A stretch of 64,000 bases of DNA from Anaerolineae bacterium (GTDB lineage: Bacteria > Chloroflexota > Anaerolineae > JACRMK01), in assembly GCA_038198935.1 (NCBI GenBank), contig JBBPZQ010000127.1, forward strand, positions 824 to 64,823, read 5' to 3'. The position numbers were made by a program, and so were the translations under genes. Under the pieces are notes generated by a model, which worked only from the letters and a program-made list of their open reading frames with translations, was not told where the DNA came from and ran no database searches. This document shows, in pieces, positions 1-64,000 of this stretch; positions within the stretch are counted from its first letter, which is position 1; each line of letters starts with the position of its first letter.

Positions 1-546
1 GCGATCAGCATCAGCGTCATCCCGCTGACACCGACTGCAACATTGCCAAGTAGTACGACGACTAATAATGTGAGCGCGAGCGCCACGCCGCGTCCGACGC
101 TTCAACCCACGAGTGCTGTGCCACCATCTGCAACGAGCGAGCCGACGCGCGACGTGACAACCACGCACACAGCCGATGCAACACGTACGCCAACTGCCAC
201 GCGCAGCGACGATAGCACGCGCGCACCCACTGCGACGCAAGCGCCACAATCCTCGCGCACGCCCGAGACAACACAAACGCCACAACCCTCACAAACGCCC
301 AAACCAACACAAGAACCATCGCAGTCACCGCAGCCAACACAGACGCCCAAACCGACACAAGAACCATCGCAGACGCCGCAGCCGACACAATCGCCCAAGC
401 CAACGCAGACGCAAGCGCCAACGCAAACACCACAAGCGACGCAAACCCAGAAGCCAACGCAGACACCCGAGCCAACGCGCACTTCGACCCCAGTCACACC
501 GACGCGCACGCCAGAGCCGACGCGCATACAAACGGCGACGCGGTAG
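1..546 (+). CDS. 3' end of a CDS entering the window; Pro/Thr/Gln-rich low-complexity C-terminal region built from about 48-nt tandem units (TPKPTQEPSQSPQPTQ)
   Basis: Reading frame open from nt 1 with no upstream stop; track ORF 43..546; repeated 16-aa units; stop TAG at 544-546. Confidence 0.5.
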   Translation, partial: AISISVIPLTPTATLPSSTTTNNVSASATPRPTLQPTSAVPPSATSEPTRDVTTTHTADATRTPTATRSDDSTRAPTATQAPQSSRTPETTQTPQPSQTPKPTQEPSQSPQPTQTPKPTQEPSQTPQPTQSPKPTQTQAPTQTPQATQTQKPTQTPEPTRTSTPVTPTRTPEPTRIQTATR

Positions 547-696
547 GTTGCAGCGCGACTTGCCGCTCGTGTAAGCCCTCACGAGTTTTTAGAAACCTGT
601 GACGGCTCACTCCCGTCAGTGCTGCACTTTGCTTTGGCGCGCCTACGCGATTCCGTTATAATCGTCCAGTTGATTCAACATTAGCGCAGGAGCGAT

Positions 697-1269
697 GTGA
701 TGGTGAATGGCGAGGCGCAGCGCGCAGCGGAGCGACTGCTAAACGATGAGTCGCTGATTGCAAACTTGAAAGACGACGAAGCGAAGGCGCTGATTGATTG
801 GTCGTTGGGTGAACTGCGGAGCGACGATGATTCACTCGATACACGCGAGGCGCGCGTGCGCGAGGCGATGCGCGAGATCAATGAGCTCGTCGGTCATCGG
901 CAGTCGCTGGTCTCGGATGATCTGGAAGAGCGCATGGCGAAGCTGCTCGTAAACGACCTCGATCCGAAATCGCAAGTGCGGCTCAGCATCGAGCGCGAGA
1001 TTGCGCAGGTCACCGCGGAGAAAGATCACATCGCGGGCTTCGAGTTGGTCAAGCGGCTGACGGACATCGCGTCGAAAACGTGGCGCATGAAACAGCAAGG
1101 CACATTAGAGGTTGAGTCGTCAGCCGAAGTCGGCGCGCCCAGCACAAGCGAACGAGCAACCCCATCGGCGACGAGGGAGGCGGCGACGCGCGCACGGCCG
1201 ATCCCTCGCCCGACGCCAATCCCGCCGCAGAAAGCGGGGCTACTCGCGCGATTGTTAGGACGTAAGTGA
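697..1269 (+). CDS. hypothetical acidic protein with Pro/Arg-rich C-terminal tail
   Basis: Track ORF; AGGAG RBS at about 686-690 before GTG/ATG at 697/700; no recognisable domain. Confidence 0.5.
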   Translation: MMVNGEAQRAAERLLNDESLIANLKDDEAKALIDWSLGELRSDDDSLDTREARVREAMREINELVGHRQSLVSDDLEERMAKLLVNDLDPKSQVRLSIEREIAQVTAEKDHIAGFELVKRLTDIASKTWRMKQQGTLEVESSAEVGAPSTSERATPSATREAATRARPIPRPTPIPPQKAGLLARLLGRK

Positions 1270-1306
1270 TCTGCATCGGTTCACATTTTCGGCATGGGAA
1301 ATACAA

Positions 1307-1333
1307 AGGCGGAAGGAATTTATCCTTCCGCCT
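1307..1333. terminator. bidirectional hairpin terminator between convergent genes
   Basis: Perfect 10-11 bp inverted repeat aggcggaagga-atttat-tccttccgcct between convergent ORFs. Confidence 0.6.
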
Positions 1334-1355
1334 ACTGCGTTCATCCTGCGTCGCG

Positions 1356-2573
1356 TCACAACCCGTTGCCGTATTTCTGCTTCATGAAGTCCTGCCAGCC
1401 CTTCTCAAATTGATCGTAGCTCATGCCGAACACCTTTTGGAACGAGGCATTAAAGTCGCGGGCTTGTGCTTCCTCGACCAGCCATTGCCACGCCTTGTCT
1501 TTGCCACCGAGTTTCTCGACCATATACTGCACGGCGACGGTGCCCTCAGCGCGCATGTATAGGTCGTCTTGTTGGATGCCGCTGCCCGTTTCGAGCGCGT
1601 TCAAGTCTTTGAGCGAGTACACTTTATTTTGTAACGCGCTGTGCACTGTGTTCGGGCGCAGGTCGTTGCTGAAGTAGTGCGCGAACGCTTCGTTGACCCA
1701 CCAGATGGTGCTGCGCGGTGCGAGCGTGAAGTCCACCATCATGTGCGTCATCTCGTGCTGAAGCGTCTGTGATAACTCATCAATGTTTGTGCCGGAGAAT
1801 GAGCCGTGAAATGAATCGGGCGCCGGAATGCTGATCATCTTATTCGACGAGATATAGGTCGCGCCAACGCCAATCGGCGTGCGTCCCGCGTCCGTTTCAA
1901 ACGTCGGCGCCATGCGCACCAAGAATTTGGATTTGGCTTGCTGTCCCGTATTCTTCTTGACTTCCGCATAGGCAATCTTCACGTTCTTCACGACTCGATC
2001 TACCAGTCCCGCATCCCACGCATAGTAGCGCAGCGTGAAATCGTCGCTCTCAAAGTTTTGCAGATCGCCCAGTTCATCTTCCTGCGGTTCGCTGAGAATC
2101 CAGCCACTACCCGTCCACTTGAAGACCCAGACGTGATCGCCGCGAATCGTCTCGTTGAGCCAAACTTTGACGTATGGCTCTTTTGCCACTTGCACTTTGC
2201 TGATCGTGCCGCGTGGGCTGCGGCCCTTCCAACCATAGACGGGCGAGTGCATGAAGTCATTCATCGCGCGCTTGAACGACAAATTCGTTTGATCGGCAAC
2301 GGCTGCGAGTTGGTTGTCGTCCACCTTGTTCAGCGCATCCAGAAACTTGTCGAGTGCAGGCTTTACGCCCGCTTGAATCTTCGCAGAGTCGGTCGGCATC
2401 GCACCGCTCTGCGCGGGTTCAGTGGTAGGCGCAGCAGTCGGCGGTGCGACACTTGTCGTCGGCGCAGACGCTGGCACGGTGTTAGTCGTCGGCGGTGTCG
2501 TCGGCGATTCAGTCAGCGCGCACGCGGTCAAGCTCAACAGCAGCACGACGGCGAACCAGTATAGACGTGACAT
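1356..2573 (-). CDS. secreted lipoprotein, putative zinc metallopeptidase (HExxH)
   Basis: N-terminal signal with lipobox LTAC; HEMTH motif; Thr/Pro-rich linker after signal. Confidence 0.6.
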   Translation of the reverse strand: MSRLYWFAVVLLLSLTACALTESPTTPPTTNTVPASAPTTSVAPPTAAPTTEPAQSGAMPTDSAKIQAGVKPALDKFLDALNKVDDNQLAAVADQTNLSFKRAMNDFMHSPVYGWKGRSPRGTISKVQVAKEPYVKVWLNETIRGDHVWVFKWTGSGWILSEPQEDELGDLQNFESDDFTLRYYAWDAGLVDRVVKNVKIAYAEVKKNTGQQAKSKFLVRMAPTFETDAGRTPIGVGATYISSNKMISIPAPDSFHGSFSGTNIDELSQTLQHEMTHMMVDFTLAPRSTIWWVNEAFAHYFSNDLRPNTVHSALQNKVYSLKDLNALETGSGIQQDDLYMRAEGTVAVQYMVEKLGGKDKAWQWLVEEAQARDFNASFQKVFGMSYDQFEKGWQDFMKQKYGNGL

Positions 2574-2733
2574 AGGAACTCCTCATCTCGTTGACTCGTT
2601 CTTATCTTACGTTAATCAGATGATGCAAAAATTATAGCATCCTTAAAATGCGCTAACAAACGGGCGAGTCAAAAATCCCTTGACACGCCTCTTTGATGTG
2701 TGCTATCGTTGGCGTGTTCGAGAGGATGTGCCT

Positions 2734-3714
2734 ATGAAACGAGAACGAGTTTCCGACGACATCGTGGTGTTCACCAGCACCTTGTACGCGCAGGTGAATG
2801 CCGGTGCGGTGCTCACGCCGGCTGGCGCGGTGCTGATTGACACGCTGCCCTTCCCCGAAGAGACGCGCGAGATCATTGATTACTTGAAAAGCGAGGGGGC
2901 GCAAGGCGTTGTGCGTTACGTCATCAACACGCATCGGCACGGCGACCACACGCACGGCAATTTTCTGTTCCCGCACGCCGAGGTCATTGGCCATCACCTC
3001 TGCCGCGAGACGCTGCTGCGGTGGGGCAACGACAGTTTGCAAGCCGCGAAGGAAGCGACGCCTGAACTCGACGAAGTGCAGATGCGAGTGCCGAGCATTA
3101 CGTTCGAGCGCGAGATGTCGCTATACATGGGCGGCATGACGCTGGAGTTGCTCTACTTGCCGGGCCATAGCATTGATGGCATCGGCGTGCACATCCGCAG
3201 CGAGCGCGTGCTGTTTTCGGGCGACGCGATCATGCCGCTGCCTTCGTTCGTGTGGGGCGATCGCGAACAGTTGATGGATTCGATGCAGCGCGTCAAGGCG
3301 ATGGACTTGGAGCATATTGTACAAGGCCACGGCGACGTGTTGCTGCGCGGCGAAATGGGCGAAGTGATTGATGGTAGTCTCGCGTACCTCGACAGCATCT
3401 ATCAGAAGGTGAAAAAGCGCGTCGCGATGGGCGCGAGCGAGCGCGACCTGGAAAAGATCACAGTCGAGAAGTCCGGCGGCTCGCCGATTGCGATGGACGG
3501 TATGGGCAAAAAACTGCATCAGGCGAACTTGCTCAAGCTGTATCGCACATTCAAAGAGGAGCAGCGCGAGCCGCTACCGCACGAGACTGCCGAGCCGAGT
3601 GTGAAGAAGCCGCGTGCGCGCCGCAAGGCATCACGGGCTGAGACACAACCGACCAACGGCACGACGCGCAAGCGCAACCCGCGCAAGCGCGAGACGACGA
3701 CCACGCGCTCGTGA
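2734..3714 (+). CDS. MBL-fold metallo-hydrolase with Lys/Arg-rich C-terminal tail
   Basis: HRHGDHTHGN (HxHxDH) motif; track ORF 2680..3714, start refined to ATG giving MKRERV; possible -35 TTGACA upstream at about 2676. Confidence 0.8.
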   Translation: MKRERVSDDIVVFTSTLYAQVNAGAVLTPAGAVLIDTLPFPEETREIIDYLKSEGAQGVVRYVINTHRHGDHTHGNFLFPHAEVIGHHLCRETLLRWGNDSLQAAKEATPELDEVQMRVPSITFEREMSLYMGGMTLELLYLPGHSIDGIGVHIRSERVLFSGDAIMPLPSFVWGDREQLMDSMQRVKAMDLEHIVQGHGDVLLRGEMGEVIDGSLAYLDSIYQKVKKRVAMGASERDLEKITVEKSGGSPIAMDGMGKKLHQANLLKLYRTFKEEQREPLPHETAEPSVKKPRARRKASRAETQPTNGTTRKRNPRKRETTTTRS

Positions 3715-3715
3715 T

Positions 3716-3744
3716 TTGACAGCACGGCAATCGGATTGCATAAT
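3716..3744 (+). promoter_or_regulatory. sigma70-type promoter (TTGACA - 17 nt - CATAAT) driving the T-box leader
   Basis: Consensus -35 hexamer, 17-nt spacer, near-consensus -10 immediately after the upstream stop. Confidence 0.55.
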
Positions 3745-3750
3745 CGAACA

Positions 3751-4066
3751 TAACGGCGATGATGGAAACGAGTAGCATCTGACGATCTGGCCAGCGAGTC
3801 TGGAATGGTGCAAGCCAGACACAGAGCGTGGACGCGAAAATCCTTCCGGAGCCACTGGGCGAAACAGTGCTGAGTGCTGAGTCCTGAGTATGAACTCCCG
3901 ACTCGGAACTCAGGACTTTAATAGTCCTCGTCGGGGTCGCTCCCGTTAGCAACGCGCGAGCATGATAGTGCTCGATAAAGTGGTGATGCGCTTGCGCGTC
4001 GTCAGCTGGGTGGTACCGCGGGAATCTTTTGACTCTCGTCCCTGTTTTGGGATGAGAGTTTTTTTG
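3751..4066 (+). promoter_or_regulatory. T-box riboswitch leader (tRNA-sensing antitermination) preceding the AlaX-like gene
   Basis: Conserved T-box sequence GGGTGGTACCGCGG at about 4007-4021 overlapping the 5' side of an intrinsic terminator (gactctcgtccc-tgttttg-ggatgagagt plus T7 at about 4030-4066); Stem-I-like distal element AGCGAGUCUGGAAUGGUGCAAG at about 3795-3820; leader of about 315 nt. Confidence 0.6.
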
Positions 4067-4123
4067 TATGCGACGGCAGACGGTGGACGGCTACGGTCTG
4101 CCCTCAGAATGCGAACAGAACAC

Positions 4124-4858
4124 ATGACAGAATTACTCTACCAACTTGACGCATACCTAAAAGACTTCGACGCAACCGTGACTGAGGTCAACGCCGACGT
4201 GGTTGCGCTCGACCGCACGGCGTTCTATCCGGGTGGCGGCGGCCAGCCCCATGATTTCGGCACGCTCGAAGTGGATGGCCAAACGTGGCAAGTCGTGAAG
4301 GTGAAGAAAGAGGGCGACAAGGTGTGGCATACGCTCTCCCTCACGCCTACCTCTCTCCCACAGGGCGACGGGACACCAGCCGTCGGCGCGCGCGTGCATG
4401 GCGCGCTCGACTGGGAGCGGCGCTATAAGTTGATGCGCACACACTCCGCGCTGCACGTGCTGTGCGGCGTGGTGTGGCGCGACTACGGCGCGCAGGTGAC
4501 AGGCGGCAACATGGAACCGCTCGACGCGCGCATGGATTTTGAGTTCGAGCGAATGCAGAAAGAGTTGGTCAGCGAGATCGAGCGGCACGTGAACGAGGGG
4601 ATTCAGAAGGGCTACAACGTCTCGGCCAAGATACTGCCGCGCGAGGAAGCGTTCAAGATTCCCGACCTGATTCGCACGAAGATTAACCTGCTGCCGCCGG
4701 GCATTGCGGAAGTTCGCACGGTCAACATCGAAGGACTCGACCTGCAAGCCGATGGCGGCACGCACGTCGCCAACACGCGCGAGATTGGGCGCGTGAAGGT
4801 GGTCGGCTACGAGAGCAAGGGGAAGATTAACAAGCGTATTCGGATTCAGGTGGAGTAG
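4124..4858 (+). CDS. alaX: AlaX-type trans-editing protein (alanyl-tRNA synthetase editing-domain homolog)
   Basis: HSALHVL and CGxxxxH zinc-binding motifs typical of AlaRS/ThrRS second additional domain; track ORF 3962..4858, start refined to ATG giving MTELLYQ. Confidence 0.7.
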   Translation: MTELLYQLDAYLKDFDATVTEVNADVVALDRTAFYPGGGGQPHDFGTLEVDGQTWQVVKVKKEGDKVWHTLSLTPTSLPQGDGTPAVGARVHGALDWERRYKLMRTHSALHVLCGVVWRDYGAQVTGGNMEPLDARMDFEFERMQKELVSEIERHVNEGIQKGYNVSAKILPREEAFKIPDLIRTKINLLPPGIAEVRTVNIEGLDLQADGGTHVANTREIGRVKVVGYESKGKINKRIRIQVE

Positions 4859-5123
4859 TCAGTAGCCAGTAGCCAGTAATCAGACTCCTCAATCTGGCTA
4901 CTGACATCTGATTACTGTATGACATTGGCAAGGCGCACGGCGAGTTCTTCGGCGAGATTCGTCCTGCCACCAGCATGGTCGAAGTCAAACGCTTGATTGA
5001 CCCCGCGATGCTGGTCGAGATTGAGGCGGAGGCGGTGGTTGGTGCAACGGAGTGATTCGGCGGCTGATATAGAACGGATAAGCGAACACATATGCTGCCA
5101 ACGGTTTATCCGTTTCACCTCGG

Positions 5124-5678
5124 TTGTCAAAGACATCCGCCACTAGACAGGAAAAGACAGTGATGACTCGCAGCTTGCTAATACTGGGCACGCGCACGAT
5201 GTTCGTTGCGAACATCGTACTCGCCACTGTCGCGTTCGTTGTCATTTTGAATTGGTACGATACCGGAACGTTCGACAACGGTGGATTGACTTCAATTGGT
5301 GGACTGACTTCGATTGCGATTAGCGGCGTTTTGATCGGCATGCTTGCACTGGCGTTTGAGGAATGGGTTTCCAAAGCTCTCAACTGCTGGACAGGGCGCA
5401 GTTTTCTCAATTTCATGAGAATCATTGTTCAGAGTGTTATTTACATGGCTCTGGTTCTTGCGGTTGCAGCTAGCGCCAGTGCTGCATTCTACGAATTTAC
5501 ATCGGGAAGAGGCTTACTCACCAGCATCCTAATGTTCGTGCATCTTCCAGTACTTGTACTGTTTTATGCAATTCTCCTGATTCCATTTGGAATCGGTGTT
5601 GGTATCCTCAACGGACTTTTACTCCGGTGGAACCATCTTTTGCAGTTGGAAAACGCACGAAGCCAGAATCATAGTTGA
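5124..5678 (+). CDS. hypothetical polytopic membrane protein (atypically low GC)
   Basis: Four to five hydrophobic helices; AT-rich codon usage unlike neighbours; internal 18-nt tandem duplication (GGLTSIGGLTSI). Confidence 0.55.
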   Translation: MSKTSATRQEKTVMTRSLLILGTRTMFVANIVLATVAFVVILNWYDTGTFDNGGLTSIGGLTSIAISGVLIGMLALAFEEWVSKALNCWTGRSFLNFMRIIVQSVIYMALVLAVAASASAAFYEFTSGRGLLTSILMFVHLPVLVLFYAILLIPFGIGVGILNGLLLRWNHLLQLENARSQNHS

Positions 5679-5685
5679 GGTACAA

Positions 5686-8600
5686 ATGTTCAAACCCGTT
5701 TCATCTCAAGTGAAGTATCCAGAACTGGAAGAGCGTGTGTTGCAGTTCTGGAAGCAGAACGACACGTTCAAGAAGTCCATGCAGTTGCGTGAGCAGAACG
5801 AGCACTACGTCTTCTTCGAGGGGCCACCGACGGCGAACGGTCGCCCTGGTCTGCATCACGTGCTCGCGCGCGTGTTCAAAGACTTGATGCCGCGCTATCA
5901 CACGATGAAAGGCAAATACGTCCTGCGCAAGGGCGGCTGGGATACGCACGGCTTGCCCGTCGAACTGGAAGTTGAGAAGAAGATTGGCTCGCGCGGCAAG
6001 CAGGACATCGAGAAGTTCGGTATCGCCGAGTTTAATCGCTTGTGTCGGCAGTCGGTGTGGGAGTATGTGCAAGAGTGGGAGCGCATGACCGACCGCATCG
6101 GCTTCTGGGTGGACACGGAGCACGCCTACATCACTTACGACAACTCGTATATCGAGTCGGGCTGGTGGATACTCAGGTCACTTTGGGATCGCGCGCTGCT
6201 GTTCAAGAATTACAAGGTGACGATGCACTGCCCACGCTGCTCGACCACACTCTCCGATGCAGAGGTCGCGCTCGGCTATAAAGACAACGTCGAAGACCCG
6301 TCGGTGTGGGTGAAGTTTAAAGTAACGGACGGTCCGTTCGCGGGCGCATATCTGCTCGCGTGGACGACGACGCCGTGGACTCTGCCCGCGAACGTCGCGC
6401 TCGCGCTCAAGGGCGACGCCGACTATGCGCTCGTTCGAGTCGGCGACGAAAAGTATTTGCTCGCGCAGGCGCGCGTGAACGACGTGTTCGATACAGATGT
6501 ACGCCTGCTGCAGACGATGCGCGGCGCAGACCTTGTGGGCACGCGCTACGAAAATCTGTATTCGGCTGTGCCCGCCAAAGGCGAGACGCCCAACATGACC
6601 AACGCGTACACGGTCATCAGTGACGAGACAGTCACGCTCGAAGACGGCACGGGCATCGTGCACATCGCGCCCGCGTACGGAGACTTGGAAGTAGGACGGC
6701 GTCACCACCTGCCGACGCTCTTCTCGGTTGACCTGAGTGGTCACCTGATGCCTGAGTTCGGCGAGGAACTGGGCGGCAATAAGTGGTTCAAGGAAGCCGA
6801 CAAAGACATCGCGCGCAACTTGCGCAAGCGCGGACTGCTGCTCAAAGAATCGCGCGTGCATCACTCGTACCCGTTCTGCTGGCGCTGCGATTCGCCACTG
6901 CTCTATTATGCCAAATCGTCGTGGTACATCCGCACGACAGCGGTGAAAGATCGCCTGCTGGCCGCGAACGACGAAATCAATTGGTATCCGCCGCACATCC
7001 AGCATGGGCGCTTCGGCAACTGGCTAGAGAACAACGTGGACTGGGCGCTCTCGCGCGAGCGCTATTGGGGCACGCCGCTGCCCATCTGGCAGTGCGAGCA
7101 GTGCGGCGCGTATGCGTGTGTCGGCTCGGTGAAGGAATTGCGCGAGCGTGCGCTTAACGCCACCGACGTGAATTGGGATGAGATGGACTTGCACCGTCCG
7201 TGGATTGATGCGGTCAAACTGAAATGCGACGAGTGCGGCAATGTGATGGATCGCATGCCCGACGTGCTCGACTGCTGGTTCGATTCGGGCGCGATGCCGT
7301 ACGCGCAGTGGCACTACCCGTTCGAGAATCAAGATATGTTCGAGGATCAGTTCCCCGCAAACTTCATCTGCGAGGCGATTGACCAGACGCGCGGCTGGTT
7401 CTACTCGCTGCACGCGCTGGGCGTGTTGATGAAGGACACACCTGTTTACAAAAACGTGATGGTGCTCGGCCACCTTCAGGATACATCGGGCAAGAAGATG
7501 TCGAAGTCGCTCGGCAACGTGATTGACCCGTGGCACATCCTGAACACCTACGGCGCCGACCCGCTGCGTTGGTATCTGTATCGCACGACAGCGCTCGGCA
7601 ACCCGTATCGCTTCAACGAGCACACGCTCGCGCGTGAGGTTGTGTCCGGCGTGTTCAATACGCTGTGGAACACGTACTCTTTCTTCGTGATGTATGCGAA
7701 TATTGACGGGTGGAGTCCGAGCCAACCCCCACCCCAGCCCTCCCCCGTTTCACAGGGGAGGGAGCAGACGCGCACGGAGGACTCCCTTCTCCTGCGCAGC
7801 GGGGGAAGGGTCGGGGATGGGGGTTCGTCCGCACTCGACCGCTGGATTCTCTCCGAACTGCACACCCTCATCGCGGACGTGGATGACGACCTCGCGCAGT
7901 ACGAAATCACCGATGCGGTGCGGCGCGTGGAAGCGTTTGTCGAGGTCTTGTCGAATTGGTATGTGCGCCGCTCGCGCCGCCGCTTCTGGAAGACAACGAC
8001 GGATGCGGATAAGCGTTCTGCCTACGCGACGCTATACGAGTGCTTGGTCACGCTCGCAAAATTGATGGCACCATTCACGCCATTTGTGGCGGAGGAGATT
8101 TATCAGAACCTCGTGCGGAGCGTGGATACGAGCGCGCCTGAGTCGGTGCATCACGCCGACTTCCCGCGCGCCGACACGAGCAAGCTGGACGAGCAGTTGA
8201 TGACCAACACGCGGTTGGTGATGCGCCTCGCTTCGCTCGGACTTGCCGCGCGCAAGCAGGCGAACCTAAAGGTACGTCAGCCGCTCGCTGAAGCGCTGGT
8301 GGTCGTGCCCAGCGCCGACGAGCGCGGCGCGCTGCAAGCGCTCAGCGACCAACTGGCGGAAGAGTGGAACGTCAAGGTGGTGCGCGTCGCGGAATCGTCG
8401 AGTGATGTCGCAGATTTGAAGTTGAATCCATTGCCCGCGAAACTGGGCCCGAAGTTCGGCGCAAAGTTCGGCGCAGTACGGCGGGCGCTGCTCGCGCACG
8501 AAGACGACCACGCACTGAAGTTGCAGCAAGGCGAGCGTGTGCACGTGCAGTTGAACGGCGAGACTCACGAGGTCTTGCCCGAAGAGGTCGAGGTCAAACT

Positions 8601-8970
8601 CACGCCGAAGCAGGGCTGGGCGCTGACCAATGATACGCAGTACGTCGTCGCGCTCTCGACCACGCTGACGCCGTCGCTCAAGCGCGAGGGTGTCGCGCGC
8701 GAGTTGGTGCGCCAGTACAACGATTTGCGCAAGAGCGCGGGCTTCCGCGTCGAAGACCTCATGCGTGCGACATGGAACGGTAATGGAGAACTTGAACAAG
8801 TTTTCAGTGAGTTCGGCGACTACATCAAGCAGGAGACGCTTGCTACCGAACTCGTGCGCGCCGACGATGTGCCACAAGGCGTGACCAGTGGCACGCTCAA
8901 ACTCGACGAGGGTGAAGTGTTACTGAGCGTACGACCAGCGGGCGCAAGGGTGAAAGAGACACAACGCTAA
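5686..8970 (+). CDS. ileS: isoleucine--tRNA ligase
   Basis: Class I aaRS; HIGH-like PTANGRPGLHH, KMSKS, editing domain, zinc motifs; track ORF 5587..8970, start refined to MFKPVSS. Confidence 0.95.
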   Translation: MFKPVSSQVKYPELEERVLQFWKQNDTFKKSMQLREQNEHYVFFEGPPTANGRPGLHHVLARVFKDLMPRYHTMKGKYVLRKGGWDTHGLPVELEVEKKIGSRGKQDIEKFGIAEFNRLCRQSVWEYVQEWERMTDRIGFWVDTEHAYITYDNSYIESGWWILRSLWDRALLFKNYKVTMHCPRCSTTLSDAEVALGYKDNVEDPSVWVKFKVTDGPFAGAYLLAWTTTPWTLPANVALALKGDADYALVRVGDEKYLLAQARVNDVFDTDVRLLQTMRGADLVGTRYENLYSAVPAKGETPNMTNAYTVISDETVTLEDGTGIVHIAPAYGDLEVGRRHHLPTLFSVDLSGHLMPEFGEELGGNKWFKEADKDIARNLRKRGLLLKESRVHHSYPFCWRCDSPLLYYAKSSWYIRTTAVKDRLLAANDEINWYPPHIQHGRFGNWLENNVDWALSRERYWGTPLPIWQCEQCGAYACVGSVKELRERALNATDVNWDEMDLHRPWIDAVKLKCDECGNVMDRMPDVLDCWFDSGAMPYAQWHYPFENQDMFEDQFPANFICEAIDQTRGWFYSLHALGVLMKDTPVYKNVMVLGHLQDTSGKKMSKSLGNVIDPWHILNTYGADPLRWYLYRTTALGNPYRFNEHTLAREVVSGVFNTLWNTYSFFVMYANIDGWSPSQPPPQPSPVSQGREQTRTEDSLLLRSGGRVGDGGSSALDRWILSELHTLIADVDDDLAQYEITDAVRRVEAFVEVLSNWYVRRSRRRFWKTTTDADKRSAYATLYECLVTLAKLMAPFTPFVAEEIYQNLVRSVDTSAPESVHHADFPRADTSKLDEQLMTNTRLVMRLASLGLAARKQANLKVRQPLAEALVVVPSADERGALQALSDQLAEEWNVKVVRVAESSSDVADLKLNPLPAKLGPKFGAKFGAVRRALLAHEDDHALKLQQGERVHVQLNGETHEVLPEEVEVKLTPKQGWALTNDTQYVVALSTTLTPSLKREGVARELVRQYNDLRKSAGFRVEDLMRATWNGNGELEQVFSEFGDYIKQETLATELVRADDVPQGVTSGTLKLDEGEVLLSVRPAGARVKETQR
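7725..7826. repeat. GC-rich palindromic element inserted in frame within ileS (family copy A)
   Basis: cccccaccccagccctcccccg-tttcaca-ggggagggag ... cccttctcc-tgcgcag-cgggggaaggg-tcggggatggggg; nested inverted repeats; encodes SQPPPQPSPVSQGREQTRTEDSLLLRSGGRVGDGG. Confidence 0.7.
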
Positions 8971-9070
8971 AAACCAACATACCGTCGTGTGGAATTGCTG
9001 CGGGGCGATGCGTGCATCGCCCCTATTCCTGTCGTGCGCGGCTTTGACACTCCAACCCTCACCCGCTAAA

Positions 9071-9454
9071 ATGAAAACATCTTTTAGGGTCAGAACGGAA
9101 GCGATGAATTACGAACCACTGAAACAGAAGTTGATCGAAGAACGCGCTCGCTTGCAGAAAGACATCGCGTTCAACGAACCCATCGTTGCCACCGAACACG
9201 TCGGCTACAGCACGCATCAGGCGGACGACGCGAGCGACGTGTATGAGCAGACGCGCAACGCGACATTGCAGAGCCAACTCGAATGGCTGCTTGGCGAAGT
9301 GAATTACGCGCTCACCAAATTCGAGAAAGGTACGTACGGCAAATGTGAAGCGTGTGGTGAGGAGATCGCGTTCCAACGTCTCGATGTGCTGCCAACCGCC
9401 CGCTTCTGCATCGTGGACCAACAGAAGATGGAAAAGAAAGTTGTGGCTGCGTGA
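9071..9454 (+). CDS. DksA/TraR-family C4 zinc-finger protein
   Basis: CEACGEEI...ARFC zinc finger at C-terminus; start could be 9071 or 9104. Confidence 0.6.
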   Translation: MKTSFRVRTEAMNYEPLKQKLIEERARLQKDIAFNEPIVATEHVGYSTHQADDASDVYEQTRNATLQSQLEWLLGEVNYALTKFEKGTYGKCEACGEEIAFQRLDVLPTARFCIVDQQKMEKKVVAA

Positions 9455-9990
9455 AAGGTCGTCTCTTCCTCGTGTGGCTTGTGCCGCTCATCGCCGCGCT
9501 CGTCTTCGCCGCCGACCAATACACCAAGTTTCTCGTCTCCAGCCATCTCGCCATTGGCGAGGCATGGATGCCCATCGAGTCGCTCGCACCATTCGTCGTA
9601 ATACGGCACGTACGCAATTCTGGCGCGGCGTTCGGCATGTTCCCGCAGGGCGGCACGCTATTCCTCATCATCGCGGTCATCGTCGTTTGTACGATTGTGT
9701 GGTACTACTATCGGCGCGCACTCTCGGCGCCGCTGTGGGTGCGCCTCAGTCTCGGCTTGATGCTTGGCGGGGCGCTCGGCAACATGATTGACCGCATCCG
9801 CTTCGGCTACGTCGTGGACTTCATTGACTTGGGCTGGTGGCCCGTGTTCAACGTCGCCGATAGTTCCATCGTCGTTGGCGTGACGCTGTTAGCCATCTAC
9901 ATGGCGTTCTTCCAGCCGAAAGAGCGGGCTGAGCAGTCGTCCGCGGTCAGCACTCAACAGGCAACGGTCAGTGCGCAACAATCGGAATGA
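9451..9990 (+). CDS. lspA: lipoprotein signal peptidase II
   Basis: Four TM helices, conserved NxGAAFG and DxxR/FNxAD motifs; GTG start overlapping upstream stop; classic ileS-lspA neighbourhood. Confidence 0.85.
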   Translation: MKGRLFLVWLVPLIAALVFAADQYTKFLVSSHLAIGEAWMPIESLAPFVVIRHVRNSGAAFGMFPQGGTLFLIIAVIVVCTIVWYYYRRALSAPLWVRLSLGLMLGGALGNMIDRIRFGYVVDFIDLGWWPVFNVADSSIVVGVTLLAIYMAFFQPKERAEQSSAVSTQQATVSAQQSE

Positions 9991-10064
9991 CGCGCTTGCC
10001 CTTGTTCAGCACAGCAAGCCATCCGTCGGCGCGGGTGGCTTTTCTGTTATAATAGCGAACGTTG

Positions 10065-10985
10065 ATGCACGACAACACGCACTGTTTTGAGGTCATGCAG
10101 TCGGGCCAGCGGCTCGACATATTCCTATCGCAGCAGCGAACGGATTGCTCGCGCTCGCAATTGCAGCGAATGATTCGCGAGGGGCGCGTGCGCGTAGATG
10201 GTGGCGCAGCGAAGCCGAGCCAGAAATTGGCATTGGGCCAGCAGGTCGTGCTTGAGCTGCCGCCGCCTGCGGAACCCGTGATCGTCGCAGAGTCGCTTGC
10301 GCTTGCCATCCTGTACGAAGATGACGACGTCGTGATCGTGGACAAGCCAGCGGGCATGGTCGTGCATCCGGGGCACGGCGTATCGTCGGGCACGTTGGTC
10401 AATGCGCTGCTCGCGCGTTATCCGCAAATGCGCGCGTTCGAGAACTCGCGGCGGCCGGGTATCGTGCATCGCTTAGACAAGGATACGTCGGGCGTGATGA
10501 TCGTGGCGAAGCATCCGGCCGCACTGCAATTTTTACAGGAGCAGTTTGCCTCGCGCAGCGTGCAGAAGCTATATTGGGCATTGGTGAGCGGCACCATGCA
10601 GCAGCCGCACGGCATGGTCGAAGCGAGCATCGGGCGCAGCCGCACTCAGCCGACGCAGATGGCTATCGCGGGCAAAGCCGAGCGACCTGCGCGCACCTCG
10701 TTCAGCGTGCTCGAACGCTTCGCACGGCAGACGCTGGTCGAAGCGCATCCAATCACCGGGCGCACACATCAGATTCGTCTGCACTTCGCCGCGCTCGGTC
10801 ATCCGCTCATCGGCGATCAGACGTATGGCGCGCACGCTGATGCGCTCGGCTTGACGCGCCAGTTCTTGCACGCCAAGCAACTCACCCTGATCCTGCCATC
10901 GTCGCGCGAGCCGCACATGTTTGCTTCAGAGTTGCCAGCCGAGTTGCAAGCCGTGCTGCACCACCTACGCGCGCAGGCGGCGTGA
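10065..10985 (+). CDS. rluD: RluA/RluD-family 23S rRNA pseudouridine synthase with S4 domain
   Basis: S4 RNA-binding N-terminus; catalytic HRLDKDTSG motif. Confidence 0.85.
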   Translation: MHDNTHCFEVMQSGQRLDIFLSQQRTDCSRSQLQRMIREGRVRVDGGAAKPSQKLALGQQVVLELPPPAEPVIVAESLALAILYEDDDVVIVDKPAGMVVHPGHGVSSGTLVNALLARYPQMRAFENSRRPGIVHRLDKDTSGVMIVAKHPAALQFLQEQFASRSVQKLYWALVSGTMQQPHGMVEASIGRSRTQPTQMAIAGKAERPARTSFSVLERFARQTLVEAHPITGRTHQIRLHFAALGHPLIGDQTYGAHADALGLTRQFLHAKQLTLILPSSREPHMFASELPAELQAVLHHLRAQAA

Positions 10986-11140
10986 TGGAGATGTTGAACA
11001 AGAATTAGACGTGTGAGTTCGGCGGTCAGAACGGTGAGTGGGTCAGTATGCTGGCCAAACTCGCCGTGCCCGCCAGCGAGCGAATGGAACGCAACCACGC
11101 GTGAGCCATTGAACCTTACAACTACATTTGAGGAGTATTG

Positions 11141-11953
11141 ATGCGTCAAGTATCAGTTGCAGTTGCCCAGATGATGCCCAAGTTGAATGCGTTCGAGGAA
11201 AACCTCGACCACATGGGCGACATCGTCGCGGAGATTTGCAAAGCGCAAAAAGTTGATCTGATTGTCTTTCCTGAACTAACGACGAGTGGCTACGAATGTG
11301 GCGTGCGCTTTACGGATCTCGCGCAGACCATTCCGGGTCACGCGGTCAACGTGATCGCGCAGCGTGCGTCTGAGTTCAACGTGCACATCTTGTTCGGGAT
11401 GCCCGTCAAAGCCAAAGTCGAGAGCATCATCTATGACGGCGCGGTGTTGGTCGGACCCGACGGCGAAGTGCTCGGCGATTATCGCAAGGTGCATCTGCGC
11501 GGCGCGGAGCGCATGGTGTTCCGGCCCGGTTTTCGCTTCCCCATATTTGAAACATACTTCGGCATGTTGGGCGTGCTTATCGGTTGGGACTTGGCATTCC
11601 CCGAAGCGGCACGCTCGCTCGCGCTCGACGGCATTGATCTGCTCGCCGTGTGCGCCAACTGGGAGACACCGCACGAAGAAGAATGGCACGCCTACTTGAT
11701 GGCGCGCGCATTCGAGAACTCGCTGTTCATCGCCGCCGCGAATCGCATCGGCGACGAGCCGTCGTTCAAGTTCTTCGGCGAGAGCACGATCATCGGGCCA
11801 CGTGGCGAAGTGTTCGCATCAGTGGATACGGGTGTCGAGGGTTATGGTCTGGCCAAGATTGACCTCGACCAAGTGAAGCAGAACCGCGAAGAGTTTCAAT
11901 TGCTGCAATATCGCCAGCCGCTCGCGTATCGGAATGTGGTGAGGAAATACTAA
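11141..11953 (+). CDS. carbon-nitrogen hydrolase (nitrilase superfamily)
   Basis: FPEL catalytic Glu motif, catalytic Lys and Cys region; AGGAG RBS. Confidence 0.8.
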   Translation: MRQVSVAVAQMMPKLNAFEENLDHMGDIVAEICKAQKVDLIVFPELTTSGYECGVRFTDLAQTIPGHAVNVIAQRASEFNVHILFGMPVKAKVESIIYDGAVLVGPDGEVLGDYRKVHLRGAERMVFRPGFRFPIFETYFGMLGVLIGWDLAFPEAARSLALDGIDLLAVCANWETPHEEEWHAYLMARAFENSLFIAAANRIGDEPSFKFFGESTIIGPRGEVFASVDTGVEGYGLAKIDLDQVKQNREEFQLLQYRQPLAYRNVVRKY

Positions 11954-11978
11954 CTACCTATGGAAGGAACGGTGTCAC

Positions 11979-12308
11979 TTGTATATTCAAGTTCTCGAAG
12001 GCTGGAATTATCGCCCTGGCGCACGCGCGGTGCGCGCTGAACAACTATCAAAATTGCGTGAGGCGCACGCTGGCAAATTCCCCTTGGAGCCCGAAGTGCC
12101 CGGCCTGATTGCGCGTATGTTCGGCACCGATCCAAACTCACCCGACACCACCATCGCCGTATGGGTTTGCGAGAGCAAAGCCGACGCCGATCAGTGGCCA
12201 TGGCTGGACGATCCGAAACTGCGTGCGCCGCTTGAGGCCTATATGGATTTATCTCAAGCAACCATTCGTGGATTTGATGGGTTGTACTTTGCCCATCGTT
12301 GCGAATAA
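11979..12308 (+). CDS. small hypothetical protein
   Basis: Track ORF with TTG start; fills an otherwise 370-bp gap; alternative ATG at about 12115. Confidence 0.3.
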   Translation: MYIQVLEGWNYRPGARAVRAEQLSKLREAHAGKFPLEPEVPGLIARMFGTDPNSPDTTIAVWVCESKADADQWPWLDDPKLRAPLEAYMDLSQATIRGFDGLYFAHRCE

Positions 12309-12320
12309 CTGGAGCGCTGA

Positions 12321-13397
12321 ATGTCCACCTATGACATGACCACCCACACCCGCAACGGTCACATTGATTTGCGCAGCGACACTGTGACGCAGCCGACAGA
12401 GGCAATGCGCAAGGCGATGTATGAAGCCGAAATCGGCGACGATGTGTACGGCGAAGACCCGACCGTCAATCGCTTGCAGGAAATGTCGGCGCAGCGCTTG
12501 GGCAAAGAGGCAGGCTTGCTCGTCTTGAGCGGCACGATGGGCAATTTGGTTTCGCTGCTCACGCACTGCGGGCGCGGCGACGAAGCGATAATGGGCGACC
12601 GCGCGCACACGTTCACGAGTGAGCAGGGCGGCACATCAGGCATGGGCGGCATCCATCCACGCACAGTGCGCAACCAACTAGACGGTACACTTGACTTGCA
12701 AGCAGTTGAAGCGGCGATACGCACTGACAACGAACACTATCCGCGCACCAAACTCATCTGCATCGAGAACACGCAGAACAACATGGGTGGGCGCGTGCTG
12801 CCGCCGGACTATATGCGTGAACTCGGTACGCTCGCGCGTAAGCACAACCTGAAGGTGCATGTGGATGGCGCGCGCATCTTCAACGCTGCCGTCGCACTGG
12901 GCGTAGATGCGAGCGTGCTCGCGGAAGATGCCGACTCACTTACGTTTTGTTTGAGCAAAGGGCTGGCCGCTCCCGTTGGCTCGCTCATCGTCGGCGATAC
13001 GGATTTCATCAAAGAGGCGCGGCGTAATCGTAAGATCGTCGGCGGCGGCATGCGACAAGCGGGCGTGTTCGCGGCGGCCGGCATTGTCGCGCTGAATGAG
13101 ATGATCGAGCGACTCGACGACGATCATCGCAACGCGAAACGCTTGGCGGAAGGGCTTGCCAACATTGACGGTATGGGCGTTGATTCGAAGAGCGTCGAGA
13201 CCAACATCGTCTTCTTCGAGTTGACGAGCGAGCGCATCACGCCGCAGCAACTGGCATTGCGCTTGAAGGAGCGCGGCGTGCTGATCGGCGCAGGCGGTTC
13301 GCGGCGCATCCGCCTTGTCACGCATTTCGGCATCGAAGCGGTCCACGTCGAGCAGACATTGAGCGCGTTTCAAGACGTGATGCGTCAAACAATCTGA
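12321..13397 (+). CDS. ltaE: low-specificity L-threonine aldolase (PLP-dependent beta-eliminating lyase family)
   Basis: N-terminal DLRSDTVTQPT...GDDVYGEDPT motif; PLP-binding Lys region. Confidence 0.85.
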   Translation: MSTYDMTTHTRNGHIDLRSDTVTQPTEAMRKAMYEAEIGDDVYGEDPTVNRLQEMSAQRLGKEAGLLVLSGTMGNLVSLLTHCGRGDEAIMGDRAHTFTSEQGGTSGMGGIHPRTVRNQLDGTLDLQAVEAAIRTDNEHYPRTKLICIENTQNNMGGRVLPPDYMRELGTLARKHNLKVHVDGARIFNAAVALGVDASVLAEDADSLTFCLSKGLAAPVGSLIVGDTDFIKEARRNRKIVGGGMRQAGVFAAAGIVALNEMIERLDDDHRNAKRLAEGLANIDGMGVDSKSVETNIVFFELTSERITPQQLALRLKERGVLIGAGGSRRIRLVTHFGIEAVHVEQTLSAFQDVMRQTI

Positions 13398-13490
13398 TGG
13401 TCGCATTGTCAAGTGGTCGATTAATCATCAGTCACACTAACCCAGCGACTAACTGACCACCTAACGGGCCGCCCTACCCTCTCCGCGACC

Positions 13491-14276
13491 ATGAAACCGC
13501 CGTATCGAATTTCACACTCGGTACTCATCCCCTACATTCCTTCTTTTCTGTTCGGTCAGCGTCGTTCACTACCTCATGATGTGCAACGCCTCTTTGGCGC
13601 GAACGGTAATGCGCCGCGCGCAATTGATGCTGATTTGATTCCTACGCACGATGCGTTTCTGCTTGTGATGAATCATTATCATCGAAGCGACATTCCCGCT
13701 TGGTGGTCTGCACTCGCCGCATTCAAGCCGATTTCCGAACAGCGTGTGGGCACAGCGTCGAAAGCGGTGCGGCTGATCATCGCCAGCCAGTGGACGTACA
13801 CGCAGCGCTGGCAGCAACTCGTCGTGGAGCCGGCCACTCGCTTCGTGATCGGACGAATCGTGCGCGCATACAACTTCGTCGCCATAGAACCAACTGCGCT
13901 CGGTGCCGCACACGCCAATCAACGCGCGCAGTCCATCCGTCGTGTACTGGAGGCAGCCAAGCAAGCCGTGCGCAATCAACAAGTGCTCGCGCTCGCACCT
14001 GAAGGCGGCGATTCACCTGACGGCGCGCTGATGCATCCACCGGCAGGCGCGGGCCGTTTCATGCTGCTGCTTGCGGCGACGGGCTTGCCGTTGGTGCCCG
14101 TTGGAATTTTTACTGACGGCGACACGCTCGTGACACGCTTCGGCGAGTCGTTTCAATTGAAAGCGCCGCGTAATCTCAATAAGTCTGAGTTGGACGAGTG
14201 GGCAGCGCGTGAAGTGATGACGCGCATCGCAGGTCTATTGCCCGCAAATTTGCGAGGCGCTTATGATGCGCGATGA
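13491..14276 (+). CDS. lysophospholipid/1-acyl-glycerol-3-phosphate acyltransferase-like protein
   Basis: NHYHRSD (HxxxxD) block and PEGG block. Confidence 0.55.
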   Translation: MKPPYRISHSVLIPYIPSFLFGQRRSLPHDVQRLFGANGNAPRAIDADLIPTHDAFLLVMNHYHRSDIPAWWSALAAFKPISEQRVGTASKAVRLIIASQWTYTQRWQQLVVEPATRFVIGRIVRAYNFVAIEPTALGAAHANQRAQSIRRVLEAAKQAVRNQQVLALAPEGGDSPDGALMHPPAGAGRFMLLLAATGLPLVPVGIFTDGDTLVTRFGESFQLKAPRNLNKSELDEWAAREVMTRIAGLLPANLRGAYDAR

Positions 14277-15592
14277 GTGCTGAGTCACGCGCACATGCGC
14301 TGCAAATCTTTCGCGCGGCATTGCGTGCCGCCGACGCGCACGCGGCAGTCACACGCAACTTGAAATGGCGAGGCGATGCGTTGCAAATCGGCGAGCAGGC
14401 AGTTGCCGTCACCCATGCTTCACGCATCATCGTCGTCGGCGCAGGCAAGGCTGGCGGCGCGATGGCGCAAGCCGTCGAGCAAGCGCTTGGCACGCGCGTG
14501 AGCGGCGGTTTGGTGTCGGTGAAAGAAGGACACGGCGCGCCGACGCGCGTGATTGAGATATGCGAGGCGAGTCACCCACTGCCCGATGAGCGCACTCTTG
14601 CCAACGGCCGCGCGATCATCGAGCGCGTGCGTGGATTGAATGAAGATGATGTGGTGCTCTGCCTCATCTCAGGCGGCGGCTCCGCGCTGATGGAAGCACT
14701 CGGCGAGGGACTGTCGCTCGACCAACTGCGCGTGCTCACGCGCAAGTTGATGCACGCCGGCGCGAACATCGTGGAACTGAACTGCGTGCGCAAACACTTG
14801 TCGCTCATCAAAGGCGGTCAACTCGCGCGGTGGGCACAGCCCGCGACAACCTGCGCGTTGATTTTGTCGGATGTGGTCGGCGACGATCTGTCGTCCATTG
14901 CGTCGGGCCCGACTGCGCCGGATCCGACGACGTTCTTAGATGCGCTAGACCTCATCGAACGCTGCGGATTACGCAGCGACGCGGAGAGCGCGTCCATTCA
15001 GGCAGTCCTTACTTATCTCCAACGTGGCGCGCGCGGAGAACTACCCGAAACGCCGAAGCCTGATGATGCGCTCTTCGCGCGTGTCCACAATTTCATCATC
15101 GGCAGCAATGCGCTCGCGCTGAACGCGATGGCACACGAAGCATCTATGTTAGGGTATGCGAGCCAGATCGTGAGCACGACGATGGACGGCGAAGCGCGTG
15201 ACGTCGGATGCGACATCGCCAGATTTGTACGCGCGCGCAATGGTTCACATCAATGTCTGTTGTGGGGCGGCGAGACGACGGTGACGGTCAATGGACACGG
15301 AAGAGGCGGACGCAATCAGGAACTCGCGCTCGCCGCCGCGATGGAGTTGGACGGCGCACAGAATACCATACTGCTTAGCGCGGCAACCGACGGCGGCGAC
15401 GGTTCCAGCGATGCGGCGGGTGCCATCGCTGACGGCGACACGCTGCGCCGCACGCGCGCGCTTGGACTGGATGCGCAGCAGTCAATCGCGCAAAATGATT
15501 CACATTATTTCTTCGCCGCGCTGGGCGATCAAGTCATCACGGGTCCCACCTTAACGAACGTGAACGATGTGGTGATCGCGCTCATTCAATAA
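14273..15592 (+). CDS. glycerate kinase (MOFRL/GckA family)
   Basis: DUF4147 plus MOFRL architecture; start overlaps upstream stop (ATGA). Confidence 0.8.
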   Translation: MSAESRAHALQIFRAALRAADAHAAVTRNLKWRGDALQIGEQAVAVTHASRIIVVGAGKAGGAMAQAVEQALGTRVSGGLVSVKEGHGAPTRVIEICEASHPLPDERTLANGRAIIERVRGLNEDDVVLCLISGGGSALMEALGEGLSLDQLRVLTRKLMHAGANIVELNCVRKHLSLIKGGQLARWAQPATTCALILSDVVGDDLSSIASGPTAPDPTTFLDALDLIERCGLRSDAESASIQAVLTYLQRGARGELPETPKPDDALFARVHNFIIGSNALALNAMAHEASMLGYASQIVSTTMDGEARDVGCDIARFVRARNGSHQCLLWGGETTVTVNGHGRGGRNQELALAAAMELDGAQNTILLSAATDGGDGSSDAAGAIADGDTLRRTRALGLDAQQSIAQNDSHYFFAALGDQVITGPTLTNVNDVVIALIQ

Positions 15593-15628
15593 AAAACGTC
15601 CGAGTGATGAGTCATCACTCGGACGTTT
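15591..15628. terminator. bidirectional intrinsic terminator
   Basis: A-tract plus cgtccgagtgatga / tcatcactcggacg hairpin plus T-tract between convergent genes. Confidence 0.7.
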
Positions 15629-15653
15629 GCACAGGAGGCACAACGCAAGAAAT

Positions 15654-15980
15654 CTAGTGAGCGCCCGCTCTGCGATCCATCGGGCGATTGGTCGGGTCCA
15701 GTGAATCCATAATCTCTTTGACTTTCACCTCTGTCGCCTCACGGTCACTGAAAAAGTCTTTCTCGATTTGAATATAGTTCGCCCACTGCGGCGGAGTGCT
15801 GTCGGCGTCGAAGATGGCATCCACGGGGCACTCTGGCTCGCACGCGCCACACTCGATGCACTCGTCAGGGTGAATATAATATTTATCCGCGCCTTCGTAG
15901 ATGCAGTCTACCGGGCAAACCTCTACACAGCCGGCATCCTTCACCGCAATACACGGCTCCGCAATAATGAAGACAGCCAT
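15654..15980 (-). CDS. fdxA: 7Fe-type ferredoxin (2x [Fe-S] cluster motifs)
   Basis: CxxCxxCxxxCP pattern twice. Confidence 0.85.
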
Positions 15981-16026
15981 TGACCATCGTCTCCTTCAAC
16001 CATAGTTATCTAGGCAAGACCGGCTT

Positions 16027-16055
16027 ATTTAATCACAATTCAAATCGTCTGTCAA
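16027..16055 (-). promoter_or_regulatory. sigma70-like promoter for ferredoxin gene (TTGACA - 17 - TTAAAT on minus strand)
   Basis: Hexamers with 17-nt spacing about 45 nt upstream of start; AAGGAG RBS. Confidence 0.45.
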
Positions 16056-16103
16056 CCATTTCACAAGTGCGACGCGCGGCGCCGCCGCATTTTTGCCGAA
16101 TGC

Positions 16104-16132
16104 TTGCGACGGTAAATGAATGATGCTATACT
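16104..16132 (+). promoter_or_regulatory. sigma70-like promoter for response regulator/kinase operon (TTGCGA - 17 - TATACT)
   Basis: Hexamers with 17-nt spacing about 40 nt upstream of ATG 16176. Confidence 0.45.
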
Positions 16133-16175
16133 TGCGCTGCCGTCGCGGGAATGGCGATGAAATAAACAGACGAGG

Positions 16176-16871
16176 ATGCGTGTGCCCAGCCTGCGTTTAT
16201 TGATTGTTGACGATCATCCGCTCGTGCGTCAAGGACTGCGCCGTGTACTAGAACGCGAGAAGGACATCGACGTAATCGGCGAAGTTGCCGACGGCCAACA
16301 GGCGATTGACGAAGCCAAACGGCTCACCCCGGATGCGATCTTGATGGACATCAACTTGCCGTCGGTCAACGGCTTGCAGGCGATGCGCGAGATCAAACAC
16401 CGCCAGCCCAGCATCGCCGTCGTGACGCTCACGGCATATAACAACCCCGCGCAGTTGTTCCACGCGATGCGCGCGGGCGCGTCGGTGTACTACCCCAAAG
16501 AGGTTTCCCCAACCGAGTTGCTGCGCGGTATCCGCACGGCGGTCGAAGGTAAATACATTGTGGATAGCCGCGTGCTGAACGAGAAGCAGCTGAACGATTG
16601 GCTCTTGCAACAATTTGCGACCATCGGCATCGGCAGCCACGATTACCCCGAAGAGATGTTCGTGCCGCTCTCCGCACGCGAGATGGAAATCCTGCAACAA
16701 ATTTCGCGCGGACTGAGCAACAAAGAGATCGCCAAGGAACTCGGTATCTCGCGCCAGACCGTGAAGAATCACATGACCTCGATACTGCGGAAGTTGTCGG
16801 TCAACGACCGCACGCAGGCGGCGCTGTACGCGCTGCGTCACGGCTGGATTCGTCTCGAGGACACGCAATAG
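16176..16871 (+). CDS. NarL/FixJ-family response regulator (REC plus LuxR-type HTH)
   Basis: DD...D...K receiver residues; C-terminal LuxR HTH. Confidence 0.85.
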   Translation: MRVPSLRLLIVDDHPLVRQGLRRVLEREKDIDVIGEVADGQQAIDEAKRLTPDAILMDINLPSVNGLQAMREIKHRQPSIAVVTLTAYNNPAQLFHAMRAGASVYYPKEVSPTELLRGIRTAVEGKYIVDSRVLNEKQLNDWLLQQFATIGIGSHDYPEEMFVPLSAREMEILQQISRGLSNKEIAKELGISRQTVKNHMTSILRKLSVNDRTQAALYALRHGWIRLEDTQ

Positions 16872-17939
16872 ATGAGCGCGGAAATCGCGGTGGTGCCGAC
16901 CGGCGTGGCCGGCATTCTGCTCGACTTGGAGCAGGAAGCGCAGCGCATCGAGAATGACCGCGGCGAGATCGATATGCTAGTGCGCCAGAGTCGCGGCGAA
17001 ACGGAAACGCTCAGCCGCCGCGAGCAGCAGATGACCAATCGGCTGCGGCAGGTCGAGACAAACCTCGACAACTATTCGCGCGACGAGATTCGTGAAATCT
17101 ATACGACTGTGCGCGACACGCAGATGCGCTTGTTCGTGATGCGCAGCCAAGCCGAGCAGCTCGAACACAAACGCCAGACGCTAGAGCAATATGCCGAGCA
17201 GCTCAGCCGACTACACGAATCGTTGCAGCGGATGGACAGCAGCGCACCTGCACCCGCGCCTGCAATCGCGCAACTCGCGACGCCGCAGCAGACCATCATC
17301 CGCATCATTGACGCGCAAGAAAAAGAGCGGCAAATGCTCGCGCGACAGATGCACGATGGGCCCGCCAGTTCACTTAGCAACCTGGTGTTGCAAGCCGAAG
17401 TCGTCGAGCGACTTTTCGAGGTCAATCCGTCGCAGGCGCGGGCAGAGCTTGGCGCGCTGAAGAATACCGTCAACCTGACGTTCCAACGCACGCGCGACTT
17501 CATCTTCAACTTGCGTCCGATGATGTTGGACGATCTCGGACTGTTCCCCACGCTGCGCCGCTACGTGCAAGAATTTCAAAGCAAGACGGGCATCACCTCG
17601 CAACTGACGATCATGGGCAAGGATCGCCGCTTGCCCGCACACAGCGAAGTTATATTATTTCGCGTGATTCAGGAATTACTCGGCAACGTCGAGCATCACG
17701 CGAACGCCAATCGCGTGCTCGTCAGCCTCGACGTAGGCGAGCAATTCGTCAGCGCGACGGTCGAAGACGACGGCAACGGCTTCGACGTACAGCAGACGTT
17801 GAGCGATGCCCGAGGGGGCAAGACGCTCGGCATCGGCAACATCCTCGAACGCGTCGAGTTGCTCGGCGGCGAAATCCGCTTCGAGAGCAGTATCGGGCGC
17901 GGCACGCGCGTCAGCCTGCGCTTGCCGGCTCTCGACTGA
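16872..17939 (+). CDS. cytoplasmic sensor histidine kinase (HisKA_3 plus HATPase_c), coiled-coil N-terminus
   Basis: H-box QMHDGPASSL; N/G boxes; no TM segments; start overlaps RR stop (translational coupling). Confidence 0.8.
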   Translation: MSAEIAVVPTGVAGILLDLEQEAQRIENDRGEIDMLVRQSRGETETLSRREQQMTNRLRQVETNLDNYSRDEIREIYTTVRDTQMRLFVMRSQAEQLEHKRQTLEQYAEQLSRLHESLQRMDSSAPAPAPAIAQLATPQQTIIRIIDAQEKERQMLARQMHDGPASSLSNLVLQAEVVERLFEVNPSQARAELGALKNTVNLTFQRTRDFIFNLRPMMLDDLGLFPTLRRYVQEFQSKTGITSQLTIMGKDRRLPAHSEVILFRVIQELLGNVEHHANANRVLVSLDVGEQFVSATVEDDGNGFDVQQTLSDARGGKTLGIGNILERVELLGGEIRFESSIGRGTRVSLRLPALD

Positions 17940-17966
17940 AATCAGCTGCTCGAATTGAGGTGCTTG

Positions 17967-18004
17967 ACGTAGAGACGTAGCGATGCTACGTCTCTACGTT
18001 TTTG
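17967..18004 (+). terminator. intrinsic terminator after kinase gene
   Basis: acgtagagacgtagc / gctacgtctctacgt hairpin followed by TTTT. Confidence 0.7.
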
Positions 18005-18033
18005 TACTGACCGTTAATAAGGTTGCGGTACTA

Positions 18034-18062
18034 TTGTTCGCGCTGCTATTACAACCTATAAT
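18034..18062 (+). promoter_or_regulatory. sigma70-like promoter of flp pilin gene (TTGTTC - 17 - TATAAT)
   Basis: Perfect -10, 17-nt spacer; about 68-nt 5'UTR with small hairpin and AAGGAGGTG RBS. Confidence 0.5.
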
Positions 18063-18130
18063 CCAATCACAAACACCACTGAACCATCTCGTTCAGATTC
18101 AAGTTCCAAAGCGAAAGGAGGTGAATCCCC

Positions 18131-18277
18131 ATGCTATTCAATCCACGCGAGGAAGGGCAAGGTTTGGTAGAGTACGCACTGATTCTGGTGCTGGTCGCCG
18201 TCGTGGTCATCGCCATTCTGACCCTGCTCGGGCCGGCCATCGGCAACGTCTTCAGCACGATCAAGAACAACTTCTAA
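18131..18277 (+). CDS. flp: Flp-family type IVb prepilin (48 aa), not in ORF track
   Basis: MLFNPREEGQG/LVEYALILVLVAVVVIAILTLLGPAIGNVFSTIKNNF: class III signal peptide with G/xxxxEY cleavage motif and hydrophobic stretch; strong RBS AAGGAGGTG 7 nt upstream. Confidence 0.85.
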   Translation: MLFNPREEGQGLVEYALILVLVAVVVIAILTLLGPAIGNVFSTIKNNF

Positions 18278-18308
18278 TCATCCCCCTGTCCTAGTTCGTC
18301 ATTTACGT

Positions 18309-18340
18309 TAGAGCCCGAATCCGTCGTGAGGAGGGCTCTA
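18309..18340 (+). terminator. hairpin (partial terminator/attenuator) after flp
   Basis: tagagccc - 16 nt - gggctcta; no clean T-tract so likely partial readthrough into tadE genes. Confidence 0.35.
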
Positions 18341-18411
18341 CTTGCGTCAGCCTGTAATGAAGTGTCACGGTCCTGCAGCAAAGAACGCGCTCAATTGCGC
18401 AAAGTAGATTT

Positions 18412-18867
18412 ATGCATCAGTCATTATCAACCCGCCGCACCGTCGAGCGCGGTCAAAGCGTCGTCGAGTTTGCGATGTTCCTGCCGCTGCTCATCTTGTT
18501 ACTCGCCGGCGCGATTGATTTGGGCAACGCCTTCCAGACATGGATCAATTTGACCAATGCCGCACGCGAGGGCGCACGCTATCAATCCAAGTTCAACGAC
18601 TCGAGCGTCGCGTGCTCGCGGGTGCAGAATGAGTTGGCGAACAACAGCATCACGATCCCGTGCGGTCAAGTCAGCGTGAGTTATCCATCCGAGAGCGATA
18701 TTGATCCGAGGCTCGACTGCACGAGAGGCGCGTACACCACTGGCTGTCCGCTGCGCGTCTCGGTGCGCTACGGGCTGTCCACGCTCGTCGGCGATGTATT
18801 GAAATTCAATCCGATCACGATTACCGCATCGGTTGACATGGTGATCTATGGCGACGACACCCGCTAA
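18412..18867 (+). CDS. tadE: TadE/TadF-like minor pilin (pseudopilin)
   Basis: N-terminal xxVEFAMFLPLLILLL TadE motif. Confidence 0.75.
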   Translation: MHQSLSTRRTVERGQSVVEFAMFLPLLILLLAGAIDLGNAFQTWINLTNAAREGARYQSKFNDSSVACSRVQNELANNSITIPCGQVSVSYPSESDIDPRLDCTRGAYTTGCPLRVSVRYGLSTLVGDVLKFNPITITASVDMVIYGDDTR

Positions 18868-19249
18868 ACGCACACATACACACGCGCAGAGCATGGTCGA
18901 GTTCGCACTACTGCTGCCGGTGTTCGTGCTCGTCACCTTCGCTATCTTCGAGTTCGGGCACGCCTTCTACATCTACAATGCGATTGCCAATGCGGCGCGC
19001 GAGGGCACGCGCTACGGCGTCATCGCGCCGACCGACACGAACGGTATTAAAGATCGCGCCGTCAACAATGCAGTGGGCGTCAACATCACGCGCAGCGACG
19101 TGACGGCGACGACGATCACTTCAGGCTCGTGCGTGCTCGACACCCCGATCACTGTCACGGTGCGCTACACGTTCTCTGCCGTCGTCGCGATGGAGCCGAG
19201 CTTCGTGATGAATCGCAGCGCCAGTATGCGCATCGAGCAGTGTCCATAG
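18848..19249 (+). CDS. tadF: TadE/TadF-like minor pilin (second copy)
   Basis: N-terminal SMVEFALLLPVFVLV motif; overlaps upstream gene by 20 nt. Confidence 0.75.
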   Translation: MATTPAKRTHTHAQSMVEFALLLPVFVLVTFAIFEFGHAFYIYNAIANAAREGTRYGVIAPTDTNGIKDRAVNNAVGVNITRSDVTATTITSGSCVLDTPITVTVRYTFSAVVAMEPSFVMNRSASMRIEQCP

Positions 19250-19296
19250 CGGTTCACAATCAAACGAAGCATTGTCTGCTTGAGCACGACCACGCG

Positions 19297-19342
19297 CACG
19301 GTGTACAGCCCGATGGACGGCATACACCGTGATTTTGTTTTT
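19297..19342 (+). terminator. intrinsic terminator after tadE-like genes
   Basis: cacggtgta - loop - tacaccgtg followed by attttgttttt. Confidence 0.65.
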
Positions 19343-19473
19343 GGCGGCATTCCCGGCGTGAACAGAAAGCCGTTCCAATTCGCGTTCAGAGCGGGAGAGT
19401 CGTCCTTGCCATCACCGATAGACCTCATGGGTTTTACTAAACGGGCGAGGTCTGTTCCACCAACGGAGACCGT

Positions 19474-22400
19474 ATGAACAACCTCAATGAGCGCCGTCTG
19501 TTGTGCATCATCAGCATCCTGAGTTTTGCGTTCGTCCTCTGGCTGGCCAGCGTGAGCACGACCGGAGCCGTGCCGCGCGGCATTCAGGAATATACGCTCA
19601 CCACCACGAGCGATTTTGCGGCGGGCACGGCGCTCCGCACGGGACTCGTCAACAATAATGGCGGTGAGGTCGAGTTGGTGCCCGTCGGCGTGACCGGCAT
19701 CTGGGTGACGGACACGCAACAGCTGCCGCTGCCCCGCATGGAACTGGCCACCGCAACTGATGGCAATCGCATTTACGCGCTCGGCGGTGTGGACGACTCG
19801 TCACTGCCGCAGCGCACCATTTACTCGACGACAGTAGTCGGCGGCGCCTTGACCAAATGGGTCACGCAAACGAATGCTTTTCCGATTCGCCTATCGGGTC
19901 CCAATGCGCTCATCGCGACGGCCGGCGGCGCCACACGCCTGTACGTGCTCGGCGGATTCGACGGCTTCAACGTATCCAATAAGGTTTACTACGCTGCACT
20001 CAATAGCGATGGCTCAGTAGGTATCTGGATCACGAACTCGATCAACTTGCCGGTTGGCGTGTATTTCGCGTCGAGTGTCGTAAATCGCAATTACATTTAT
20101 GTCATCGGCGGCATTGACAACCTGAACGCCTATCGCAACATCGTCTATCGCGCGCCTTTCAACAATGACGGTTCGGTCGGCGCATGGACGGCGGTTGCAT
20201 CGCTGCCGCAGCCCATCGCGCTGTCGGCCGCCGTGGTGTATAACGGCTCCAATGCTGACACGATTTACGTGCTCGGCGGCGCGACCAGTTCGCTGACGAA
20301 CACGGCGAATGTTTACTTCAGCGACATCAATCCGGCTGACGGCACGCTGACCAGTTGGACATCGTCGGATGGTGTGCTGCCGCAGGCGTTCTCCAGCCAC
20401 GCAGCCGTCCAAGCCAACGGGCAAATCTATGTCATCGGCGGCAACTCCGGCGGTTTGGTGAGCAGCTTGCAGCCGCGCAAGCTCGTGCTGGCTGCGCTCG
20501 TGGACGAAAACAATCCGACGCGCCGCTTGTTTGACTTCGGCGGCGGCCAATCATCGTGGGTCGAGACAGAGCCGCTGCCGGTACCGCGTCGCTTGCACGG
20601 CGCGGCGCTGGTGAGCAGTCAGCTGTTTGCGATTGGCGGCGACAGCGCGACGGGCAACTCGAACAGTTCGCCGAGCACTCTCACGTATCACGGACCCATC
20701 GGCGGCGTTGGCGCACGATATGCACCGTCGGGCATTTACGTCTCGCCCATCATCAACGTCGGCGGCAGTTTCCAAATGCTCGATCTGGAGTGGTCAACAG
20801 TCATCACCAACCAGAGCGCGCTCAGTGTGACTCTACGCTATCACACCAGCACGAACGGCATGGATTGGTTCCCGTATAGCGGCTTACTGCCGTCGTCGAG
20901 TGCGACCTCAGCCAATTTGCTCGACGCGAAACCGATCACTTATCCATTGAACACCATCGGTCAATACTTCCAGTATCAGGTGTTCTTCACGACGACGCTC
21001 AGTTCGGTCACGCCGTTTTTCACCGAAAGCCATCTGCGCGTGCTGCCGCCGCCGCCCGACTTGGCTGTGAGCAAAGCCGCGCAAGCCAAGCAGGTGCTGC
21101 CCGGCAACCTGATTACTTACACGATTGCGTACAGCAACGTGAACGGCAGCACCGCCGTCGGCGTGATCTTGACGGAGTCAGTGCCGTCCAACACGACGTT
21201 CGTCGGCGCAGATCCGGGTTGGCTGCCAGCAGGCAATGGCTTGTACACGAAGCTCGTCGGCACACTGGGTCCCAATAACAACGCGATCACCCATTTCGTC
21301 GTGCGCGTCAACAACCCGCCGCTGGCATCGTCGGTGGCGAATATGGTGAGTATTGGGGGCGATCCGAGCGAGACGAATTTCAGCAACAACAGCGCAGGCG
21401 TGAACACCATCGTGCAGTCGCTCGTCAACGGCGTTGACCTGCGCGTGAGCTTAGACGATCAGTTGACGTATCCCATCGCGGGGCAGGTCATCAGCTACGC
21501 TGTCACGTACATCAACTTTGGCGACACCGCCGCGAATGGCGCGCGCCTGACCGAGACGCTGCCTGCGAATATGACTTACGTCGGCGGGCCCGAATGGTCC
21601 AATGTCGGCGGCAATCAATACGCACACGACATCGGCACGGTCGCCAGCGCAGACTCCGGCGGACTGAATTTTGTCACGCTGCTGGACGCCAATGTCGGCG
21701 GCAACACGCAACTGACGAATACGGTGACGATTGGCTTGGCTGGCACGGACGTGAACACCGCCAACAATACTGCAACGGATGTTGATCTGGTACTGCCACC
21801 CAATTTAAGCGTAACGCAAGATGACGGCACCGCCGTCTTGACGCCGATGCAAATCGTAACGTACACCATCCTTTATCAAAACGTCGGCGGTGCGGCGGCG
21901 ACGAGCGTGATGCTGACTGAGACATTGCCACTCGCCGTCAGCGTATTCAATGCGTCGGGCTGGACGCCAGCCGGCGGTCAGTACGTGCGCAATCTAGGCA
22001 CGCTGGCACCGGGCGCCAGCGGCAGCGCGACCTTCGCGGTGCAGGTGAACAATAATGTGAGCAATGGCACACTCATCACCAACAACGTGACCATCCTCGG
22101 CGGCGGCGAAAATCTGTCAACGCTTGGCGACAACAGCGCGCGCGACGTGGACACCGTGTTCGTCGGCGGCGCACCTGACCTTCAAATCAGCGGCGCGAGC
22201 GGCGCGTTGGCTGTGGCTGGCCAGCCCGCCAGTGTCGTCGTGACCGTCACCAACGCCGGCAGCGCGGCGACGCCGACGTGGTTCTTTGTTGATCTGTACG
22301 TGGATCCGAGCGCGCCGCCGACGAACCGCTCGCAGTTGGGCAACAATTTCACTACGAATGGCGACCTGCTGGCACCGGGCGAGTGGCGTCGCTTGAGCAT

Positions 22401-22596
22401 TCCGTGGACATTTGCATCGGCCGGTTCGCACACGCTCTATCTACAAGCGGACACGTGCGATGGGAGCACGGATTGCCTTGATCCATCCTACGGGCGCGTC
22501 GCCGAATCAAACGAGGCAAACAACATTTTTGGGCCCCTCCTCGTCAACGTCACGGCGACGGGCGCGACGATCTATCTGCCGCTGATCCGACGATAG
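19474..22596 (+). CDS. large secreted/cell-surface protein: N-terminal signal/anchor, six Kelch-type beta-propeller blades, then multiple DUF11 (conserved repeat domain) units
   Basis: Repeated IYxLGG/YVIGG Kelch signatures at residues about 90-400; at least 4 DUF11-like repeats (e.g. TYTIAYSNVNGSTAVGVILTESVPSNTTFVG); Asn/Thr-rich. Confidence 0.7.
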   Translation: MNNLNERRLLCIISILSFAFVLWLASVSTTGAVPRGIQEYTLTTTSDFAAGTALRTGLVNNNGGEVELVPVGVTGIWVTDTQQLPLPRMELATATDGNRIYALGGVDDSSLPQRTIYSTTVVGGALTKWVTQTNAFPIRLSGPNALIATAGGATRLYVLGGFDGFNVSNKVYYAALNSDGSVGIWITNSINLPVGVYFASSVVNRNYIYVIGGIDNLNAYRNIVYRAPFNNDGSVGAWTAVASLPQPIALSAAVVYNGSNADTIYVLGGATSSLTNTANVYFSDINPADGTLTSWTSSDGVLPQAFSSHAAVQANGQIYVIGGNSGGLVSSLQPRKLVLAALVDENNPTRRLFDFGGGQSSWVETEPLPVPRRLHGAALVSSQLFAIGGDSATGNSNSSPSTLTYHGPIGGVGARYAPSGIYVSPIINVGGSFQMLDLEWSTVITNQSALSVTLRYHTSTNGMDWFPYSGLLPSSSATSANLLDAKPITYPLNTIGQYFQYQVFFTTTLSSVTPFFTESHLRVLPPPPDLAVSKAAQAKQVLPGNLITYTIAYSNVNGSTAVGVILTESVPSNTTFVGADPGWLPAGNGLYTKLVGTLGPNNNAITHFVVRVNNPPLASSVANMVSIGGDPSETNFSNNSAGVNTIVQSLVNGVDLRVSLDDQLTYPIAGQVISYAVTYINFGDTAANGARLTETLPANMTYVGGPEWSNVGGNQYAHDIGTVASADSGGLNFVTLLDANVGGNTQLTNTVTIGLAGTDVNTANNTATDVDLVLPPNLSVTQDDGTAVLTPMQIVTYTILYQNVGGAAATSVMLTETLPLAVSVFNASGWTPAGGQYVRNLGTLAPGASGSATFAVQVNNNVSNGTLITNNVTILGGGENLSTLGDNSARDVDTVFVGGAPDLQISGASGALAVAGQPASVVVTVTNAGSAATPTWFFVDLYVDPSAPPTNRSQLGNNFTTNGDLLAPGEWRRLSIPWTFASAGSHTLYLQADTCDGSTDCLDPSYGRVAESNEANNIFGPLLVNVTATGATIYLPLIRR

Positions 22597-22742
22597 CATA
22601 GGAATAAAGTAGTGAGAACAATGGGTTGTTGCAATGGCATGCTGTGCGTCGTAGAATACTCGCGCCTTGCTGAGGTTTAAGCGCTCTATCCGTTGACGTG
22701 CGGACGGCTGCAGCGAGAGTTCATCAGATACGGAGGCGCATC

Positions 22743-23549
22743 ATGCGTCGTGTCGGTCGCATTCTGATCGTTTTGGGTGTCGCGCTGGGGTTGATCACCT
22801 TCCTTGCAGCAATGATCATTCTGCCACAACTGTCGAGCAGCGGCGGGCCCGTCGTCAAGACGACCAAAGTCGTCGTGGCGCAGCAGAACATCGCCTCGCG
22901 CGCGCCCGTTCCACGCGCCGCGCTGACGGTTGTCGAATGGCCCGACGACGAAGTGCCGGCCGGTGCCTTCACCGATCCGGACCTGGCCTCCAAGGACAAA
23001 TTGTCCAAGACAAACATTGCCATCGGACAAGTCGTCTTGTCGAGCATGGTGATCGAAAAGAAGAACGAGGAGAAGCGCAAAGGCATCGGCTCCGATGCGT
23101 CGTACATCGTGCCGGCCGGCAAAGTCGCCGTCGCGTTCCCGCTCAGCATGTTGTCGGGCGTGGCGTCGGCGCTGAAAGATGGCGACACGGTGGACTTGCT
23201 CGTGAGCTACGAATTGGTGCCGGCGCCGGGACAGGCACAGACTGGCGTAACGCGCCGACAGATCACGCAGTTGACGATGCAAGACGTGGAGATTTTGCGC
23301 GTGGGTCCATGGAACCAGCCGGCGGCCGCCGACGGCGCGCCGTCGAAAGATGCGAACGTCTTGACGTTATTGGTCAATCCGCAGGACGCGCTCGTGCTGA
23401 AGTTCCTGCGCGAGACCAGCGCCGACGTGCAGTTCGCCCTGCGCGCGGCCGGCGATCATCAAGTGTACAAGACCGACGCCGTCATTATCGAGTACGTTGA
23501 CCAGCGTTTCAATTTCACGGGCTCACTCGTGGGTCGCCCATCACGCTAA
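22743..23549 (+). CDS. cpaB: Flp pilus assembly protein CpaB/RcpC (SAF-domain)
   Basis: Single N-terminal TM then SAF/RcpC region; track ORF 22698..23549, start refined to MRRVGRIL. Confidence 0.65.
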   Translation: MRRVGRILIVLGVALGLITFLAAMIILPQLSSSGGPVVKTTKVVVAQQNIASRAPVPRAALTVVEWPDDEVPAGAFTDPDLASKDKLSKTNIAIGQVVLSSMVIEKKNEEKRKGIGSDASYIVPAGKVAVAFPLSMLSGVASALKDGDTVDLLVSYELVPAPGQAQTGVTRRQITQLTMQDVEILRVGPWNQPAAADGAPSKDANVLTLLVNPQDALVLKFLRETSADVQFALRAAGDHQVYKTDAVIIEYVDQRFNFTGSLVGRPSR

Positions 23550-23564
23550 TTTTCAGGATGACGT

Positions 23565-24983
23565 ATGAGCATGTTGGCAGATAAAATTCGCATCGTCGTC
23601 GTGGACGACAACACGGACACGCTCAACAACTTGAAGAAGTTGTTGTACTTTGAAAAAGATATTGAGATCGTCGCGACGGCCGCTTCGGGCGAGGATGGCG
23701 TGCAGGCGTCGGTGCTGCATCAACCCGACGTGGTGTTGATGGACATCAACATGCCCGGCATGGACGGCATCTCTGCCAGCGAGATCATCAACACGCGCGT
23801 GCCAAGCGCACAGATCATCATCATGTCGGTGCAAGCCGAAGCCGACTACTTGCGGCGCGCGATGATGGCTGGCGCGCGCGATTTTTTGATCAAACCGTTC
23901 AGCAGCGAGCAATTGGCTTCGACGGTGCGCAAGGTGTATGCGCTCGGCGCGGGGCAGCGCAGCGGCGCGCTTGTCACTGCCCTCGCCGCGCCAGCGCAGC
24001 GTGAGCCTGTCGAACGAGCCGCGCCGATGGTTGGCATGCCGCAGTCCGTGGCAGCGCAGCCGAGCGTGCTGACGCAGTATGCACAGACGAGCACGCTCAC
24101 GCCGCCAAAGCCGCAGTACGCGTCGAGCGCGCCGACGTTCGTGGTCGCGCCGGCGGCGCCCACCAATCCGATTCCAGTGGACGGCGTCAAGCAAGGCACA
24201 GTGTTCGCGGTCGTCAGCGCCAACGGTGGCGTCGGACGCAGCACTATCGCCGCGAATCTAGCGATTGCGTTGAAGGGCGAGACGAACGGCAAAGTCGGAT
24301 TGGTGGATTGCAGTCTGCGCTTCGGCGACATTGGTGTGCTGCTCAATCTGACTTCGACACACACGATCTCGGATATCGCGGCAGCCGAAGGCGGTGTGGA
24401 CACGGAGATTCTGGTGGATGTAATGTCCACGCATCCGTCGGGCATCAAGGTGCTGCTTGCGCCCGCATCGCCGGAGTTGGCCGATCTGGTGGGTCCGCAG
24501 GCGATGCGCACGATCTTGAACACGCTGCGCGAGCATTTCGATTTTCTCATTCTGGACACCTTCACCTCGTTCGACGAAGTGATGCTGACCATCCTCGACG
24601 TGGCGGACCAAATCGTGCTGCTCACGACGAGCGAGCTTCCATCCATCAAGAACACGAAACTGTTTTTTGAAGTGATTGATGCGCTGAAGTATCCGACCGA
24701 AAAAACGCTGCTGGTGCTGAACAAGTACGACCCGAAGAGCACGATCAAGCCCGACGACATTCAGGCAAGCATCAAACATGCGGTGTACTCCATGATCGAG
24801 CGTGACGACCGCGCGACGACGCAGGCCGCGCAGACGGGCCAGCCTTTCGTCGTCAATCAGCGAAACTCGTCGGCGACCGTCGGCGTGCAGCGTCTGGCAA
24901 AACTGCTGACGCGCCCGCCCGAACCCGTGGCCGTACCCGCGTCCGCGGACGCGAAACCGCAACGCAGAGGATTGTTTCGCTGA
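23565..24983 (+). CDS. cpaE: CpaE/TadZ pilus localisation ATPase with intact N-terminal receiver domain
   Basis: REC domain with DD, phospho-acceptor D (LMDINMPGMDG), S and K conserved; ParA/MinD-like domain with VVSANGGVGRSTIAANLA deviant Walker A. Confidence 0.8.
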   Translation: MSMLADKIRIVVVDDNTDTLNNLKKLLYFEKDIEIVATAASGEDGVQASVLHQPDVVLMDINMPGMDGISASEIINTRVPSAQIIIMSVQAEADYLRRAMMAGARDFLIKPFSSEQLASTVRKVYALGAGQRSGALVTALAAPAQREPVERAAPMVGMPQSVAAQPSVLTQYAQTSTLTPPKPQYASSAPTFVVAPAAPTNPIPVDGVKQGTVFAVVSANGGVGRSTIAANLAIALKGETNGKVGLVDCSLRFGDIGVLLNLTSTHTISDIAAAEGGVDTEILVDVMSTHPSGIKVLLAPASPELADLVGPQAMRTILNTLREHFDFLILDTFTSFDEVMLTILDVADQIVLLTTSELPSIKNTKLFFEVIDALKYPTEKTLLVLNKYDPKSTIKPDDIQASIKHAVYSMIERDDRATTQAAQTGQPFVVNQRNSSATVGVQRLAKLLTRPPEPVAVPASADAKPQRRGLFR

Positions 24984-25075
24984 GCGGATATCATTCACCA
25001 CCGAGACGCAGCGATGTTGCTGCGACCGTACTTCTAGAGTAGCAACCCGGACGTTTAGATGATCGAGGTAATCCT

Positions 25076-26524
25076 ATGTCCTTGCTAAAACGCATCGAGC
25101 GCAGTTACCAACAGCAGTCGGAGCTGACCGCGCCGCCCACCAACGGCGGCAGCAGCGGCGCGCTGCCGCCCACATCGCCAGCGCCGCCCGACAGCAACGG
25201 CTCGAAGTTGGAAGAGCTACGCCTGCGCCGTGTGCAATCCGCGCCGGTGCGCGACGCTCAACGCGAACTGCGCGAGCGCATCCACGCGCGCCTGATCGCC
25301 GAACTCGACCACAAACTCGACGTCTCCAAGACCGACGAGGTGCGCAAGAATTTAGACGTTTTATTCAACACCGCACTCGACGACGAAAACGTACCGATGA
25401 ATCGGGCGGACAAAGCGAAACTGTTCGAGCAAATTGTTGCGGACATCCTCGGCTTTGGTCCCATCGAGCCGCTGCTCGCGGACGACTCCATCTCGGAGAT
25501 CATGGTCAACGGACCTAAAGCGGTGTACATCGAGCGCAACGGCAAGGTCGAGAAGACCGCCGTCACCTTCGAGAACGATGGGCACGTTGGACGCATCATT
25601 GACCGCATCGTCTCGCCGCTCGGCCGGCGCGTGGACGAATCGCAGCCGTATGTGGATGCGCGCTTGCCCAACGGCTCGCGCGTGAACGTCATCATCCCGC
25701 CGCTGTCCTTGAAGGGGCCAACCATTACCATCCGCAAGTTCTTCAAGCGCATGTTAACGGCGGAGCGGCTGATAGACTTAGGTTCGATCACGCCCGAAGC
25801 GATTGAGCTGCTGAAAGCCTGCACCTACGCGCGCCTCAACATGGTGATCTCGGGCGGCACCGGCACGGGCAAGACGACGTTTCTCAATATGCTCAGCGGG
25901 TTCATTCCCTCCGACGAGCGCATCATCACGATTGAGAACGCGGCGGAGTTGCAGCTGCAGCAGGAGCACGTCATCACGCTGGAGTCGCGTCCGCCCAACA
26001 TCGAAGGCAAAGGCGAGGTGACCATTCGCGATCTAGTTATCAACGCCTTGCGCATGAGACCCGAGCGCATCATCGTGGGCGAGTGTCGCGGCGGCGAGGC
26101 GCTGGACATGCTGCAAGCGATGAACACGGGGCACGATGGCTCGCTGACGACCATTCACGCCAACACGCCGCGTGATGCGCTGGCGCGCATTGAGACGATG
26201 GTGCTGATGGCGGGGCTGGACTTGCCCGTGCGCGCGATTCGCGAGCAGGTGGCGAGTGCGCTCGACGTGGTGGTGCAGTTGGAGCGGCTGCGCGATGGCA
26301 CGCGGCGGGTGGTGCAGATCGCGGAAGTGCAGGGCATGGAAGGCGACGTGATCGTGATGCAGGACATCTTCAAGTTCGAGCAGTTGGGCATCGAGAACGG
26401 CAAAATCAGCGGGCGCTTACAGCCGACGGGCATTCGTCCGAAATTCAGCGAGAAGTTGGACGCGGCCGGCATTCAACTGCCGCCCGAAGTCTTCGGCTTC
26501 GGCGCCGATAAACGACGGCGCTGA
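25076..26524 (+). CDS. cpaF: CpaF/TadA type II/IV secretion ATPase
   Basis: Walker [10 protein letters not shown], Asp box, Walker B, His box. Confidence 0.9.
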
Positions 26525-26630
26525 AACCAAACCACAGAGGCGCAGAGATTTTATTGAGCATTGCTCCGCGCCTCTGTAGCTCTGCGGTGCAATCAACTGA
26601 ACTGCTGAGCGAATTGAAAGTGAGTGAACG

Positions 26631-27596
26631 ATGAACCCAGCCGCATTGGGGCTCGCATTGAGCTGCATGTTTTCGGTCATCATCTTTTTCTTTGGATTGG
26701 CGCGCTTCGTGGGCGGGGGCAACCAGCAAGTTTCCAATCGGCTCGAACGCTTCGCCACACGACCAGGTGCGACGCTGCCAGCCGCGTCGAGTAAAGACCA
26801 AAAGCGCGGACGCATCGCCGCAGAGATTGACAAAGAGCTGAGTCGGCGCGGGCGCAGCAATAACATCGCCGCCGAACTCGCGCGCGCCGATCTCAAGCTG
26901 ACGCCGGGCGAATTCTTTCTCATTCAAGTGCTGGTCATCATCGTGTTAGGCATCACGGGATACCTCGTCTTTCGTCAGCTGGTGATGGCGCTGCCGATGG
27001 GCATCGTCGGCTATTTCCTGCCGCGCTTTTACGTGCGCTTCCGTCAAGGACTGCGGCAGCGCACGTTCTACACACAACTGCCCGACGCCATCAGCTTGCT
27101 CGCCAACTCACTGCGCTCTGGCTACAGCCTGCCGCAATCTATGGAGTTGCTCTCGCGCGAGATGCAGCCGCCCATCGCCACTGAGTTCGGGCGTGTCGTG
27201 CGCGAGATCGGGTTGGGCTTGCCGTTCGAGCAAGCTATGGAGAATATGGTGCGCCGCAACAAGAACGACGATCTCGATCTGACCGTGACCGCCATCCTCG
27301 TGAATCATGAAGTCGGCGGCAACTTATCGCAGGTGCTGGAGATCATTGGCCACACCATCCGCGAGCGCATCCGCATCAAAGGCGAGATTCGGATCATGAC
27401 CGCGCAGCAGCAGTTGTCCGGCTACATCGTCGGCTTGATGCCATTCGGGTTGACGTTTTTCCTCTTCGTCATCAACCCCGACTACATGGGCGAGTTGTTT
27501 CATAGCCTGTGCGGGCAGATGCTCGCGTGCACGGCCTTCTCGTTCGTCGGCATTGCGTTCGTGCTCATCCGCAAGATCGTGAACATCGAGGTCTAA
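26631..27596 (+). CDS. tadB: TadB platform protein (T2SS-F family)
   Basis: T2SSF domain, three TM segments. Confidence 0.8.
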   Translation: MNPAALGLALSCMFSVIIFFFGLARFVGGGNQQVSNRLERFATRPGATLPAASSKDQKRGRIAAEIDKELSRRGRSNNIAAELARADLKLTPGEFFLIQVLVIIVLGITGYLVFRQLVMALPMGIVGYFLPRFYVRFRQGLRQRTFYTQLPDAISLLANSLRSGYSLPQSMELLSREMQPPIATEFGRVVREIGLGLPFEQAMENMVRRNKNDDLDLTVTAILVNHEVGGNLSQVLEIIGHTIRERIRIKGEIRIMTAQQQLSGYIVGLMPFGLTFFLFVINPDYMGELFHSLCGQMLACTAFSFVGIAFVLIRKIVNIEV

Positions 27597-27597
27597 C

Positions 27598-28524
27598 ATG
27601 GCTGTCTTTATCGCGCTGGGTTTGGGCGTCGCCGTCGTGATGGTTTTCGTCGGCTTGGCGATGCCGCGCGGCGTTGATCCCGTGCAAGCGCGACTCAATC
27701 AATATGGCTCGCGCGTCCGCACGCTGGAAGAAATGGAACTGGAGCGTCCCTTCAACGAGCGCACCGTTAGGCCGCTCTTGCAAAACATGGCCCGTTTGGT
27801 GCTGCGCTTTACGCCGCAGACGAACTTGAAAGAAGCGCAGCGCAAGCTCGACATGGCAGGCAATCCGAACAACTGGACGGCGTCGGATTTTCTCGGCGTG
27901 CGTGGGCTGTCGGCGCTGGCGTGTGGCAGCATTCCATTGCTCCTGCTGTGGTTCAGCCACGCGCCGCTGCAAAACATGATTTTGCTCACTGCGGCGGGTG
28001 CGCTGCTCGGCTTCTTCTTGCCGGTCATCTGGATCGCGCAAAAAATTAAAGCGCGGCAGAAAGCGATTCAAAAAGGACTCCCCGACGCGCTCGACCTGCT
28101 GACGATTAGCGTCGAAGCCGGACTCGCACTCGATGCGGGCTTCGCCAAAGTGGCAGAGAAAGCCGACAGCGAAATCGCGCGTGCGTTCGGGCGCGTCATC
28201 AGCGAAGTGCGCGTCGGTCGTCCGCGCAAAGATGCATTGCGCGACATGGCAGATCGCGCGGGCGTGCCCGACCTCACCAACTTTGTGACCGCGCTGATTC
28301 AAGCCGAGCAACTCGGCGTGAGCATGACGAAGATTCTGCGCATCCAGTCGGAGCAGATGCGCATCAAGCGCCGCCAGCGTGCAGAAGAGCAAGCGCAAAA
28401 AGCGCCGGTCAAAATGAGTGTGGTACTGGTGCTCATGCTTCTGCCTGGCTTGTTCATCGTCATCCTCGGTCCGTCGGTGCCCCGCATCTGTCGGCAGTTC
28501 GATATATCTGACATCTGCAAATGA
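27598..28524 (+). CDS. tadC: TadC platform protein (T2SS-F family)
   Basis: T2SSF domain; start 1 nt after tadB stop. Confidence 0.8.
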   Translation: MAVFIALGLGVAVVMVFVGLAMPRGVDPVQARLNQYGSRVRTLEEMELERPFNERTVRPLLQNMARLVLRFTPQTNLKEAQRKLDMAGNPNNWTASDFLGVRGLSALACGSIPLLLLWFSHAPLQNMILLTAAGALLGFFLPVIWIAQKIKARQKAIQKGLPDALDLLTISVEAGLALDAGFAKVAEKADSEIARAFGRVISEVRVGRPRKDALRDMADRAGVPDLTNFVTALIQAEQLGVSMTKILRIQSEQMRIKRRQRAEEQAQKAPVKMSVVLVLMLLPGLFIVILGPSVPRICRQFDISDICK

Positions 28525-28859
28525 GAATTGCCAACCTCACGCGCGCCACGCTCATCGCCGCCGACGCGCGTGAGGCGCGCACCTTCGTGCAGCGGCTGTT
28601 CGGCTTGATGGGCCGACGGCGGCTGTCCGACAATGCTGCGCTCGTTCTGCCCGACAATTGGGTGCATACCTTCTGGATGTACTTCCCCCTCGATCTCGTG
28701 TATATTGATCGCGCGCGGCATGTGGTAGGATTGCAAGAAGCCGTGCCGCCCAATCGCCTCGGCAAACCGTATTGGTCTGCGCACGCCGTGGTCGAATTGA
28801 ATGCGGGCGTGATTCACAACAGTCAAACACAAGTTGGCGATCAATTACAATTTGAGTAG
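28521..28859 (+). CDS. DUF192 family protein
   Basis: ATG overlaps tadC stop (ATGA); conserved LDLVYIDRARHVVG core typical of COG1430/DUF192. Confidence 0.65.
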   Translation: MRIANLTRATLIAADAREARTFVQRLFGLMGRRRLSDNAALVLPDNWVHTFWMYFPLDLVYIDRARHVVGLQEAVPPNRLGKPYWSAHAVVELNAGVIHNSQTQVGDQLQFE

Positions 28860-28882
28860 GCGCTTCCGCCTCCCCTGAGCAT

Positions 28883-29581
28883 ATGTCAGCGCCACGCTGG
28901 TTTCAGTACGCTCGGCTGGCACTCCTCGATTTGATTTTTCCGCCGCGCTGCGCGGGCTGTGGTCGCGCGGGCGAATGGTTCTGTGCCAAATGCGTCGCGT
29001 CGCTGCATCGCGTGCGTGAGCCGATCTGCGGGCGCTGCGGCCAAGAGTTGTCTTCGCGCTCGTGCTTAGCATGTCGCCGCCATGCGCTCCCGGCCTATCT
29101 GCACGGCTTGCGCGCCGTCGCGCATCACGATGGGCAACTGCGCAAAGCCATTCATAGACTGAAGTACGAGCGACTGAGCGCCATTGCCGAACCCTTGGGC
29201 CAATTGCTGTGCGATTACCTCGACGCAAATCCGCTGCCTTTCACGCTGATTGTGCCGGTGCCGCTGCACGACGAGCGTCAGCGCGAGCGCGGCTACAATC
29301 AATCTGCGCTGCTGGCTGATGTTGTCAGCCGACGCACTCAGCAACCCGCGCAACAAAACATCCTCGTGCGCACGCGCCACACCATTCCGCAAGTCGGCTT
29401 GAACGAACACGAGCGGCGTCAAAACCTGATTGATGCATTCGCATGCGTGCAGCGCGTGGATGACGCACAAGTGTTGTTGATTGATGATGTGTGCACGACG
29501 GGTTCGACGATGAGCGAGTGCGCGGCGGCGCTGCACGCGGCGGGCGCGCGTTCCGTCTGGGGATTGACTTTGGCGCGCTAA
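28883..29581 (+). CDS. comFC: ComF/ComFC-family phosphoribosyltransferase-like protein
   Basis: N-terminal CxxC...CxxC zinc ribbon; C-terminal PRTase motif LIDDVCTTGST. Confidence 0.75.
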   Translation: MSAPRWFQYARLALLDLIFPPRCAGCGRAGEWFCAKCVASLHRVREPICGRCGQELSSRSCLACRRHALPAYLHGLRAVAHHDGQLRKAIHRLKYERLSAIAEPLGQLLCDYLDANPLPFTLIVPVPLHDERQRERGYNQSALLADVVSRRTQQPAQQNILVRTRHTIPQVGLNEHERRQNLIDAFACVQRVDDAQVLLIDDVCTTGSTMSECAAALHAAGARSVWGLTLAR

Positions 29582-29666
29582 GGTTCAATAATTGACATTG
29601 AACGTTGGACGTTGGAGGCATTCCAATTCAACATCTAACGTCCAGCATCCAAATCAGGAGGATCGT

Positions 29667-30248
29667 ATGCAACTTTCGATCACGGGCCGCAATGTCGAGA
29701 TCACGGAACACACACGAGACTACGTAGATAAGCGGCTGCAGCGCGTCGTGCGCCATTTACCCGCTCTCACCGAAGCGCGCTTCGAACTCACAGTGGAAAG
29801 CACCAAAGGTGCAGAACAGCGCAACGTGGCGCAAGTCACGCTGCGCGCGGGCGGCGTCATTCTGCGCAGCGAGGAGCGCGCGTCCGATTTGTTCACCGCG
29901 ATTGACGCTGTGATGGATCGCGCAGTGCGCCAAGCAGACCGCTTCAAAGGCAAACGACAGCAGAAGCGCAAACGTGCAAACGGACTACACGAGAATGTCG
30001 AGGCGTTCAACCAAGAAGCGGTGCTGACGGCCGAGCCGACGACAGAAGAAGCAGTTGAATCGTATCAACCCATCGTGCGCATCAAACGATTCCAGAGCGC
30101 GCCGATGGAGCCCGAAGAAGCCATCGAGCAAATGGAATTGCTGGGCCACAACTTTTTCGTGTTCTTCAGTAGTGAGGATGGCCAAGTCAACATCCTCTAT
30201 CGCCGCAACGACGGCACTTACGGAGTACTGATCCCCCAAATTGCATAA
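29667..30248 (+). CDS. hpf: ribosome hibernation promoting factor, long form
   Basis: MQLSITGRNVEITE N-terminus; C-terminal dimerisation domain; track ORF 29592..30248 refined. Confidence 0.85.
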   Translation: MQLSITGRNVEITEHTRDYVDKRLQRVVRHLPALTEARFELTVESTKGAEQRNVAQVTLRAGGVILRSEERASDLFTAIDAVMDRAVRQADRFKGKRQQKRKRANGLHENVEAFNQEAVLTAEPTTEEAVESYQPIVRIKRFQSAPMEPEEAIEQMELLGHNFFVFFSSEDGQVNILYRRNDGTYGVLIPQIA

Positions 30249-30267
30249 CCATTGAACCACAGAAATC

Positions 30268-30304
30268 AAAACGGGTAGATCATATTGGATCTACCCGTTT
30301 TTTG
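30268..30304. terminator. bidirectional intrinsic terminator
   Basis: aaaacgggtagatc - atattg - gatctacccgtttttt between convergent hpf and GT2 gene. Confidence 0.75.
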
Positions 30305-30316
30305 TACGCTTGCTTT

Positions 30317-31090
30317 TCACCGTGAAGTGGCCGCTGATGGCGGGATGTGACGCAATTCTCGATACACCTCGAATGTGTACCACGCCATCAGCAGACTCAG
30401 CAGCCAGCCGCGCCAGCCGTCGCGCCAGCCTTGCAGCGTAATAAGACGGCGGCGAAACTCGCGCAGCGGCTGCAACATGAAGTTGTGCGGTCGTGCACGC
30501 GCGCCTTCAGCGAAAAGTTTCTGTGCATCGTAGCGCGCATATTGTTTTTGCTTGCGCACGAACTCGCCGACACTCTCGTAGTTGAGATGAACGAGATGAC
30601 CACGTAGTGTGCCTGCCTCACCATCGAGCACGACAAGTTCGTGCACGGGTCGTGTCGCGTCGTAGTGCGCGCGCGCACGCTGCATCAAGCGCAATTGCCG
30701 ATCGGGATACCAGCCTGTGTGCTTGATCCACGCGCCGAAGATCACGTTCTGACGCGGAATCCAGAAGCCGACGATAGATGGAGAGCGGGATGCGAGAGCC
30801 AGCCCTGCTTCAATTTCGTGGCGCAATTCATCGCTGACTCGCTCGTCCGCGTCCACGAACAGCACCCACTCACCGCACGCCAGCGCGAGTGCAACGTCGC
30901 GCTGCGCAGCATAGTTCACGAAAGCATGCTGCTCGACGCGCGCGCCGAACGCGTGCGCAATTGCGACCGTGCGGTCGCTGCTGAATGAATCCAGCACCAG
31001 CACTTCGTCTGCCCAACGCACGCTGGCGAGACAATCAGGTAAATGTTTTTCTTCGTTGTGCGTGAGGATGACGGCGGAGAGCGAGGGCAT
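30317..31090 (-). CDS. family 2 glycosyltransferase
   Basis: ILTHNEE...VLDSFSSDRT GT-A N-terminus, DxD region. Confidence 0.8.
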   Translation of the reverse strand: MPSLSAVILTHNEEKHLPDCLASVRWADEVLVLDSFSSDRTVAIAHAFGARVEQHAFVNYAAQRDVALALACGEWVLFVDADERVSDELRHEIEAGLALASRSPSIVGFWIPRQNVIFGAWIKHTGWYPDRQLRLMQRARAHYDATRPVHELVVLDGEAGTLRGHLVHLNYESVGEFVRKQKQYARYDAQKLFAEGARARPHNFMLQPLREFRRRLITLQGWRDGWRGWLLSLLMAWYTFEVYRELRHIPPSAATSR

Positions 31091-31140
31091 AGTATCTGGA
31101 AGAGACCTCGCGGGTATTGGAATCCCGCGACGTCCTTTAG

Positions 31141-32145
31141 CTACAGCAGCGCACGTACTTTCGTGAAAGCGTCCAGTAGGCGGGTGCGCTCGTCAGGCGC
31201 CAACGACTCGCGTGAAAGTTTGCGCGCCTCGCTCCACAAACCGAGCCGAATGATCGCGCGAACGAGCGCGACATACTGGGGCGAATGAAACTTATGAAAG
31301 TAGCGCACGCGACTGCGCCACTTGGCAACGAACATCGCGTGGCGGAACTGGCGCGTGGCTTGCCCTTCGTGATGTACGATGCGCGCGCGCGGCTCGCACC
31401 AGATTTGCCAGCTAGCCCGTTTGATGCGCCGACACCAGTCCACTTCTTCGACGTACATGAAGTACGCCTCGTCCATCAAGCCGACCTGCTCAATCACGTC
31501 GCGCCTCGCGAGCATGCACGCGCCGAGTGGATGATCAATCTCGAACGGTGTGTTGCGTTGTGGGTAGCGTCCGTTCAGGCGCGAATTGATCAAGCGCCCA
31601 TGCAGCGGAAAAAAATCGAAAATGGTTTGCGCCAGGCCAGGGAAGCGAAACGCCGAATGCTGAAAGCGTCCATCCGCAAACGTCAATTGCGCGCCAACGA
31701 CGCCCGCGCGCGGGTGTGCTCGTATAAAGCGTAACAGCGTTACAACCGCATCGGGCTGCACTTCCGTGTCGGGATTGAGGAGCAGAATGTATTCGGGTAA
31801 TCCACCCTCACCCCGGCCCTCTCCCTGCAAGGGAGTGGGCCGGGGTGAGGGCTGCCCCCTAAACCCCAACTCCCGCAAAGCCACGTTGTTCGCTGCCGCG
31901 AATCCTCGATTACTGTCGAGCGCGATCACGCGCACACACGGAAACTCGTCACGCACCATCGCGGCACTGCCGTCGCTCGACGCATTGTCCACGACGATAG
32001 GTTGCGGCGCGACGCCCTCGCTTGCCAACAGCGCGCTTAGGCATCGGCGCAGCAACTCGCGCGTGTTATAGCTGACGATGATGACGGGAAGATGTTCTTG
32101 ACCGCCGCTTGCCGACTGCCGTCTGCCGTCCATCTCAGAACCCAA
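31141..32145 (-). CDS. family 2 glycosyltransferase carrying an in-frame palindromic element
   Basis: VIIVSYNTRELL...VVDNASSDGS; insertion encodes RGQPSPRPTPLQGEGRGEGGLPE. Confidence 0.8.
   Translation of the reverse strand: MGSEMDGRRQSASGGQEHLPVIIVSYNTRELLRRCLSALLASEGVAPQPIVVDNASSDGSAAMVRDEFPCVRVIALDSNRGFAAANNVALRELGFRGQPSPRPTPLQGEGRGEGGLPEYILLLNPDTEVQPDAVVTLLRFIRAHPRAGVVGAQLTFADGRFQHSAFRFPGLAQTIFDFFPLHGRLINSRLNGRYPQRNTPFEIDHPLGACMLARRDVIEQVGLMDEAYFMYVEEVDWCRRIKRASWQIWCEPRARIVHHEGQATRQFRHAMFVAKWRSRVRYFHKFHSPQYVALVRAIIRLGLWSEARKLSRESLAPDERTRLLDAFTKVRALL
31802..31870. repeat. GC-rich palindromic element, in frame within GT2 gene (family copy B)
   Basis: ccaccctcaccccggccc-tctccctgcaagggag-tgggccggggtgaggg, near-perfect palindrome. 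Confidence 0.7.
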
Positions 32146-33343
32146 TCGTCACGCGCGTCGGCGCGATGCGGTCGTCCACAATGCGCACCTGTTCGTGCAG
32201 CAGTCCGACCCAGAAGAACGGATTCACCAAACTGAATTGCGTTTTGTCCACTAGCTTGATCGAGCCGCTAACGACGACACGCTGGTTCGGCATCAAATAA
32301 TAATATTTATGCGCGTTGATGGTACGCGTCGTCAGGTCGCTTTCTTTGCCAAGCCCCCAGCGATACGGATAGGCGCGCCCCGACGAGTTGCCCTCGAAGT
32401 CCACGCCGACGCGGAACACGCCAGGCTCTTCATATTGGCTCATGGCGTTGAAGTTTTCGAGCGACGTGTATTGCGTGCCGCTCCACGGCCCCTTCGTGCG
32501 GATCGGAACCGTGCCGACGTTCGCCACCGTCGCCGTGAATATTAGCGCAGCGCCGATGGGCACGGATGTTGGCGCGATGCTCGCCGTCGCGCCGACGATT
32601 TCCGCGCGCGGCACGCCGCCTTCTGCAATCGTGAGCGTCGCCGTCTTGCGCACAACGTTCCCCGCCGAATCCGTCGCTTCGGCGATGACTTGATAGGTGC
32701 CGTCGGGCGGCGGCGGCGCGCCGAGATCAACGCCGCCTTCGTAGTCGTAGGTGTGTACGCCCGCCTCACCGGACTTCACGGCATTATCTCTGCGCTCCGC
32801 GATGGGCCACTTGTGACCATCGCCGCCGAGCAAATACACGAATACGTCCGCTTTCTTCGTGAGGTTGTACGTGATGCTCACGCGGTCGTCCACGCCGTCG
32901 CGGTTCGGCGTGAAGTGATCCGGGAAGACCGTGAAGTTTTGGATGTCGGGTAACTGCGTGTCGGAATCCTTCACGCTGATGGTGCGTTCCATGCGCATCG
33001 GCGTGCCGCCGTCCGTCGGACTGGCTTCGATGAGCAGCGTGTATGTGCCGTTGGGCATCACCGTGCCACTGACGACGCCGCCGAACAGCAGATCGTAATC
33101 GCCCGCCGCACGCGCTTGGTTGCCGCGCAGCGCATACACTCTGCCGTCGCTCGCGCGCAGCGTGATCGTCACGTTGGCGTTCGCCGACAGCGAGTATTGC
33201 AGCTCCGCCACATCGTCCCTGCCGTCGCCGTTCGGCGTAATCACGTCAGGATGGACATCCACTTTCGTCAGCAACGGTTGCGTTCCGCACGCGGCGAGGC
33301 TGAGCAGCAGGCAGAGCGCGACAATTTTTGGAAGAACGTTCAT
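32135..33343 (-). CDS. lipoprotein with Ig-like/beta-sandwich repeats
   Basis: Signal plus lipobox LAAC; track ORF 32135..33481 trimmed to MNVLPKIV; repeated ...TPNGDGRDD / TPNRDGVDD units. Confidence 0.55.
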   Translation of the reverse strand: MNVLPKIVALCLLLSLAACGTQPLLTKVDVHPDVITPNGDGRDDVAELQYSLSANANVTITLRASDGRVYALRGNQARAAGDYDLLFGGVVSGTVMPNGTYTLLIEASPTDGGTPMRMERTISVKDSDTQLPDIQNFTVFPDHFTPNRDGVDDRVSITYNLTKKADVFVYLLGGDGHKWPIAERRDNAVKSGEAGVHTYDYEGGVDLGAPPPPDGTYQVIAEATDSAGNVVRKTATLTIAEGGVPRAEIVGATASIAPTSVPIGAALIFTATVANVGTVPIRTKGPWSGTQYTSLENFNAMSQYEEPGVFRVGVDFEGNSSGRAYPYRWGLGKESDLTTRTINAHKYYYLMPNQRVVVSGSIKLVDKTQFSLVNPFFWVGLLHEQVRIVDDRIAPTRVTIGF

Positions 33344-33398
33344 CGAGATAATTTCAAAACAATCACACAAGGCAACCACCAAGACCCTAAGGCGCAAG

Positions 33399-33432
33399 GA
33401 CACAAAGAAGCATAGTTCTGAAACTTTGTGTC
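33399..33432 (-). terminator. hairpin downstream of GT-C gene
   Basis: gacacaaag - 16 nt - ctttgtgtc. Confidence 0.4.
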
Positions 33433-33578
33433 TCCGTGTCTTGGTGTCTTTGCGGATAAATCGTTCAGCCACTTTTAACACACGCTATGATGTCTTGATT
33501 GTGTGGACACAAAAATTTCTGGAGCATTCGCCCCAGAATCGCCGCGAGTCTAACAGAGGGGGTGCGCGTCGTCAAATG

Positions 33579-36500
33579 TCAGCGCACGACGACACGCACG
33601 CCGAGCGTTGCAGCGCTGATCGCAGTCGGCGGCGGCGGCGAGCCTTGCAGAAGTAGTCGCTCGTTCGTGCGCGAGTCGTACAAGCCGACCTCGACGACAT
33701 AGACGCCCACAGGCGTGCTGCGCGGAACCGTCAACTCATAGGAATCGCTAATGAATTCGCCGGGCACCCACGCCGGCGTAGGGCGCGCGCCGTTCCCGGG
33801 CACCGCATCGCGTTGCGCCACAATACCCGCGCCTTCAGCGTTAGCTGGCACGCGCGCGGGATCAGCGAGCAGATGCACGAACACGCTGTACGATGCGCTT
33901 ACACGCTGCAACGAGCGCCAATACAACGTCACACGCAGCACGTCGCCCGCGCTCACCGTTGTCGTGCCTTGCACCGTCGAGCGCAGCGTCGGCAGCGGCA
34001 GGATGTCGTAGCCGTACAATTGAATCGCACTGCCGAATCGCTCGACATCTACCACGCGCGGTACGGGCGGGCGAAAGACGCGCGTGCTCGGCTGCACGTG
34101 CAGATCGCCGAGCGCGACGGCTGCGCCAACTTGTTTGTTGTTATGGTCGAACAGCAACAGTCGCAAGATGCGGTCGCCGGGCAAGAGGTCGTTCGGTAGG
34201 AAGTACGTATATTGCGCGCGCGCGATCTCGCCCGGCCGCCATTTGCTCGTCGCATAGCCCGACACCAACTCGTTGCGCTCGAACTCGAAGCGCGGGTTAT
34301 CGCCGTCGGGAGCGCGCTGCATTTGGAACGCGACGGTGAAGTCTTCTTTGGGCGGAGTCACGGCGCGCCAATAGACCGTGATGGCGATCGGGTCGCCGGG
34401 CTCCGCCTTGTCCTTGTCCATGTCGAAGCCGAGCATCTCGATGCTGCTGCCGAAATTGAAGCGCAGCGGATGTTTGATCTTCAACTTCTCGATGGCGGGC
34501 TGCGCCTTAGCGCGCTCGACGGGAATCGGTTGCAGCACGATGAATTTGCTGCGCGCGTTGCCTGCTGCGTCCAGCACGTCCAGACCTTCTGTGTTATCAC
34601 GCGTGTAGAGCGTGACTTCCAGTTGCTCGCTGCCGGGCGGCGTTGCCAATTCGAGCGGCACCGTAAACTTGCCGAACAGCAGATCACCTTTTTTCCAGCG
34701 CGTCGTCGGATAGTTGTACGCGCCCGGCCGCCCATCGTAGCTGCCGAGCAAGAATTGGCCCGACCCATCGCGCACTCGCAGCGCCACCTGATAATCTTTT
34801 TGCAAATCGGCGAGCGCGCGCCAATACAGTGTCACGCGGACGCCTTGATCGGCGGGCGGCGGCGCATCGGGCAACGTATAGCCAAGCAACTCGATCTGAT
34901 TGCCGAAGTTCACGCTCAGCGGATGTTGAATTTGCGGCTTGTCGGCGAATGTGACGCCCGCGGGAATATCATAGTGCAATACCTGCACGCCGAAGAACTC
35001 TTGCGCTGCGATGCGCTTCGCTTGCGAATCAAGGATAGTCGTCACAAAACCGTTCGGGTCAACCACGTCGTTCTGCCACAGCACGACCCACGCGCCGCGC
35101 TTGTTCCTCAGCGCGCGGTTCAAATCGTTGGCGACGTTGTAGCCGAGCACGCGTTGCGTGTCGAGCGTGGCGATGTCGGGCAGACGCACTTCCTGTGCAC
35201 CCCGATCATAATATTCATAGACGGGGAACATATGGCCCGATACCAGCACGGTCGGCTCGCCGCTCACGCGCTGCGCTTGGATGGCGCGGGCTGCGCCGCG
35301 GAAATCATCTTTGCCGAACGCGGCGTCGAAATACAAATTGTTGTCGGCGATCAATGTCGTCGCCAGCACGAACATGCCGACGACGCTCGCCAGCGGTAGC
35401 GCGAAGTAGTGGCGGCGCGAATGGGCCGGCGTGTTAACAAACTGCATGGTGAACGTGGCAACCGTCACCGCGACAAGGATGATAAACGGCGGCGAAGCGA
35501 TCATCAAGTAGCGCGGCTCGAACTTCGGGCGCGCATACGAGACGAGGTACAGCAGCACGAATGGCACGATGAGCCACAGCAGCAAAAACCAGCGCACGGC
35601 CGTCGTGCCCGTCAGCGATTGACGGAACGGATTGTCGTCGGACGATTTCAAGCGATCGGTGCGGATGCTGCGAATCGCGACGACGCCAAACAGCGCAAGC
35701 AGCACGAAGCCCAGCGCGACGGCGACGGCTTGCTCTTCGAGCATGCTTTGCCCTACGCTGAACAGCGCAAACGTCTTGCGCAGGACTTCGCCGAGCGGCA
35801 GCGTGCCCTCGTAGAAACTCTGGTCGGCGCCGAAACGTGCGACGGCGAACTGCGCCCACGGCAGGTATGCCGCGCCGACGAGCGCGGCACTGCTCAGTCC
35901 CGCCAGCAGCATCAGCCAGCGTGTCTCCTGCCGCACCCACCAGATGAAAAAGTATAGTGCCTGAAACGCGACGACAAAGAAGCCGTAGAAATGCAAATAC
36001 ACTGCGAGCACGTCGAGCAACGTCCACGCCAGCCACCACTGCCACGTCGCGCGCTCCGTCCAGCGCCAGAACGCATACGACGACAGCACCGTCAGCAGCA
36101 CGAGCCATTCGTACATGCGCGCTTCTTGGGCGTACCAGATGTACAGCGGCGAGAGCGCGGCCATAAGCGCGGCGACCCATGCGACGGGTTCGTTCAGCAA
36201 GCGGCGCGCGAGGATGAAGAACGCGGGCACCAGCAGCACGCCTGCCATGAGTGACAGATAGCGCAGCGCGAACTCGCTCGCACCCGCCGCACTCATCCAG
36301 AAGTGCAAGACGAGGTAATACAGCGGCGGGTGAATGTCGGCTGCGGTGCGCGCGATGATCTGGTCGAGCGGATGCGACGACAGCCACCAACTAAAGCCTT
36401 CGTCATACCACAGAGATTGGTAATCGAGATGAAACAGCCGCAGCGCAAACGCGAGGAAGCACAACGACAACAGGAGCGAGCGACGGTTCAGGAGCGAACG

Positions 36501-36605
36501 AATCCCCGCCCAAGCCACGCGCGGAAGGGTAGGGCTTGTCCTGAGTGCAGTCGTAGGAGTGGGGGTATGGTTCGCGCTCGTCATCGCGACTAATCTTAAC
36601 GACAA
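33579..36605 (-). CDS. GT-C superfamily membrane glycosyltransferase (GT39/PMT_2/ArnT-like) with three C-terminal beta-domain repeats
   Basis: About 12 TM N-terminal region with YDEGF motif; C-terminal repeats each starting ...VTLYWRA.../...ITVYWRAV... Confidence 0.7.
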   Translation of the reverse strand: MSLRLVAMTSANHTPTPTTALRTSPTLPRVAWAGIRSLLNRRSLLLSLCFLAFALRLFHLDYQSLWYDEGFSWWLSSHPLDQIIARTAADIHPPLYYLVLHFWMSAAGASEFALRYLSLMAGVLLVPAFFILARRLLNEPVAWVAALMAALSPLYIWYAQEARMYEWLVLLTVLSSYAFWRWTERATWQWWLAWTLLDVLAVYLHFYGFFVVAFQALYFFIWWVRQETRWLMLLAGLSSAALVGAAYLPWAQFAVARFGADQSFYEGTLPLGEVLRKTFALFSVGQSMLEEQAVAVALGFVLLALFGVVAIRSIRTDRLKSSDDNPFRQSLTGTTAVRWFLLLWLIVPFVLLYLVSYARPKFEPRYLMIASPPFIILVAVTVATFTMQFVNTPAHSRRHYFALPLASVVGMFVLATTLIADNNLYFDAAFGKDDFRGAARAIQAQRVSGEPTVLVSGHMFPVYEYYDRGAQEVRLPDIATLDTQRVLGYNVANDLNRALRNKRGAWVVLWQNDVVDPNGFVTTILDSQAKRIAAQEFFGVQVLHYDIPAGVTFADKPQIQHPLSVNFGNQIELLGYTLPDAPPPADQGVRVTLYWRALADLQKDYQVALRVRDGSGQFLLGSYDGRPGAYNYPTTRWKKGDLLFGKFTVPLELATPPGSEQLEVTLYTRDNTEGLDVLDAAGNARSKFIVLQPIPVERAKAQPAIEKLKIKHPLRFNFGSSIEMLGFDMDKDKAEPGDPIAITVYWRAVTPPKEDFTVAFQMQRAPDGDNPRFEFERNELVSGYATSKWRPGEIARAQYTYFLPNDLLPGDRILRLLLFDHNNKQVGAAVALGDLHVQPSTRVFRPPVPRVVDVERFGSAIQLYGYDILPLPTLRSTVQGTTTVSAGDVLRVTLYWRSLQRVSASYSVFVHLLADPARVPANAEGAGIVAQRDAVPGNGARPTPAWVPGEFISDSYELTVPRSTPVGVYVVEVGLYDSRTNERLLLQGSPPPPTAISAATLGVRVVVR

Positions 36606-36715
36606 CGCGCGCGTGCGTCAATTACAACGAGCTGAGCTGTGCAAACGAAACGGTACTTGCAATTCAGCCCACCTTAGTTGAAGCACCGATACGCGCGTGA
36701 TATAATCACGAAGAG

Positions 36716-37453
36716 ATGACGACGTTTATTTTGGTGCGGCACGCGACGAACGATTGGGTGAAGAAGAATCGGCTGCCGGGCTGGACGGCGGGCATTCATC
36801 TGAACGAGGACGGACGCAAACAGGCGCAAGCCGCCGCCGAGCGACTCATGCCCGTGAAGGTGAGCGCGATTTACGCGAGCCACCTCGAACGCGCCATCGA
36901 GACGGCGGAGTTCATCGCGGGGGGCCGCAATCTCGAAGTGCAAGTGCGCGAGAACCTCGCCGACTTAAAAACGGGCGATTGGACGGGCCGCTCGGTGAAG
37001 CAAGCCGCGCGCTCGAAGTTGTGGAAGGACATCCAGCAGCGCCCGACGCACACACGGATGCCCGGCGGCGAATCGTTCAGCGAGATGCAGGGGCGACTCG
37101 TCGGCGAACTCGAACGCATTCGGGCGGCGCACCGCAAGGGCACCGTCGTCGTCGTCTCACATGCGGATGCGATCAAGGCGATGGTCGCGCATTACTTGAA
37201 ACTCGACCTCGATCAGTTCCAGCGCATCATCATCAGCCCTGCGTCCATCAGCATCGTTCACGCCGACGAGCATGGCACGCGCCTGCTGCGCCTGAACGAC
37301 ACGGGCCCACTGCCGCCCACAGCGCCGAAGAAGCGCAGGCGAAAGACAGATGAGGGCGGACGGAAGCGGGCGAGGCGCAATGGGCATCCGTCGTCCAAGG
37401 CCACACGTCCAACAACCAAAATCAAACGTCGTCCGTCTGCACACTCGTCCTAA
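36716..37453 (+). CDS. histidine phosphatase superfamily (phosphoglycerate mutase-like) with Lys/Arg-rich tail
   Basis: LVRHATNDW (RHG motif) and second His region SHADAIKA. Confidence 0.75.
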   Translation: MTTFILVRHATNDWVKKNRLPGWTAGIHLNEDGRKQAQAAAERLMPVKVSAIYASHLERAIETAEFIAGGRNLEVQVRENLADLKTGDWTGRSVKQAARSKLWKDIQQRPTHTRMPGGESFSEMQGRLVGELERIRAAHRKGTVVVVSHADAIKAMVAHYLKLDLDQFQRIIISPASISIVHADEHGTRLLRLNDTGPLPPTAPKKRRRKTDEGGRKRARRNGHPSSKATRPTTKIKRRPSAHSS

Positions 37454-37462
37454 AGCGAATCT

Positions 37463-37963
37463 ATGCCGAACATCCTATACGAATTCAATCCGGTGACGCG
37501 CATCGTCGCCGATGCAATAGGCGAGCCCGGCAATCGCACGTTCTACTTGCAGGCAAAGCAGAGCCGCACCACGGTAACGCTCATCATCGAGAAGTTTCAA
37601 GCTCAGGCGCTCGCCGAAGGGATAGACGAATTGCTGGAGAAACTCGGCGGACCGCCGACCGCCAGCACGAGCGAACTGCACCTCGAAGAACCGATGGAGC
37701 CGTTGTTCCGCGTCGGACAGATGGGGCTGGGGCACGACGAGTTAAGCGACCGCATGATTATCGTCGCCTACGAAGTGCCGGAAACCGAAGAGACCGATCC
37801 CGACACACTCAACGCGGTGCGCCTCTGGATGTCGCGCGAGCAGGCGCGCGCGCTGGCGATGCACGCACTCGTCGCGGTGTCTGGCGGGCGACCGTTGTGC
37901 GTGCTGTGCGGCAACCCGATTGACCCCGCAGGGCACTTCTGCCCAAAACGGAATGGACATTGA
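37463..37963 (+). CDS. DUF3090-family protein with C-terminal Cys cluster
   Basis: Conserved YEFNPVTRIVADAIGEPGNRTFYLQA N-terminus; C-terminal CVLCGNP...HFCP. Confidence 0.6.
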   Translation: MPNILYEFNPVTRIVADAIGEPGNRTFYLQAKQSRTTVTLIIEKFQAQALAEGIDELLEKLGGPPTASTSELHLEEPMEPLFRVGQMGLGHDELSDRMIIVAYEVPETEETDPDTLNAVRLWMSREQARALAMHALVAVSGGRPLCVLCGNPIDPAGHFCPKRNGH

Positions 37964-38035
37964 ATGAGTAGCCAGTCGTCAGTCGCCAGTGGCCCGACGG
38001 TTCTCATCTGACGACTGACGCCTGAGTACTGTTCT

Positions 38036-38824
38036 ATGGCAAAGCGCCGCCGAAGTTCCGCGAGAGAAAGTCGCACGATTCAAATCCCCGACGCGCATTT
38101 CCAAAATCTGCCGCAAGCACAAATTGTCGCGCTGCTGACGAACGGAGAGATGGAACTGGAAGGCATCATGCCGTGGAGTTCCAATTACACCTTCCTCGCG
38201 CGCGTCACGCAGGACGATTTGCAGCTGCTCGTCATCTACAAACCGTGCAAAGGTGAGCGACCGCTGTGGGACTTTCCGCACGGGACGCTGTGCAAGCGCG
38301 AGGTCGCGGCGTTTCTGCTCAGCGAGTCACTCGGTTGGGGTCACGTCCCGCCGACGGTGCTGCGCGATGGTCCACACGGACTCGGCTCGGTGCAATTGTT
38401 TATTGATTGCGACGCGGAGCAGCACTACTTCACATTGAAGGACGAGCACGCCGACGAGTTCAAGCGTCTGGCTGTGTTCGACGCGCTATTGAACAACACC
38501 GATCGCAAAGGCGGCCACTGCCTGATTGATCACAACGGCAAGATTTGGGCGATTGATCACGGCGTCACGTTCCACTGCGAGCCAAAACTGCGCACCGTGA
38601 TCTGGGACTACGCGGGGGAGAAAATTCCGGCTGCGGTGATGAATGACTTGAAGCAATTGCAGCAGCGCATGTGCGGCAATGCGCTGATAGCGCGCGAACT
38701 GCACGCGCTGCTCGACCGCGACGAAATTGACGCGCTGCTGGGCCGCCTCAATGAATTAATCGAGATGGGCACGTTCCCCGAACCGAACTCCGACTGGTAT
38801 ACCATTCCTTGGCCGCCAGTGTAG
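38036..38824 (+). CDS. SCO1664-family protein, PI3/PI4-kinase-like atypical kinase fold
   Basis: Catalytic-loop-like NTDRKGGHCLID and DFG-like IDHG motifs. Confidence 0.6.
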   Translation: MAKRRRSSARESRTIQIPDAHFQNLPQAQIVALLTNGEMELEGIMPWSSNYTFLARVTQDDLQLLVIYKPCKGERPLWDFPHGTLCKREVAAFLLSESLGWGHVPPTVLRDGPHGLGSVQLFIDCDAEQHYFTLKDEHADEFKRLAVFDALLNNTDRKGGHCLIDHNGKIWAIDHGVTFHCEPKLRTVIWDYAGEKIPAAVMNDLKQLQQRMCGNALIARELHALLDRDEIDALLGRLNELIEMGTFPEPNSDWYTIPWPPV

Positions 38825-38844
38825 AGTCGTTGCATGCAACATCT

Positions 38845-40746
38845 CTACGGCGTTACTCGCAGCGCGTCGCTGCCGTCTTCCAGTTTCAGCCGCTCGCCGC
38901 TGCGCGCATCGTACAGACCCACTTCAATTCGTGAGACATTGGCCTCAGACGCGAGGTAGTGAATGTCCTTCACGATCTCGCCTACCTCCCACTGCGTCGT
39001 CGGCATGAAGCCATTCGCAGGCGGGCTGTCGTGCTGGCCCACCAGCGTTCCGTTCGCAGCGAGCGCGTGCACGAACACAGTGTAGTTGGTGACGAGCGGC
39101 GTGCCTGCCTTCCACCACAACGTCACGCGCAGCGCGCGCGCGCCCCACGCGCGCTCCGTTGGCTGATAGGCTCCCTCGGCGTCGGCATCCGCAATCTCGT
39201 AACCGAGTAAGTGAATCGTCTGAGAAAATAGTTGATCGCGCATGTGCGCGATCACGGGCTCGTCCGTGTAGCGCAGCAACTTGTAGTCGCACGCATCGCC
39301 GATCAGTATATAGTCTGGTCGCGCGAGAAATTGGTTGAGTGCGTGCGGCACTTCGAGCGGACGGAACGGCGTCCAATTGTTGTGGCCGTCGCTCAGGTCA
39401 ACACGACCGTCGAGCACGACATACTCGGCCGTCGGCTCGCCCAGCGATGGAAACACATTTAGCGCGCGGCGATGCGCGAGGTGCGGCAGCAGATTGTCCT
39501 GCGCGCTGATGGATGCGTTCGGCGGCACGAGCGCCAGCACACGCTGCGCGCAAGCCCGGCGTGCGCTCACGTCGAAACGCATCGGCGCGAACTCGCGCGC
39601 GAAAGGACCAACACTCCACAACCAATACGACAAGCCGCCCAACAGCAGCAGCGCAACCGTCATCGCGCGTGCCAATTGGCGCGGGGCAGAGGCAATCGCC
39701 ATTGAAGTCGCGACGAATAGAATCGGCAGCAGTGGCGCGACATACCAAGCCTGCAACTGCGATACGCTCTGCTTATCGCTCAACAACAAATACGCGAAGA
39801 CGGGCAGCGCCACTGCGAATAAACTCGGCGCAAGCACCGGCAAGAACGCAAGCGGCAGCAGCACGCGCGCGACGGCGATAATCTTTGGCGCGGAGAGGTA
39901 GCGCGACACGAGCAGCAGCGGATCGGTGAGCAGACGCACGATACCTTGTGTTGGCGTTGGCGCGATGTCACCATAGCGATCCTGCCAATGCGAGATAGCA
40001 TCGGGCAGCATGCTCGGCAGTATGCCCCACACGAACACGAGCCATGCAACGGCGACGACGATCAGCAACATGCCCGCTCGCACAGCGTGCGGCTTGACTA
40101 CGAGCATGTACACGCCGACCGCCGCAACCACAATGGCGAGTTCTTCTTTGACGACGAGCGCCGCTAAAAGCAGAGCGAAGACGGAAGGCGAATGACGTAG
40201 GCGCGCTACGTCCGCCGTCCGCGGTCCGTCGTCGGTGGTTCGTCGCGCAAGCAACCACAGCGCGAACGCCATGAGCGGCGCGGCGAGCGCGATCTCGTGG
40301 AACTCACTCAGTGCGACGCCAAGCAGCGCAGGATTGAGATACAGTGCGAGCAGTGTGAACACGGCGAGGCGCGGATGACGCTCGCGCACAAGCAGGTAAC
40401 ATGGCACGACGCTCAGCGCGAGCGCGAGTGCCTGCGCAATCAGCAACATGCGCGGGTCCGACCACAAGCGGTAGAGTAGCGCGACGGCAATCAATGCGGG
40501 CGAGAAGTGATCGGCGAGGAAGATTTCGGGCTTGTCGGGCAGGTCGTTAACGAAGGGACGACCTTGAGAGGTGTTCCACACGACGTTATCGAAGTACGCC
40601 ATGTCGAAGGCGTGCGTGTGAAACGAGTCGTGCTGGCGCACCGCAAGCGCGGACGCGAACACGACATACGAGAGGAAGAGCACAACGGGTGCGATGCGCC
40701 ACGCGACGCCGAGTTGGCCCGCGCGCAGAGACGAATCGCGTCTCAC
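38845..40746 (-). CDS. DUF2079-like polytopic membrane protein with C-terminal beta-domain homologous to GT-C repeats
   Basis: HAFDMAYFDNVVWNTSQG N-terminal motif; at least 10 TM; C-terminal LRVTLWWKAGTPLVTNYTVFVHALA... matches repeat 3 of the 1008-aa protein. Confidence 0.6.
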   Translation of the reverse strand: MRRDSSLRAGQLGVAWRIAPVVLFLSYVVFASALAVRQHDSFHTHAFDMAYFDNVVWNTSQGRPFVNDLPDKPEIFLADHFSPALIAVALLYRLWSDPRMLLIAQALALALSVVPCYLLVRERHPRLAVFTLLALYLNPALLGVALSEFHEIALAAPLMAFALWLLARRTTDDGPRTADVARLRHSPSVFALLLAALVVKEELAIVVAAVGVYMLVVKPHAVRAGMLLIVVAVAWLVFVWGILPSMLPDAISHWQDRYGDIAPTPTQGIVRLLTDPLLLVSRYLSAPKIIAVARVLLPLAFLPVLAPSLFAVALPVFAYLLLSDKQSVSQLQAWYVAPLLPILFVATSMAIASAPRQLARAMTVALLLLGGLSYWLWSVGPFAREFAPMRFDVSARRACAQRVLALVPPNASISAQDNLLPHLAHRRALNVFPSLGEPTAEYVVLDGRVDLSDGHNNWTPFRPLEVPHALNQFLARPDYILIGDACDYKLLRYTDEPVIAHMRDQLFSQTIHLLGYEIADADAEGAYQPTERAWGARALRVTLWWKAGTPLVTNYTVFVHALAANGTLVGQHDSPPANGFMPTTQWEVGEIVKDIHYLASEANVSRIEVGLYDARSGERLKLEDGSDALRVTP

Positions 40747-43562
40747 TTCGCCTCGTCAGTTGGTTGAACTTGAATCCACTCGACCGCGCCCGCCACCGTC
40801 GGCGACGTGATGCGCTCGCCAATCGAGACGATGGCAGGACGGATGGGCGATGCATCTTCGCGGATGATGATGTTCTCGCCCGGCACCGTGATATAGCGAA
40901 CGAAGGCGTGGCTCGATCGCCAACCAACCGGTAGTTTGGAGCCTTCCGATTTCAATGCCATTGCCAATCTTAAGCTCGCACTCAGTGATGCCTCGTCGCG
41001 AACTGCCAACGCAACATTGTGGAACTTTTTATCGTGTTCCAGAAACTGCGCTAATCTGTCCGCTTCATTGGAAGACGCAAAGGTATCAAAATGATCTACA
41101 TAGTCCGCTGAGTTAATTCCTGTGATGAATGCGAGCAGATTGTATCCACGTTGATTCGGCGAGCGATCCTCTCCATCAATCCAGATATGAGCGAAATCGC
41201 CAACTTCTTCACCTGCACTTTTGACGACAACGAAACGATATGAATCAGGTTGACCGGTTTCACTTGGCAAATACCAAGTCGAGAACAGGGACGTCCATCG
41301 CAATGTCAACTCATTTAATCCCTCTGGCGTCCCTTGCATTTTAATCTGCACTCCATAATCCTTCGTGCCTTTCTGCAACGCAAACGAACCTGCCGGCCCA
41401 CCATTGACCAGTACGGTTAATTTCTGTCCTTCATCTGGCACGGTCACTCGCAGTGTGAGCACGACATCGGTATCCTGCTTCGGCATTAGCAGCCGCGTCT
41501 CATTGCGCTGCGCCCAAACGCGCTGCTCGCCCAACTCGCCCCAGCCGTCGGCGAAGTAAAGTCGCGCCATTGGCGACTTTGGATCAACCCCCACCCCTGC
41601 CCTTCCCCGCTGCGCAGGGGAGGGAGAGAGCCGATAGAGTCGCGTGCCGTCTGCATCGCGCCACAACTTGAGATCAGGCAGCACCGCTTCGAGCCACGGC
41701 TGCACTTTGCCACCGGCTTGCGCGCGCAGCACGATGTAGCGCACGTTGAAGAAGCGCATCACCTCGGGCGCGTACTGCTTGTCCTGCGCGAGCGTCGCCG
41801 CGTCGAGGTCGTGGCCCGTTTCGAGCGCGATGAGCGAATTGATGAGCGGCGCTTCGGTGAAGTATTGAAATTTCAATTCAGGGTTGCGGCTGGTGTTGCC
41901 GCTTAACATGCGCTTCTCGTGCACAGTCTGATAAAACTGGGACAGCATAAACACCTTGTCGAGCGTGCCCGTCACGCGGAAACTGTTGCGCCAGTCGAGC
42001 GGAATTTCGAGGACGGCGAAATCGCCGGGCTCATTGCGAATCTCGTCGTAGAACGACGGCGCGCGATAATCGGAGAGCGGCAAAACTGAAAAATGCTCAA
42101 CGAGTATTAGGAAGGAAATTAGGGAAGATAAAAGGAGATTAGGGGAAATCAATGCGTGCCCTTTATTTCTCTTATCTCCCCTAATCTCCCCTAATTTCCT
42201 CGCTTTCACGAGCAGATACTGAACACCGAACGCAACGAGCACCGCAACTCCGAGCGTGATCATCACCGAGTAGCGACTTGGATAGCGATTGCCTTTGAAA
42301 AATGGCAAGACTTGGAAGACGGCGAAGGGAAGCGGGATCGGAAACGCATTGCCATTCACTCGCAATTCGGGTCCGAGCGCGATGACGGCGAACGCGAGCG
42401 TCGTGACGCTCCAAAATTTCGCGAGCGTGTAGCGCCGATACACCCGCGCGCCGATGAGCGCAAGCGCCAGCGTCAGCCAGCCGACGAACACAAAGTTGAT
42501 GTAGGGAAACTCAAACCAAGTATCCAACCAGCCAACTATCGGATTCAACTTGCTCGGCACGAAGAAGCCAATCACGTCCGCTGAGAACGCATCTGCAAAG
42601 CCGGAGCCTTGCACGAGATAGTCGCCTTCGACGCGCAACTCTTGGATCATCGGCACGATGATCGGCGCGAAGCCGACGACGAATACGATGGCGACGAGCG
42701 CCAGCGCGAGCGTCATGCGCCAGAACGATTGCCGCGCACGCCAGTGCCACAGCCAGAAGAAAAATGTGAACACAATTAAAAACGAAGCGAAGGTGAATTC
42801 GGCATAGGCTTGCAGCAACAAGAACGTTGCGGCGAGGATGGCGTGACGAGCGGGGAGAAGCGAGTGGCGAGATGTCCTGTGCCGCAGGCATTCGCCTGCT
42901 TTGCGCGCAATTGCGCGCGGCACAGGATGCGCGAGTGGCGTGCGGTGAGTGGCGAACAAGTCAGAACGCAGCTTGAACAGGTACAGCACGTAGAATGGAA
43001 TCCACTGCGACGATGCTATGTTGAACTGGCCCAGCGAGGCATAGAGCATCTTGTTCGACGAGAAGGCAAACACAATGCCTGCGATAAACGCCGCCCAATC
43101 TCCAGTCTCCAGTCCCCAGTCCGCAATCCCTAACTCTTCAACCAACAGAAACATTCCATATCCGCACAACACAAACGACGACAACAACAGCATGTTCGCC
43201 GCAGGCACGAGCCCGAACACGGCTTGCAACGGGAGCGAGAGCGCGTCGTTCAGCAGCGTGAGCGTGTAGAAGACGAGGTTGATGCCAATCGGATAGAACA
43301 TGAAGTCGGTCGTGAGCGGCGAGGTGTGCAGATCGAGCAGCGCATGTTTGAACCACCACAAGTTCCATGTCAGCGCGGGGTCGTCGCTGCCATCGCCGAC
43401 GACGTGCGTCGTGAAATTCGCGGCGAGGGGCCAAGTCAGCACCAGTGCGAGCAGAGTATATGCGCCGAGCACGAGCAAATGTTTTCGCACGCAGCAGACT
43501 ATACCACAGAGACATATTTGGGCTAAACACTGTGCGCCAATTAGTGAACAAAGCACCGACAT
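40743..43562 (-). CDS. large polytopic membrane protein, probable glycosyltransferase/YfhO-like, carrying two in-frame palindromic insertions
   Basis: At least 12 TM N-terminal half, large C-terminal soluble domain; start overlaps downstream-gene stop. Confidence 0.55.
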   Translation of the reverse strand: MSVLCSLIGAQCLAQICLCGIVCCVRKHLLVLGAYTLLALVLTWPLAANFTTHVVGDGSDDPALTWNLWWFKHALLDLHTSPLTTDFMFYPIGINLVFYTLTLLNDALSLPLQAVFGLVPAANMLLLSSFVLCGYGMFLLVEELGIADWGLETGDWAAFIAGIVFAFSSNKMLYASLGQFNIASSQWIPFYVLYLFKLRSDLFATHRTPLAHPVPRAIARKAGECLRHRTSRHSLLPARHAILAATFLLLQAYAEFTFASFLIVFTFFFWLWHWRARQSFWRMTLALALVAIVFVVGFAPIIVPMIQELRVEGDYLVQGSGFADAFSADVIGFFVPSKLNPIVGWLDTWFEFPYINFVFVGWLTLALALIGARVYRRYTLAKFWSVTTLAFAVIALGPELRVNGNAFPIPLPFAVFQVLPFFKGNRYPSRYSVMITLGVAVLVAFGVQYLLVKARKLGEIRGDKRNKGHALISPNLLLSSLISFLILVEHFSVLPLSDYRAPSFYDEIRNEPGDFAVLEIPLDWRNSFRVTGTLDKVFMLSQFYQTVHEKRMLSGNTSRNPELKFQYFTEAPLINSLIALETGHDLDAATLAQDKQYAPEVMRFFNVRYIVLRAQAGGKVQPWLEAVLPDLKLWRDADGTRLYRLSPSPAQRGRAGVGVDPKSPMARLYFADGWGELGEQRVWAQRNETRLLMPKQDTDVVLTLRVTVPDEGQKLTVLVNGGPAGSFALQKGTKDYGVQIKMQGTPEGLNELTLRWTSLFSTWYLPSETGQPDSYRFVVVKSAGEEVGDFAHIWIDGEDRSPNQRGYNLLAFITGINSADYVDHFDTFASSNEADRLAQFLEHDKKFHNVALAVRDEASLSASLRLAMALKSEGSKLPVGWRSSHAFVRYITVPGENIIIREDASPIRPAIVSIGERITSPTVAGAVEWIQVQPTDEAK
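41587..41632. repeat. GC-rich palindromic element in frame (family copy C)
   Basis: cccccacccctgcccttccccgctgcgcaggggagggagagag; near-identical core to copy A; encodes SPSPAQRGRAGVGVDPKS on minus strand. Confidence 0.65.
42105..42207. repeat. second-type nested-palindrome element (cccctaatctcc / ggagattagggg units) in frame
   Basis: aggaaattaggg-aagataaaa-ggagattagggg ... cccctaatctcc-cccctaatttcct; AT-richer than host gene; encodes KARKLGEIRGDKRNKGHALISPNLLLSSLIS. Confidence 0.6.
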
Positions 43563-43703
43563 TCTGAGCGGCGCAACGCGCAGTCGAAGCGTGGTACGTC
43601 ACGGCCCACTCGGTTACCGTGATCGCCCAGCCAGCGCGCCTATACCAAACCTTAAAACTTATGTGGTACAATAGCGCCCCGTTAATCGGAAAAGGAGTTT
43701 TAG

Positions 43704-46166
43704 ATGGCCAGCACACGTCGGCGTGCACGCGCGCCGCGTTCCAGCGCGATCGTGTTGCCTGAATATGCGCTCATCCCGCTGCGCGAAACGGTTTTGCTTC
43801 CCAAAGTCGCCGCACCGCTCCTCATCGGGCGCGAGCATTTGTTGCTCGCGCTTGAAGAGGCGATGGACAACGAGAAAATGGTCGTGCTCGTTGCGCACAA
43901 AGACTCGTCCGATCACGAGCCAACGCCTGAGCAACTGCACTCAATTGGGACGCTTGTCGAAGTGGGACGCTTGCTCAAAATGGCGGATGGCTCGTCGTCG
44001 TTGCTGGCGATGGGCGTGCAGCGCGTGAAGATTCTCGATTACGTGCAAAGCGAGCCGTTTTACAAAGTACGAGTCATGCCGATCTTCGAGCCGAACGCGG
44101 ATTCGGTTGCGACGGAAGCATTGGTGCGCGCGGTGCGTTCGCTGTTCGAGCAGTGCGCACAGTTGGGCGGGCACGTGGCTGACGACGTTTATAGCCTTGC
44201 CGTCAACGCCGACCACGCGGGCGCGCTCGCCGACATCGTGGCGTCCACGCTGAAGCTGAGCAAGAGCGAGAAACAGGAACTACTCGAAACACTCGACCCG
44301 TCGGCGCGTCTGCAAAAGGTGCACGCTTACCTCAGCAAAGAAGTGCAAGTCATGGAGTTGGAGCACAAGATTCACGAACGCGTACACGAGGAACTGGACA
44401 AGTCGCAGCGCGACTATTTTTTGCGCGAGCAATTGCGCGTCATCCAAAACGAATTGGGCGAGGGCGGCGCGCACTTCGGCGAGTACAAAGAAGTACACGA
44501 TACGTTATCGCAGTTACAGCTGCCGGTCGAAGTGCGGCGCAAGGCAGAGAAAGAACTGGAGCGGCTCGTGCAGATGCCGCCCGCGTCGCCCGAAGTGGGC
44601 ATCATCCGCACGTATCTCGATTGGCTCAGTGAGCTGCCGTGGTCACAGGCGAGCGAAGACAGCATTGACATGTCGCAGGTCGAGCGCGTCTTGAACAAAA
44701 ATCATTTTGCGCTGCCAAAAGTCAAAGCACGCATCATCGAGCACATTGCCGTGCGCAAGCTCGCACCAAATGAGATGCGCACGCCGATCCTGTGCTTTGT
44801 TGGGCCACCCGGTACCGGCAAGACTTCGCTCGGCAAATCCATCGCCGAAGCATTGGGGCGCAAATTCGTGCGCGTCTCGCTCGGCGGCATCCGCGACGAA
44901 GCGGAGATTCGCGGGCATCGGCGCACCTACATCGGCGCGATGCCCGGCCGCATCGTTCAGACCATGCGCCGCGCGGGGACGATCAACCCAGTGTTCATGC
45001 TCGACGAGATTGACAAGATCGGCGCGGACTATCGCGGCGATCCGTCGGCGGCACTGCTCGAAGTGCTCGACCCTGAGCAGAATTTTTCTTTTTCCGATCA
45101 TTATCTCGACTTGCCTTATGATCTGTCGAAAGTGATTTTCATTTGCACCGCGAACTGGCTGGAGCCGGTGCCATGGGCGCTGCACGACCGCCTCGAAGTG
45201 ATTCCATTCTCTGGCTACACGGAACATGAGAAACTGCGCATCGCCAAAATGTATTTGGTTCCAAAACAATTGAAAGAGCATGGACTGAAATCGTTGAACT
45301 TCAACGATGCCGCACTGCGCATGCTGATCCGCGAGTACACTTACGAAGCGGGCGTGCGCAATCTCGAGCGCGAGATCGCGAATGTGTGCCGTAAGGTCGC
45401 GCGGCGCGTCGCCGAAGACAAGACAACGGTTCGGCAGGTCACGCGGCAGGTAGTCACGAAGTTTTTGGGACCCGCCAAATTTGATTTTGGCGTGATGGAA
45501 GACGAGGATCAAATCGGCGTGGCCATGGGTGTGGCGTGGACGGCCGGTGGCGGCGACACGATGCCGATTGAAGTCACGATCATGGACGGCAAAGGCGGCA
45601 TGCAATTGACGGGTAAACTCGGCGATATGACACAGGAATCGGCGCACGCCGCGTTCTCGTATGCGCGCTCGCACGCACGCGAACTCGGCGTCACGACGAA
45701 CTTTGATCGCATTGACATCCATGTGCACTTCCCCGAAGGTGCCGTACCGAAAGATGGACCGAGCGCGGGTATCACGCTGGCGACGGCGCTCATCTCTGCG
45801 CTCTTGCGGCGGCCCGTGCGGCGCGACGTGGGCATGACGGGCGAGATCACCCTGCGCGGTCGCGTGCTGCAGATAGGCGGCCTGAAGGAGAAGGCGCTCG
45901 CCGCCCATCGCGCCGGATTGAAAGTGCTAATCATCCCGCTCAAGAATCGCAAAGACTTGCCCGACGTGCCGCGCGAGGTACAGCGCGATCTCAAGTTGAT
46001 TTTCGTAAAGAACATGAACGACGTGCTGTCCGTGGCGCTCGTGCCCGAACGCCGTCAAACCGTGCAGACGCGCAAGAACACGCCGCGTCGCGAACGCTCG
46101 CTGCGCCGCCGTGACGCAATGCGCCCACCAACCGAAGCGCCGAGTGCGCCGCCGCCGGCTCCATGA
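43704..46166 (+). CDS. lon: ATP-dependent Lon protease
   Basis: LON N-domain, AAA+ Walker [11 protein letters not shown]16 protease domain with catalytic Ser (DGPSAG) and Lys. Confidence 0.95.
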
Positions 46167-46220
46167 AAATCTGTGGTCATTGATCGTGTCCTCATTCGGT
46201 TAGCCGTATAATATTGCATT

Positions 46221-47450
46221 GTGATCAATCATTTGCTTCGTGATGGGCTTGCGCTGATTGCGCGCATCGGCGCCGATCCGAACGACAGCGACGAGATTCG
46301 CCTCAAGAAAGAATTGTCCGTCGGCATTGCGCTGGCGGGCATCGTGTCGCTGTCCGCGTGGGCGCTTTTGCTGTTTCAGTATGGCGAGCTGCTCGCCGCG
46401 AGTTTATGGCTTGCCTTCGCGCTGGAACTGGTATTCGTGATCTTCGTCGTCGCAGCCACGCATAAGTTTTACAATTGGCTCGCCGTGCTGCAAGTCGTGC
46501 TCGTGCTGCTGGTGCCGCTCGTGTCGTATCTGCTGCTGGGCGGGCTGGTGCTGCTGGGCGGTGTGCTGTGGGGCTTTCTCTCGCCGCTGATGGCGCTGTT
46601 CTTCTTGGGCCGCCGCGCCGCGACGTTTTGGTTCTTTGCCTACGTGCTCTCGATTGTCGTCGGACTCGCCTTGCAGCCACTCTTTCCGCCCAGCACCCAC
46701 ATGGGCGGGAACCTCGTCCTGCCGCTGTTCGCAATCACGCTCATCTCAGTCTCACTGTTCACCTACGGGGCGTTGTATTATTTTGTCGGACAGCGCAACT
46801 TGTTTCAGGAGCAAGCGGATAATCTGCTGCTTAATATTCTGCCTGCCGACATCGCGGCAATCCTCAAACGCGAGCAGCGCACCATCGCCGACCAGTACGA
46901 TGACGCGAGCATCCTGTTCGCCGACGTCGTAAACTTCACGCCGCTGTCGGCGTCGCTCACGCCTGCTGAATTGATCGAATTGCTCAACGAAGTCTTCTCA
47001 CATTTCGATTTGCTCGTCGAGCAGCGATCATTGGAAAAGATCAAAACGATTGGCGATGCGTACATGGTCGCGGCGGGCGTGCCGCGACCGCGCGCCAATC
47101 ACGCGCAGGCACTGGCGGATCTCGCGTTGGCGATTCAGGCTTACGCACAGTCGCATCAGTTTCGCAACGGGCGCAAGATCAGTTTTCGCATTGGCATCAA
47201 TTCGGGTCCGGTTGTCGCGGGGGTGATCGGGCGCAAGAAGTTCATTTACGATCTGTGGGGCGACGCCGTGAACGTCGCCAGCCGCATGGAATCCACCGGT
47301 GCGAGCGGCATGATTCAGATCACACGCGCGACGTATGAGCGTATTCGCGACGAGTTTGCGTGCGAGCCGCGCGGCATGTTGAATGTCAAGGGCAAGGGCG
47401 AGGTCGAGGTGTGGAACGTGATCGGGCGCAAGGCGAATGGGATAAAATAA
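46221..47450 (+). CDS. membrane-anchored class III adenylate/guanylate cyclase
   Basis: N-terminal 5-6 TM helices; C-terminal CYCc domain (FADVVNFT...IGDAYMVAAG...GPVVAGVIG). Confidence 0.8.
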   Translation: MINHLLRDGLALIARIGADPNDSDEIRLKKELSVGIALAGIVSLSAWALLLFQYGELLAASLWLAFALELVFVIFVVAATHKFYNWLAVLQVVLVLLVPLVSYLLLGGLVLLGGVLWGFLSPLMALFFLGRRAATFWFFAYVLSIVVGLALQPLFPPSTHMGGNLVLPLFAITLISVSLFTYGALYYFVGQRNLFQEQADNLLLNILPADIAAILKREQRTIADQYDDASILFADVVNFTPLSASLTPAELIELLNEVFSHFDLLVEQRSLEKIKTIGDAYMVAAGVPRPRANHAQALADLALAIQAYAQSHQFRNGRKISFRIGINSGPVVAGVIGRKKFIYDLWGDAVNVASRMESTGASGMIQITRATYERIRDEFACEPRGMLNVKGKGEVEVWNVIGRKANGIK

Positions 47451-47483
47451 ATTGCAATTCGATTTTTGTGAAAGGCTGCGTGC

Positions 47484-47867
47484 ATGATCTGTCCAAACTG
47501 CGGCAAACACAATCGCGAGGGCGCAAAGTTCTGCGACGAGTGCGGCATCGTGCTGCCGACTAGCGCGGCTGCCCCGCGTGCGACCACGACTCCGCCCAAC
47601 ACGCCATATGCGGCGCGTCCACAGCGAATGGTGGCACGGCGTGCCGTCTCGGACGAGCCCCCGACGCCGGTGTTGGACGAAACAGCCGACACGCGCTCGG
47701 ATGAGCAGCCAAGCGGCACGACCATGCTCGACGACATCGGCCAATCTGATACGGGTCGTGCGCGCCGAATGTTTGCATTGATCGCCGGATTACTCATTCT
47801 TTCGCTGTGCGTATGCTGCGGCGCAGCCGCTATCGCGCTGTATGCGCTCACGCAGAATCCGTCGTGA
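47484..47867 (+). CDS. zinc-ribbon protein with C-terminal TM helix
   Basis: MICPNCGK...CDECG zinc ribbon; disordered linker; hydrophobic C-terminus. Confidence 0.55.
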   Translation: MICPNCGKHNREGAKFCDECGIVLPTSAAAPRATTTPPNTPYAARPQRMVARRAVSDEPPTPVLDETADTRSDEQPSGTTMLDDIGQSDTGRARRMFALIAGLLILSLCVCCGAAAIALYALTQNPS

Positions 47868-47913
47868 ATGGTGTCGTCGAAAGTTGTGTGATGCGCCGAC
47901 TTGTTTTTGAATC

Positions 47914-49293
47914 ATGAACGAGCGTGAACTGCGCGAGTTGATTGACGGCGGCGTGGGTACCAACGTCGAATTGTTAAGCGAGCCTGTGTCGCTGCGCGAG
48001 CTGGCTGGCGCACTCATCGCGTTTGCGAATGCCGAGGGCGGCACCGTCGTGGTCGGTGCGAACAAGAGCAGTGAAATCATCGGTTTGAAGGCACCTGAGC
48101 GCGCGTCTGAGGTGGCGATGCGCGCCACGCTGGCGAGCACGCCGTCGCTCATGCTGCCGCTGCCGGAGCCAATCATAGTGGACGGACGCACACTGCTGGT
48201 CGTGAGCGTGCCCAAAGGTCTGCCGCACGTTTACCATTTGCGCGGACAATATTTGATCCGCGATGAGAAGCGTAACGTGCCGATGCCCGCGCGCCGCTTG
48301 CGCCAACTGCTGCTCGAACGCGGCGAACTCGGCTACGAATCGCAATTCGTGACCGGTGCGACGCGCGACGATTTGGACGAGCGCAAGATACAGAATTATT
48401 TGAACGCGGTCGAAGTATTTGCCGACGAAGACCTAGGCGATGTGCTACTGCGGCGCGGCTGCCTGCGCAAAGATGGCGGAGAACTAAAGCCTACAGTCGC
48501 CGGCGTGCTGATGTTTGGGCGCGAGCCGACGCGCTTCTTGCGTCAATGCAGCATCCTGCTCACGCACTACCTCAGCGAGCAGATGAGCGACGATTTCAGC
48601 AAGGAAGAAGTGCGCGACACGTTGCCCGAACAGATTCGCCGCGCCGAAAACTTTTTAGTCGCGCACATGCGCAAGTCGCAGCGCATCACGCGGCTGGAGC
48701 GCGAAGAAAAGTTTGAGTATCCGCGCGCCGCCATCCGCGAAGTCATCGTCAACGCGGTCGCGCATCGAGACTACTCGATTCGCGGCGACGAGATTCGCAT
48801 CAGCATGTTCAGCGACCGCATCGAAGTCTATTCGCCCGGCCGCCTGCCCGGCCACGTCACGGTCAAAAACATTGTAGCAGAGCGTTTCAGTCGCAATGAC
48901 GTGATAGTGCAACTACTGGCTGATCTCGGCTACATCGAGCGGCTCGGCTACGGCATTGATCGGCTGCTGCGCTTGATGAAGGAGAACGGTCTGCCGAGAC
49001 CGCGCTTCACAGAGACGACGAATGGGTTTAAGGTGATGCTGATGGGACCGGCGGATGGATTCAAGGTCGAGACACTGGATGTCGCGCGCTGGCAGCGGCT
49101 CGGCTTGAACGAGCGGCAGGAAGCGGCACTGCGCTGGATACAAAAGCAACAGCGCATCACCAATCGTGATTATCACGACCTGTATCCGGATGTGTCAGAA
49201 GAGACGATTCGGCGCGACTTGGCAGAGTTGGTGGATAAGAACATCTTACTGAAAATAGGCGACAAGCGCGCAACATATTACATTCTCAAGTGA
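47914..49293 (+). CDS. AlbA_2 (Schlafen-like) plus HATPase_c_4-type putative transcriptional regulator with C-terminal wHTH
   Basis: N-terminal divergent AAA-4/AlbA_2 DNA-binding region; central ATPase-like; C-terminal HTH. Confidence 0.55.
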   Translation: MNERELRELIDGGVGTNVELLSEPVSLRELAGALIAFANAEGGTVVVGANKSSEIIGLKAPERASEVAMRATLASTPSLMLPLPEPIIVDGRTLLVVSVPKGLPHVYHLRGQYLIRDEKRNVPMPARRLRQLLLERGELGYESQFVTGATRDDLDERKIQNYLNAVEVFADEDLGDVLLRRGCLRKDGGELKPTVAGVLMFGREPTRFLRQCSILLTHYLSEQMSDDFSKEEVRDTLPEQIRRAENFLVAHMRKSQRITRLEREEKFEYPRAAIREVIVNAVAHRDYSIRGDEIRISMFSDRIEVYSPGRLPGHVTVKNIVAERFSRNDVIVQLLADLGYIERLGYGIDRLLRLMKENGLPRPRFTETTNGFKVMLMGPADGFKVETLDVARWQRLGLNERQEAALRWIQKQQRITNRDYHDLYPDVSEETIRRDLAELVDKNILLKIGDKRATYYILK

Positions 49294-49459
49294 ATTCGCG
49301 CGCGTGGCACGCGCTGTCATATTCGCACAACGTATCCCACACCTAACCCACAGTTATCCCACACTTATCCACACGGTTTCCACAGTCTTTATCGCACCGT
49401 GAGTGACGTGTTTAATAATGCAGTGTGATCGGTCGGAAAAACTAAAAGGCTCGTTTAAA

Positions 49460-50197
49460 ATGGAAGTCAATCTGCTAACATTTGGAATTGCATTCGGCGC
49501 GGGCGTGCTCTCGTTCGCCTCACCGTGCTGCCTGCCGCTCGTGCCCGCCTACTTGAGTTATATCACCGGCGTTTCGGTGGATCAATTCGCGCAGGAGCAA
49601 ATCAGCGCACAGCGCAAGCAGATCATCTTCAGCGCGATGGCGTTCGTCCTCGGACTCGCGCTGGTCTTCACGCTGCTCGGCGCGAGCGCGAGTGTCATCG
49701 GCCAAGTACTGCTCGAATATCAGGATTGGGTCGCGCGCATCGCGGGCATTATCATCGTGATCTTCGGGCTGCAAATGCTCGGCGTGCTGCGCTTCGGCTG
49801 GTTGGAACAGGAAAAGCGGCTCGACTTCACCAGACGCCGAGCGCCCGGCTATGTTGGCGCATTGCTGATGGGTAGCGCGTTCGGCGTTGGTTGGACACCA
49901 TGCGTAGGGCCGTTTCTTGGTTTGGTGCTTGGACTGGCCAGTCAGGCTGACACGGTGCTTACGGGAATGACCCTGCTGTTCATCTACGCGCTCGGACTCG
50001 GACTGCCATTCGTCCTCGCTGCCTTACTCATTGGTCAATTGATGGGCGTGCTCACGCGCATCAAGCACCACATGCGCACGCTGACCTACGCGAGCGGCGG
50101 ACTGCTGATTGTGATGGGTTTGCTCGTGTTCAGCAATCAACTGCCGCTCATCACGAGTTACCTCATCCGCATTTTTGGAAACGGGTTCGCGCAGTAA
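49460..50197 (+). CDS. ccdA: cytochrome c-type biogenesis/thiol-disulfide transporter CcdA (DsbD family)
   Basis: Six TM; paired Cys SPCCLPLVP and second conserved Cys region. Confidence 0.85.
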   Translation: MEVNLLTFGIAFGAGVLSFASPCCLPLVPAYLSYITGVSVDQFAQEQISAQRKQIIFSAMAFVLGLALVFTLLGASASVIGQVLLEYQDWVARIAGIIIVIFGLQMLGVLRFGWLEQEKRLDFTRRRAPGYVGALLMGSAFGVGWTPCVGPFLGLVLGLASQADTVLTGMTLLFIYALGLGLPFVLAALLIGQLMGVLTRIKHHMRTLTYASGGLLIVMGLLVFSNQLPLITSYLIRIFGNGFAQ

Positions 50198-50261
50198 AGA
50201 CGGCGGACGGCAGACGACAGACCACCGTCAACCGTCCGCCGTCTCTCGTCCTCCATCAGCC

Positions 50262-50504
50262 ATGCAGCAACTTACCCTCTTCAGCAAACCCGATTGTCAC
50301 CTCTGCCATGACGCGCGAGACTTGCTGATCGCACTGCAGCGCGAATACGATTTCAGTTTCGAGGAACTGGACATCACTCAAGATCATGCGCTCGAAGACA
50401 AATATCGTGACTCGATTCCTGTGATCGTGATTGGCTCGCAACTTGAATTGGCCGCGCCGATACACGAACGCGAGCTGCGCGCGGCGCTTAAACAAAACGG
50501 GTGA
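50262..50504 (+). CDS. glutaredoxin-like thioredoxin-fold protein (CxxC)
   Basis: KPDCHLCH active-site motif in about 80-aa protein; track ORF 50175..50504 trimmed. Confidence 0.6.
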   Translation: MQQLTLFSKPDCHLCHDARDLLIALQREYDFSFEELDITQDHALEDKYRDSIPVIVIGSQLELAAPIHERELRAALKQNG

Positions 50505-50549
50505 AGTCTGATTGGAACTTCACCCGTATTGTTGTTTGCCGACAGCACA

Positions 50550-50936
50550 TCACTTGCGTCGCGCTTTGGCAATGGCGCGCAGCGTGCCGAACAAGTTCCA
50601 GATCAGCCACGCAGCCAGCGCAATGCCCGCGAGCGCAATGCGCGTCGGGTCTTCAATCGGACGCACGCGCGTTTCAGTTGGCGTCACTTCGAGCATGGCG
50701 ATGGGTCGCGCGCGCGCATGTCCCCCACCTCCACCGCCGCTGCCGCCCTCACTCTGGCCATCGCTCTCGGCATTACGAGTCGAGCCACTGCCGTACCCGA
50801 AGCCAAACACATACGTCACGGCGGCGACTGGAATCACCGTCGTCTCGCCGAATGTCTGCGGCTCGCCGAACACCTGTCCGACCGAAGCAACCTCGCGCGC
50901 ATCGTCCAGCACACGCATCATGCGTTCAGCATTCAT
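50550..50936 (-). CDS. ytfJ: YtfJ/GerW-family protein
   Basis: GEP...VIPVAAVTYVFGFGYGSG...poly-Gly...IAMLEV architecture typical of the family. Confidence 0.55.
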   Translation of the reverse strand: MNAERMMRVLDDAREVASVGQVFGEPQTFGETTVIPVAAVTYVFGFGYGSGSTRNAESDGQSEGGSGGGGGGHARARPIAMLEVTPTETRVRPIEDPTRIALAGIALAAWLIWNLFGTLRAIAKARRK

Positions 50937-51247
50937 GTCTTGTTACTCCTGCGTGCGAACAGCCTGCGCGCAAACCACGTCAGCGCACTGACGACCACAC
51001 CGCTGATCAAGATGAAACGCAGCGCAGCGCCCGTCACATCTTCAATCGGCACGCGCCGCTCGACCTCATCAATCTTTTCGATGACGCCGATGGGCTGCAC
51101 CTGTTCGACGTGCGCGCCCGTTGTCGCTTGCGCGCCGAGCCAATCGAAGCGCACGACGATGCGGCGGACCAGTGGCGTGATCGTCTTCATGCCAACCTGA
51201 ATCGGCTCGCCGCGCACCACCTCGTGTGTGAACCAGCGTGTGTTCAT
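50933..51247 (-). CDS. hypothetical protein (YtfI/DUF2953-like partner of YtfJ)
   Basis: Overlapping start/stop with ytfJ-like gene; hydrophobic C-terminal segment. Confidence 0.4.
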   Translation of the reverse strand: MNTRWFTHEVVRGEPIQVGMKTITPLVRRIVVRFDWLGAQATTGAHVEQVQPIGVIEKIDEVERRVPIEDVTGAALRFILISGVVVSALTWFARRLFARRSNKT

Positions 51248-52248
51248 GTCGTGACCTCTTCTGTAACGCCTGCACTTTCAAACGACGCAAACTGCAACGC
51301 AGCATCCAGCACGATGGACGGCGATGGCTTATCGCCACGTTCCCACATGCGGCAGAATGAGCATAGCCCCGGCGCGCTCGTGGGTTGGCCGCAATAGTTG
51401 CATTCGTGCAACTGTACGCTGTCCTGTGCTGCTTTGAATAGACCTTCCTTGCGCGCGCGCAAAAACTCCAGATAGAAGCTCAACTTTGCGCCGGGCGATT
51501 GTCCTTCGAGTTGATTGAGCAGCGTCTTGTAGAACAACGTCGTCGCGCCGGTCGAGAACGGACACTCTTCGTAAATGTAGTCAATGCCGCGCACAAGCGC
51601 GTATGCCGCCATTTCACGTTCGTATATGCGCGCGAGCGGCTTAACCTTTCGCGCAAAATTTGGATGCGTGGATTCGAGTAAGGGCGCTTGCCGCGCGAGA
51701 TAGCCCGTCTGCCAGCGCAGCGTGTTCTGCATCAGCACCGCCGCTTCGTCGTCGAGGTTGTGGCCCGTCACCAGTATGTAGCCGCCCTCGACGGCGACGC
51801 GGTTCATGATGTGCCGTTTGTTCAAGCCGCACACCGAACACGGCTTGTCATGCCGCCGCCGCGCACGCGACAATTCGGGAATCGTCATGCCGTATGTCTG
51901 CTCGACATCCACGACATGCAACTGCACGTCGGGATGAAACTTCTCGATGAACTGGACGGTTTTCTGATGAGACTCTTCCGAATACGCGATGCCCTCGTCA
52001 ATGCCCAAGCCGATGTAAAACCCAGCGGCTTTGTAGCCGAGCCGCAACAACATGTCCCACAACGACAGCGAATCTTTGCCACCCGACACGGCGACGAGTA
52101 ATCGGTCTTCGTGCGTGAACAGTTTTTGCTTTTCGATGAAACGCTGCACTTGCGAGGGCAGCCATTCAAGATAATGCTCGCCGCACAACGCGAGCTTGTG
52201 ATGGCGCATGTTGACCGCGGCCGTCTTGCCGCACGTTTTACATTTCAT
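51244..52248 (-). CDS. ttuA: tRNA 2-thiolation PP-loop ATPase, TtuA/NcsA family
   Basis: N-terminal CxxC-x15-CxxH zinc finger, PP-loop SGGKDS, C-terminal CxxC...CxxC zinc finger. Confidence 0.75.
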   Translation of the reverse strand: MKCKTCGKTAAVNMRHHKLALCGEHYLEWLPSQVQRFIEKQKLFTHEDRLLVAVSGGKDSLSLWDMLLRLGYKAAGFYIGLGIDEGIAYSEESHQKTVQFIEKFHPDVQLHVVDVEQTYGMTIPELSRARRRHDKPCSVCGLNKRHIMNRVAVEGGYILVTGHNLDDEAAVLMQNTLRWQTGYLARQAPLLESTHPNFARKVKPLARIYEREMAAYALVRGIDYIYEECPFSTGATTLFYKTLLNQLEGQSPGAKLSFYLEFLRARKEGLFKAAQDSVQLHECNYCGQPTSAPGLCSFCRMWERGDKPSPSIVLDAALQFASFESAGVTEEVTT

Positions 52249-52441
52249 TCACGCCTCCGGACACCACCGCCACCAACTTCACCACGTCGCCCTCTTTCAA
52301 TATGTAATCCGTTGTAATCAGTGTATCCTTGATCGTCGGCAGCACCGCTTCAGGGTCAATGTCCAGTTTTTTCAGCGCCGACTCCACCGTCATGCCGGGT
52401 TTCACTTCCCATTCGTTGCTGCGAAAAGTTAATTTGACCAC
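52238..52441 (-). CDS. ttuB: ThiS/MoaD-like ubiquitin-fold sulfur carrier (TtuB-like) with 4-residue extension after Gly-Gly
   Basis: 67 aa beta-grasp-like; ...VVSGG followed by VNEM; overlaps ttuA start by 11 nt. Confidence 0.55.
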   Translation of the reverse strand: MVKLTFRSNEWEVKPGMTVESALKKLDIDPEAVLPTIKDTLITTDYILKEGDVVKLVAVVSGGVNEM

Positions 52442-52500
52442 CAGACACTCACTTCCTCGCGGGCGCGTATCAATGCGCTCGCTGGCTTCATTCTAACGAC

Positions 52501-52526
52501 AAAAAAACCGAGGGTCAACACCTCGG
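52501..52526 (-). terminator. intrinsic terminator downstream of mdh
   Basis: On minus strand: ccgagg-tgttgac-cctcgg followed by T7. Confidence 0.75.
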
Positions 52527-52599
52527 CTTCGGCAGTGCTGGGCAAAAACGCTGAGTGCTGCGAATTGTTACTCAGCACTCAGCACTCAGCACTCGGCAC

Positions 52600-55049
<2,450 letters not shown>

Positions 55050-55152
55050 AACGAATCCTCTCTCTACAACTTGAATTCAGGAGTGCGCGCATTTTCGCAC
55101 ACGCATTCATCAGCTGCTAGGTTGAAGTATCTTACAAGCAGCATTCCGTCCT

Positions 55153-55932
55153 TCACAGCCCCGCGCGCCGCTTCACGTCGGGATCGTTGATGTCGAGTAT
55201 CTGGCCGTTGAGGTCGTGCTGCTGCGCGAGCCACACGATCAGCCGGGCGGGCAATTCGGGCGGATAGTTCTCACCGCGCTCGTGGCGCTGACGGAAGAAT
55301 TCTGCGCCGCCCGCCATTTGCTTGTCATGCGTCGTGCGAATCGTCTGCTGCATCTGCGTCTCAGTGATGCCCGGATAAATCGCATTGACGCGAATGTTGT
55401 AGCCGTGCAACTCAACTGCCATACAGCGCGTCAGTTGATCAATTGCCGCCTTGGCAGTGCAATATGCCGACCACCCGTAGCGCGGATTCCGCGCCGCGCC
55501 TGAAGAGACGTTGATGATCGCGCCGCCGCTGCCGCGCATCATGGCAAGCACAGCCTCGCGCGCGACAAGATAATAGCCTTCGAGATTGATCGCAAGACTA
55601 TCGCGCCACGCCTTCGGCTTCACATCCCAGATCGGACCAATCGGCTCCAGCACACCCGCATTATTCACGACCACGTCCACGCTGCCGAACTTTTGTAACG
55701 TCACGCTCACTAGGTGCCGCACATCCTTCGACTTGGACACATCCGCGACGATGCTTGCCGACTCAGCGCCCTGCTGTTTGATCGCGTCGCGCACCTGATT
55801 GATTTCTTTCTTCGTGCGTGCCGCAAGCACCACATGCGCGCCTTGCGCCGCAAACGCCAGCGCCGTCGCGCGCCCGATGCCGCGACCCGCGCCGGTAATG
55901 AGCACGACTTTATCTGCCAATGAATCATTCAT
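55153..55932 (-). CDS. short-chain dehydrogenase/reductase (SDR) family oxidoreductase
   Basis: TGAGRGIGRA cofactor motif; YxxxK catalytic pair; track ORF trimmed to MNDSLADK. Confidence 0.8.
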   Translation of the reverse strand: MNDSLADKVVLITGAGRGIGRATALAFAAQGAHVVLAARTKKEINQVRDAIKQQGAESASIVADVSKSKDVRHLVSVTLQKFGSVDVVVNNAGVLEPIGPIWDVKPKAWRDSLAINLEGYYLVAREAVLAMMRGSGGAIINVSSGAARNPRYGWSAYCTAKAAIDQLTRCMAVELHGYNIRVNAIYPGITETQMQQTIRTTHDKQMAGGAEFFRQRHERGENYPPELPARLIVWLAQQHDLNGQILDINDPDVKRRAGL

Positions 55933-55953
55933 AGGTCGGCAATGAAAAACAAA

Positions 55954-56013
55954 CCACGAAGACACAAAAGGCACGAAGAAATAGTAGGCTTTGTGTTCTT
56001 CGTGTCTTCGTGG
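55954..56013 (-). terminator. hairpin terminator downstream of pckA
   Basis: Perfect 12-bp stem ccacgaagacac / gtgtcttcgtgg. Confidence 0.55.
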
Positions 56014-56028
56014 CTTGCTTCTTCCTCT

Positions 56029-57624
56029 TTAACCCACTGCTGCACCCACACCCTTGCCATACTTCACAAGATGCTCGTAATTGTTTTCAAGCCGCTGGCG
56101 CAACTCGCGCGCTTTGGTATCGTATGCGTCTTTATCCGCCCACGTGTTACGTGGATTAAGCAAATCACTCGGCACGCCGTTGACGCGCGCGGGGACGTTG
56201 AGGCCGAAAATTGGATCGGGATGGAACGGCACATTATCCAAATCGCCTTCGAGCGCGGCGCGAACCATCTCGCGCGTGTAACTCAACTTCATGCGCGAGC
56301 CGACGCCATGCGGACCACCTGTCCAGCCCGTGTTGACGAGCCAGACGTTCGCGCGATGCTTCCGAATTCGATCCACGAGCATGTCAGCATAGACCTGCGG
56401 CTTATGCACGAGGAACGGCGCGGCGAAGCACGCACTGAATGTTGCCTGCGGTTCGGTGACGCCCTTCTCGGTGCCAGCCACTTTCGCGGTGTAGCCCGAC
56501 ATGAAATGGAAATTCGCTTGATCAAGCGTGAGCCGACTGATCGGCGGCAGCACGCCGAATGCATCAGCCGTCAGGAACACGACGTTACGCGGGTGCGGAC
56601 CCACGCCCGACTGCGTTGCATTGGGAATGTACCAAAGCGGATATGCCGAGCGCGTGTTCTCTGTCAGCGAGTCGTCATCAAAGTTCACGCGCCGATTGTG
56701 CTCGTTGATGACGACGTTCTCCAACACAGTGCCAAAGCGGTTCGTCGCAGCGAAAATCTCCGGCTCACTTGATGCCGACAAGTTGATAACCTTCGCGTAG
56801 CAACCGCCTTCAAAGTTGAAGATGCCGAAATCACTCCAGCCGTGTTCGTCGTCGCCGATGAGCGTGCGCGTCGGGTCGGCGGAGAGCGTCGTCTTGCCCG
56901 TGCCACTCAATCCAAAGAACAGCGCGGATTGGCCATCATGCCCCACATTCGCCGAACAGTGCATCGGCAGCACGCCCTGCAGCGGCAGCAAATAGTTGAG
57001 CACACTGAAAATGCATTTCTTGTTCTCACCCGCGTAACTGGTGCCGCCGACAAGAATTACTCGCTTCGCGAAGTTGACGATGATGAACGTCTTCGAGCGC
57101 GTTCCGTCGCGCGCAGGATCAGCCTCGAATGTGGGCGCACTGAGCACGATCCACTGTGGCGCGAAATTGGTGAGCTGAGAAATCGTCGGACGGATAAACA
57201 AGTTGCGCAGGAACATCGCTTGCCACGCGCTCTCCATCACGTAGCGAATCGAAAGACGATAGTGCTCGTCCGCATTTGCGTATAAATCTTCGATATACAG
57301 GTCGCGCTGATTGAGATGTGCGATGACGTGCTTGCACAGCGCATCAAACTTGTCGGGGTCGAAGGGCTGATTCACGTCGCCCCAATCAATATTCGTTTCG
57401 GACGACGGCTCACGCACAATGAACTTATCTTTAGGCGAGCGCCCGGTGTGCTGGCCTGTCTTTACCACTAAGGGGCCACCCGACGCGACCAAGCCCTCAC
57501 GTTTGCGCGCAACGTGCTCGTACAGTTCGGGCACGATCACGTTCCAGTAAACATCGCAACACGGGCGCAATCCGATCTGATCAAGTTCAACAGAGCCTTT
57601 GCCGTTGCCGATGAAGTCAGTCAT
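56029..57624 (-). CDS. pckA: phosphoenolpyruvate carboxykinase (ATP)
   Basis: GLSGTGKTTLS kinase-1a motif; ATP-type PEPCK N-terminal domain. Confidence 0.9.
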   Translation of the reverse strand: MTDFIGNGKGSVELDQIGLRPCCDVYWNVIVPELYEHVARKREGLVASGGPLVVKTGQHTGRSPKDKFIVREPSSETNIDWGDVNQPFDPDKFDALCKHVIAHLNQRDLYIEDLYANADEHYRLSIRYVMESAWQAMFLRNLFIRPTISQLTNFAPQWIVLSAPTFEADPARDGTRSKTFIIVNFAKRVILVGGTSYAGENKKCIFSVLNYLLPLQGVLPMHCSANVGHDGQSALFFGLSGTGKTTLSADPTRTLIGDDEHGWSDFGIFNFEGGCYAKVINLSASSEPEIFAATNRFGTVLENVVINEHNRRVNFDDDSLTENTRSAYPLWYIPNATQSGVGPHPRNVVFLTADAFGVLPPISRLTLDQANFHFMSGYTAKVAGTEKGVTEPQATFSACFAAPFLVHKPQVYADMLVDRIRKHRANVWLVNTGWTGGPHGVGSRMKLSYTREMVRAALEGDLDNVPFHPDPIFGLNVPARVNGVPSDLLNPRNTWADKDAYDTKARELRQRLENNYEHLVKYGKGVGAAVG

Positions 57625-57664
57625 CGCCGTTTCTCATGTCGTCAGGGAAATGATTGCCAGTCCG

Positions 57665-58615
57665 TCAGCGCCCCGTCACCGCCACAGGAGCAGGCACAGC
57701 ACTCGCGATTGTAGGTTCAGTTGTGATCTGTTCCAATCCTTCCGCAACCAGCACTTTGCGGAATGCGGTGAGCGCAACTTCGACCATCGAATTGTCGGGC
57801 TGGCGTGTCGTCAAGCGTTGCAGTGCCATGCTCGGCGCGAGCAGCGCTCGCATGATCGGATTACTGTAATGGGCTGCGCCGAAGCGGATGAACTCGTAGG
57901 CAATCGTACCGATGATCGGGATGAGCACGATGCGTGAGAGAATGCGCAGATAGAACGGTGGCCGTCCGAGCAGCGCATATACGAACGTGGCAATCACCAT
58001 CACGACCAAGAGGAAACCTGTGCCGCAGCGTGGGTGCGTCAGCGAAAAACGCTGCACCGATTCCGGTGTCAGTTCCGCGCCGGCTTCGTATGCGTTGATC
58101 GTCTTGTGTTCCGCACCGTGATATTGGAAGACGCGGCGCACATCGGGTATGCGGCCCGCCAACACGAGATAGCCGACGAGGATCACGAGCCTTACGCCAC
58201 CTTCGATCAGGTTCGTGAGCAGGTCCGATCTGATGGCCGAATCAAATAGCCCTGCAAGGAACGCGGGCAGCACGAAGAAGATACCGACGGCGGCGCTCAT
58301 CGAGACGGCGAGCGTGCCCCACACGGCGGGCCCCTCGAATTTTACTTGCTGCGCCTGTTCCGAATTCTCGCTCACCGCGACGTTTGCCGCCCACATCAGC
58401 GCGCGCACGCCGAGTCCGAGCGTGTCCCACAGCAAGGTCAAGCCACGCACGAATGGCAACTGTGCCCAACGCGCTGTGTAGAGCGGATTGGTGAGCGGCT
58501 CGCTGTGCATCGCGATGCTGCCGTCTGGCGCGCGCACCGCGACGGCGAATGCCTTGCGCCCGCGCATCATCACACCTTCGATTACTGCTTGCCCACCGTA
58601 ATTAAAACGTGCCAA
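57665..58615 (-). CDS. DUF1385-family membrane-associated protein (YqhQ-like)
   Basis: MARFNYGGQAVIEGVMMRG conserved N-terminus. Confidence 0.7.
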   Translation of the reverse strand: MARFNYGGQAVIEGVMMRGRKAFAVAVRAPDGSIAMHSEPLTNPLYTARWAQLPFVRGLTLLWDTLGLGVRALMWAANVAVSENSEQAQQVKFEGPAVWGTLAVSMSAAVGIFFVLPAFLAGLFDSAIRSDLLTNLIEGGVRLVILVGYLVLAGRIPDVRRVFQYHGAEHKTINAYEAGAELTPESVQRFSLTHPRCGTGFLLVVMVIATFVYALLGRPPFYLRILSRIVLIPIIGTIAYEFIRFGAAHYSNPIMRALLAPSMALQRLTTRQPDNSMVEVALTAFRKVLVAEGLEQITTEPTIASAVPAPVAVTGR

Positions 58616-58859
58616 GTTTTAACTCCTTTGCCAAATCTGCTTGCCACCAGAATCCCGTTTTCTGCAAGAAAACGGGATTGCGTGCGTGCATCAACCAAGA
58701 TGGAGTGAGTATACAAATTTTGAGTGAGATGCGCAATGTGAACACTCGTCGTGCTCCATCACTTACGGGCGCACTTCACAAAAAATCCGTACTCATCCCC
58801 TACCCCGCTCGTCGCGCCTATGCCAAAATGGTGACGCCAACCCAACACAGGAGCATGTG

Positions 58860-60491
58860 ATGCGCTTTCTGATTGACCCACGCACTTACAATGAACTGCG
58901 TACACGCACCCAACATCCGCCCGATTGCTGCGTGCGCGCAGGCGAGTATCCGCACCATGTTTATCGCGACGGCATTAAGTTCGACGTCGCCGTTGCAATT
59001 GTGGACGGCATGCGCGAGGCGGAGGCGCGCAACGACAAGGAAGCCTTGCATCACTTAATGCTGCACAAAGTGCAATTGGATCGCGCGCTGCTCGACGCCA
59101 AGCAGAATGGAACGCTGAACGGCTCGCTGCTCGGCGATGCGCTGCCGACCGACGAGCCTCATCCAACATTGAGCAACTCATTTGTGCCGTCGCCGCCCGC
59201 CACTCTCGACGACACGGGGCTCAATCGCTCCTTCGCGTTCGAGATGATCCTGCGCACGATTTACTTTCGCGGCCGCCCGACGGGCGGCGACATCGCGCGT
59301 GCGCTCGGCTTGTCATATCGCGCGATCGGGCCACTGTTGCAGGAGATGCGGCAGAAAGAATTGGTGGACATCACGGGTCAAAAGGGGATGGGCGATATCG
59401 GCTACGAGTACATTCTCACGCCGCAGTTCGGAGTGCGTGCGGTGCAAGATGCACTGAAGAAAACCGAGTACGCGGGAGCCGCGCCCGTGCCGTTCAAGAC
59501 GTATGTCGAATCCATTACGGCACAGACGATCAAGAACGTCGTCGTCACGCGCCGCAATATCCGCGAGGCGTTCAGCGATTTGATCATCACCGATGCGGTG
59601 CTGAACGAGATTGGGCCCGCGATCAATTCTGCCTCATCCATTTTTCTATTCGGCTTTCCGGGCAATGGCAAGACGAGCATCGCGGAGCGCATCACGCGCC
59701 TGCTCGGCGATGATATTTACATTCCATACGCAGTCGAGGTTGAGGGCCAAATCATTAAGGTGTTCGACGGTGGCGTGCACGAACTCGCCGACGAATCATC
59801 GCTCAACCTGAAAGGCAACGGCTACCACACCGAGCTGCTGTACGATATGCGCTGGGTGCGCGTCAAGCGGCCCGTCGTCATCACGGGCGGCGAACTGACG
59901 CTGCCCAGCCTCGATCTGATTTACAACGAGCACGGACGCTTCTACGAAGCGCCGTTCCAGATGAAAGCGAACAGCGGCATTTTTATGATTGACGACTTCG
60001 GGCGGCAGCAGGTACGCCCAATGGATTTGCTCAATCGCTGGATCGTGCCACTCGAAAAACGCTACGACTACCTGACGACCGTGAGCGGCAAGAAACTCGA
60101 AGTGCCGTTCGATCAACTGCTCATCTTTTCGACCAATCTCGATCCGAATCAACTCGCGGACGAAGCGTTCCTGCGGCGCATCAAATACAAGATCGAGATT
60201 CGCGATCCTGATGAGGCACAGTGGCGCGAAATTTGGAAGCTGGTGTGCAAGGGACGCAAAGTCGAGTACGACGCGCGTGGCGTGGACTACATGATTGAGA
60301 AGTGGATGAAATCAGAGGGACGGCCATTCCGTATGTGTCAGCCGCGCGACATTCTCGACCAGATGATCAGCCTGGCCAGGTACAATATGGAACAGCCGAC
60401 GTTCTCACCGGATTTGATTGACGCAGCGTGTATGACCTACTTTGTGAGACGCGAGGCGAAGAACTTTGGGGCAAAAGTACGATTGGAGTAA
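58860..60491 (+). CDS. AAA+ ATPase with N-terminal winged-HTH-like segment, function unknown
   Basis: Walker A GFPGNGKTS, Walker B MIDDFG, sensor-1 STN; AGGAG-like RBS; ATG at 58860. Confidence 0.65.
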   Translation: MRFLIDPRTYNELRTRTQHPPDCCVRAGEYPHHVYRDGIKFDVAVAIVDGMREAEARNDKEALHHLMLHKVQLDRALLDAKQNGTLNGSLLGDALPTDEPHPTLSNSFVPSPPATLDDTGLNRSFAFEMILRTIYFRGRPTGGDIARALGLSYRAIGPLLQEMRQKELVDITGQKGMGDIGYEYILTPQFGVRAVQDALKKTEYAGAAPVPFKTYVESITAQTIKNVVVTRRNIREAFSDLIITDAVLNEIGPAINSASSIFLFGFPGNGKTSIAERITRLLGDDIYIPYAVEVEGQIIKVFDGGVHELADESSLNLKGNGYHTELLYDMRWVRVKRPVVITGGELTLPSLDLIYNEHGRFYEAPFQMKANSGIFMIDDFGRQQVRPMDLLNRWIVPLEKRYDYLTTVSGKKLEVPFDQLLIFSTNLDPNQLADEAFLRRIKYKIEIRDPDEAQWREIWKLVCKGRKVEYDARGVDYMIEKWMKSEGRPFRMCQPRDILDQMISLARYNMEQPTFSPDLIDAACMTYFVRREAKNFGAKVRLE

Positions 60492-60560
60492 TGCGTGATC
60501 CGTAATTGGTGCGCGATGGTTACGGATTACGGATCACGCATCCCGCATTACGAATCACGT
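60488..60560. repeat. REP-like intergenic palindromic repeat (copy 2)
   Basis: gtaatgcgtgatccgtaat ... ttacggatcacgcat ... cgcattacgaatcacg between convergent genes. Confidence 0.6.
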
Positions 60561-60561
60561 C

Positions 60562-61158
60562 TCACGCCTTGTGGTTTCGTGGCACCTCGTGGTGCTTGCG
60601 ACAGCGCGCCTGATACGTTTCGCTCGCGCCCACAAGAATGATCGGATCCTCGTAAGCTGCGGGTCTGCCATCAATCAATCGCTGCGTGCGCGTGGCGGGT
60701 GCACCGCATACCATGCAGATCGCGTGCAACTTTTCCAACTCTTCGGCTTGCGCCATCAACAGCGGCATGGGCCCGAATGGCTCGGCGCGAAAATCGAGAT
60801 CAAGCCCCGCGAGGATGACGCGCTTGCCTTGATCGGCGAGCGCGTTTGCCACGTCGGCGATTGCCCAATCGAAAAACTGCACCTCGTCAATCGCGACCAC
60901 GTCCGTCTCCGGAGCGACGCGCTGCATGATCTCCGCCGCCGATTGTACCGGCGTTGCATTCATGTGCGCGCCGCTGTGCGACGAAACCTGCCTCTCACTG
61001 AAGCGATTATCGAGCGCGGGCTTGAACACCTGCACCTTTTGCCGCGCAATCTCCGCGCGCTTCACACGGCGAATCAATTCTTCAGACTTGCCGCTGAACA
61101 TGCTGCCGCAGATCAGTTCAATCCATCCGCCATCTGGTTGCTGTTTCATGACTCGCAC
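60562..61158 (-). CDS. tdk: thymidine kinase
   Basis: P-loop [11 protein letters not shown]; C-terminal zinc ribbon CxxC...CxxH. Confidence 0.9.
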
Positions 61159-61216
61159 TCATTCGAGAGCAGACCCACGGGTTTTGAAAACGCGTGAGGT
61201 TCTGATGAAAGACAAA

Positions 61217-61243
61217 CCTCCGAAGAAATACTTCGGAGGTTTT
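61217..61243 (-). terminator. hairpin terminator downstream of rpmE
   Basis: cctccgaag-aaata-cttcggagg with flanking T-rich run on minus strand. Confidence 0.6.
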
Positions 61244-61247
61244 CACG

Positions 61248-61922
61248 TCAGGCCCCGCCGCCACCTTCAGTGGGTGCGGGTTCACTGCTGGGCGCTTCTG
61301 CCGCCGCGCTCGCCTCCGCCGTTTTGCGGGTGCGAGGTTTGCGCGTGGGCTTCTCGCTGCCTTCAGCGCGCGGTTTTCGTGCTGTGCTGCGACGACGCGG
61401 TTTCTCATCTTCATCAAGCGGCAGTTCGACGGCTTCCGTGAGAACGGCTTGCGCACTCAGTTGCATGGGTAACTCGCTCTCGCTGCCTTCGACGACCGTG
61501 CGCTTGCGCACTTCAGGCTCGCGCTCACTCTCGCGCTCGGCAGACGGCTCACCGATCTGCGGCTCTGGCCCTTGCAATTCGGCTGATGGTGCGTCGGCCG
61601 TCGGCGCAATGTCCACGGTCGGCAATTCAGTCACTATCTGCTCTGGCTTGCGTGTTTCTTCATCGGGGCCAATGACCATCACTTTCTGCTTGCGCTCCTT
61701 CTTCGGCGACTTCTCTTCGCGCTTCTGCGCCAGTCTCATGCGGAAGCGATCCACACGACCGGCCGTGTCCACGATGCGCTGCTCGCCTGTATAAAATGGA
61801 TGACAATTCGAGCAGACATCCACGCGAATCTCTGGCTGCGTCGCGCCCGTCGTCCAGGTGTGACCGCACGCGCAGACGACGCGCGCATTGGGATAATACT
61901 TGGGATGAATTTCAGGCTTCAT
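61248..61922 (-). CDS. rpmE: 50S ribosomal protein L31 (type A, zinc-binding) with about 150-aa low-complexity C-terminal extension
   Basis: [10 protein letters not shown]...CxC...CxxC L31 signature, then Glu/Lys/Pro/Ala-rich tail; track ORF trimmed to MKPEI. Confidence 0.8.
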
Positions 61923-62190
61923 TGACTTCGACTTGCCTCTCTGGATACACACTCACGCACTTCTTATCGCGCGTGAGGTGTTCAAACTTCACGAATCCGG
62001 CAGCGGTGGCAAACAAAGTGTAATCACGGCCGAGTCCGACGTTCTCGCCGGGGTGGAACTTGGTGCCGTGCTGTCGCACGATGATCATGCCCGACTCGAC
62101 TTGCTGGCCGTCGTAAATTTTCACGCCGAGTCGCTGCCCGCCACTGTCGCGACCGTTGCGGCTGCTGCCGCCGCCTTTCTTATGGGCCAT
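61912..62190 (-). CDS. rpmA: 50S ribosomal protein L27
   Basis: [16 protein letters not shown] signature. Confidence 0.95.
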
Positions 62191-62266
62191 GCTTCCTCCA
62201 AACTCTCAATCACCAATCTCCTCATCTCAATCGCTTGCCATTGAGAATAGAAGATTGACTCATTGT

Positions 62267-62578
62267 TTATGGAACGTTGATATCCATAATTTGCACGCGC
62301 GTCAAGTGTGCGCGGTTGCCGACACGACGGCGATAGAATTTCTTCGGCTTGTATTTCAGGCCGATCGTCTTTTTACCACGACCGTGGCCAAGAACTTTGG
62401 CGCGCACGCTCGCACCGCTTAAGTCGTCGGGTGCGAGGCGTGGCTCATCGCCGCCGATGAGCAGCACTTGATCAAATGTGATTTCATCGCCGGTCTTCGC
62501 GTCGAGCTTGCCAACCTCAATCATCTCACCGCTCGCAACGCGAAATTGCTGACCGCCGCTTTTGATAATGGCGTACAC
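62267..62578 (-). CDS. rplU: 50S ribosomal protein L21
   Basis: MYAIIKSGGQQ signature; GTG start with AGGAGG RBS. Confidence 0.95.
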   Translation of the reverse strand: MYAIIKSGGQQFRVASGEMIEVGKLDAKTGDEITFDQVLLIGGDEPRLAPDDLSGASVRAKVLGHGRGKKTIGLKYKPKKFYRRRVGNRAHLTRVQIMDINVP

Positions 62579-62649
62579 GCAGATGCCTCCTGATTTGAAC
62601 AGCGTCGGTCATTATAACAGTCGGGAGCGGAACTGTCAAAAAATTCGAG

Positions 62650-63266
62650 TCACCTCATTAAAAACGTTACCGAACGCACATCGTTGCATTGCGAGACAAT
62701 GTTACGGTGATTACGTGCTAACCAGCATTTGATCGCCTGTTGTTCACAGTCCTGCTTGTCGTAGACAGCTTGTGGCTGAATGAATTCGGGTTCGAGACTG
62801 AACACATGCGGCGAGTCGGGTGCCGCCAACACCGGCGCGATTTGGCTGTGGCTGTAGGTCGTTTGCTCGCCGTGTTGACAGCGCGTGCAGTTCGGGCAAT
62901 GCATGCGCTGGGACGAAAAGTATCGCACGCGCATGCTGTGCCGCAGCCCAAAGCGCTGCATACACGTCTTCGGCGTGTGGCACAGGACATTCGAGCGCGC
63001 AACAGATTGCCCGTCACAGCCGTGTAAGTAGTCAAGCGTTGCTGGATAGGCGGCTGTTGATACACGTGCCAGAACAACTCGCCCAACTGGCTCGGCTCAA
63101 TTGGATCCAAAATGTTGCGAATGTGGCTGTCACGGGGTATCGGTTGCACGCCAAACAGGCGCTGGGCGTTATTGCGCGCTTGGCAGCGCTGCAGATCGCT
63201 TTGATGCGCTAAAAACGAAGGGGCTTGCATGAAAAACGCCGCAAAGGCACTCAAGGCCGCATGCAA
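62650..63266 (-). pseudogene. frameshifted remnant of an IS5/IS1182-family transposase
   Basis: Frame A encodes DUF772/InsH-N-like motif GVQPIPRDSHIRNILDPIEP; coding switches frame near 62960-62990 into a Cys-rich C-terminal piece (CPNCTRCQHG); total about 205 aa, far shorter than an intact transposase. Confidence 0.35.
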
Positions 63267-63447
63267 GACGCTGCAGCTTAGATTCGGACTCGATTGACGG
63301 CAGTCGGCTAGCTCAGCGCAATTTTCGCGTAGTCGGCCCAGTCACGATTCGAGCATGGCCTGCCTCATCTGCTAAACATGAATCACCTGTGGCTCGCCAG
63401 TTTAATCAACCTCCGGTTTTCTGATAAGTCCAAATTGAGAATGGCTG

Positions 63448-63855
63448 CTATTCCGCGATAATTTTTAGCCAGACTGATCGCTGCCGCGGGCCGTCAAATT
63501 CGCAGAGGAAAATGCCTTGCCACTGTCCCAACTGCAAGTTGCCCTCGCTGATGAACACCGCCACCAAACTGCCGGTCAGGATTGTCTTGATGTGCGCGTC
63601 GGAATTCGCTTCGCTGTGCTGGTATGCGCCCTTATGAGGCACGACTTCCGCGAGTTTCGCCAGCACGTCCCGCTTCACGTCGGGATCAGCATTTTCGTTG
63701 ATGGCGACTGCCGCCGTCGTGTGCGGCACAAAGATGTGCACGATGCCCTCGCGCGACTGTGACTGATAGACTGCGCGTTGCACCTGCTCCGTAATGTCGA
63801 GCATCTGCTGACGTTGCGAGGACGACACTTGGAATACCGCCGACAATATCTTCAT
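63448..63855 (-). CDS. yjbQ: YjbQ/UPF0047 family protein (secondary thiamine-phosphate synthase-like)
   Basis: Family-wide conserved 135-aa architecture. Confidence 0.8.
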   Translation of the reverse strand: MKILSAVFQVSSSQRQQMLDITEQVQRAVYQSQSREGIVHIFVPHTTAAVAINENADPDVKRDVLAKLAEVVPHKGAYQHSEANSDAHIKTILTGSLVAVFISEGNLQLGQWQGIFLCEFDGPRQRSVWLKIIAE

Positions 63856-63916
63856 GCATTCATTCTAGCAAAGTTTTGACAGCTCCTTCGTTCGCTGATA
63901 GAATTTTTCTATTCTC

Positions 63917-63989
63917 GGCCCGTTCGTCTAGTGGACTAGGACGCCGCCCTCTCAAGGCAGAAACGGGGATTCGAATTCCCCACGGGCCA
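63917..63989 (+). tRNA. tRNA-Glu (anticodon CUC)
   Basis: Cloverleaf: acceptor ggcccgt/acgggcc, T-arm gggga-ttcgaat-tcccc, anticodon loop cuCUCaa, 4-nt variable loop; close to canonical tRNA-Glu; no encoded CCA. Confidence 0.8.
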
Positions 63990-64000
63990 TCGCTGGTTAT

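Follow-up and report, generated by a model that had tools for sequence, protein, structure and literature searches.

The window, by which we mean the whole 64-kb stretch of DNA analyzed here, contains a gene for a family-2 glycosyltransferase (GT2) with a short G/C-rich palindrome, here called copy B, within its coding sequence. The features at this locus are as follows.

31141..32145, minus strand: host gene, a family-2 glycosyltransferase (GT-A fold), assigned from PF00535, Foldseek, invariant columns, and synteny
31792..31869, minus strand: expanded loop of the protein (residues 93-118), between helix 82-92 and strand 119-123, with P99-G114 as its palindrome part
31805..31851, no strand assigned: copy B palindrome, two overlapping inverted TMECO units that have one central hairpin in common

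From its TTG start, the host gene encodes 334 amino acids, and the database call for this protein (P0001) has 330, from an ATG at 32133. Its match to PF00535 scored 70.2 bits against a cut-off of 23.3 and falls in two stretches, the first of which ends at residue 92. Foldseek matched the model of the host GT2 to the GT-A enzymes WrtF, GalNAc-T2, and TarP (E about 1e-13), while no solved homologue was found by sequence at E <= 1e-5 and none of the NCBIfam equivalogs reached its cut-off. The host GT2 retains all 63 of the columns that are invariant across 25 orthologues (the window protein included), and N124-P125-D126, the acidic motif after strand 4, is invariant. With a full-length frame and the family-invariant residues kept, the gene, as read from its sequence, is intact.

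The palindrome is 47 nt long, with arms of 22 nt each at 31805-31826 (CCCTCACCCCGGCCCTCTCCCT) and 31830-31851 (AGGGAGTGGGCCGGGGTGAGGG) that are 95% complementary and separated by a 3-nt loop. An earlier note on this DNA had described a near-perfect palindrome in the GT2 gene, and both its outer arms and its inner arms (ctccct / agggag) were read correctly; the range it gave, 31802-31870, corresponds roughly to the loop-coding segment at 31792-31869 but overruns the palindrome itself. The peptide it named, PSPRPTPLQGEGRGEGGLPE, is a true minus-strand reading of the ORF, and its placement of the element between conserved GT-A blocks was borne out, as copy B lies between the NxGFAAANN helix and the LLLNPDT strand. 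Read in frame on the minus strand, the palindrome encodes the 16 residues P99-G114, PSPRPTPLQGEGRGEG, and the predicted tryptic peptide across it is GQPSPRPTPLQGEGR. One of its boundaries reads GGGTAATCCA followed by CCCTCACC, the other GGTGAGGG followed by CTGCCCCC.

Copy B folded to -29.3 kcal/mol as DNA (z = -6.6) and to -56.9 kcal/mol as mRNA (z = -5.5), and none of 200 shuffles matched either value. A search for the 15-mer arm with at most 3 mismatches returned 5 matches against 1.19 expected, a number reached by none of 100 shuffles. The palindrome exceeds chance.

By direct reading, no stop interrupts the C-rich arm in any frame, and the G-rich arm carries a single TGA that closes one of three. 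The frame used in the GT2 gene reads this arm as GGT GAG GGT, whereby the stop is bypassed, and the 5-nt central loop joins the PSPRP frame to the GEGRGEG frame. The resulting peptide consists of Pro, Ser, Gly, Arg, Glu, Thr, Leu, and Gln, a composition consistent with the prediction of disorder described below. The length of the palindrome is no multiple of three, and the net gain of the gene over its orthologue P0005 is 42 nt.

By its sequence, copy B is a member of the known BoxC / PIT / TMECO family of G/C-rich repeats, an identity that the earlier note missed. TMECO is defined as 5'-CCCTCNCCC-N3-6-GGGNGAGGG-N3-GGGNGAGGG-3' with at most one stem mismatch (PMC4666352), and we searched for this definition as a regular expression. 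Two units were found at copy B, each with a single mismatch in its stems and a first loop of 5 nt.

31817..31851, plus strand: TMECO unit, type B, CCCTCTCCC-tgcaa-GGGAGtGGG-CCG-GGGTGAGGG
31805..31839, minus (coding) strand: TMECO unit, type B, CCCaCTCCC-ttgca-GGGAGAGGG-CCG-GGGTGAGGG

Subtypes are set by the second loop, TTA in type A and CCG in type B (PMC4666352); the second loop of copy B is CCG on both strands, which makes it type B. The T in GGGAGtGGG amounts to one mismatched triplet and lies within the published definition. E. coli K-12 TMECO #1 reads CCCTCTCCCTGTGGGAGAGGGCCGGGGTGAGGGC (PMC4666352) and its counterpart in the window CCCTCTCCCTGCAAGGGAGTGGGCCGGGGTGAGGGC, the two being the same at about 32 of 34 positions in a manual alignment. 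In all, the 64-kb window holds one strict TMECO locus, made of the two overlapping units, and two variant copies, A and C.

The nearest relatives of the host GT2 share 66-69% identity with it, none closer being available, and they show the gene order PMT_2 / Ig-like / GT2 / GT2 / S30AE. As this order is the same, we treat these relatives as positional orthologues. Insertion-free orthologues exist among them: between "...LGF" and "Y(V/I)L(L/F)LNPDT", P0005 has 9 codons, versus 23 in the window. An nhmmer profile built from 90 cross-phylum copies (the TM profile) found no match in about 35 kb of orthologue contigs and found three loci in the window, and among 120 homologues the GEGRGEG-type insert is present in the window protein only. 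These comparisons support the view that copy B is an insertion relative to its positional orthologues, although its exact boundaries are uncertain given the strong variability of the loop. The inserts of P0002 and P0004 were considered as decayed copies of the same insertion, an idea that found no support; the TM profile missed both, and their likeness at the DNA level is about 12/20 by eye.

It could be argued that nothing was inserted at all and that a variable Pro/Gly-rich loop gave rise to the palindrome in place, with hairpin-templated mutation as one conceivable route and convergence behind its likeness to TMECO. The loop is indeed hypervariable and often Pro-rich in relatives, and P0002 carries a loosely similar segment, PTPSPKPERE. 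However, a 35-nt three-block match on both strands, with an exact CCG loop and an exact GGGTGAGGG third block, goes far beyond convergence; the reversed-sequence control gave 0 matches to the TMECO pattern, and the TM profile does not pick up the inserts of P0002 and P0004. We regard growth in place as highly unlikely.

The AlphaFold (AF2) model of the window protein has a mean pLDDT of 89.6 and a pTM of 0.87, with residues 93-118 modeled as coil; pLDDT averages 56 at residues 101-110 and drops below 50 at 110-113. Strand 119-123 then runs into the invariant N124-P125-D126. The model of the insertion-free P0005 (mean pLDDT 92.6) shows the same fold, with its helices and strands in the same order and a loop of 12 residues at the corresponding place, and the two models agree on the loop. 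They support the prediction that the copy B peptide sits in a low-confidence, disordered surface loop. In the GT-A fold, the acidic motif stands at the C-terminal end of its strand, and the loop preceding that strand would therefore lie away from the nucleotide-sugar site.

In 100 of 120 homologues this loop could be delimited, and its length there varies between 6 and 62 residues; in other lineages it holds unrelated repeat-like peptides (NQPTNQLTNQPTNQPT, RETWDMRRETWDVGRETWDV, and SSSNLQYPISNIH). The spread of lengths and the unrelated repeat peptides mark it as a permissive site, a general sink for insertions. Tolerance of copy B is therefore owed to this location no less than to the repeat itself.

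The BoxC and PIT elements are said to have an earlier literature in work by Bachellier et al. in the 1990s and by Hoyne & Maher in 2000. The family has been called, in order, BoxC, PIT element, and TMECO (Holder et al. 2015, PMC4666352). According to the last study, MG1655 carries 23 TMECO copies, "always located intergenically," with no association to transposons, phages, or plasmids; a stable triplex was obtained in vitro from the isolated single strand but not from the duplex, and no sign of a triplex appeared in footprinting in vivo. The same source records that earlier tests had found neither promoter nor terminator activity, that E. coli loci with TMECO are more variable between strains, that the strict pattern occurs 3610 times in 262 proteobacterial genomes, and that related G/C-rich motifs are plentiful in cyanobacteria (PMC4666352). 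The word "intragenic" is absent from it, and in the literature searched we found no report of translated BoxC/PIT/TMECO copies. We also considered a G-quadruplex in the G-rich arm (GGGAGAGGGCCGGGGTGAGGG, a formal G4 motif) and set it aside, as NMR in PMC4666352 excluded a quadruplex and a triplex was concluded for the single strand.

Of the 5426 complete E. coli genomes that we searched, 4462 contain TMECO-related sequence, the median number of places being 10 per genome, and no annotated feature lies under the best places listed.

Copy B might be kept for its nucleic-acid structure, either as an mRNA hairpin that adjusts expression of the glycosyltransferase operon by pausing ribosomes or blocking RNases or as a DNA hairpin or triplex that promotes local recombination or variation. 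The stability of the hairpin in both nucleic acids and the arms that are still 95% complementary speak for such a role, as does the raised local variability with which E. coli TMECO loci are associated. Yet the positional orthologues have the same operon without copy B, and no terminator-like or promoter-like site was predicted to overlap it; an Rfam search with copy B returned just sub-threshold generic hairpin matches to eukaryotic miRNA precursor models, which we take as noise. The published lack of promoter or terminator activity and of an in vivo triplex signal likewise argues against it, and purine-motif triplexes do not form in RNA (PMC4666352). We consider a structural role unlikely. 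As a separate observation, a hairpin of -56.9 kcal/mol inside an mRNA could affect expression, and neutrality of the insertion is an assumption.

The two other TM-like copies in the window are the following.

7726..7830, plus strand: copy A, two TM-like units of the CCCCC/GGGGG variant in inverted orientation, read in frame within the IleRS gene at 5587..8970
41588..41626, plus strand: copy C, a single TM-like half element, CCCCCACCCC-T-GCCCTTCCCC-loop-GGGGAGGGAG, in a 939-aa membrane-protein ORF at 40743..43562 on the minus strand

Copy A was found by nhmmer at E = 3e-4, and 34 residues of the IleRS that carries it have no counterpart in the solved IleRS 8c8u, between chain residues 665 and 672. 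Copy C, also in frame, is a weak nhmmer match (E = 0.07). All three TM-like copies in the window are thus in frame, compared with the remaining window palindromes, 10 of 11 of which lie outside long ORFs. The earlier note had called copy B the clearest case of a mobile palindrome tolerated inside an enzyme, a ranking that does not stand: copy A is equally clean in IleRS, and the GT2 loop is a general sink for insertions. The tolerance itself did find support, in the form of an insertion in the loop of an intact-looking GT2; the mobility was not supported, with no target-site duplication seen here and no transposon association in the published E. coli work (PMC4666352).

These data also bear on whether the GT2 gene is a decaying pseudogene in which the insertion is simply not selected against. 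Beyond the presence of a repeat inside a coding sequence, nothing direct speaks for decay, and the probability that we assign to it is close to negligible. The frame is intact and full length, all of the family-invariant residues are present, the fold prediction is confident, and the operon context is conserved; moreover, the essential IleRS bears a similar insert in the same window.

For each copy, the best 11-mer direct repeat in the 45-nt flanks was compared with those at 400 random window positions. No target-site duplication above chance was seen at copy A, B, or C (null fractions of 0.68, 0.98, and 0.19, respectively), the best repeat flanking copy B being 7/11. An "RLY...RLY" duplication around copy C, spotted by eye, was insignificant in this test. 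REP elements, for comparison, are mobilized by RAYT transposases.

Copy B could be imagined as a classical nonautonomous transposon (MITE or REP-like), moved by a transposase encoded elsewhere. The sequence is dispersed, multicopy, and highly conserved across many phyla, its presence differs among orthologues, and its in-frame insertions recall the Rickettsia palindromic elements (PMC10969869). What tells against a transposon is that the flanking direct repeats are at chance level for all three copies and that the hairpin takes up the entire element, which has no core bounded by separate terminal inverted repeats. [quoted passage not shown] On balance, we think it improbable that copy B is such an element.

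Comparison with described repeat systems helps to place copy B. With BoxC/PIT/TMECO it shares the three-block sequence, the type-B CCG loop, the arrangement as inverted pairs, and the lack of terminator or promoter features. It differs in that E. coli copies are reported as always intergenic whereas copy B is in frame inside an enzyme, and in that the strict pattern has been reported only in proteobacteria whereas the nearest named homologues of the genome with copy B are from Chloroflexota. Further, its inverted units overlap in one hairpin, and the described pairs have a spacer.

The Rickettsia palindromic elements (RPEs; Ogata et al. 2000 via PMC10969869) resemble copy B in being palindromic and in frame at fold-compatible positions in unrelated housekeeping genes. 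They are given as elements of about 100-150 bp, from Rickettsia only, with a conserved peptide module (PMC10969869); copy B, in contrast, has 47 nt of unrelated sequence, belongs to a repeat found in many phyla, and encodes a short low-complexity peptide. The RPE- or MITE-like trait of an in-frame insertion absent from orthologues was found here for the GT2, for IleRS, and for 12 proteins of other phyla.

The intragenic ERIC, RU, and other enterobacterial MITEs (Delihas 2007, PMC2759123) are similarly small intergenic repeats with occasional in-frame ORF fusions, but they belong to other sequence families, are bounded by terminal inverted repeats, and in some cases show target-site duplications; PMC2759123 makes no mention of BoxC. 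REPs (Di Nocera et al. 2013, PMC3733652) are likewise short G+C-rich extragenic palindromes, often in inverted pairs, but they are lineage specific and carry a GTAG or CGTC tag at one end (PMC3733652). In the window, neither tetranucleotide abuts the copy B palindrome at either flank, and the TM element, which has no such tag there, is nearly the same in sequence across phyla.

Taken together, we find it quite probable that copy B is a BoxC/PIT/TMECO copy inserted in the GT2 loop, where it is likely a passenger in an enzyme predicted to be active. It would have entered the gene in the lineage leading to the present genome, in the loop that follows the third helix and precedes the strand bearing the NPD (DxD-type) motif. 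Three properties may have allowed it to persist: the net length preserves the reading frame; the frame in use sidesteps the lone TGA of the G-rich arm; and the peptide, which is rich in Pro, Gly, Ser, Arg, and Glu and predicted to be disordered, falls in a loop tolerant of almost any length. The host enzyme is most likely still active and the element most likely a passenger. As to spread, the guess we favor is that another copy in the genome served as template when a structure-prone site underwent repair or replication restart, rather than cut-and-paste by a transposase. We infer that the copy B segment is translated, that it is neutral, and that the permissiveness of the site and the reading frame act together as the filter.

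To view the element beyond this genome, we scanned one genome per species for the core motif CCCNCACCCCNGCCCTYYCCC, which gave at least 120 stretches, a sample that is not random. The matches listed come from Pseudomonas, Enterobacteriaceae, Variovorax, Planctomycetota, Verrucomicrobiota, Acidobacteriota, Chloroflexota, cyanobacteria, and Deinococcus, and nearly all of them read CCCTCACCCC-N-GCCCTCTCCC-loop-GGGAGAGGG. One locus in a Klebsiella MAG (L053) carries a full palindrome near-identical to copy B. Strict TMECO loci were found in Akkermansia, Dehalococcoidia, Thermoanaerobaculia, Terriglobia, Planctomycetota, Omnitrophota, and a Bifidobacterium MAG and also in chromosome-level assemblies of Chloroflexota and Deinococcus; some of these cross-phylum loci could stem from contaminated MAG bins, a caveat that does not touch the complete chromosomes. 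Strict copies thus appear to occur in at least seven phyla beyond the proteobacteria.

A match was examined as in frame if at least 100 open codons lay on each side of the element, followed by a Pfam check. Among the matches listed, 30 ORFs had at least 100 codons on both sides, and Pfam identified 12 of the 20 tested as real proteins, in which domains lie beside the element or extend across it. In-frame copies in real proteins therefore make up at least 12 of the roughly 110 evaluable matches listed, a lower bound, and the reading GEG(R/W)GEG is used in 7 of the 12 verified proteins. Stop-to-stop ORF coverage was tried as an intragenic proxy (63% of matches versus 88% of controls at >=200 aa) and was discarded, as it overestimates in G+C-rich DNA. 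The in-frame hosts are listed below.

ABC transporter: element between the transmembrane and ATPase domains
Lipoamide dehydrogenase: element in the lipoyl-E3 linker
NAD-dependent DNA ligase: element inside the adenylation domain
IcmF-like mutase, GlnE, YgiQ-type radical-SAM protein, and PFL-like enzyme: further in-frame hosts
VgrG, MetRS, KsgA, DEAD-box helicase, and HupE/UreJ: further in-frame hosts

The locus itself is mainly a known element in an unusual place, and the broader weight lies in the cross-phylum in-frame pattern. The repeat family was already described in the 1990s, and Rickettsia provides earlier examples of in-frame palindromes in enzymes. What stands out is that a family described as strictly intergenic, with a strict form described as proteobacterial, is here seen in frame in enzymes, an essential aminoacyl-tRNA synthetase among them. 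E. coli, Chloroflexota, Planctomycetota, and Deinococcus have 35-nt sequences that are near-identical and for which no transposase is known, and this gives new edge to the old question of how the element spreads and why its sequence is so conserved.

We tentatively propose, as a possibility that we hold at less than even weight, that TMECO/BoxC is a multiphylum repeat that is copied by a widely conserved process and regularly translated, with roughly 1 in 10 of the non-E. coli copies lying in frame in conserved proteins, mostly in loops or linkers and mostly read as GEG(R/W)GEG. The in-frame copies in conserved proteins offer datable insertions with orthologous empty sites and could serve for studying how the element spreads. 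If the proposal is true, TMECO/BoxC would be to bacteria at large what the palindromic elements are to Rickettsia, and it would repeatedly have supplied proteins with disordered linkers.

The reading frame of isoleucyl-tRNA synthetase runs through copy A, an inverted pair of units resembling TMECO, the G/C-rich BoxC/PIT palindromic repeat. Its layout is CCCCCACCCC-A-GCCCTCCCCC...GGGGAGGGAG, followed by a spacer and then the inverted partner, and it gives the protein about 34 residues beyond those of the solved IleRS 8c8u, placed after the catalytic body and before the "LDRWILS" helix. Two further palindromes are in frame in the ORF of a 939-amino-acid membrane protein. The elements in these two genes are as follows:

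7726-7830, copy A, inverted pair of TM-like units, in ORF 5587..8970 (+), isoleucyl-tRNA synthetase
41588-41626, copy C, single TM-like half element, in ORF 40743..43562 (-), 939-aa membrane protein
42134-42189, non-TM palindrome GGAGATTAGGGGAAAT / ATCTCCCCTAATCTCC, in the same ORF

Copy C is translated as LSPSPAQRGRAGVGV. An "RLY...RLY" repeat flanking it was considered as a target duplication and rejected, as its agreement (9/11; null fraction, 0.19) was not significant. The palindrome at 42134-42189, translated as GEIRGDKRNKGHALISPNLL, is the only one of the 11 non-TM palindromes of the window that lies inside a long ORF.

Other short palindrome families, of the types AGTAGTCAGTAGCCAG, ATGCGTGATCCGTAAT, ACGTAGAGACGTAGC, and AGACGGCGGACGGCAGACG, also recur in the window. 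None of the following recurrent palindromes lies within a long ORF:

4854-4916 and 37967-38030
53565-53623 and 60491-60541
17967-17999
50198-50244
33376-33455

Small intergenic palindromic repeats appear to be plentiful in the source genome. The only Rfam match above the gathering score in the whole window was a tRNA gene (63917-63989).

In other genomes, TMECO copies were found within catalytic domains as well as linkers (L045, L103, L075, and L082, loci with core-motif matches in other species). The ORFs concerned are L045:3173-6157 (Planctomycetota), L103:55-1065, L075:232-2616, and L082:280-2766, and the catalytic domains holding TMECO are those of NAD-dependent DNA ligase (adenylation), KsgA rRNA dimethylase, YgiQ (Radical_SAM_N), and a PFL-like protein. 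The Pfam match is in two pieces in the ligase and KsgA, and it is stretched in YgiQ (400 residues versus 301 profile positions) and likewise in the PFL-like domain. A TMECO-derived peptide was also observed within a methionyl-tRNA synthetase ORF of a Variovorax MAG (L003:2-2161). This ORF has a DUF559 endonuclease-like domain between its catalytic and C-terminal tRNA-binding domains, which could be genuinely inserted into the protein as a domain or could reflect a separate inserted gene that is read through.

At the 5' end of the GT2 glycosyltransferase gene, GACGGCAGACGGCAGTCGGCAAGCGGCGG (32100-32133) encodes the N-terminal residues MDGRRQSASGG and is similar to the GACGGC-type repeat at 50198-50244. 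Because the N-termini differ among GT2 orthologues, the gene start, too, may include some sequence derived from repeats. In the loop equivalent to residues 93 to 118 of the window protein, orthologues P0004, P0013, P0027, P0045, P0052, and P0106 carry unrelated repeat-like peptides, including tandem NQPTNQPT, tandem RETWDV, SSSNLQYPISNIH, and NDQSLITH. This position looks like a landing or expansion site that has been used repeatedly by different repeat families.

Follow-up and report, generated by a model that had tools for sequence, protein, structure and literature searches.

A histidine phosphatase, DUF3090 and SCO1664-family kinase cassette in a Chloroflexota genome is an ordinary instance of a widely conserved, functionally uncharacterised gene set

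INTRODUCTION

The closest described counterparts of the locus analysed here are three consecutive actinobacterial genes, Rv2135c-Rv2134c-Rv2133c in Mycobacterium tuberculosis and SCO1666-SCO1665-SCO1664 in Streptomyces coelicolor, representing the families TIGR03848, TIGR03847 and TIGR03843. A functional analogy is offered by PFK-2/FBPase-2, in which a kinase and a branch-1 histidine phosphatase jointly set one phospho-metabolite. The actinobacterial trio adjoins mshC, a gene for a cysteinyl-tRNA-synthetase paralogue, is near-universal among actinomycetes and has been called an actinomycete 'signature' (PMC4255298). The orthologue in M. tuberculosis, Rv2135c, acts as a phosphatase rather than a mutase and hydrolyses generic substrates only weakly, with a reported kcat/Km of about 0.4 mM^-1 min^-1 for pNPP (PMC3866925).

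We analysed a trio of this kind in a 64,000-nucleotide stretch of an Anaerolineae contig (hereafter the window), whose host belongs to Chloroflexota. The window trio is an ordinary instance of this catalogued cassette and sits in a housekeeping chromosomal region.

RESULTS

Layout of the window cassette

As read from the open reading frames, the cassette consists of three plus-strand genes encoding a histidine phosphatase (36716-37453, 245 aa), a DUF3090/TIGR03847 protein (37463-37963, 166 aa) and a SCO1664/TIGR03843 kinase-like protein (38036-38824, 262 aa), with spacers of 9 nt between phosphatase and DUF3090 and 72 nt between DUF3090 and kinase. The description of a plus-strand island between minus-strand genes was borne out: the flanks are a PMT_2 gene (33579-36605, minus strand) on one side, and a DUF2079 gene (38845-40746, minus strand) followed by a gene (40743-43562, minus strand) whose 939-aa product has an ILEI domain at its C-terminus, on the other. 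The three family identities named in the original prediction were confirmed by Pfam and NCBIfam profile searches.

Upstream, a sigma-70-like motif on the plus strand at 36678..36706 (TTGAAG, 17-nt spacer, TATAAT, TG extension) matches the consensus at 10 of 12 positions, and two such sites were found where 0.7 were expected in shuffles. This candidate promoter is a consensus match only. About 10 nt separate its end from the ATG at 36716, so the transcript probably has a very short leader or none. In the DUF3090-kinase spacer, folding against shuffles identified a stable plus-strand RNA hairpin at 37958..38040 (dG -34.4 kcal/mol, z -4.0; none of 200 shuffles folds equally well), in which the end of the DUF3090 reading frame and its stop codon pair with the kinase AUG, and which could couple translation of the two genes. 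The hairpin was not found in the four relatives searched (L081, L083, L085 and L086), so it was rejected as a conserved regulatory element and regarded as specific to the window.

Conservation of the trio and variability of its flanks

Of 80 independent loci from Chloroflexota, Actinomycetota, Rokubacteria and Binatus, about 72 (~90%) have the three genes in this order on one strand, and DUF3090 and the kinase are adjacent in about 76 of the 78 loci with a usable flank. This co-conservation, which had been predicted, is far beyond chance. The assignment to an uncharacterised actinobacterial family set was right in that the set is a known one, but it is not specific to Actinobacteria: it is known from at least four phyla, including Rokubacteria/Methylomirabilota and Binatus. 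The same distribution contradicts the published actinomycete 'signature' (PMC4255298). At E <= 0.001 the DUF3090 profile retrieved 2,644 representative clusters; for the kinase, at least 7,997 clusters passed E <= 1e-5 among the 8,000 candidate clusters scored (90% identity). Exceptions were few: the phosphatase is missing beside the kinase in L051 and L073, DUF3090 is missing beside it in L010, and Uma2 endonuclease genes, taken as selfish insertions, lie between DUF3090 and the kinase in L009 and L032.

The ORFs of 81 loci were then clustered, and 134 Chloroflexota and 114 Actinomycetota neighbour proteins were scanned against Pfam. The Chloroflexota neighbours fell into 180 Pfam families, none of them dominant, and no neighbour family recurred across the 81 loci beyond clade-level synteny, such as RarA, upstream of the trio at 7 loci of Chloroflexota, or pstSCAB-phoU, which one actinomycete subclade has together with a two-component system. 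An 'ABC ATPase' neighbour cluster of 21 loci proved generic and was rejected as PstB-specific. FrhB-like genes neighbour the trio in 16 actinobacterial loci and, with the TIGRFAM numbering, might hint at an F420 link. The gene mshC was also found beside the trio in the Streptomyces locus L078; the window comes from a Chloroflexota host, so no mshC lies beside its trio and no mycothiol link is expected. A CDP-alcohol phosphatidyltransferase motif, the mark of an inositol-lipid synthase, was found in none of the 81 loci. We conclude that the trio is an autonomous operon, independent of neighbouring genes, and that its inheritance is that of a core gene set and not of a mobile element.

These data bear on two readings of the cassette. 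From its position, the original prediction had suggested a role in glycan or lipid modification. In this reading the products of the flanking GT-C and GT2 genes, glycans or lipid-linked sugars, would be modified by the trio, perhaps by a kinase and phosphatase for glycans or polyprenols. Glycan kinases with related folds do exist, namely Fam20B and POMK; the nearest relatives (L081, L083 and L084, 64-69% identity) share the GT-C synteny, in 3 of 34 actinobacterial loci a PMT_2 gene lies no more than two genes from the trio, and uppP adjoins Rv2135c in M. tuberculosis. However, the synteny is limited to those nearest relatives, the PMT_2 and DUF2079 neighbours of the window have no homologue in the 80 other loci, and Chloroflexota flanks are essentially random, the trio standing alone in Roseiflexus and Herpetosiphonaceae. 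As the three genes are found together in at least four phyla, their glycosylation neighbours here appear to be a local accident that gives no functional clue; the positional argument is not supported, and we consider this role very unlikely.

The second reading, a HipA-like toxin-antitoxin or anti-phage defence system, draws on the presence of HipA among the structural neighbours of the kinase (see below). It is effectively refuted: PADLOC gave no meaningful match, Pfam detected no HipA domain, the operon contains no HTH antitoxin gene, and the trio occupies a housekeeping region and is near-universal among actinomycetes (PMC4255298). Furthermore, its gene order is fixed across four phyla, unlike the sporadic, mobile distribution of HipA-type toxins.

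The histidine phosphatase

The window phosphatase matches His_Phos_1 (PF00300, E 7e-53). Its prediction as an MSMEG_4193-type enzyme was upheld in that TIGR03848 is its best model, but its score of 191.0 bits lies 13 bits under the 203.85 cutoff. TIGR03848 is the top NCBIfam model for the operon-linked phosphatases by about 75 bits or more, and their scores run from 188 to 323 bits (188-196 in other Anaerolineae-type copies, 263 in Roseiflexus, 323 in Streptomyces) with no gap that sets the window copy apart. Among 60 operon-linked homologues, residues R8, H9, R59, E83 and H149 each reach a conservation of 90% or more. From these residues and its linkage directly upstream of DUF3090, we regard the window protein as a divergent orthologue of the MSMEG_4193 family, a branch 1 phosphatase of the MSMEG_4193/Rv2135c type that is predicted to be catalytically competent.

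The window cassette thus resembles the actinobacterial one in its three families, their order and orientation (as in Streptomyces locus L078), its catalytic residues and an RHA motif in the same variant as in Rv2135c; it differs in a phosphatase just below the TIGR03848 cutoff and in polybasic tails on its phosphatase and kinase. RHA was rejected as a family-defining motif, RHG being found in 34 copies and RHA in 23. The polybasic C-terminal tail of the phosphatase (residues 199-245, 17 K/R) and its counterpart at the kinase N-terminus were likewise rejected as family features, being lineage-specific and not kept across the family. Long N-terminal phosphatase extensions in several loci were ORF over-calls containing no domain.

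The nearest characterised relatives, PspA, CobC and PhoE, are metabolite phosphatases. Branch-1 histidine phosphatases often catalyse the last step of a pathway, as do CobC and Rv2419c, named as GpgP in the title of PMC3240985.

The SCO1664-family kinase

The third protein scored 302.3 bits on TIGR03843 (cutoff 172.4), its residues 34-262 covering positions 1-253 of the 253-position profile, and 28.5 bits on PI3_PI4_kinase (PF00454), just above the 27.1 gathering score, with 80 of 241 profile positions covered. The kinase-like catalytic-loop and DxG motifs noted earlier are present: K69, NNTDRKGGH (D156...H161) and D174-H-G are invariant in 24 homologues. The C-terminal PWPP tail is invariant too. 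All catalytic residues being kept, the protein is predicted to be a competent kinase. Its structural model (pLDDT 81) matched PI4KII alpha/beta first in Foldseek (E 2e-8), then CtkA and HipA, and its profile also matched FAM20A (E 8e-4) and PI4KII beta motifs, with GSxQLF and NTDR aligning with PI4KII beta. On this model, the SCO1664/TIGR03843 protein is probably an atypical kinase and a compact relative of type II PI4-kinases.

With eukaryotic PI4KII alpha/beta, its best structural match, the bacterial protein shares GSxQLF, (F/L)DxxxxNTDR, IDxG and a PF00454 match above gathering. On the other hand, it is about half the size, the TM-score is only about 0.5, the palmitoylation-type Cys motif is absent, and its catalytic loop DRKGGH has His for the final Asn. 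HipA, CtkA and Fam20 are related to the SCO1664-family protein in fold and catalytic loop; unlike HipA, this protein lacks the HipA N-terminal domain, its operon has no antitoxin, and the trio is core rather than mobile.

The DUF3090 protein

The middle protein is a clear family member (PF11290, E 5.5e-48, 163.5 bits against a cutoff of 27; TIGR03847, 167.3 bits against 117.25). The predicted Cys cluster is there as C146-x2-C149...H158-x-C160, with C146, C149, H158 and C160 invariant, and this C-terminal CxxC..HxC arrangement is a predicted zinc knuckle. The protein further has an NGH motif, invariant polar residues at R25, Q30, E43, K44, Q46, R83 and R120, and a weak internal repeat. It was modelled (pLDDT 88) as two beta-beta-beta-beta-alpha repeats, the second with three strands modelled, and the fold comparison returned no recognisable enzyme fold.

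Contigs of two origins (an NCBI MAG and a Logan run) encode a full-length phosphatase-DUF3090 fusion of 404 aa, whose gene overlaps the following kinase gene by 4 nt, and a second in-frame fusion fragment was found (P0142). A glutamate racemase-DUF3090 fusion (P0255, L087) was set aside as a likely read-through of the housekeeping gene murI, seen on a single contig and at no other locus.

The invariant polar residues fit a sequential three-step pathway in which the kinase would activate a metabolite, DUF3090 would transform the phosphorylated intermediate as a zinc-dependent enzyme or carrier, and the phosphatase would finally take the phosphate off, following the pattern of the synthase/phosphatase pairs GpgS/GpgP or MshA/MshA2 and the frequent last-step role of branch-1 enzymes such as CobC and Rv2419c GpgP. 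Since DUF3090 has no recognisable enzyme fold and no further pathway genes are conserved in the surveyed neighbourhoods, we judge such a pathway improbable.

For DUF3090, Foldseek ranked the Pur-alpha PUR domain first, which raises the reading of nucleic-acid end-healing. DUF3090 would bind ssRNA or ssDNA while the kinase acts on 5'-OH and the phosphatase on 3'-phosphate, analogous to T4 polynucleotide kinase/phosphatase, so that the two activities would be complementary, not futile. The two packed repeats predicted for DUF3090 would fit the architecture of Pur-alpha and of PC4-like (Whirly-type) proteins, the strands carry conserved Arg and aromatic residues, and the window's phosphatase and kinase have polybasic tails. 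Yet the likeness is weak and fold-level only (E 0.04, TM 0.43-0.50), and DUF3090, acidic throughout the family (median pI 5.0), has in addition a C-terminal zinc knuckle. The polybasic tails are confined to certain lineages, neither a ligase nor a nuclease accompanies the trio as a conserved partner, and no polynucleotide kinase with a PI3/4K fold is known. Such a role seems highly improbable.

A protein phospho-switch is a less remote alternative, although we still hold it to be rather unlikely. Here the kinase would phosphorylate a Ser/Thr of DUF3090, or of a conserved housekeeping protein that DUF3090 recruits, and the phosphatase would reverse this, as in partner switching by RsbW/RsbV/RsbU or the action of HipA on aminoacyl-tRNA synthetases. 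The Ser/Thr kinases CtkA and HipA are among the structural neighbours and the profile matches Fam20A; some members of the histidine-phosphatase superfamily, such as PGAM5, Sts-1 and SixA, act on proteins; and the actinobacterial trio adjoins the cysteinyl-tRNA-synthetase paralogue mshC (PMC4255298; L078). Positions 39 and 124 of DUF3090 are Ser/Thr in 94-96% of 70 sequences, so DUF3090 could itself be the phospho-acceptor. Against this, neither position is strictly invariant, and no strictly invariant Ser, Thr or Tyr occurs among 33 Chloroflexota sequences; position 124 is a helix N-cap and therefore likely structural. The characterised phosphatase relatives act on metabolites, and no candidate target gene is conserved in the surveyed neighbourhoods.

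DISCUSSION

The original prediction of an undescribed phospho-modification module is a reasonable hypothesis on the sequence evidence. We tentatively propose, at somewhat less than even confidence, a self-contained kinase/phosphatase couple, bridged by DUF3090, that sets the phosphorylation level of one shared substrate. The three proteins would most likely work as one complex, in which the kinase would phosphorylate a hydroxyl group and the phosphatase would reverse this step, their opposing actions setting the steady-state level of a phosphorylated compound common to Chloroflexota and Actinomycetota. A bridging or specificity role is proposed for DUF3090, given its fusion to the phosphatase in some genomes and the tight coupling of its gene to that of the kinase in nearly all. 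The substrate would be a small molecule or lipid head group, possibly inositol-bearing, rather than a protein.

In favour of this cycle, the lipid kinases PI4KII alpha/beta are the closest solved folds, the phosphatase relatives act on metabolites, the order of the trio is kept amid unrelated flanks, phosphatase and DUF3090 can be fused, and no Ser, Thr or Tyr of DUF3090 is strictly invariant among 33 Chloroflexota sequences. On the other side, fold and profile similarity point equally to the protein kinases CtkA, HipA and Fam20, the phosphatase or DUF3090 is missing beside the kinase in a few genomes, and no inositol-lipid gene lies nearby. PFK-2/FBPase-2 offers the same kinase/phosphatase pairing, with the phosphatase here linked through the DUF3090 fusion. 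The parallel is a functional analogy only, since the kinase there is a P-loop enzyme and here protein-kinase-like, and the present system has separate polypeptides and an extra zinc protein.

An inositol head group is a speculative candidate substrate of the proposed cycle, and the full scheme built on it is quite improbable. The cassette would supply the missing head-group phosphate cycle in bacteria whose inositol compounds are made from inositol-1-phosphate. The MSMEG_4193-type phosphatase would convert phosphatidylinositol-phosphate (PIP) to PI and, in actinomycetes with the operon beside mshC, would also carry out the 'MshA2' step from GlcNAc-Ins-P to GlcNAc-Ins. Re-phosphorylation of the head group would fall to the type-II-PI4K-like SCO1664 protein as a genuine bacterial phosphoinositide kinase, and DUF3090 would tether both enzymes.

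As functionally uncharacterised gene sets go, the trio is one of the more widely conserved. M. tuberculosis has retained it, as has M. leprae, judging by the gene numbers in a published table. Its occurrence as an autonomous unit well outside Actinobacteria indicates that neither mycothiol nor the local glycosylation genes are required as partners, and restricts the search to substrates common to Chloroflexota and Actinomycetota. If an inositol head group were the substrate, the cassette would close two long-standing gaps, the bacterial PIP phosphatase and MshA2.

Identity of the three genes

Three plus-strand open reading frames of the window matched exactly the positions and common direction of the original prediction, and profile searches returned the families it had named. 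The first (36716–37453, 245 aa) encodes a branch-1 histidine phosphatase (PF00300, E 7e-53), the second (37463–37963, 166 aa) a DUF3090/TIGR03847 protein (167 bits versus a cutoff of 117) and the third (38036–38824, 262 aa) an SCO1664-family protein (TIGR03843, 302 bits versus 172) that marginally passed the Pfam gathering score for PI3_PI4_kinase (28.5 versus 27.1). Among NCBIfam models, the phosphatase scored best with TIGR03848 ('MSMEG_4193 family putative phosphomutase'), reaching 191 bits where the curated cutoff is 203.85. Since the scores of operon-linked copies ranged from 188 to 323 bits with no gap setting the window copy off, and TIGR03848 was always far ahead of other models, we regard this phosphatase as a divergent orthologue despite its sub-cutoff score.

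A sigma-70-like promoter on the plus strand (36678–36716 region; TTGAAG, 17 nt, TATAAT) ends ∼10 nt before the first ATG, leaving no room for a Shine-Dalgarno sequence, so that the operon mRNA may be leaderless. The DUF3090-kinase spacer carries a very stable plus-strand hairpin (37958–38040; dG −34.4 kcal/mol, z −4.0) in which the last codon and stop of DUF3090 are paired with the kinase AUG, which suggests translational coupling of the two genes; no counterpart was found in the corresponding spacers of four relatives. The spacer of one close relative (L081, 9945–9975) contains a short tandem repeat, AAATTGC, in about four copies.

Distribution and gene order

The closest homologues of the window kinase and DUF3090 were all found in Chloroflexota/Anaerolineae-type metagenome bins, with 100% identity to one NCBI/Logan protein followed by 64–76% for the next relatives, which places the cassette outside Actinobacteria as well. 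In the literature, by contrast, SCO1664 was termed an actinomycete 'signature protein', 'invariably' mshC-linked (PMC4255298). When one genome was scanned per species, at least 600 stretches matched, and the best 80 loci were retained (41 Chloroflexota, 34 Actinomycetota, 3 Rokubacteria/Methylomirabilota, 1 Binatus and 2 unclassified). Among these best 80, the order phosphatase, DUF3090, kinase on a single strand was kept in ∼72, and DUF3090 adjoined the kinase in ∼76 of the 78 with usable flanks. The trio is thus co-conserved in other genomes, one of the points on which the original prediction had been set beforehand to stand or fall; its description as a co-conserved cassette holds, although the range is wider than Actinobacteria. 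Against 1.84 billion representative proteins, the DUF3090 profile gave 2644 matches at E ≤ 0.001.

True exceptions were few: an Anaerolineales bin in which the phosphatase adjoins the kinase and DUF3090 is absent (L010, 1092–2523), an unclassified bacterium with a lone kinase within 20 kb (L057, 9875–10789), and two loci without the phosphatase (L051 and L073). Other departures were contig edges. Genes for Uma2-family endonucleases split DUF3090 from the kinase in two loci, one gene in L009 (9302–9868) and two in L032 (8663–9229 and 9301–9867).

In full-text literature searches, DUF3090, SCO1664/Rv2133c and Rv2134c turned up in incidental screen results only, never in a functional study: Rv2134c was picked up in a BCG rifampicin Tn-seq (PMC11329110), and MSMEG_4192 appears in a dibucaine Tn-seq and a ClpC1 interactome. 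A 2022 list of conserved unknowns includes DUF3090 and notes its 'CxxC..HxC motif' (PMC9425974). The cassette is already catalogued, and the window adds a Chloroflexota member.

Genomic neighbourhood

In the window, the trio is flanked by minus-strand membrane glycosyltransferase-type genes (PMT_2, DUF2079 and, at 40743–43562, a 939-aa protein with a C-terminal interleukin-like EMT inducer (ILEI) domain), and two GT2 genes lie beyond these. A 448-aa protein with Ig-like/CHU_C matches (32135–33481) lies among the glycosyltransferase genes, and both it and the ILEI protein are kept together with these genes in close relatives. The window has a GC content of ∼59%, and the rest of it is ordinary chromosomal housekeeping, with IleRS, a Tad pilus cluster, HPF, Lon, PEPCK, IDH and MDH among its genes. 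At 19474–28524, a 1040-aa Kelch/DUF11/CARDB protein precedes the Tad-type cluster, which contains RcpC/CpaB, a response-regulator-ParA fusion, a T2SSE ATPase and two T2SSF proteins.

This position had been taken to hint at glycan or lipid modification. Homologues of the window PMT_2 and DUF2079 genes, however, were absent from all 80 other loci, and the arrangement of PMT_2 (minus), trio (plus), DUF2079 and ILEI protein (both minus) and Lon (plus) was kept only in the closest relatives (64–69% identity), which is ordinary lineage-level synteny. Elsewhere the flanks varied: the 134 proteins of the two nearest genes per side in Chloroflexota spread over 180 Pfam families, even the most frequent of which (TPR, RarA/MgsA, response regulators) occurred just 5–6 times each, and the 114 Actinomycetota flank proteins behaved alike (histidine kinases 7, PstS-like 5, PMT_2 3). 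In Roseiflexus and a Herpetosiphonaceae bin, the trio is set between unrelated genes. The glycosylation neighbours are incidental, the inference of a glycan or lipid role from position is left without support, and we consider a role in the glycan cluster improbable. A toxin-antitoxin or defence function, for which PADLOC gave no meaningful match, is very hard to credit.

In one actinomycete subclade (L005, L019, L030, L034, L074 and L079), a histidine kinase gene immediately precedes the trio, and pstS-pstCA-pstB-phoU and a response regulator gene lie beside the trio, a phosphate-regulon neighbourhood encountered in none of the other loci.

Kinase and phosphatase

The kinase-like catalytic-loop and DxG motifs of the original prediction were borne out: D156 (NN[TA]DRKxGH) and D174 (IDHG) are invariant across 24 Chloroflexota homologues, as are K69 (YKP), a GERPLWDF loop and a C-terminal PWP motif. 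The AlphaFold model (pLDDT 81, pTM 0.82) found its best matches in the human type II PI4-kinases alpha and beta (E 2e-8 to 2e-6, TM ∼0.5), followed by the Helicobacter pylori Ser/Thr kinase CtkA and then HipA. The family profile searched against PDB sequences matched FAM20A in two collinear segments (E 8e-4) and aligned the GSxQLF and NTDR motifs with PI4KII beta. Judged by sequence and model, the SCO1664-type protein belongs, as a compact and probably active enzyme, to the PI4KII/Fam20/HipA branch of the kinase-like superfamily. Lipid, protein and glycan kinases all occur in this group, and homology by itself therefore does not reveal the substrate. With the protein kinases CtkA and HipA among the structural matches, a protein phospho-switch is a possibility of some weight, though we would not bet on it.

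In the phosphatase, R8, H9, R59, E83 and H149 are each retained by at least 90% of 60 operon-linked copies. The window protein is an RHA variant, as is Rv2135c, RHG being commoner family-wide (34 versus 23). Rv2135c was shown to be a tetrameric acid phosphatase that lacks mutase activity and is weak on pNPP, PEP, fructose-6-P and glycerol-1-P (Km ∼8–14 mM) (PMC3866925).

The window kinase starts with a polybasic N-terminus, MAKRRRSSARESR (residues 1–15), and the phosphatase ends in a 47-aa tail (residues 199–245) with 17 Lys/Arg. Such polybasic tails were found in the window's clade, not across the family, and might serve membrane or nucleic-acid binding.

An inositol head-group phosphate cycle, combining a histidine phosphatase beside mshC with a PI4KII-like kinase, is a rather unlikely reading. 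To our knowledge, the gene for the phosphatase MshA2 is still not identified. Mycothiol synthesis requires MshA2, named without a gene assigned (PMC6178380, PMC13156731), and bacterial PI synthesis runs via PIP, whose phosphatase was 'as-yet-unidentified' in 2015 (PMC4634129). On the other hand, the PI(P) synthase motif was absent from all 81 loci, the trio is present in a Bifidobacteriaceae bin (L033), and DUF3090 would be left without an explained role.

DUF3090 as a proposed link between the enzymes

The DUF3090 family is acidic (median pI 5.0), with invariant residues including G20, P22, G23, R25, F27, Q30, E43, K44, Q46, R83, R120, G142 and R143 as well as C146-x2-C149...H158-x-C160 and N164-G165. 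None of the strictly invariant positions is a Ser, Thr or Tyr; positions 39 and 124, the latter a helix N-cap, are Ser/Thr in 94% and 96% of a 70-sequence alignment across the sampled phyla. In the model (pLDDT 88), a four-stranded unit and then a three-stranded one, each followed by a helix, precede a less confident zinc knuckle. The two halves of the protein form a weak internal repeat (hhalign P 5e-4). No relatives were found among PDB sequences, and the sole notable fold match was a weak one to the PUR domain of Pur-alpha (E 0.04, probability 0.93, TM 0.43–0.50). This PUR-like fold would suit a nucleic-acid end-healing module, which we nevertheless rate as a slim prospect.

A full-length histidine phosphatase-DUF3090 fusion, P0245 (404 aa), is carried by three contigs; on the two that were read (from an NCBI MAG and a Logan run; L088 6001–7985 and L089 145–2129), the kinase gene follows with a 4-nt overlap of stop and start codons. 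A second in-frame fusion, P0142, is ended by a contig edge. These fusions argue that phosphatase and DUF3090 act together physically and, with the near-obligatory adjacency of DUF3090 and kinase, that DUF3090 is likely the bridge of a ternary complex. A sequential pathway running from the kinase through DUF3090 to the phosphatase seems unlikely to us.

In a single case (L087, 6001–8128), another enzyme takes the phosphatase's place: an in-frame fusion (P0255) joins a typical glutamate racemase (MurI) to DUF3090, with the kinase next and no histidine phosphatase within 6 kb. Found on a single contig, P0255 is probably a read-through artefact and was rejected as a genuine fusion.

The best-supported reading, which we favour tentatively, is that kinase and phosphatase form an autonomous couple, with DUF3090 holding the two together. 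The bifunctional PFK-2/FBPase-2, which likewise employs a branch-1 histidine phosphatase, sets a phosphorylation level in a comparable manner. As to the substrate, we incline to a small molecule or the head group of a lipid, since the best-matching solved structures are lipid kinases and the characterised relatives of the phosphatase work on metabolites. Joined by DUF3090, kinase and phosphatase would control how far a hydroxyl-bearing compound shared by these phyla is phosphorylated.
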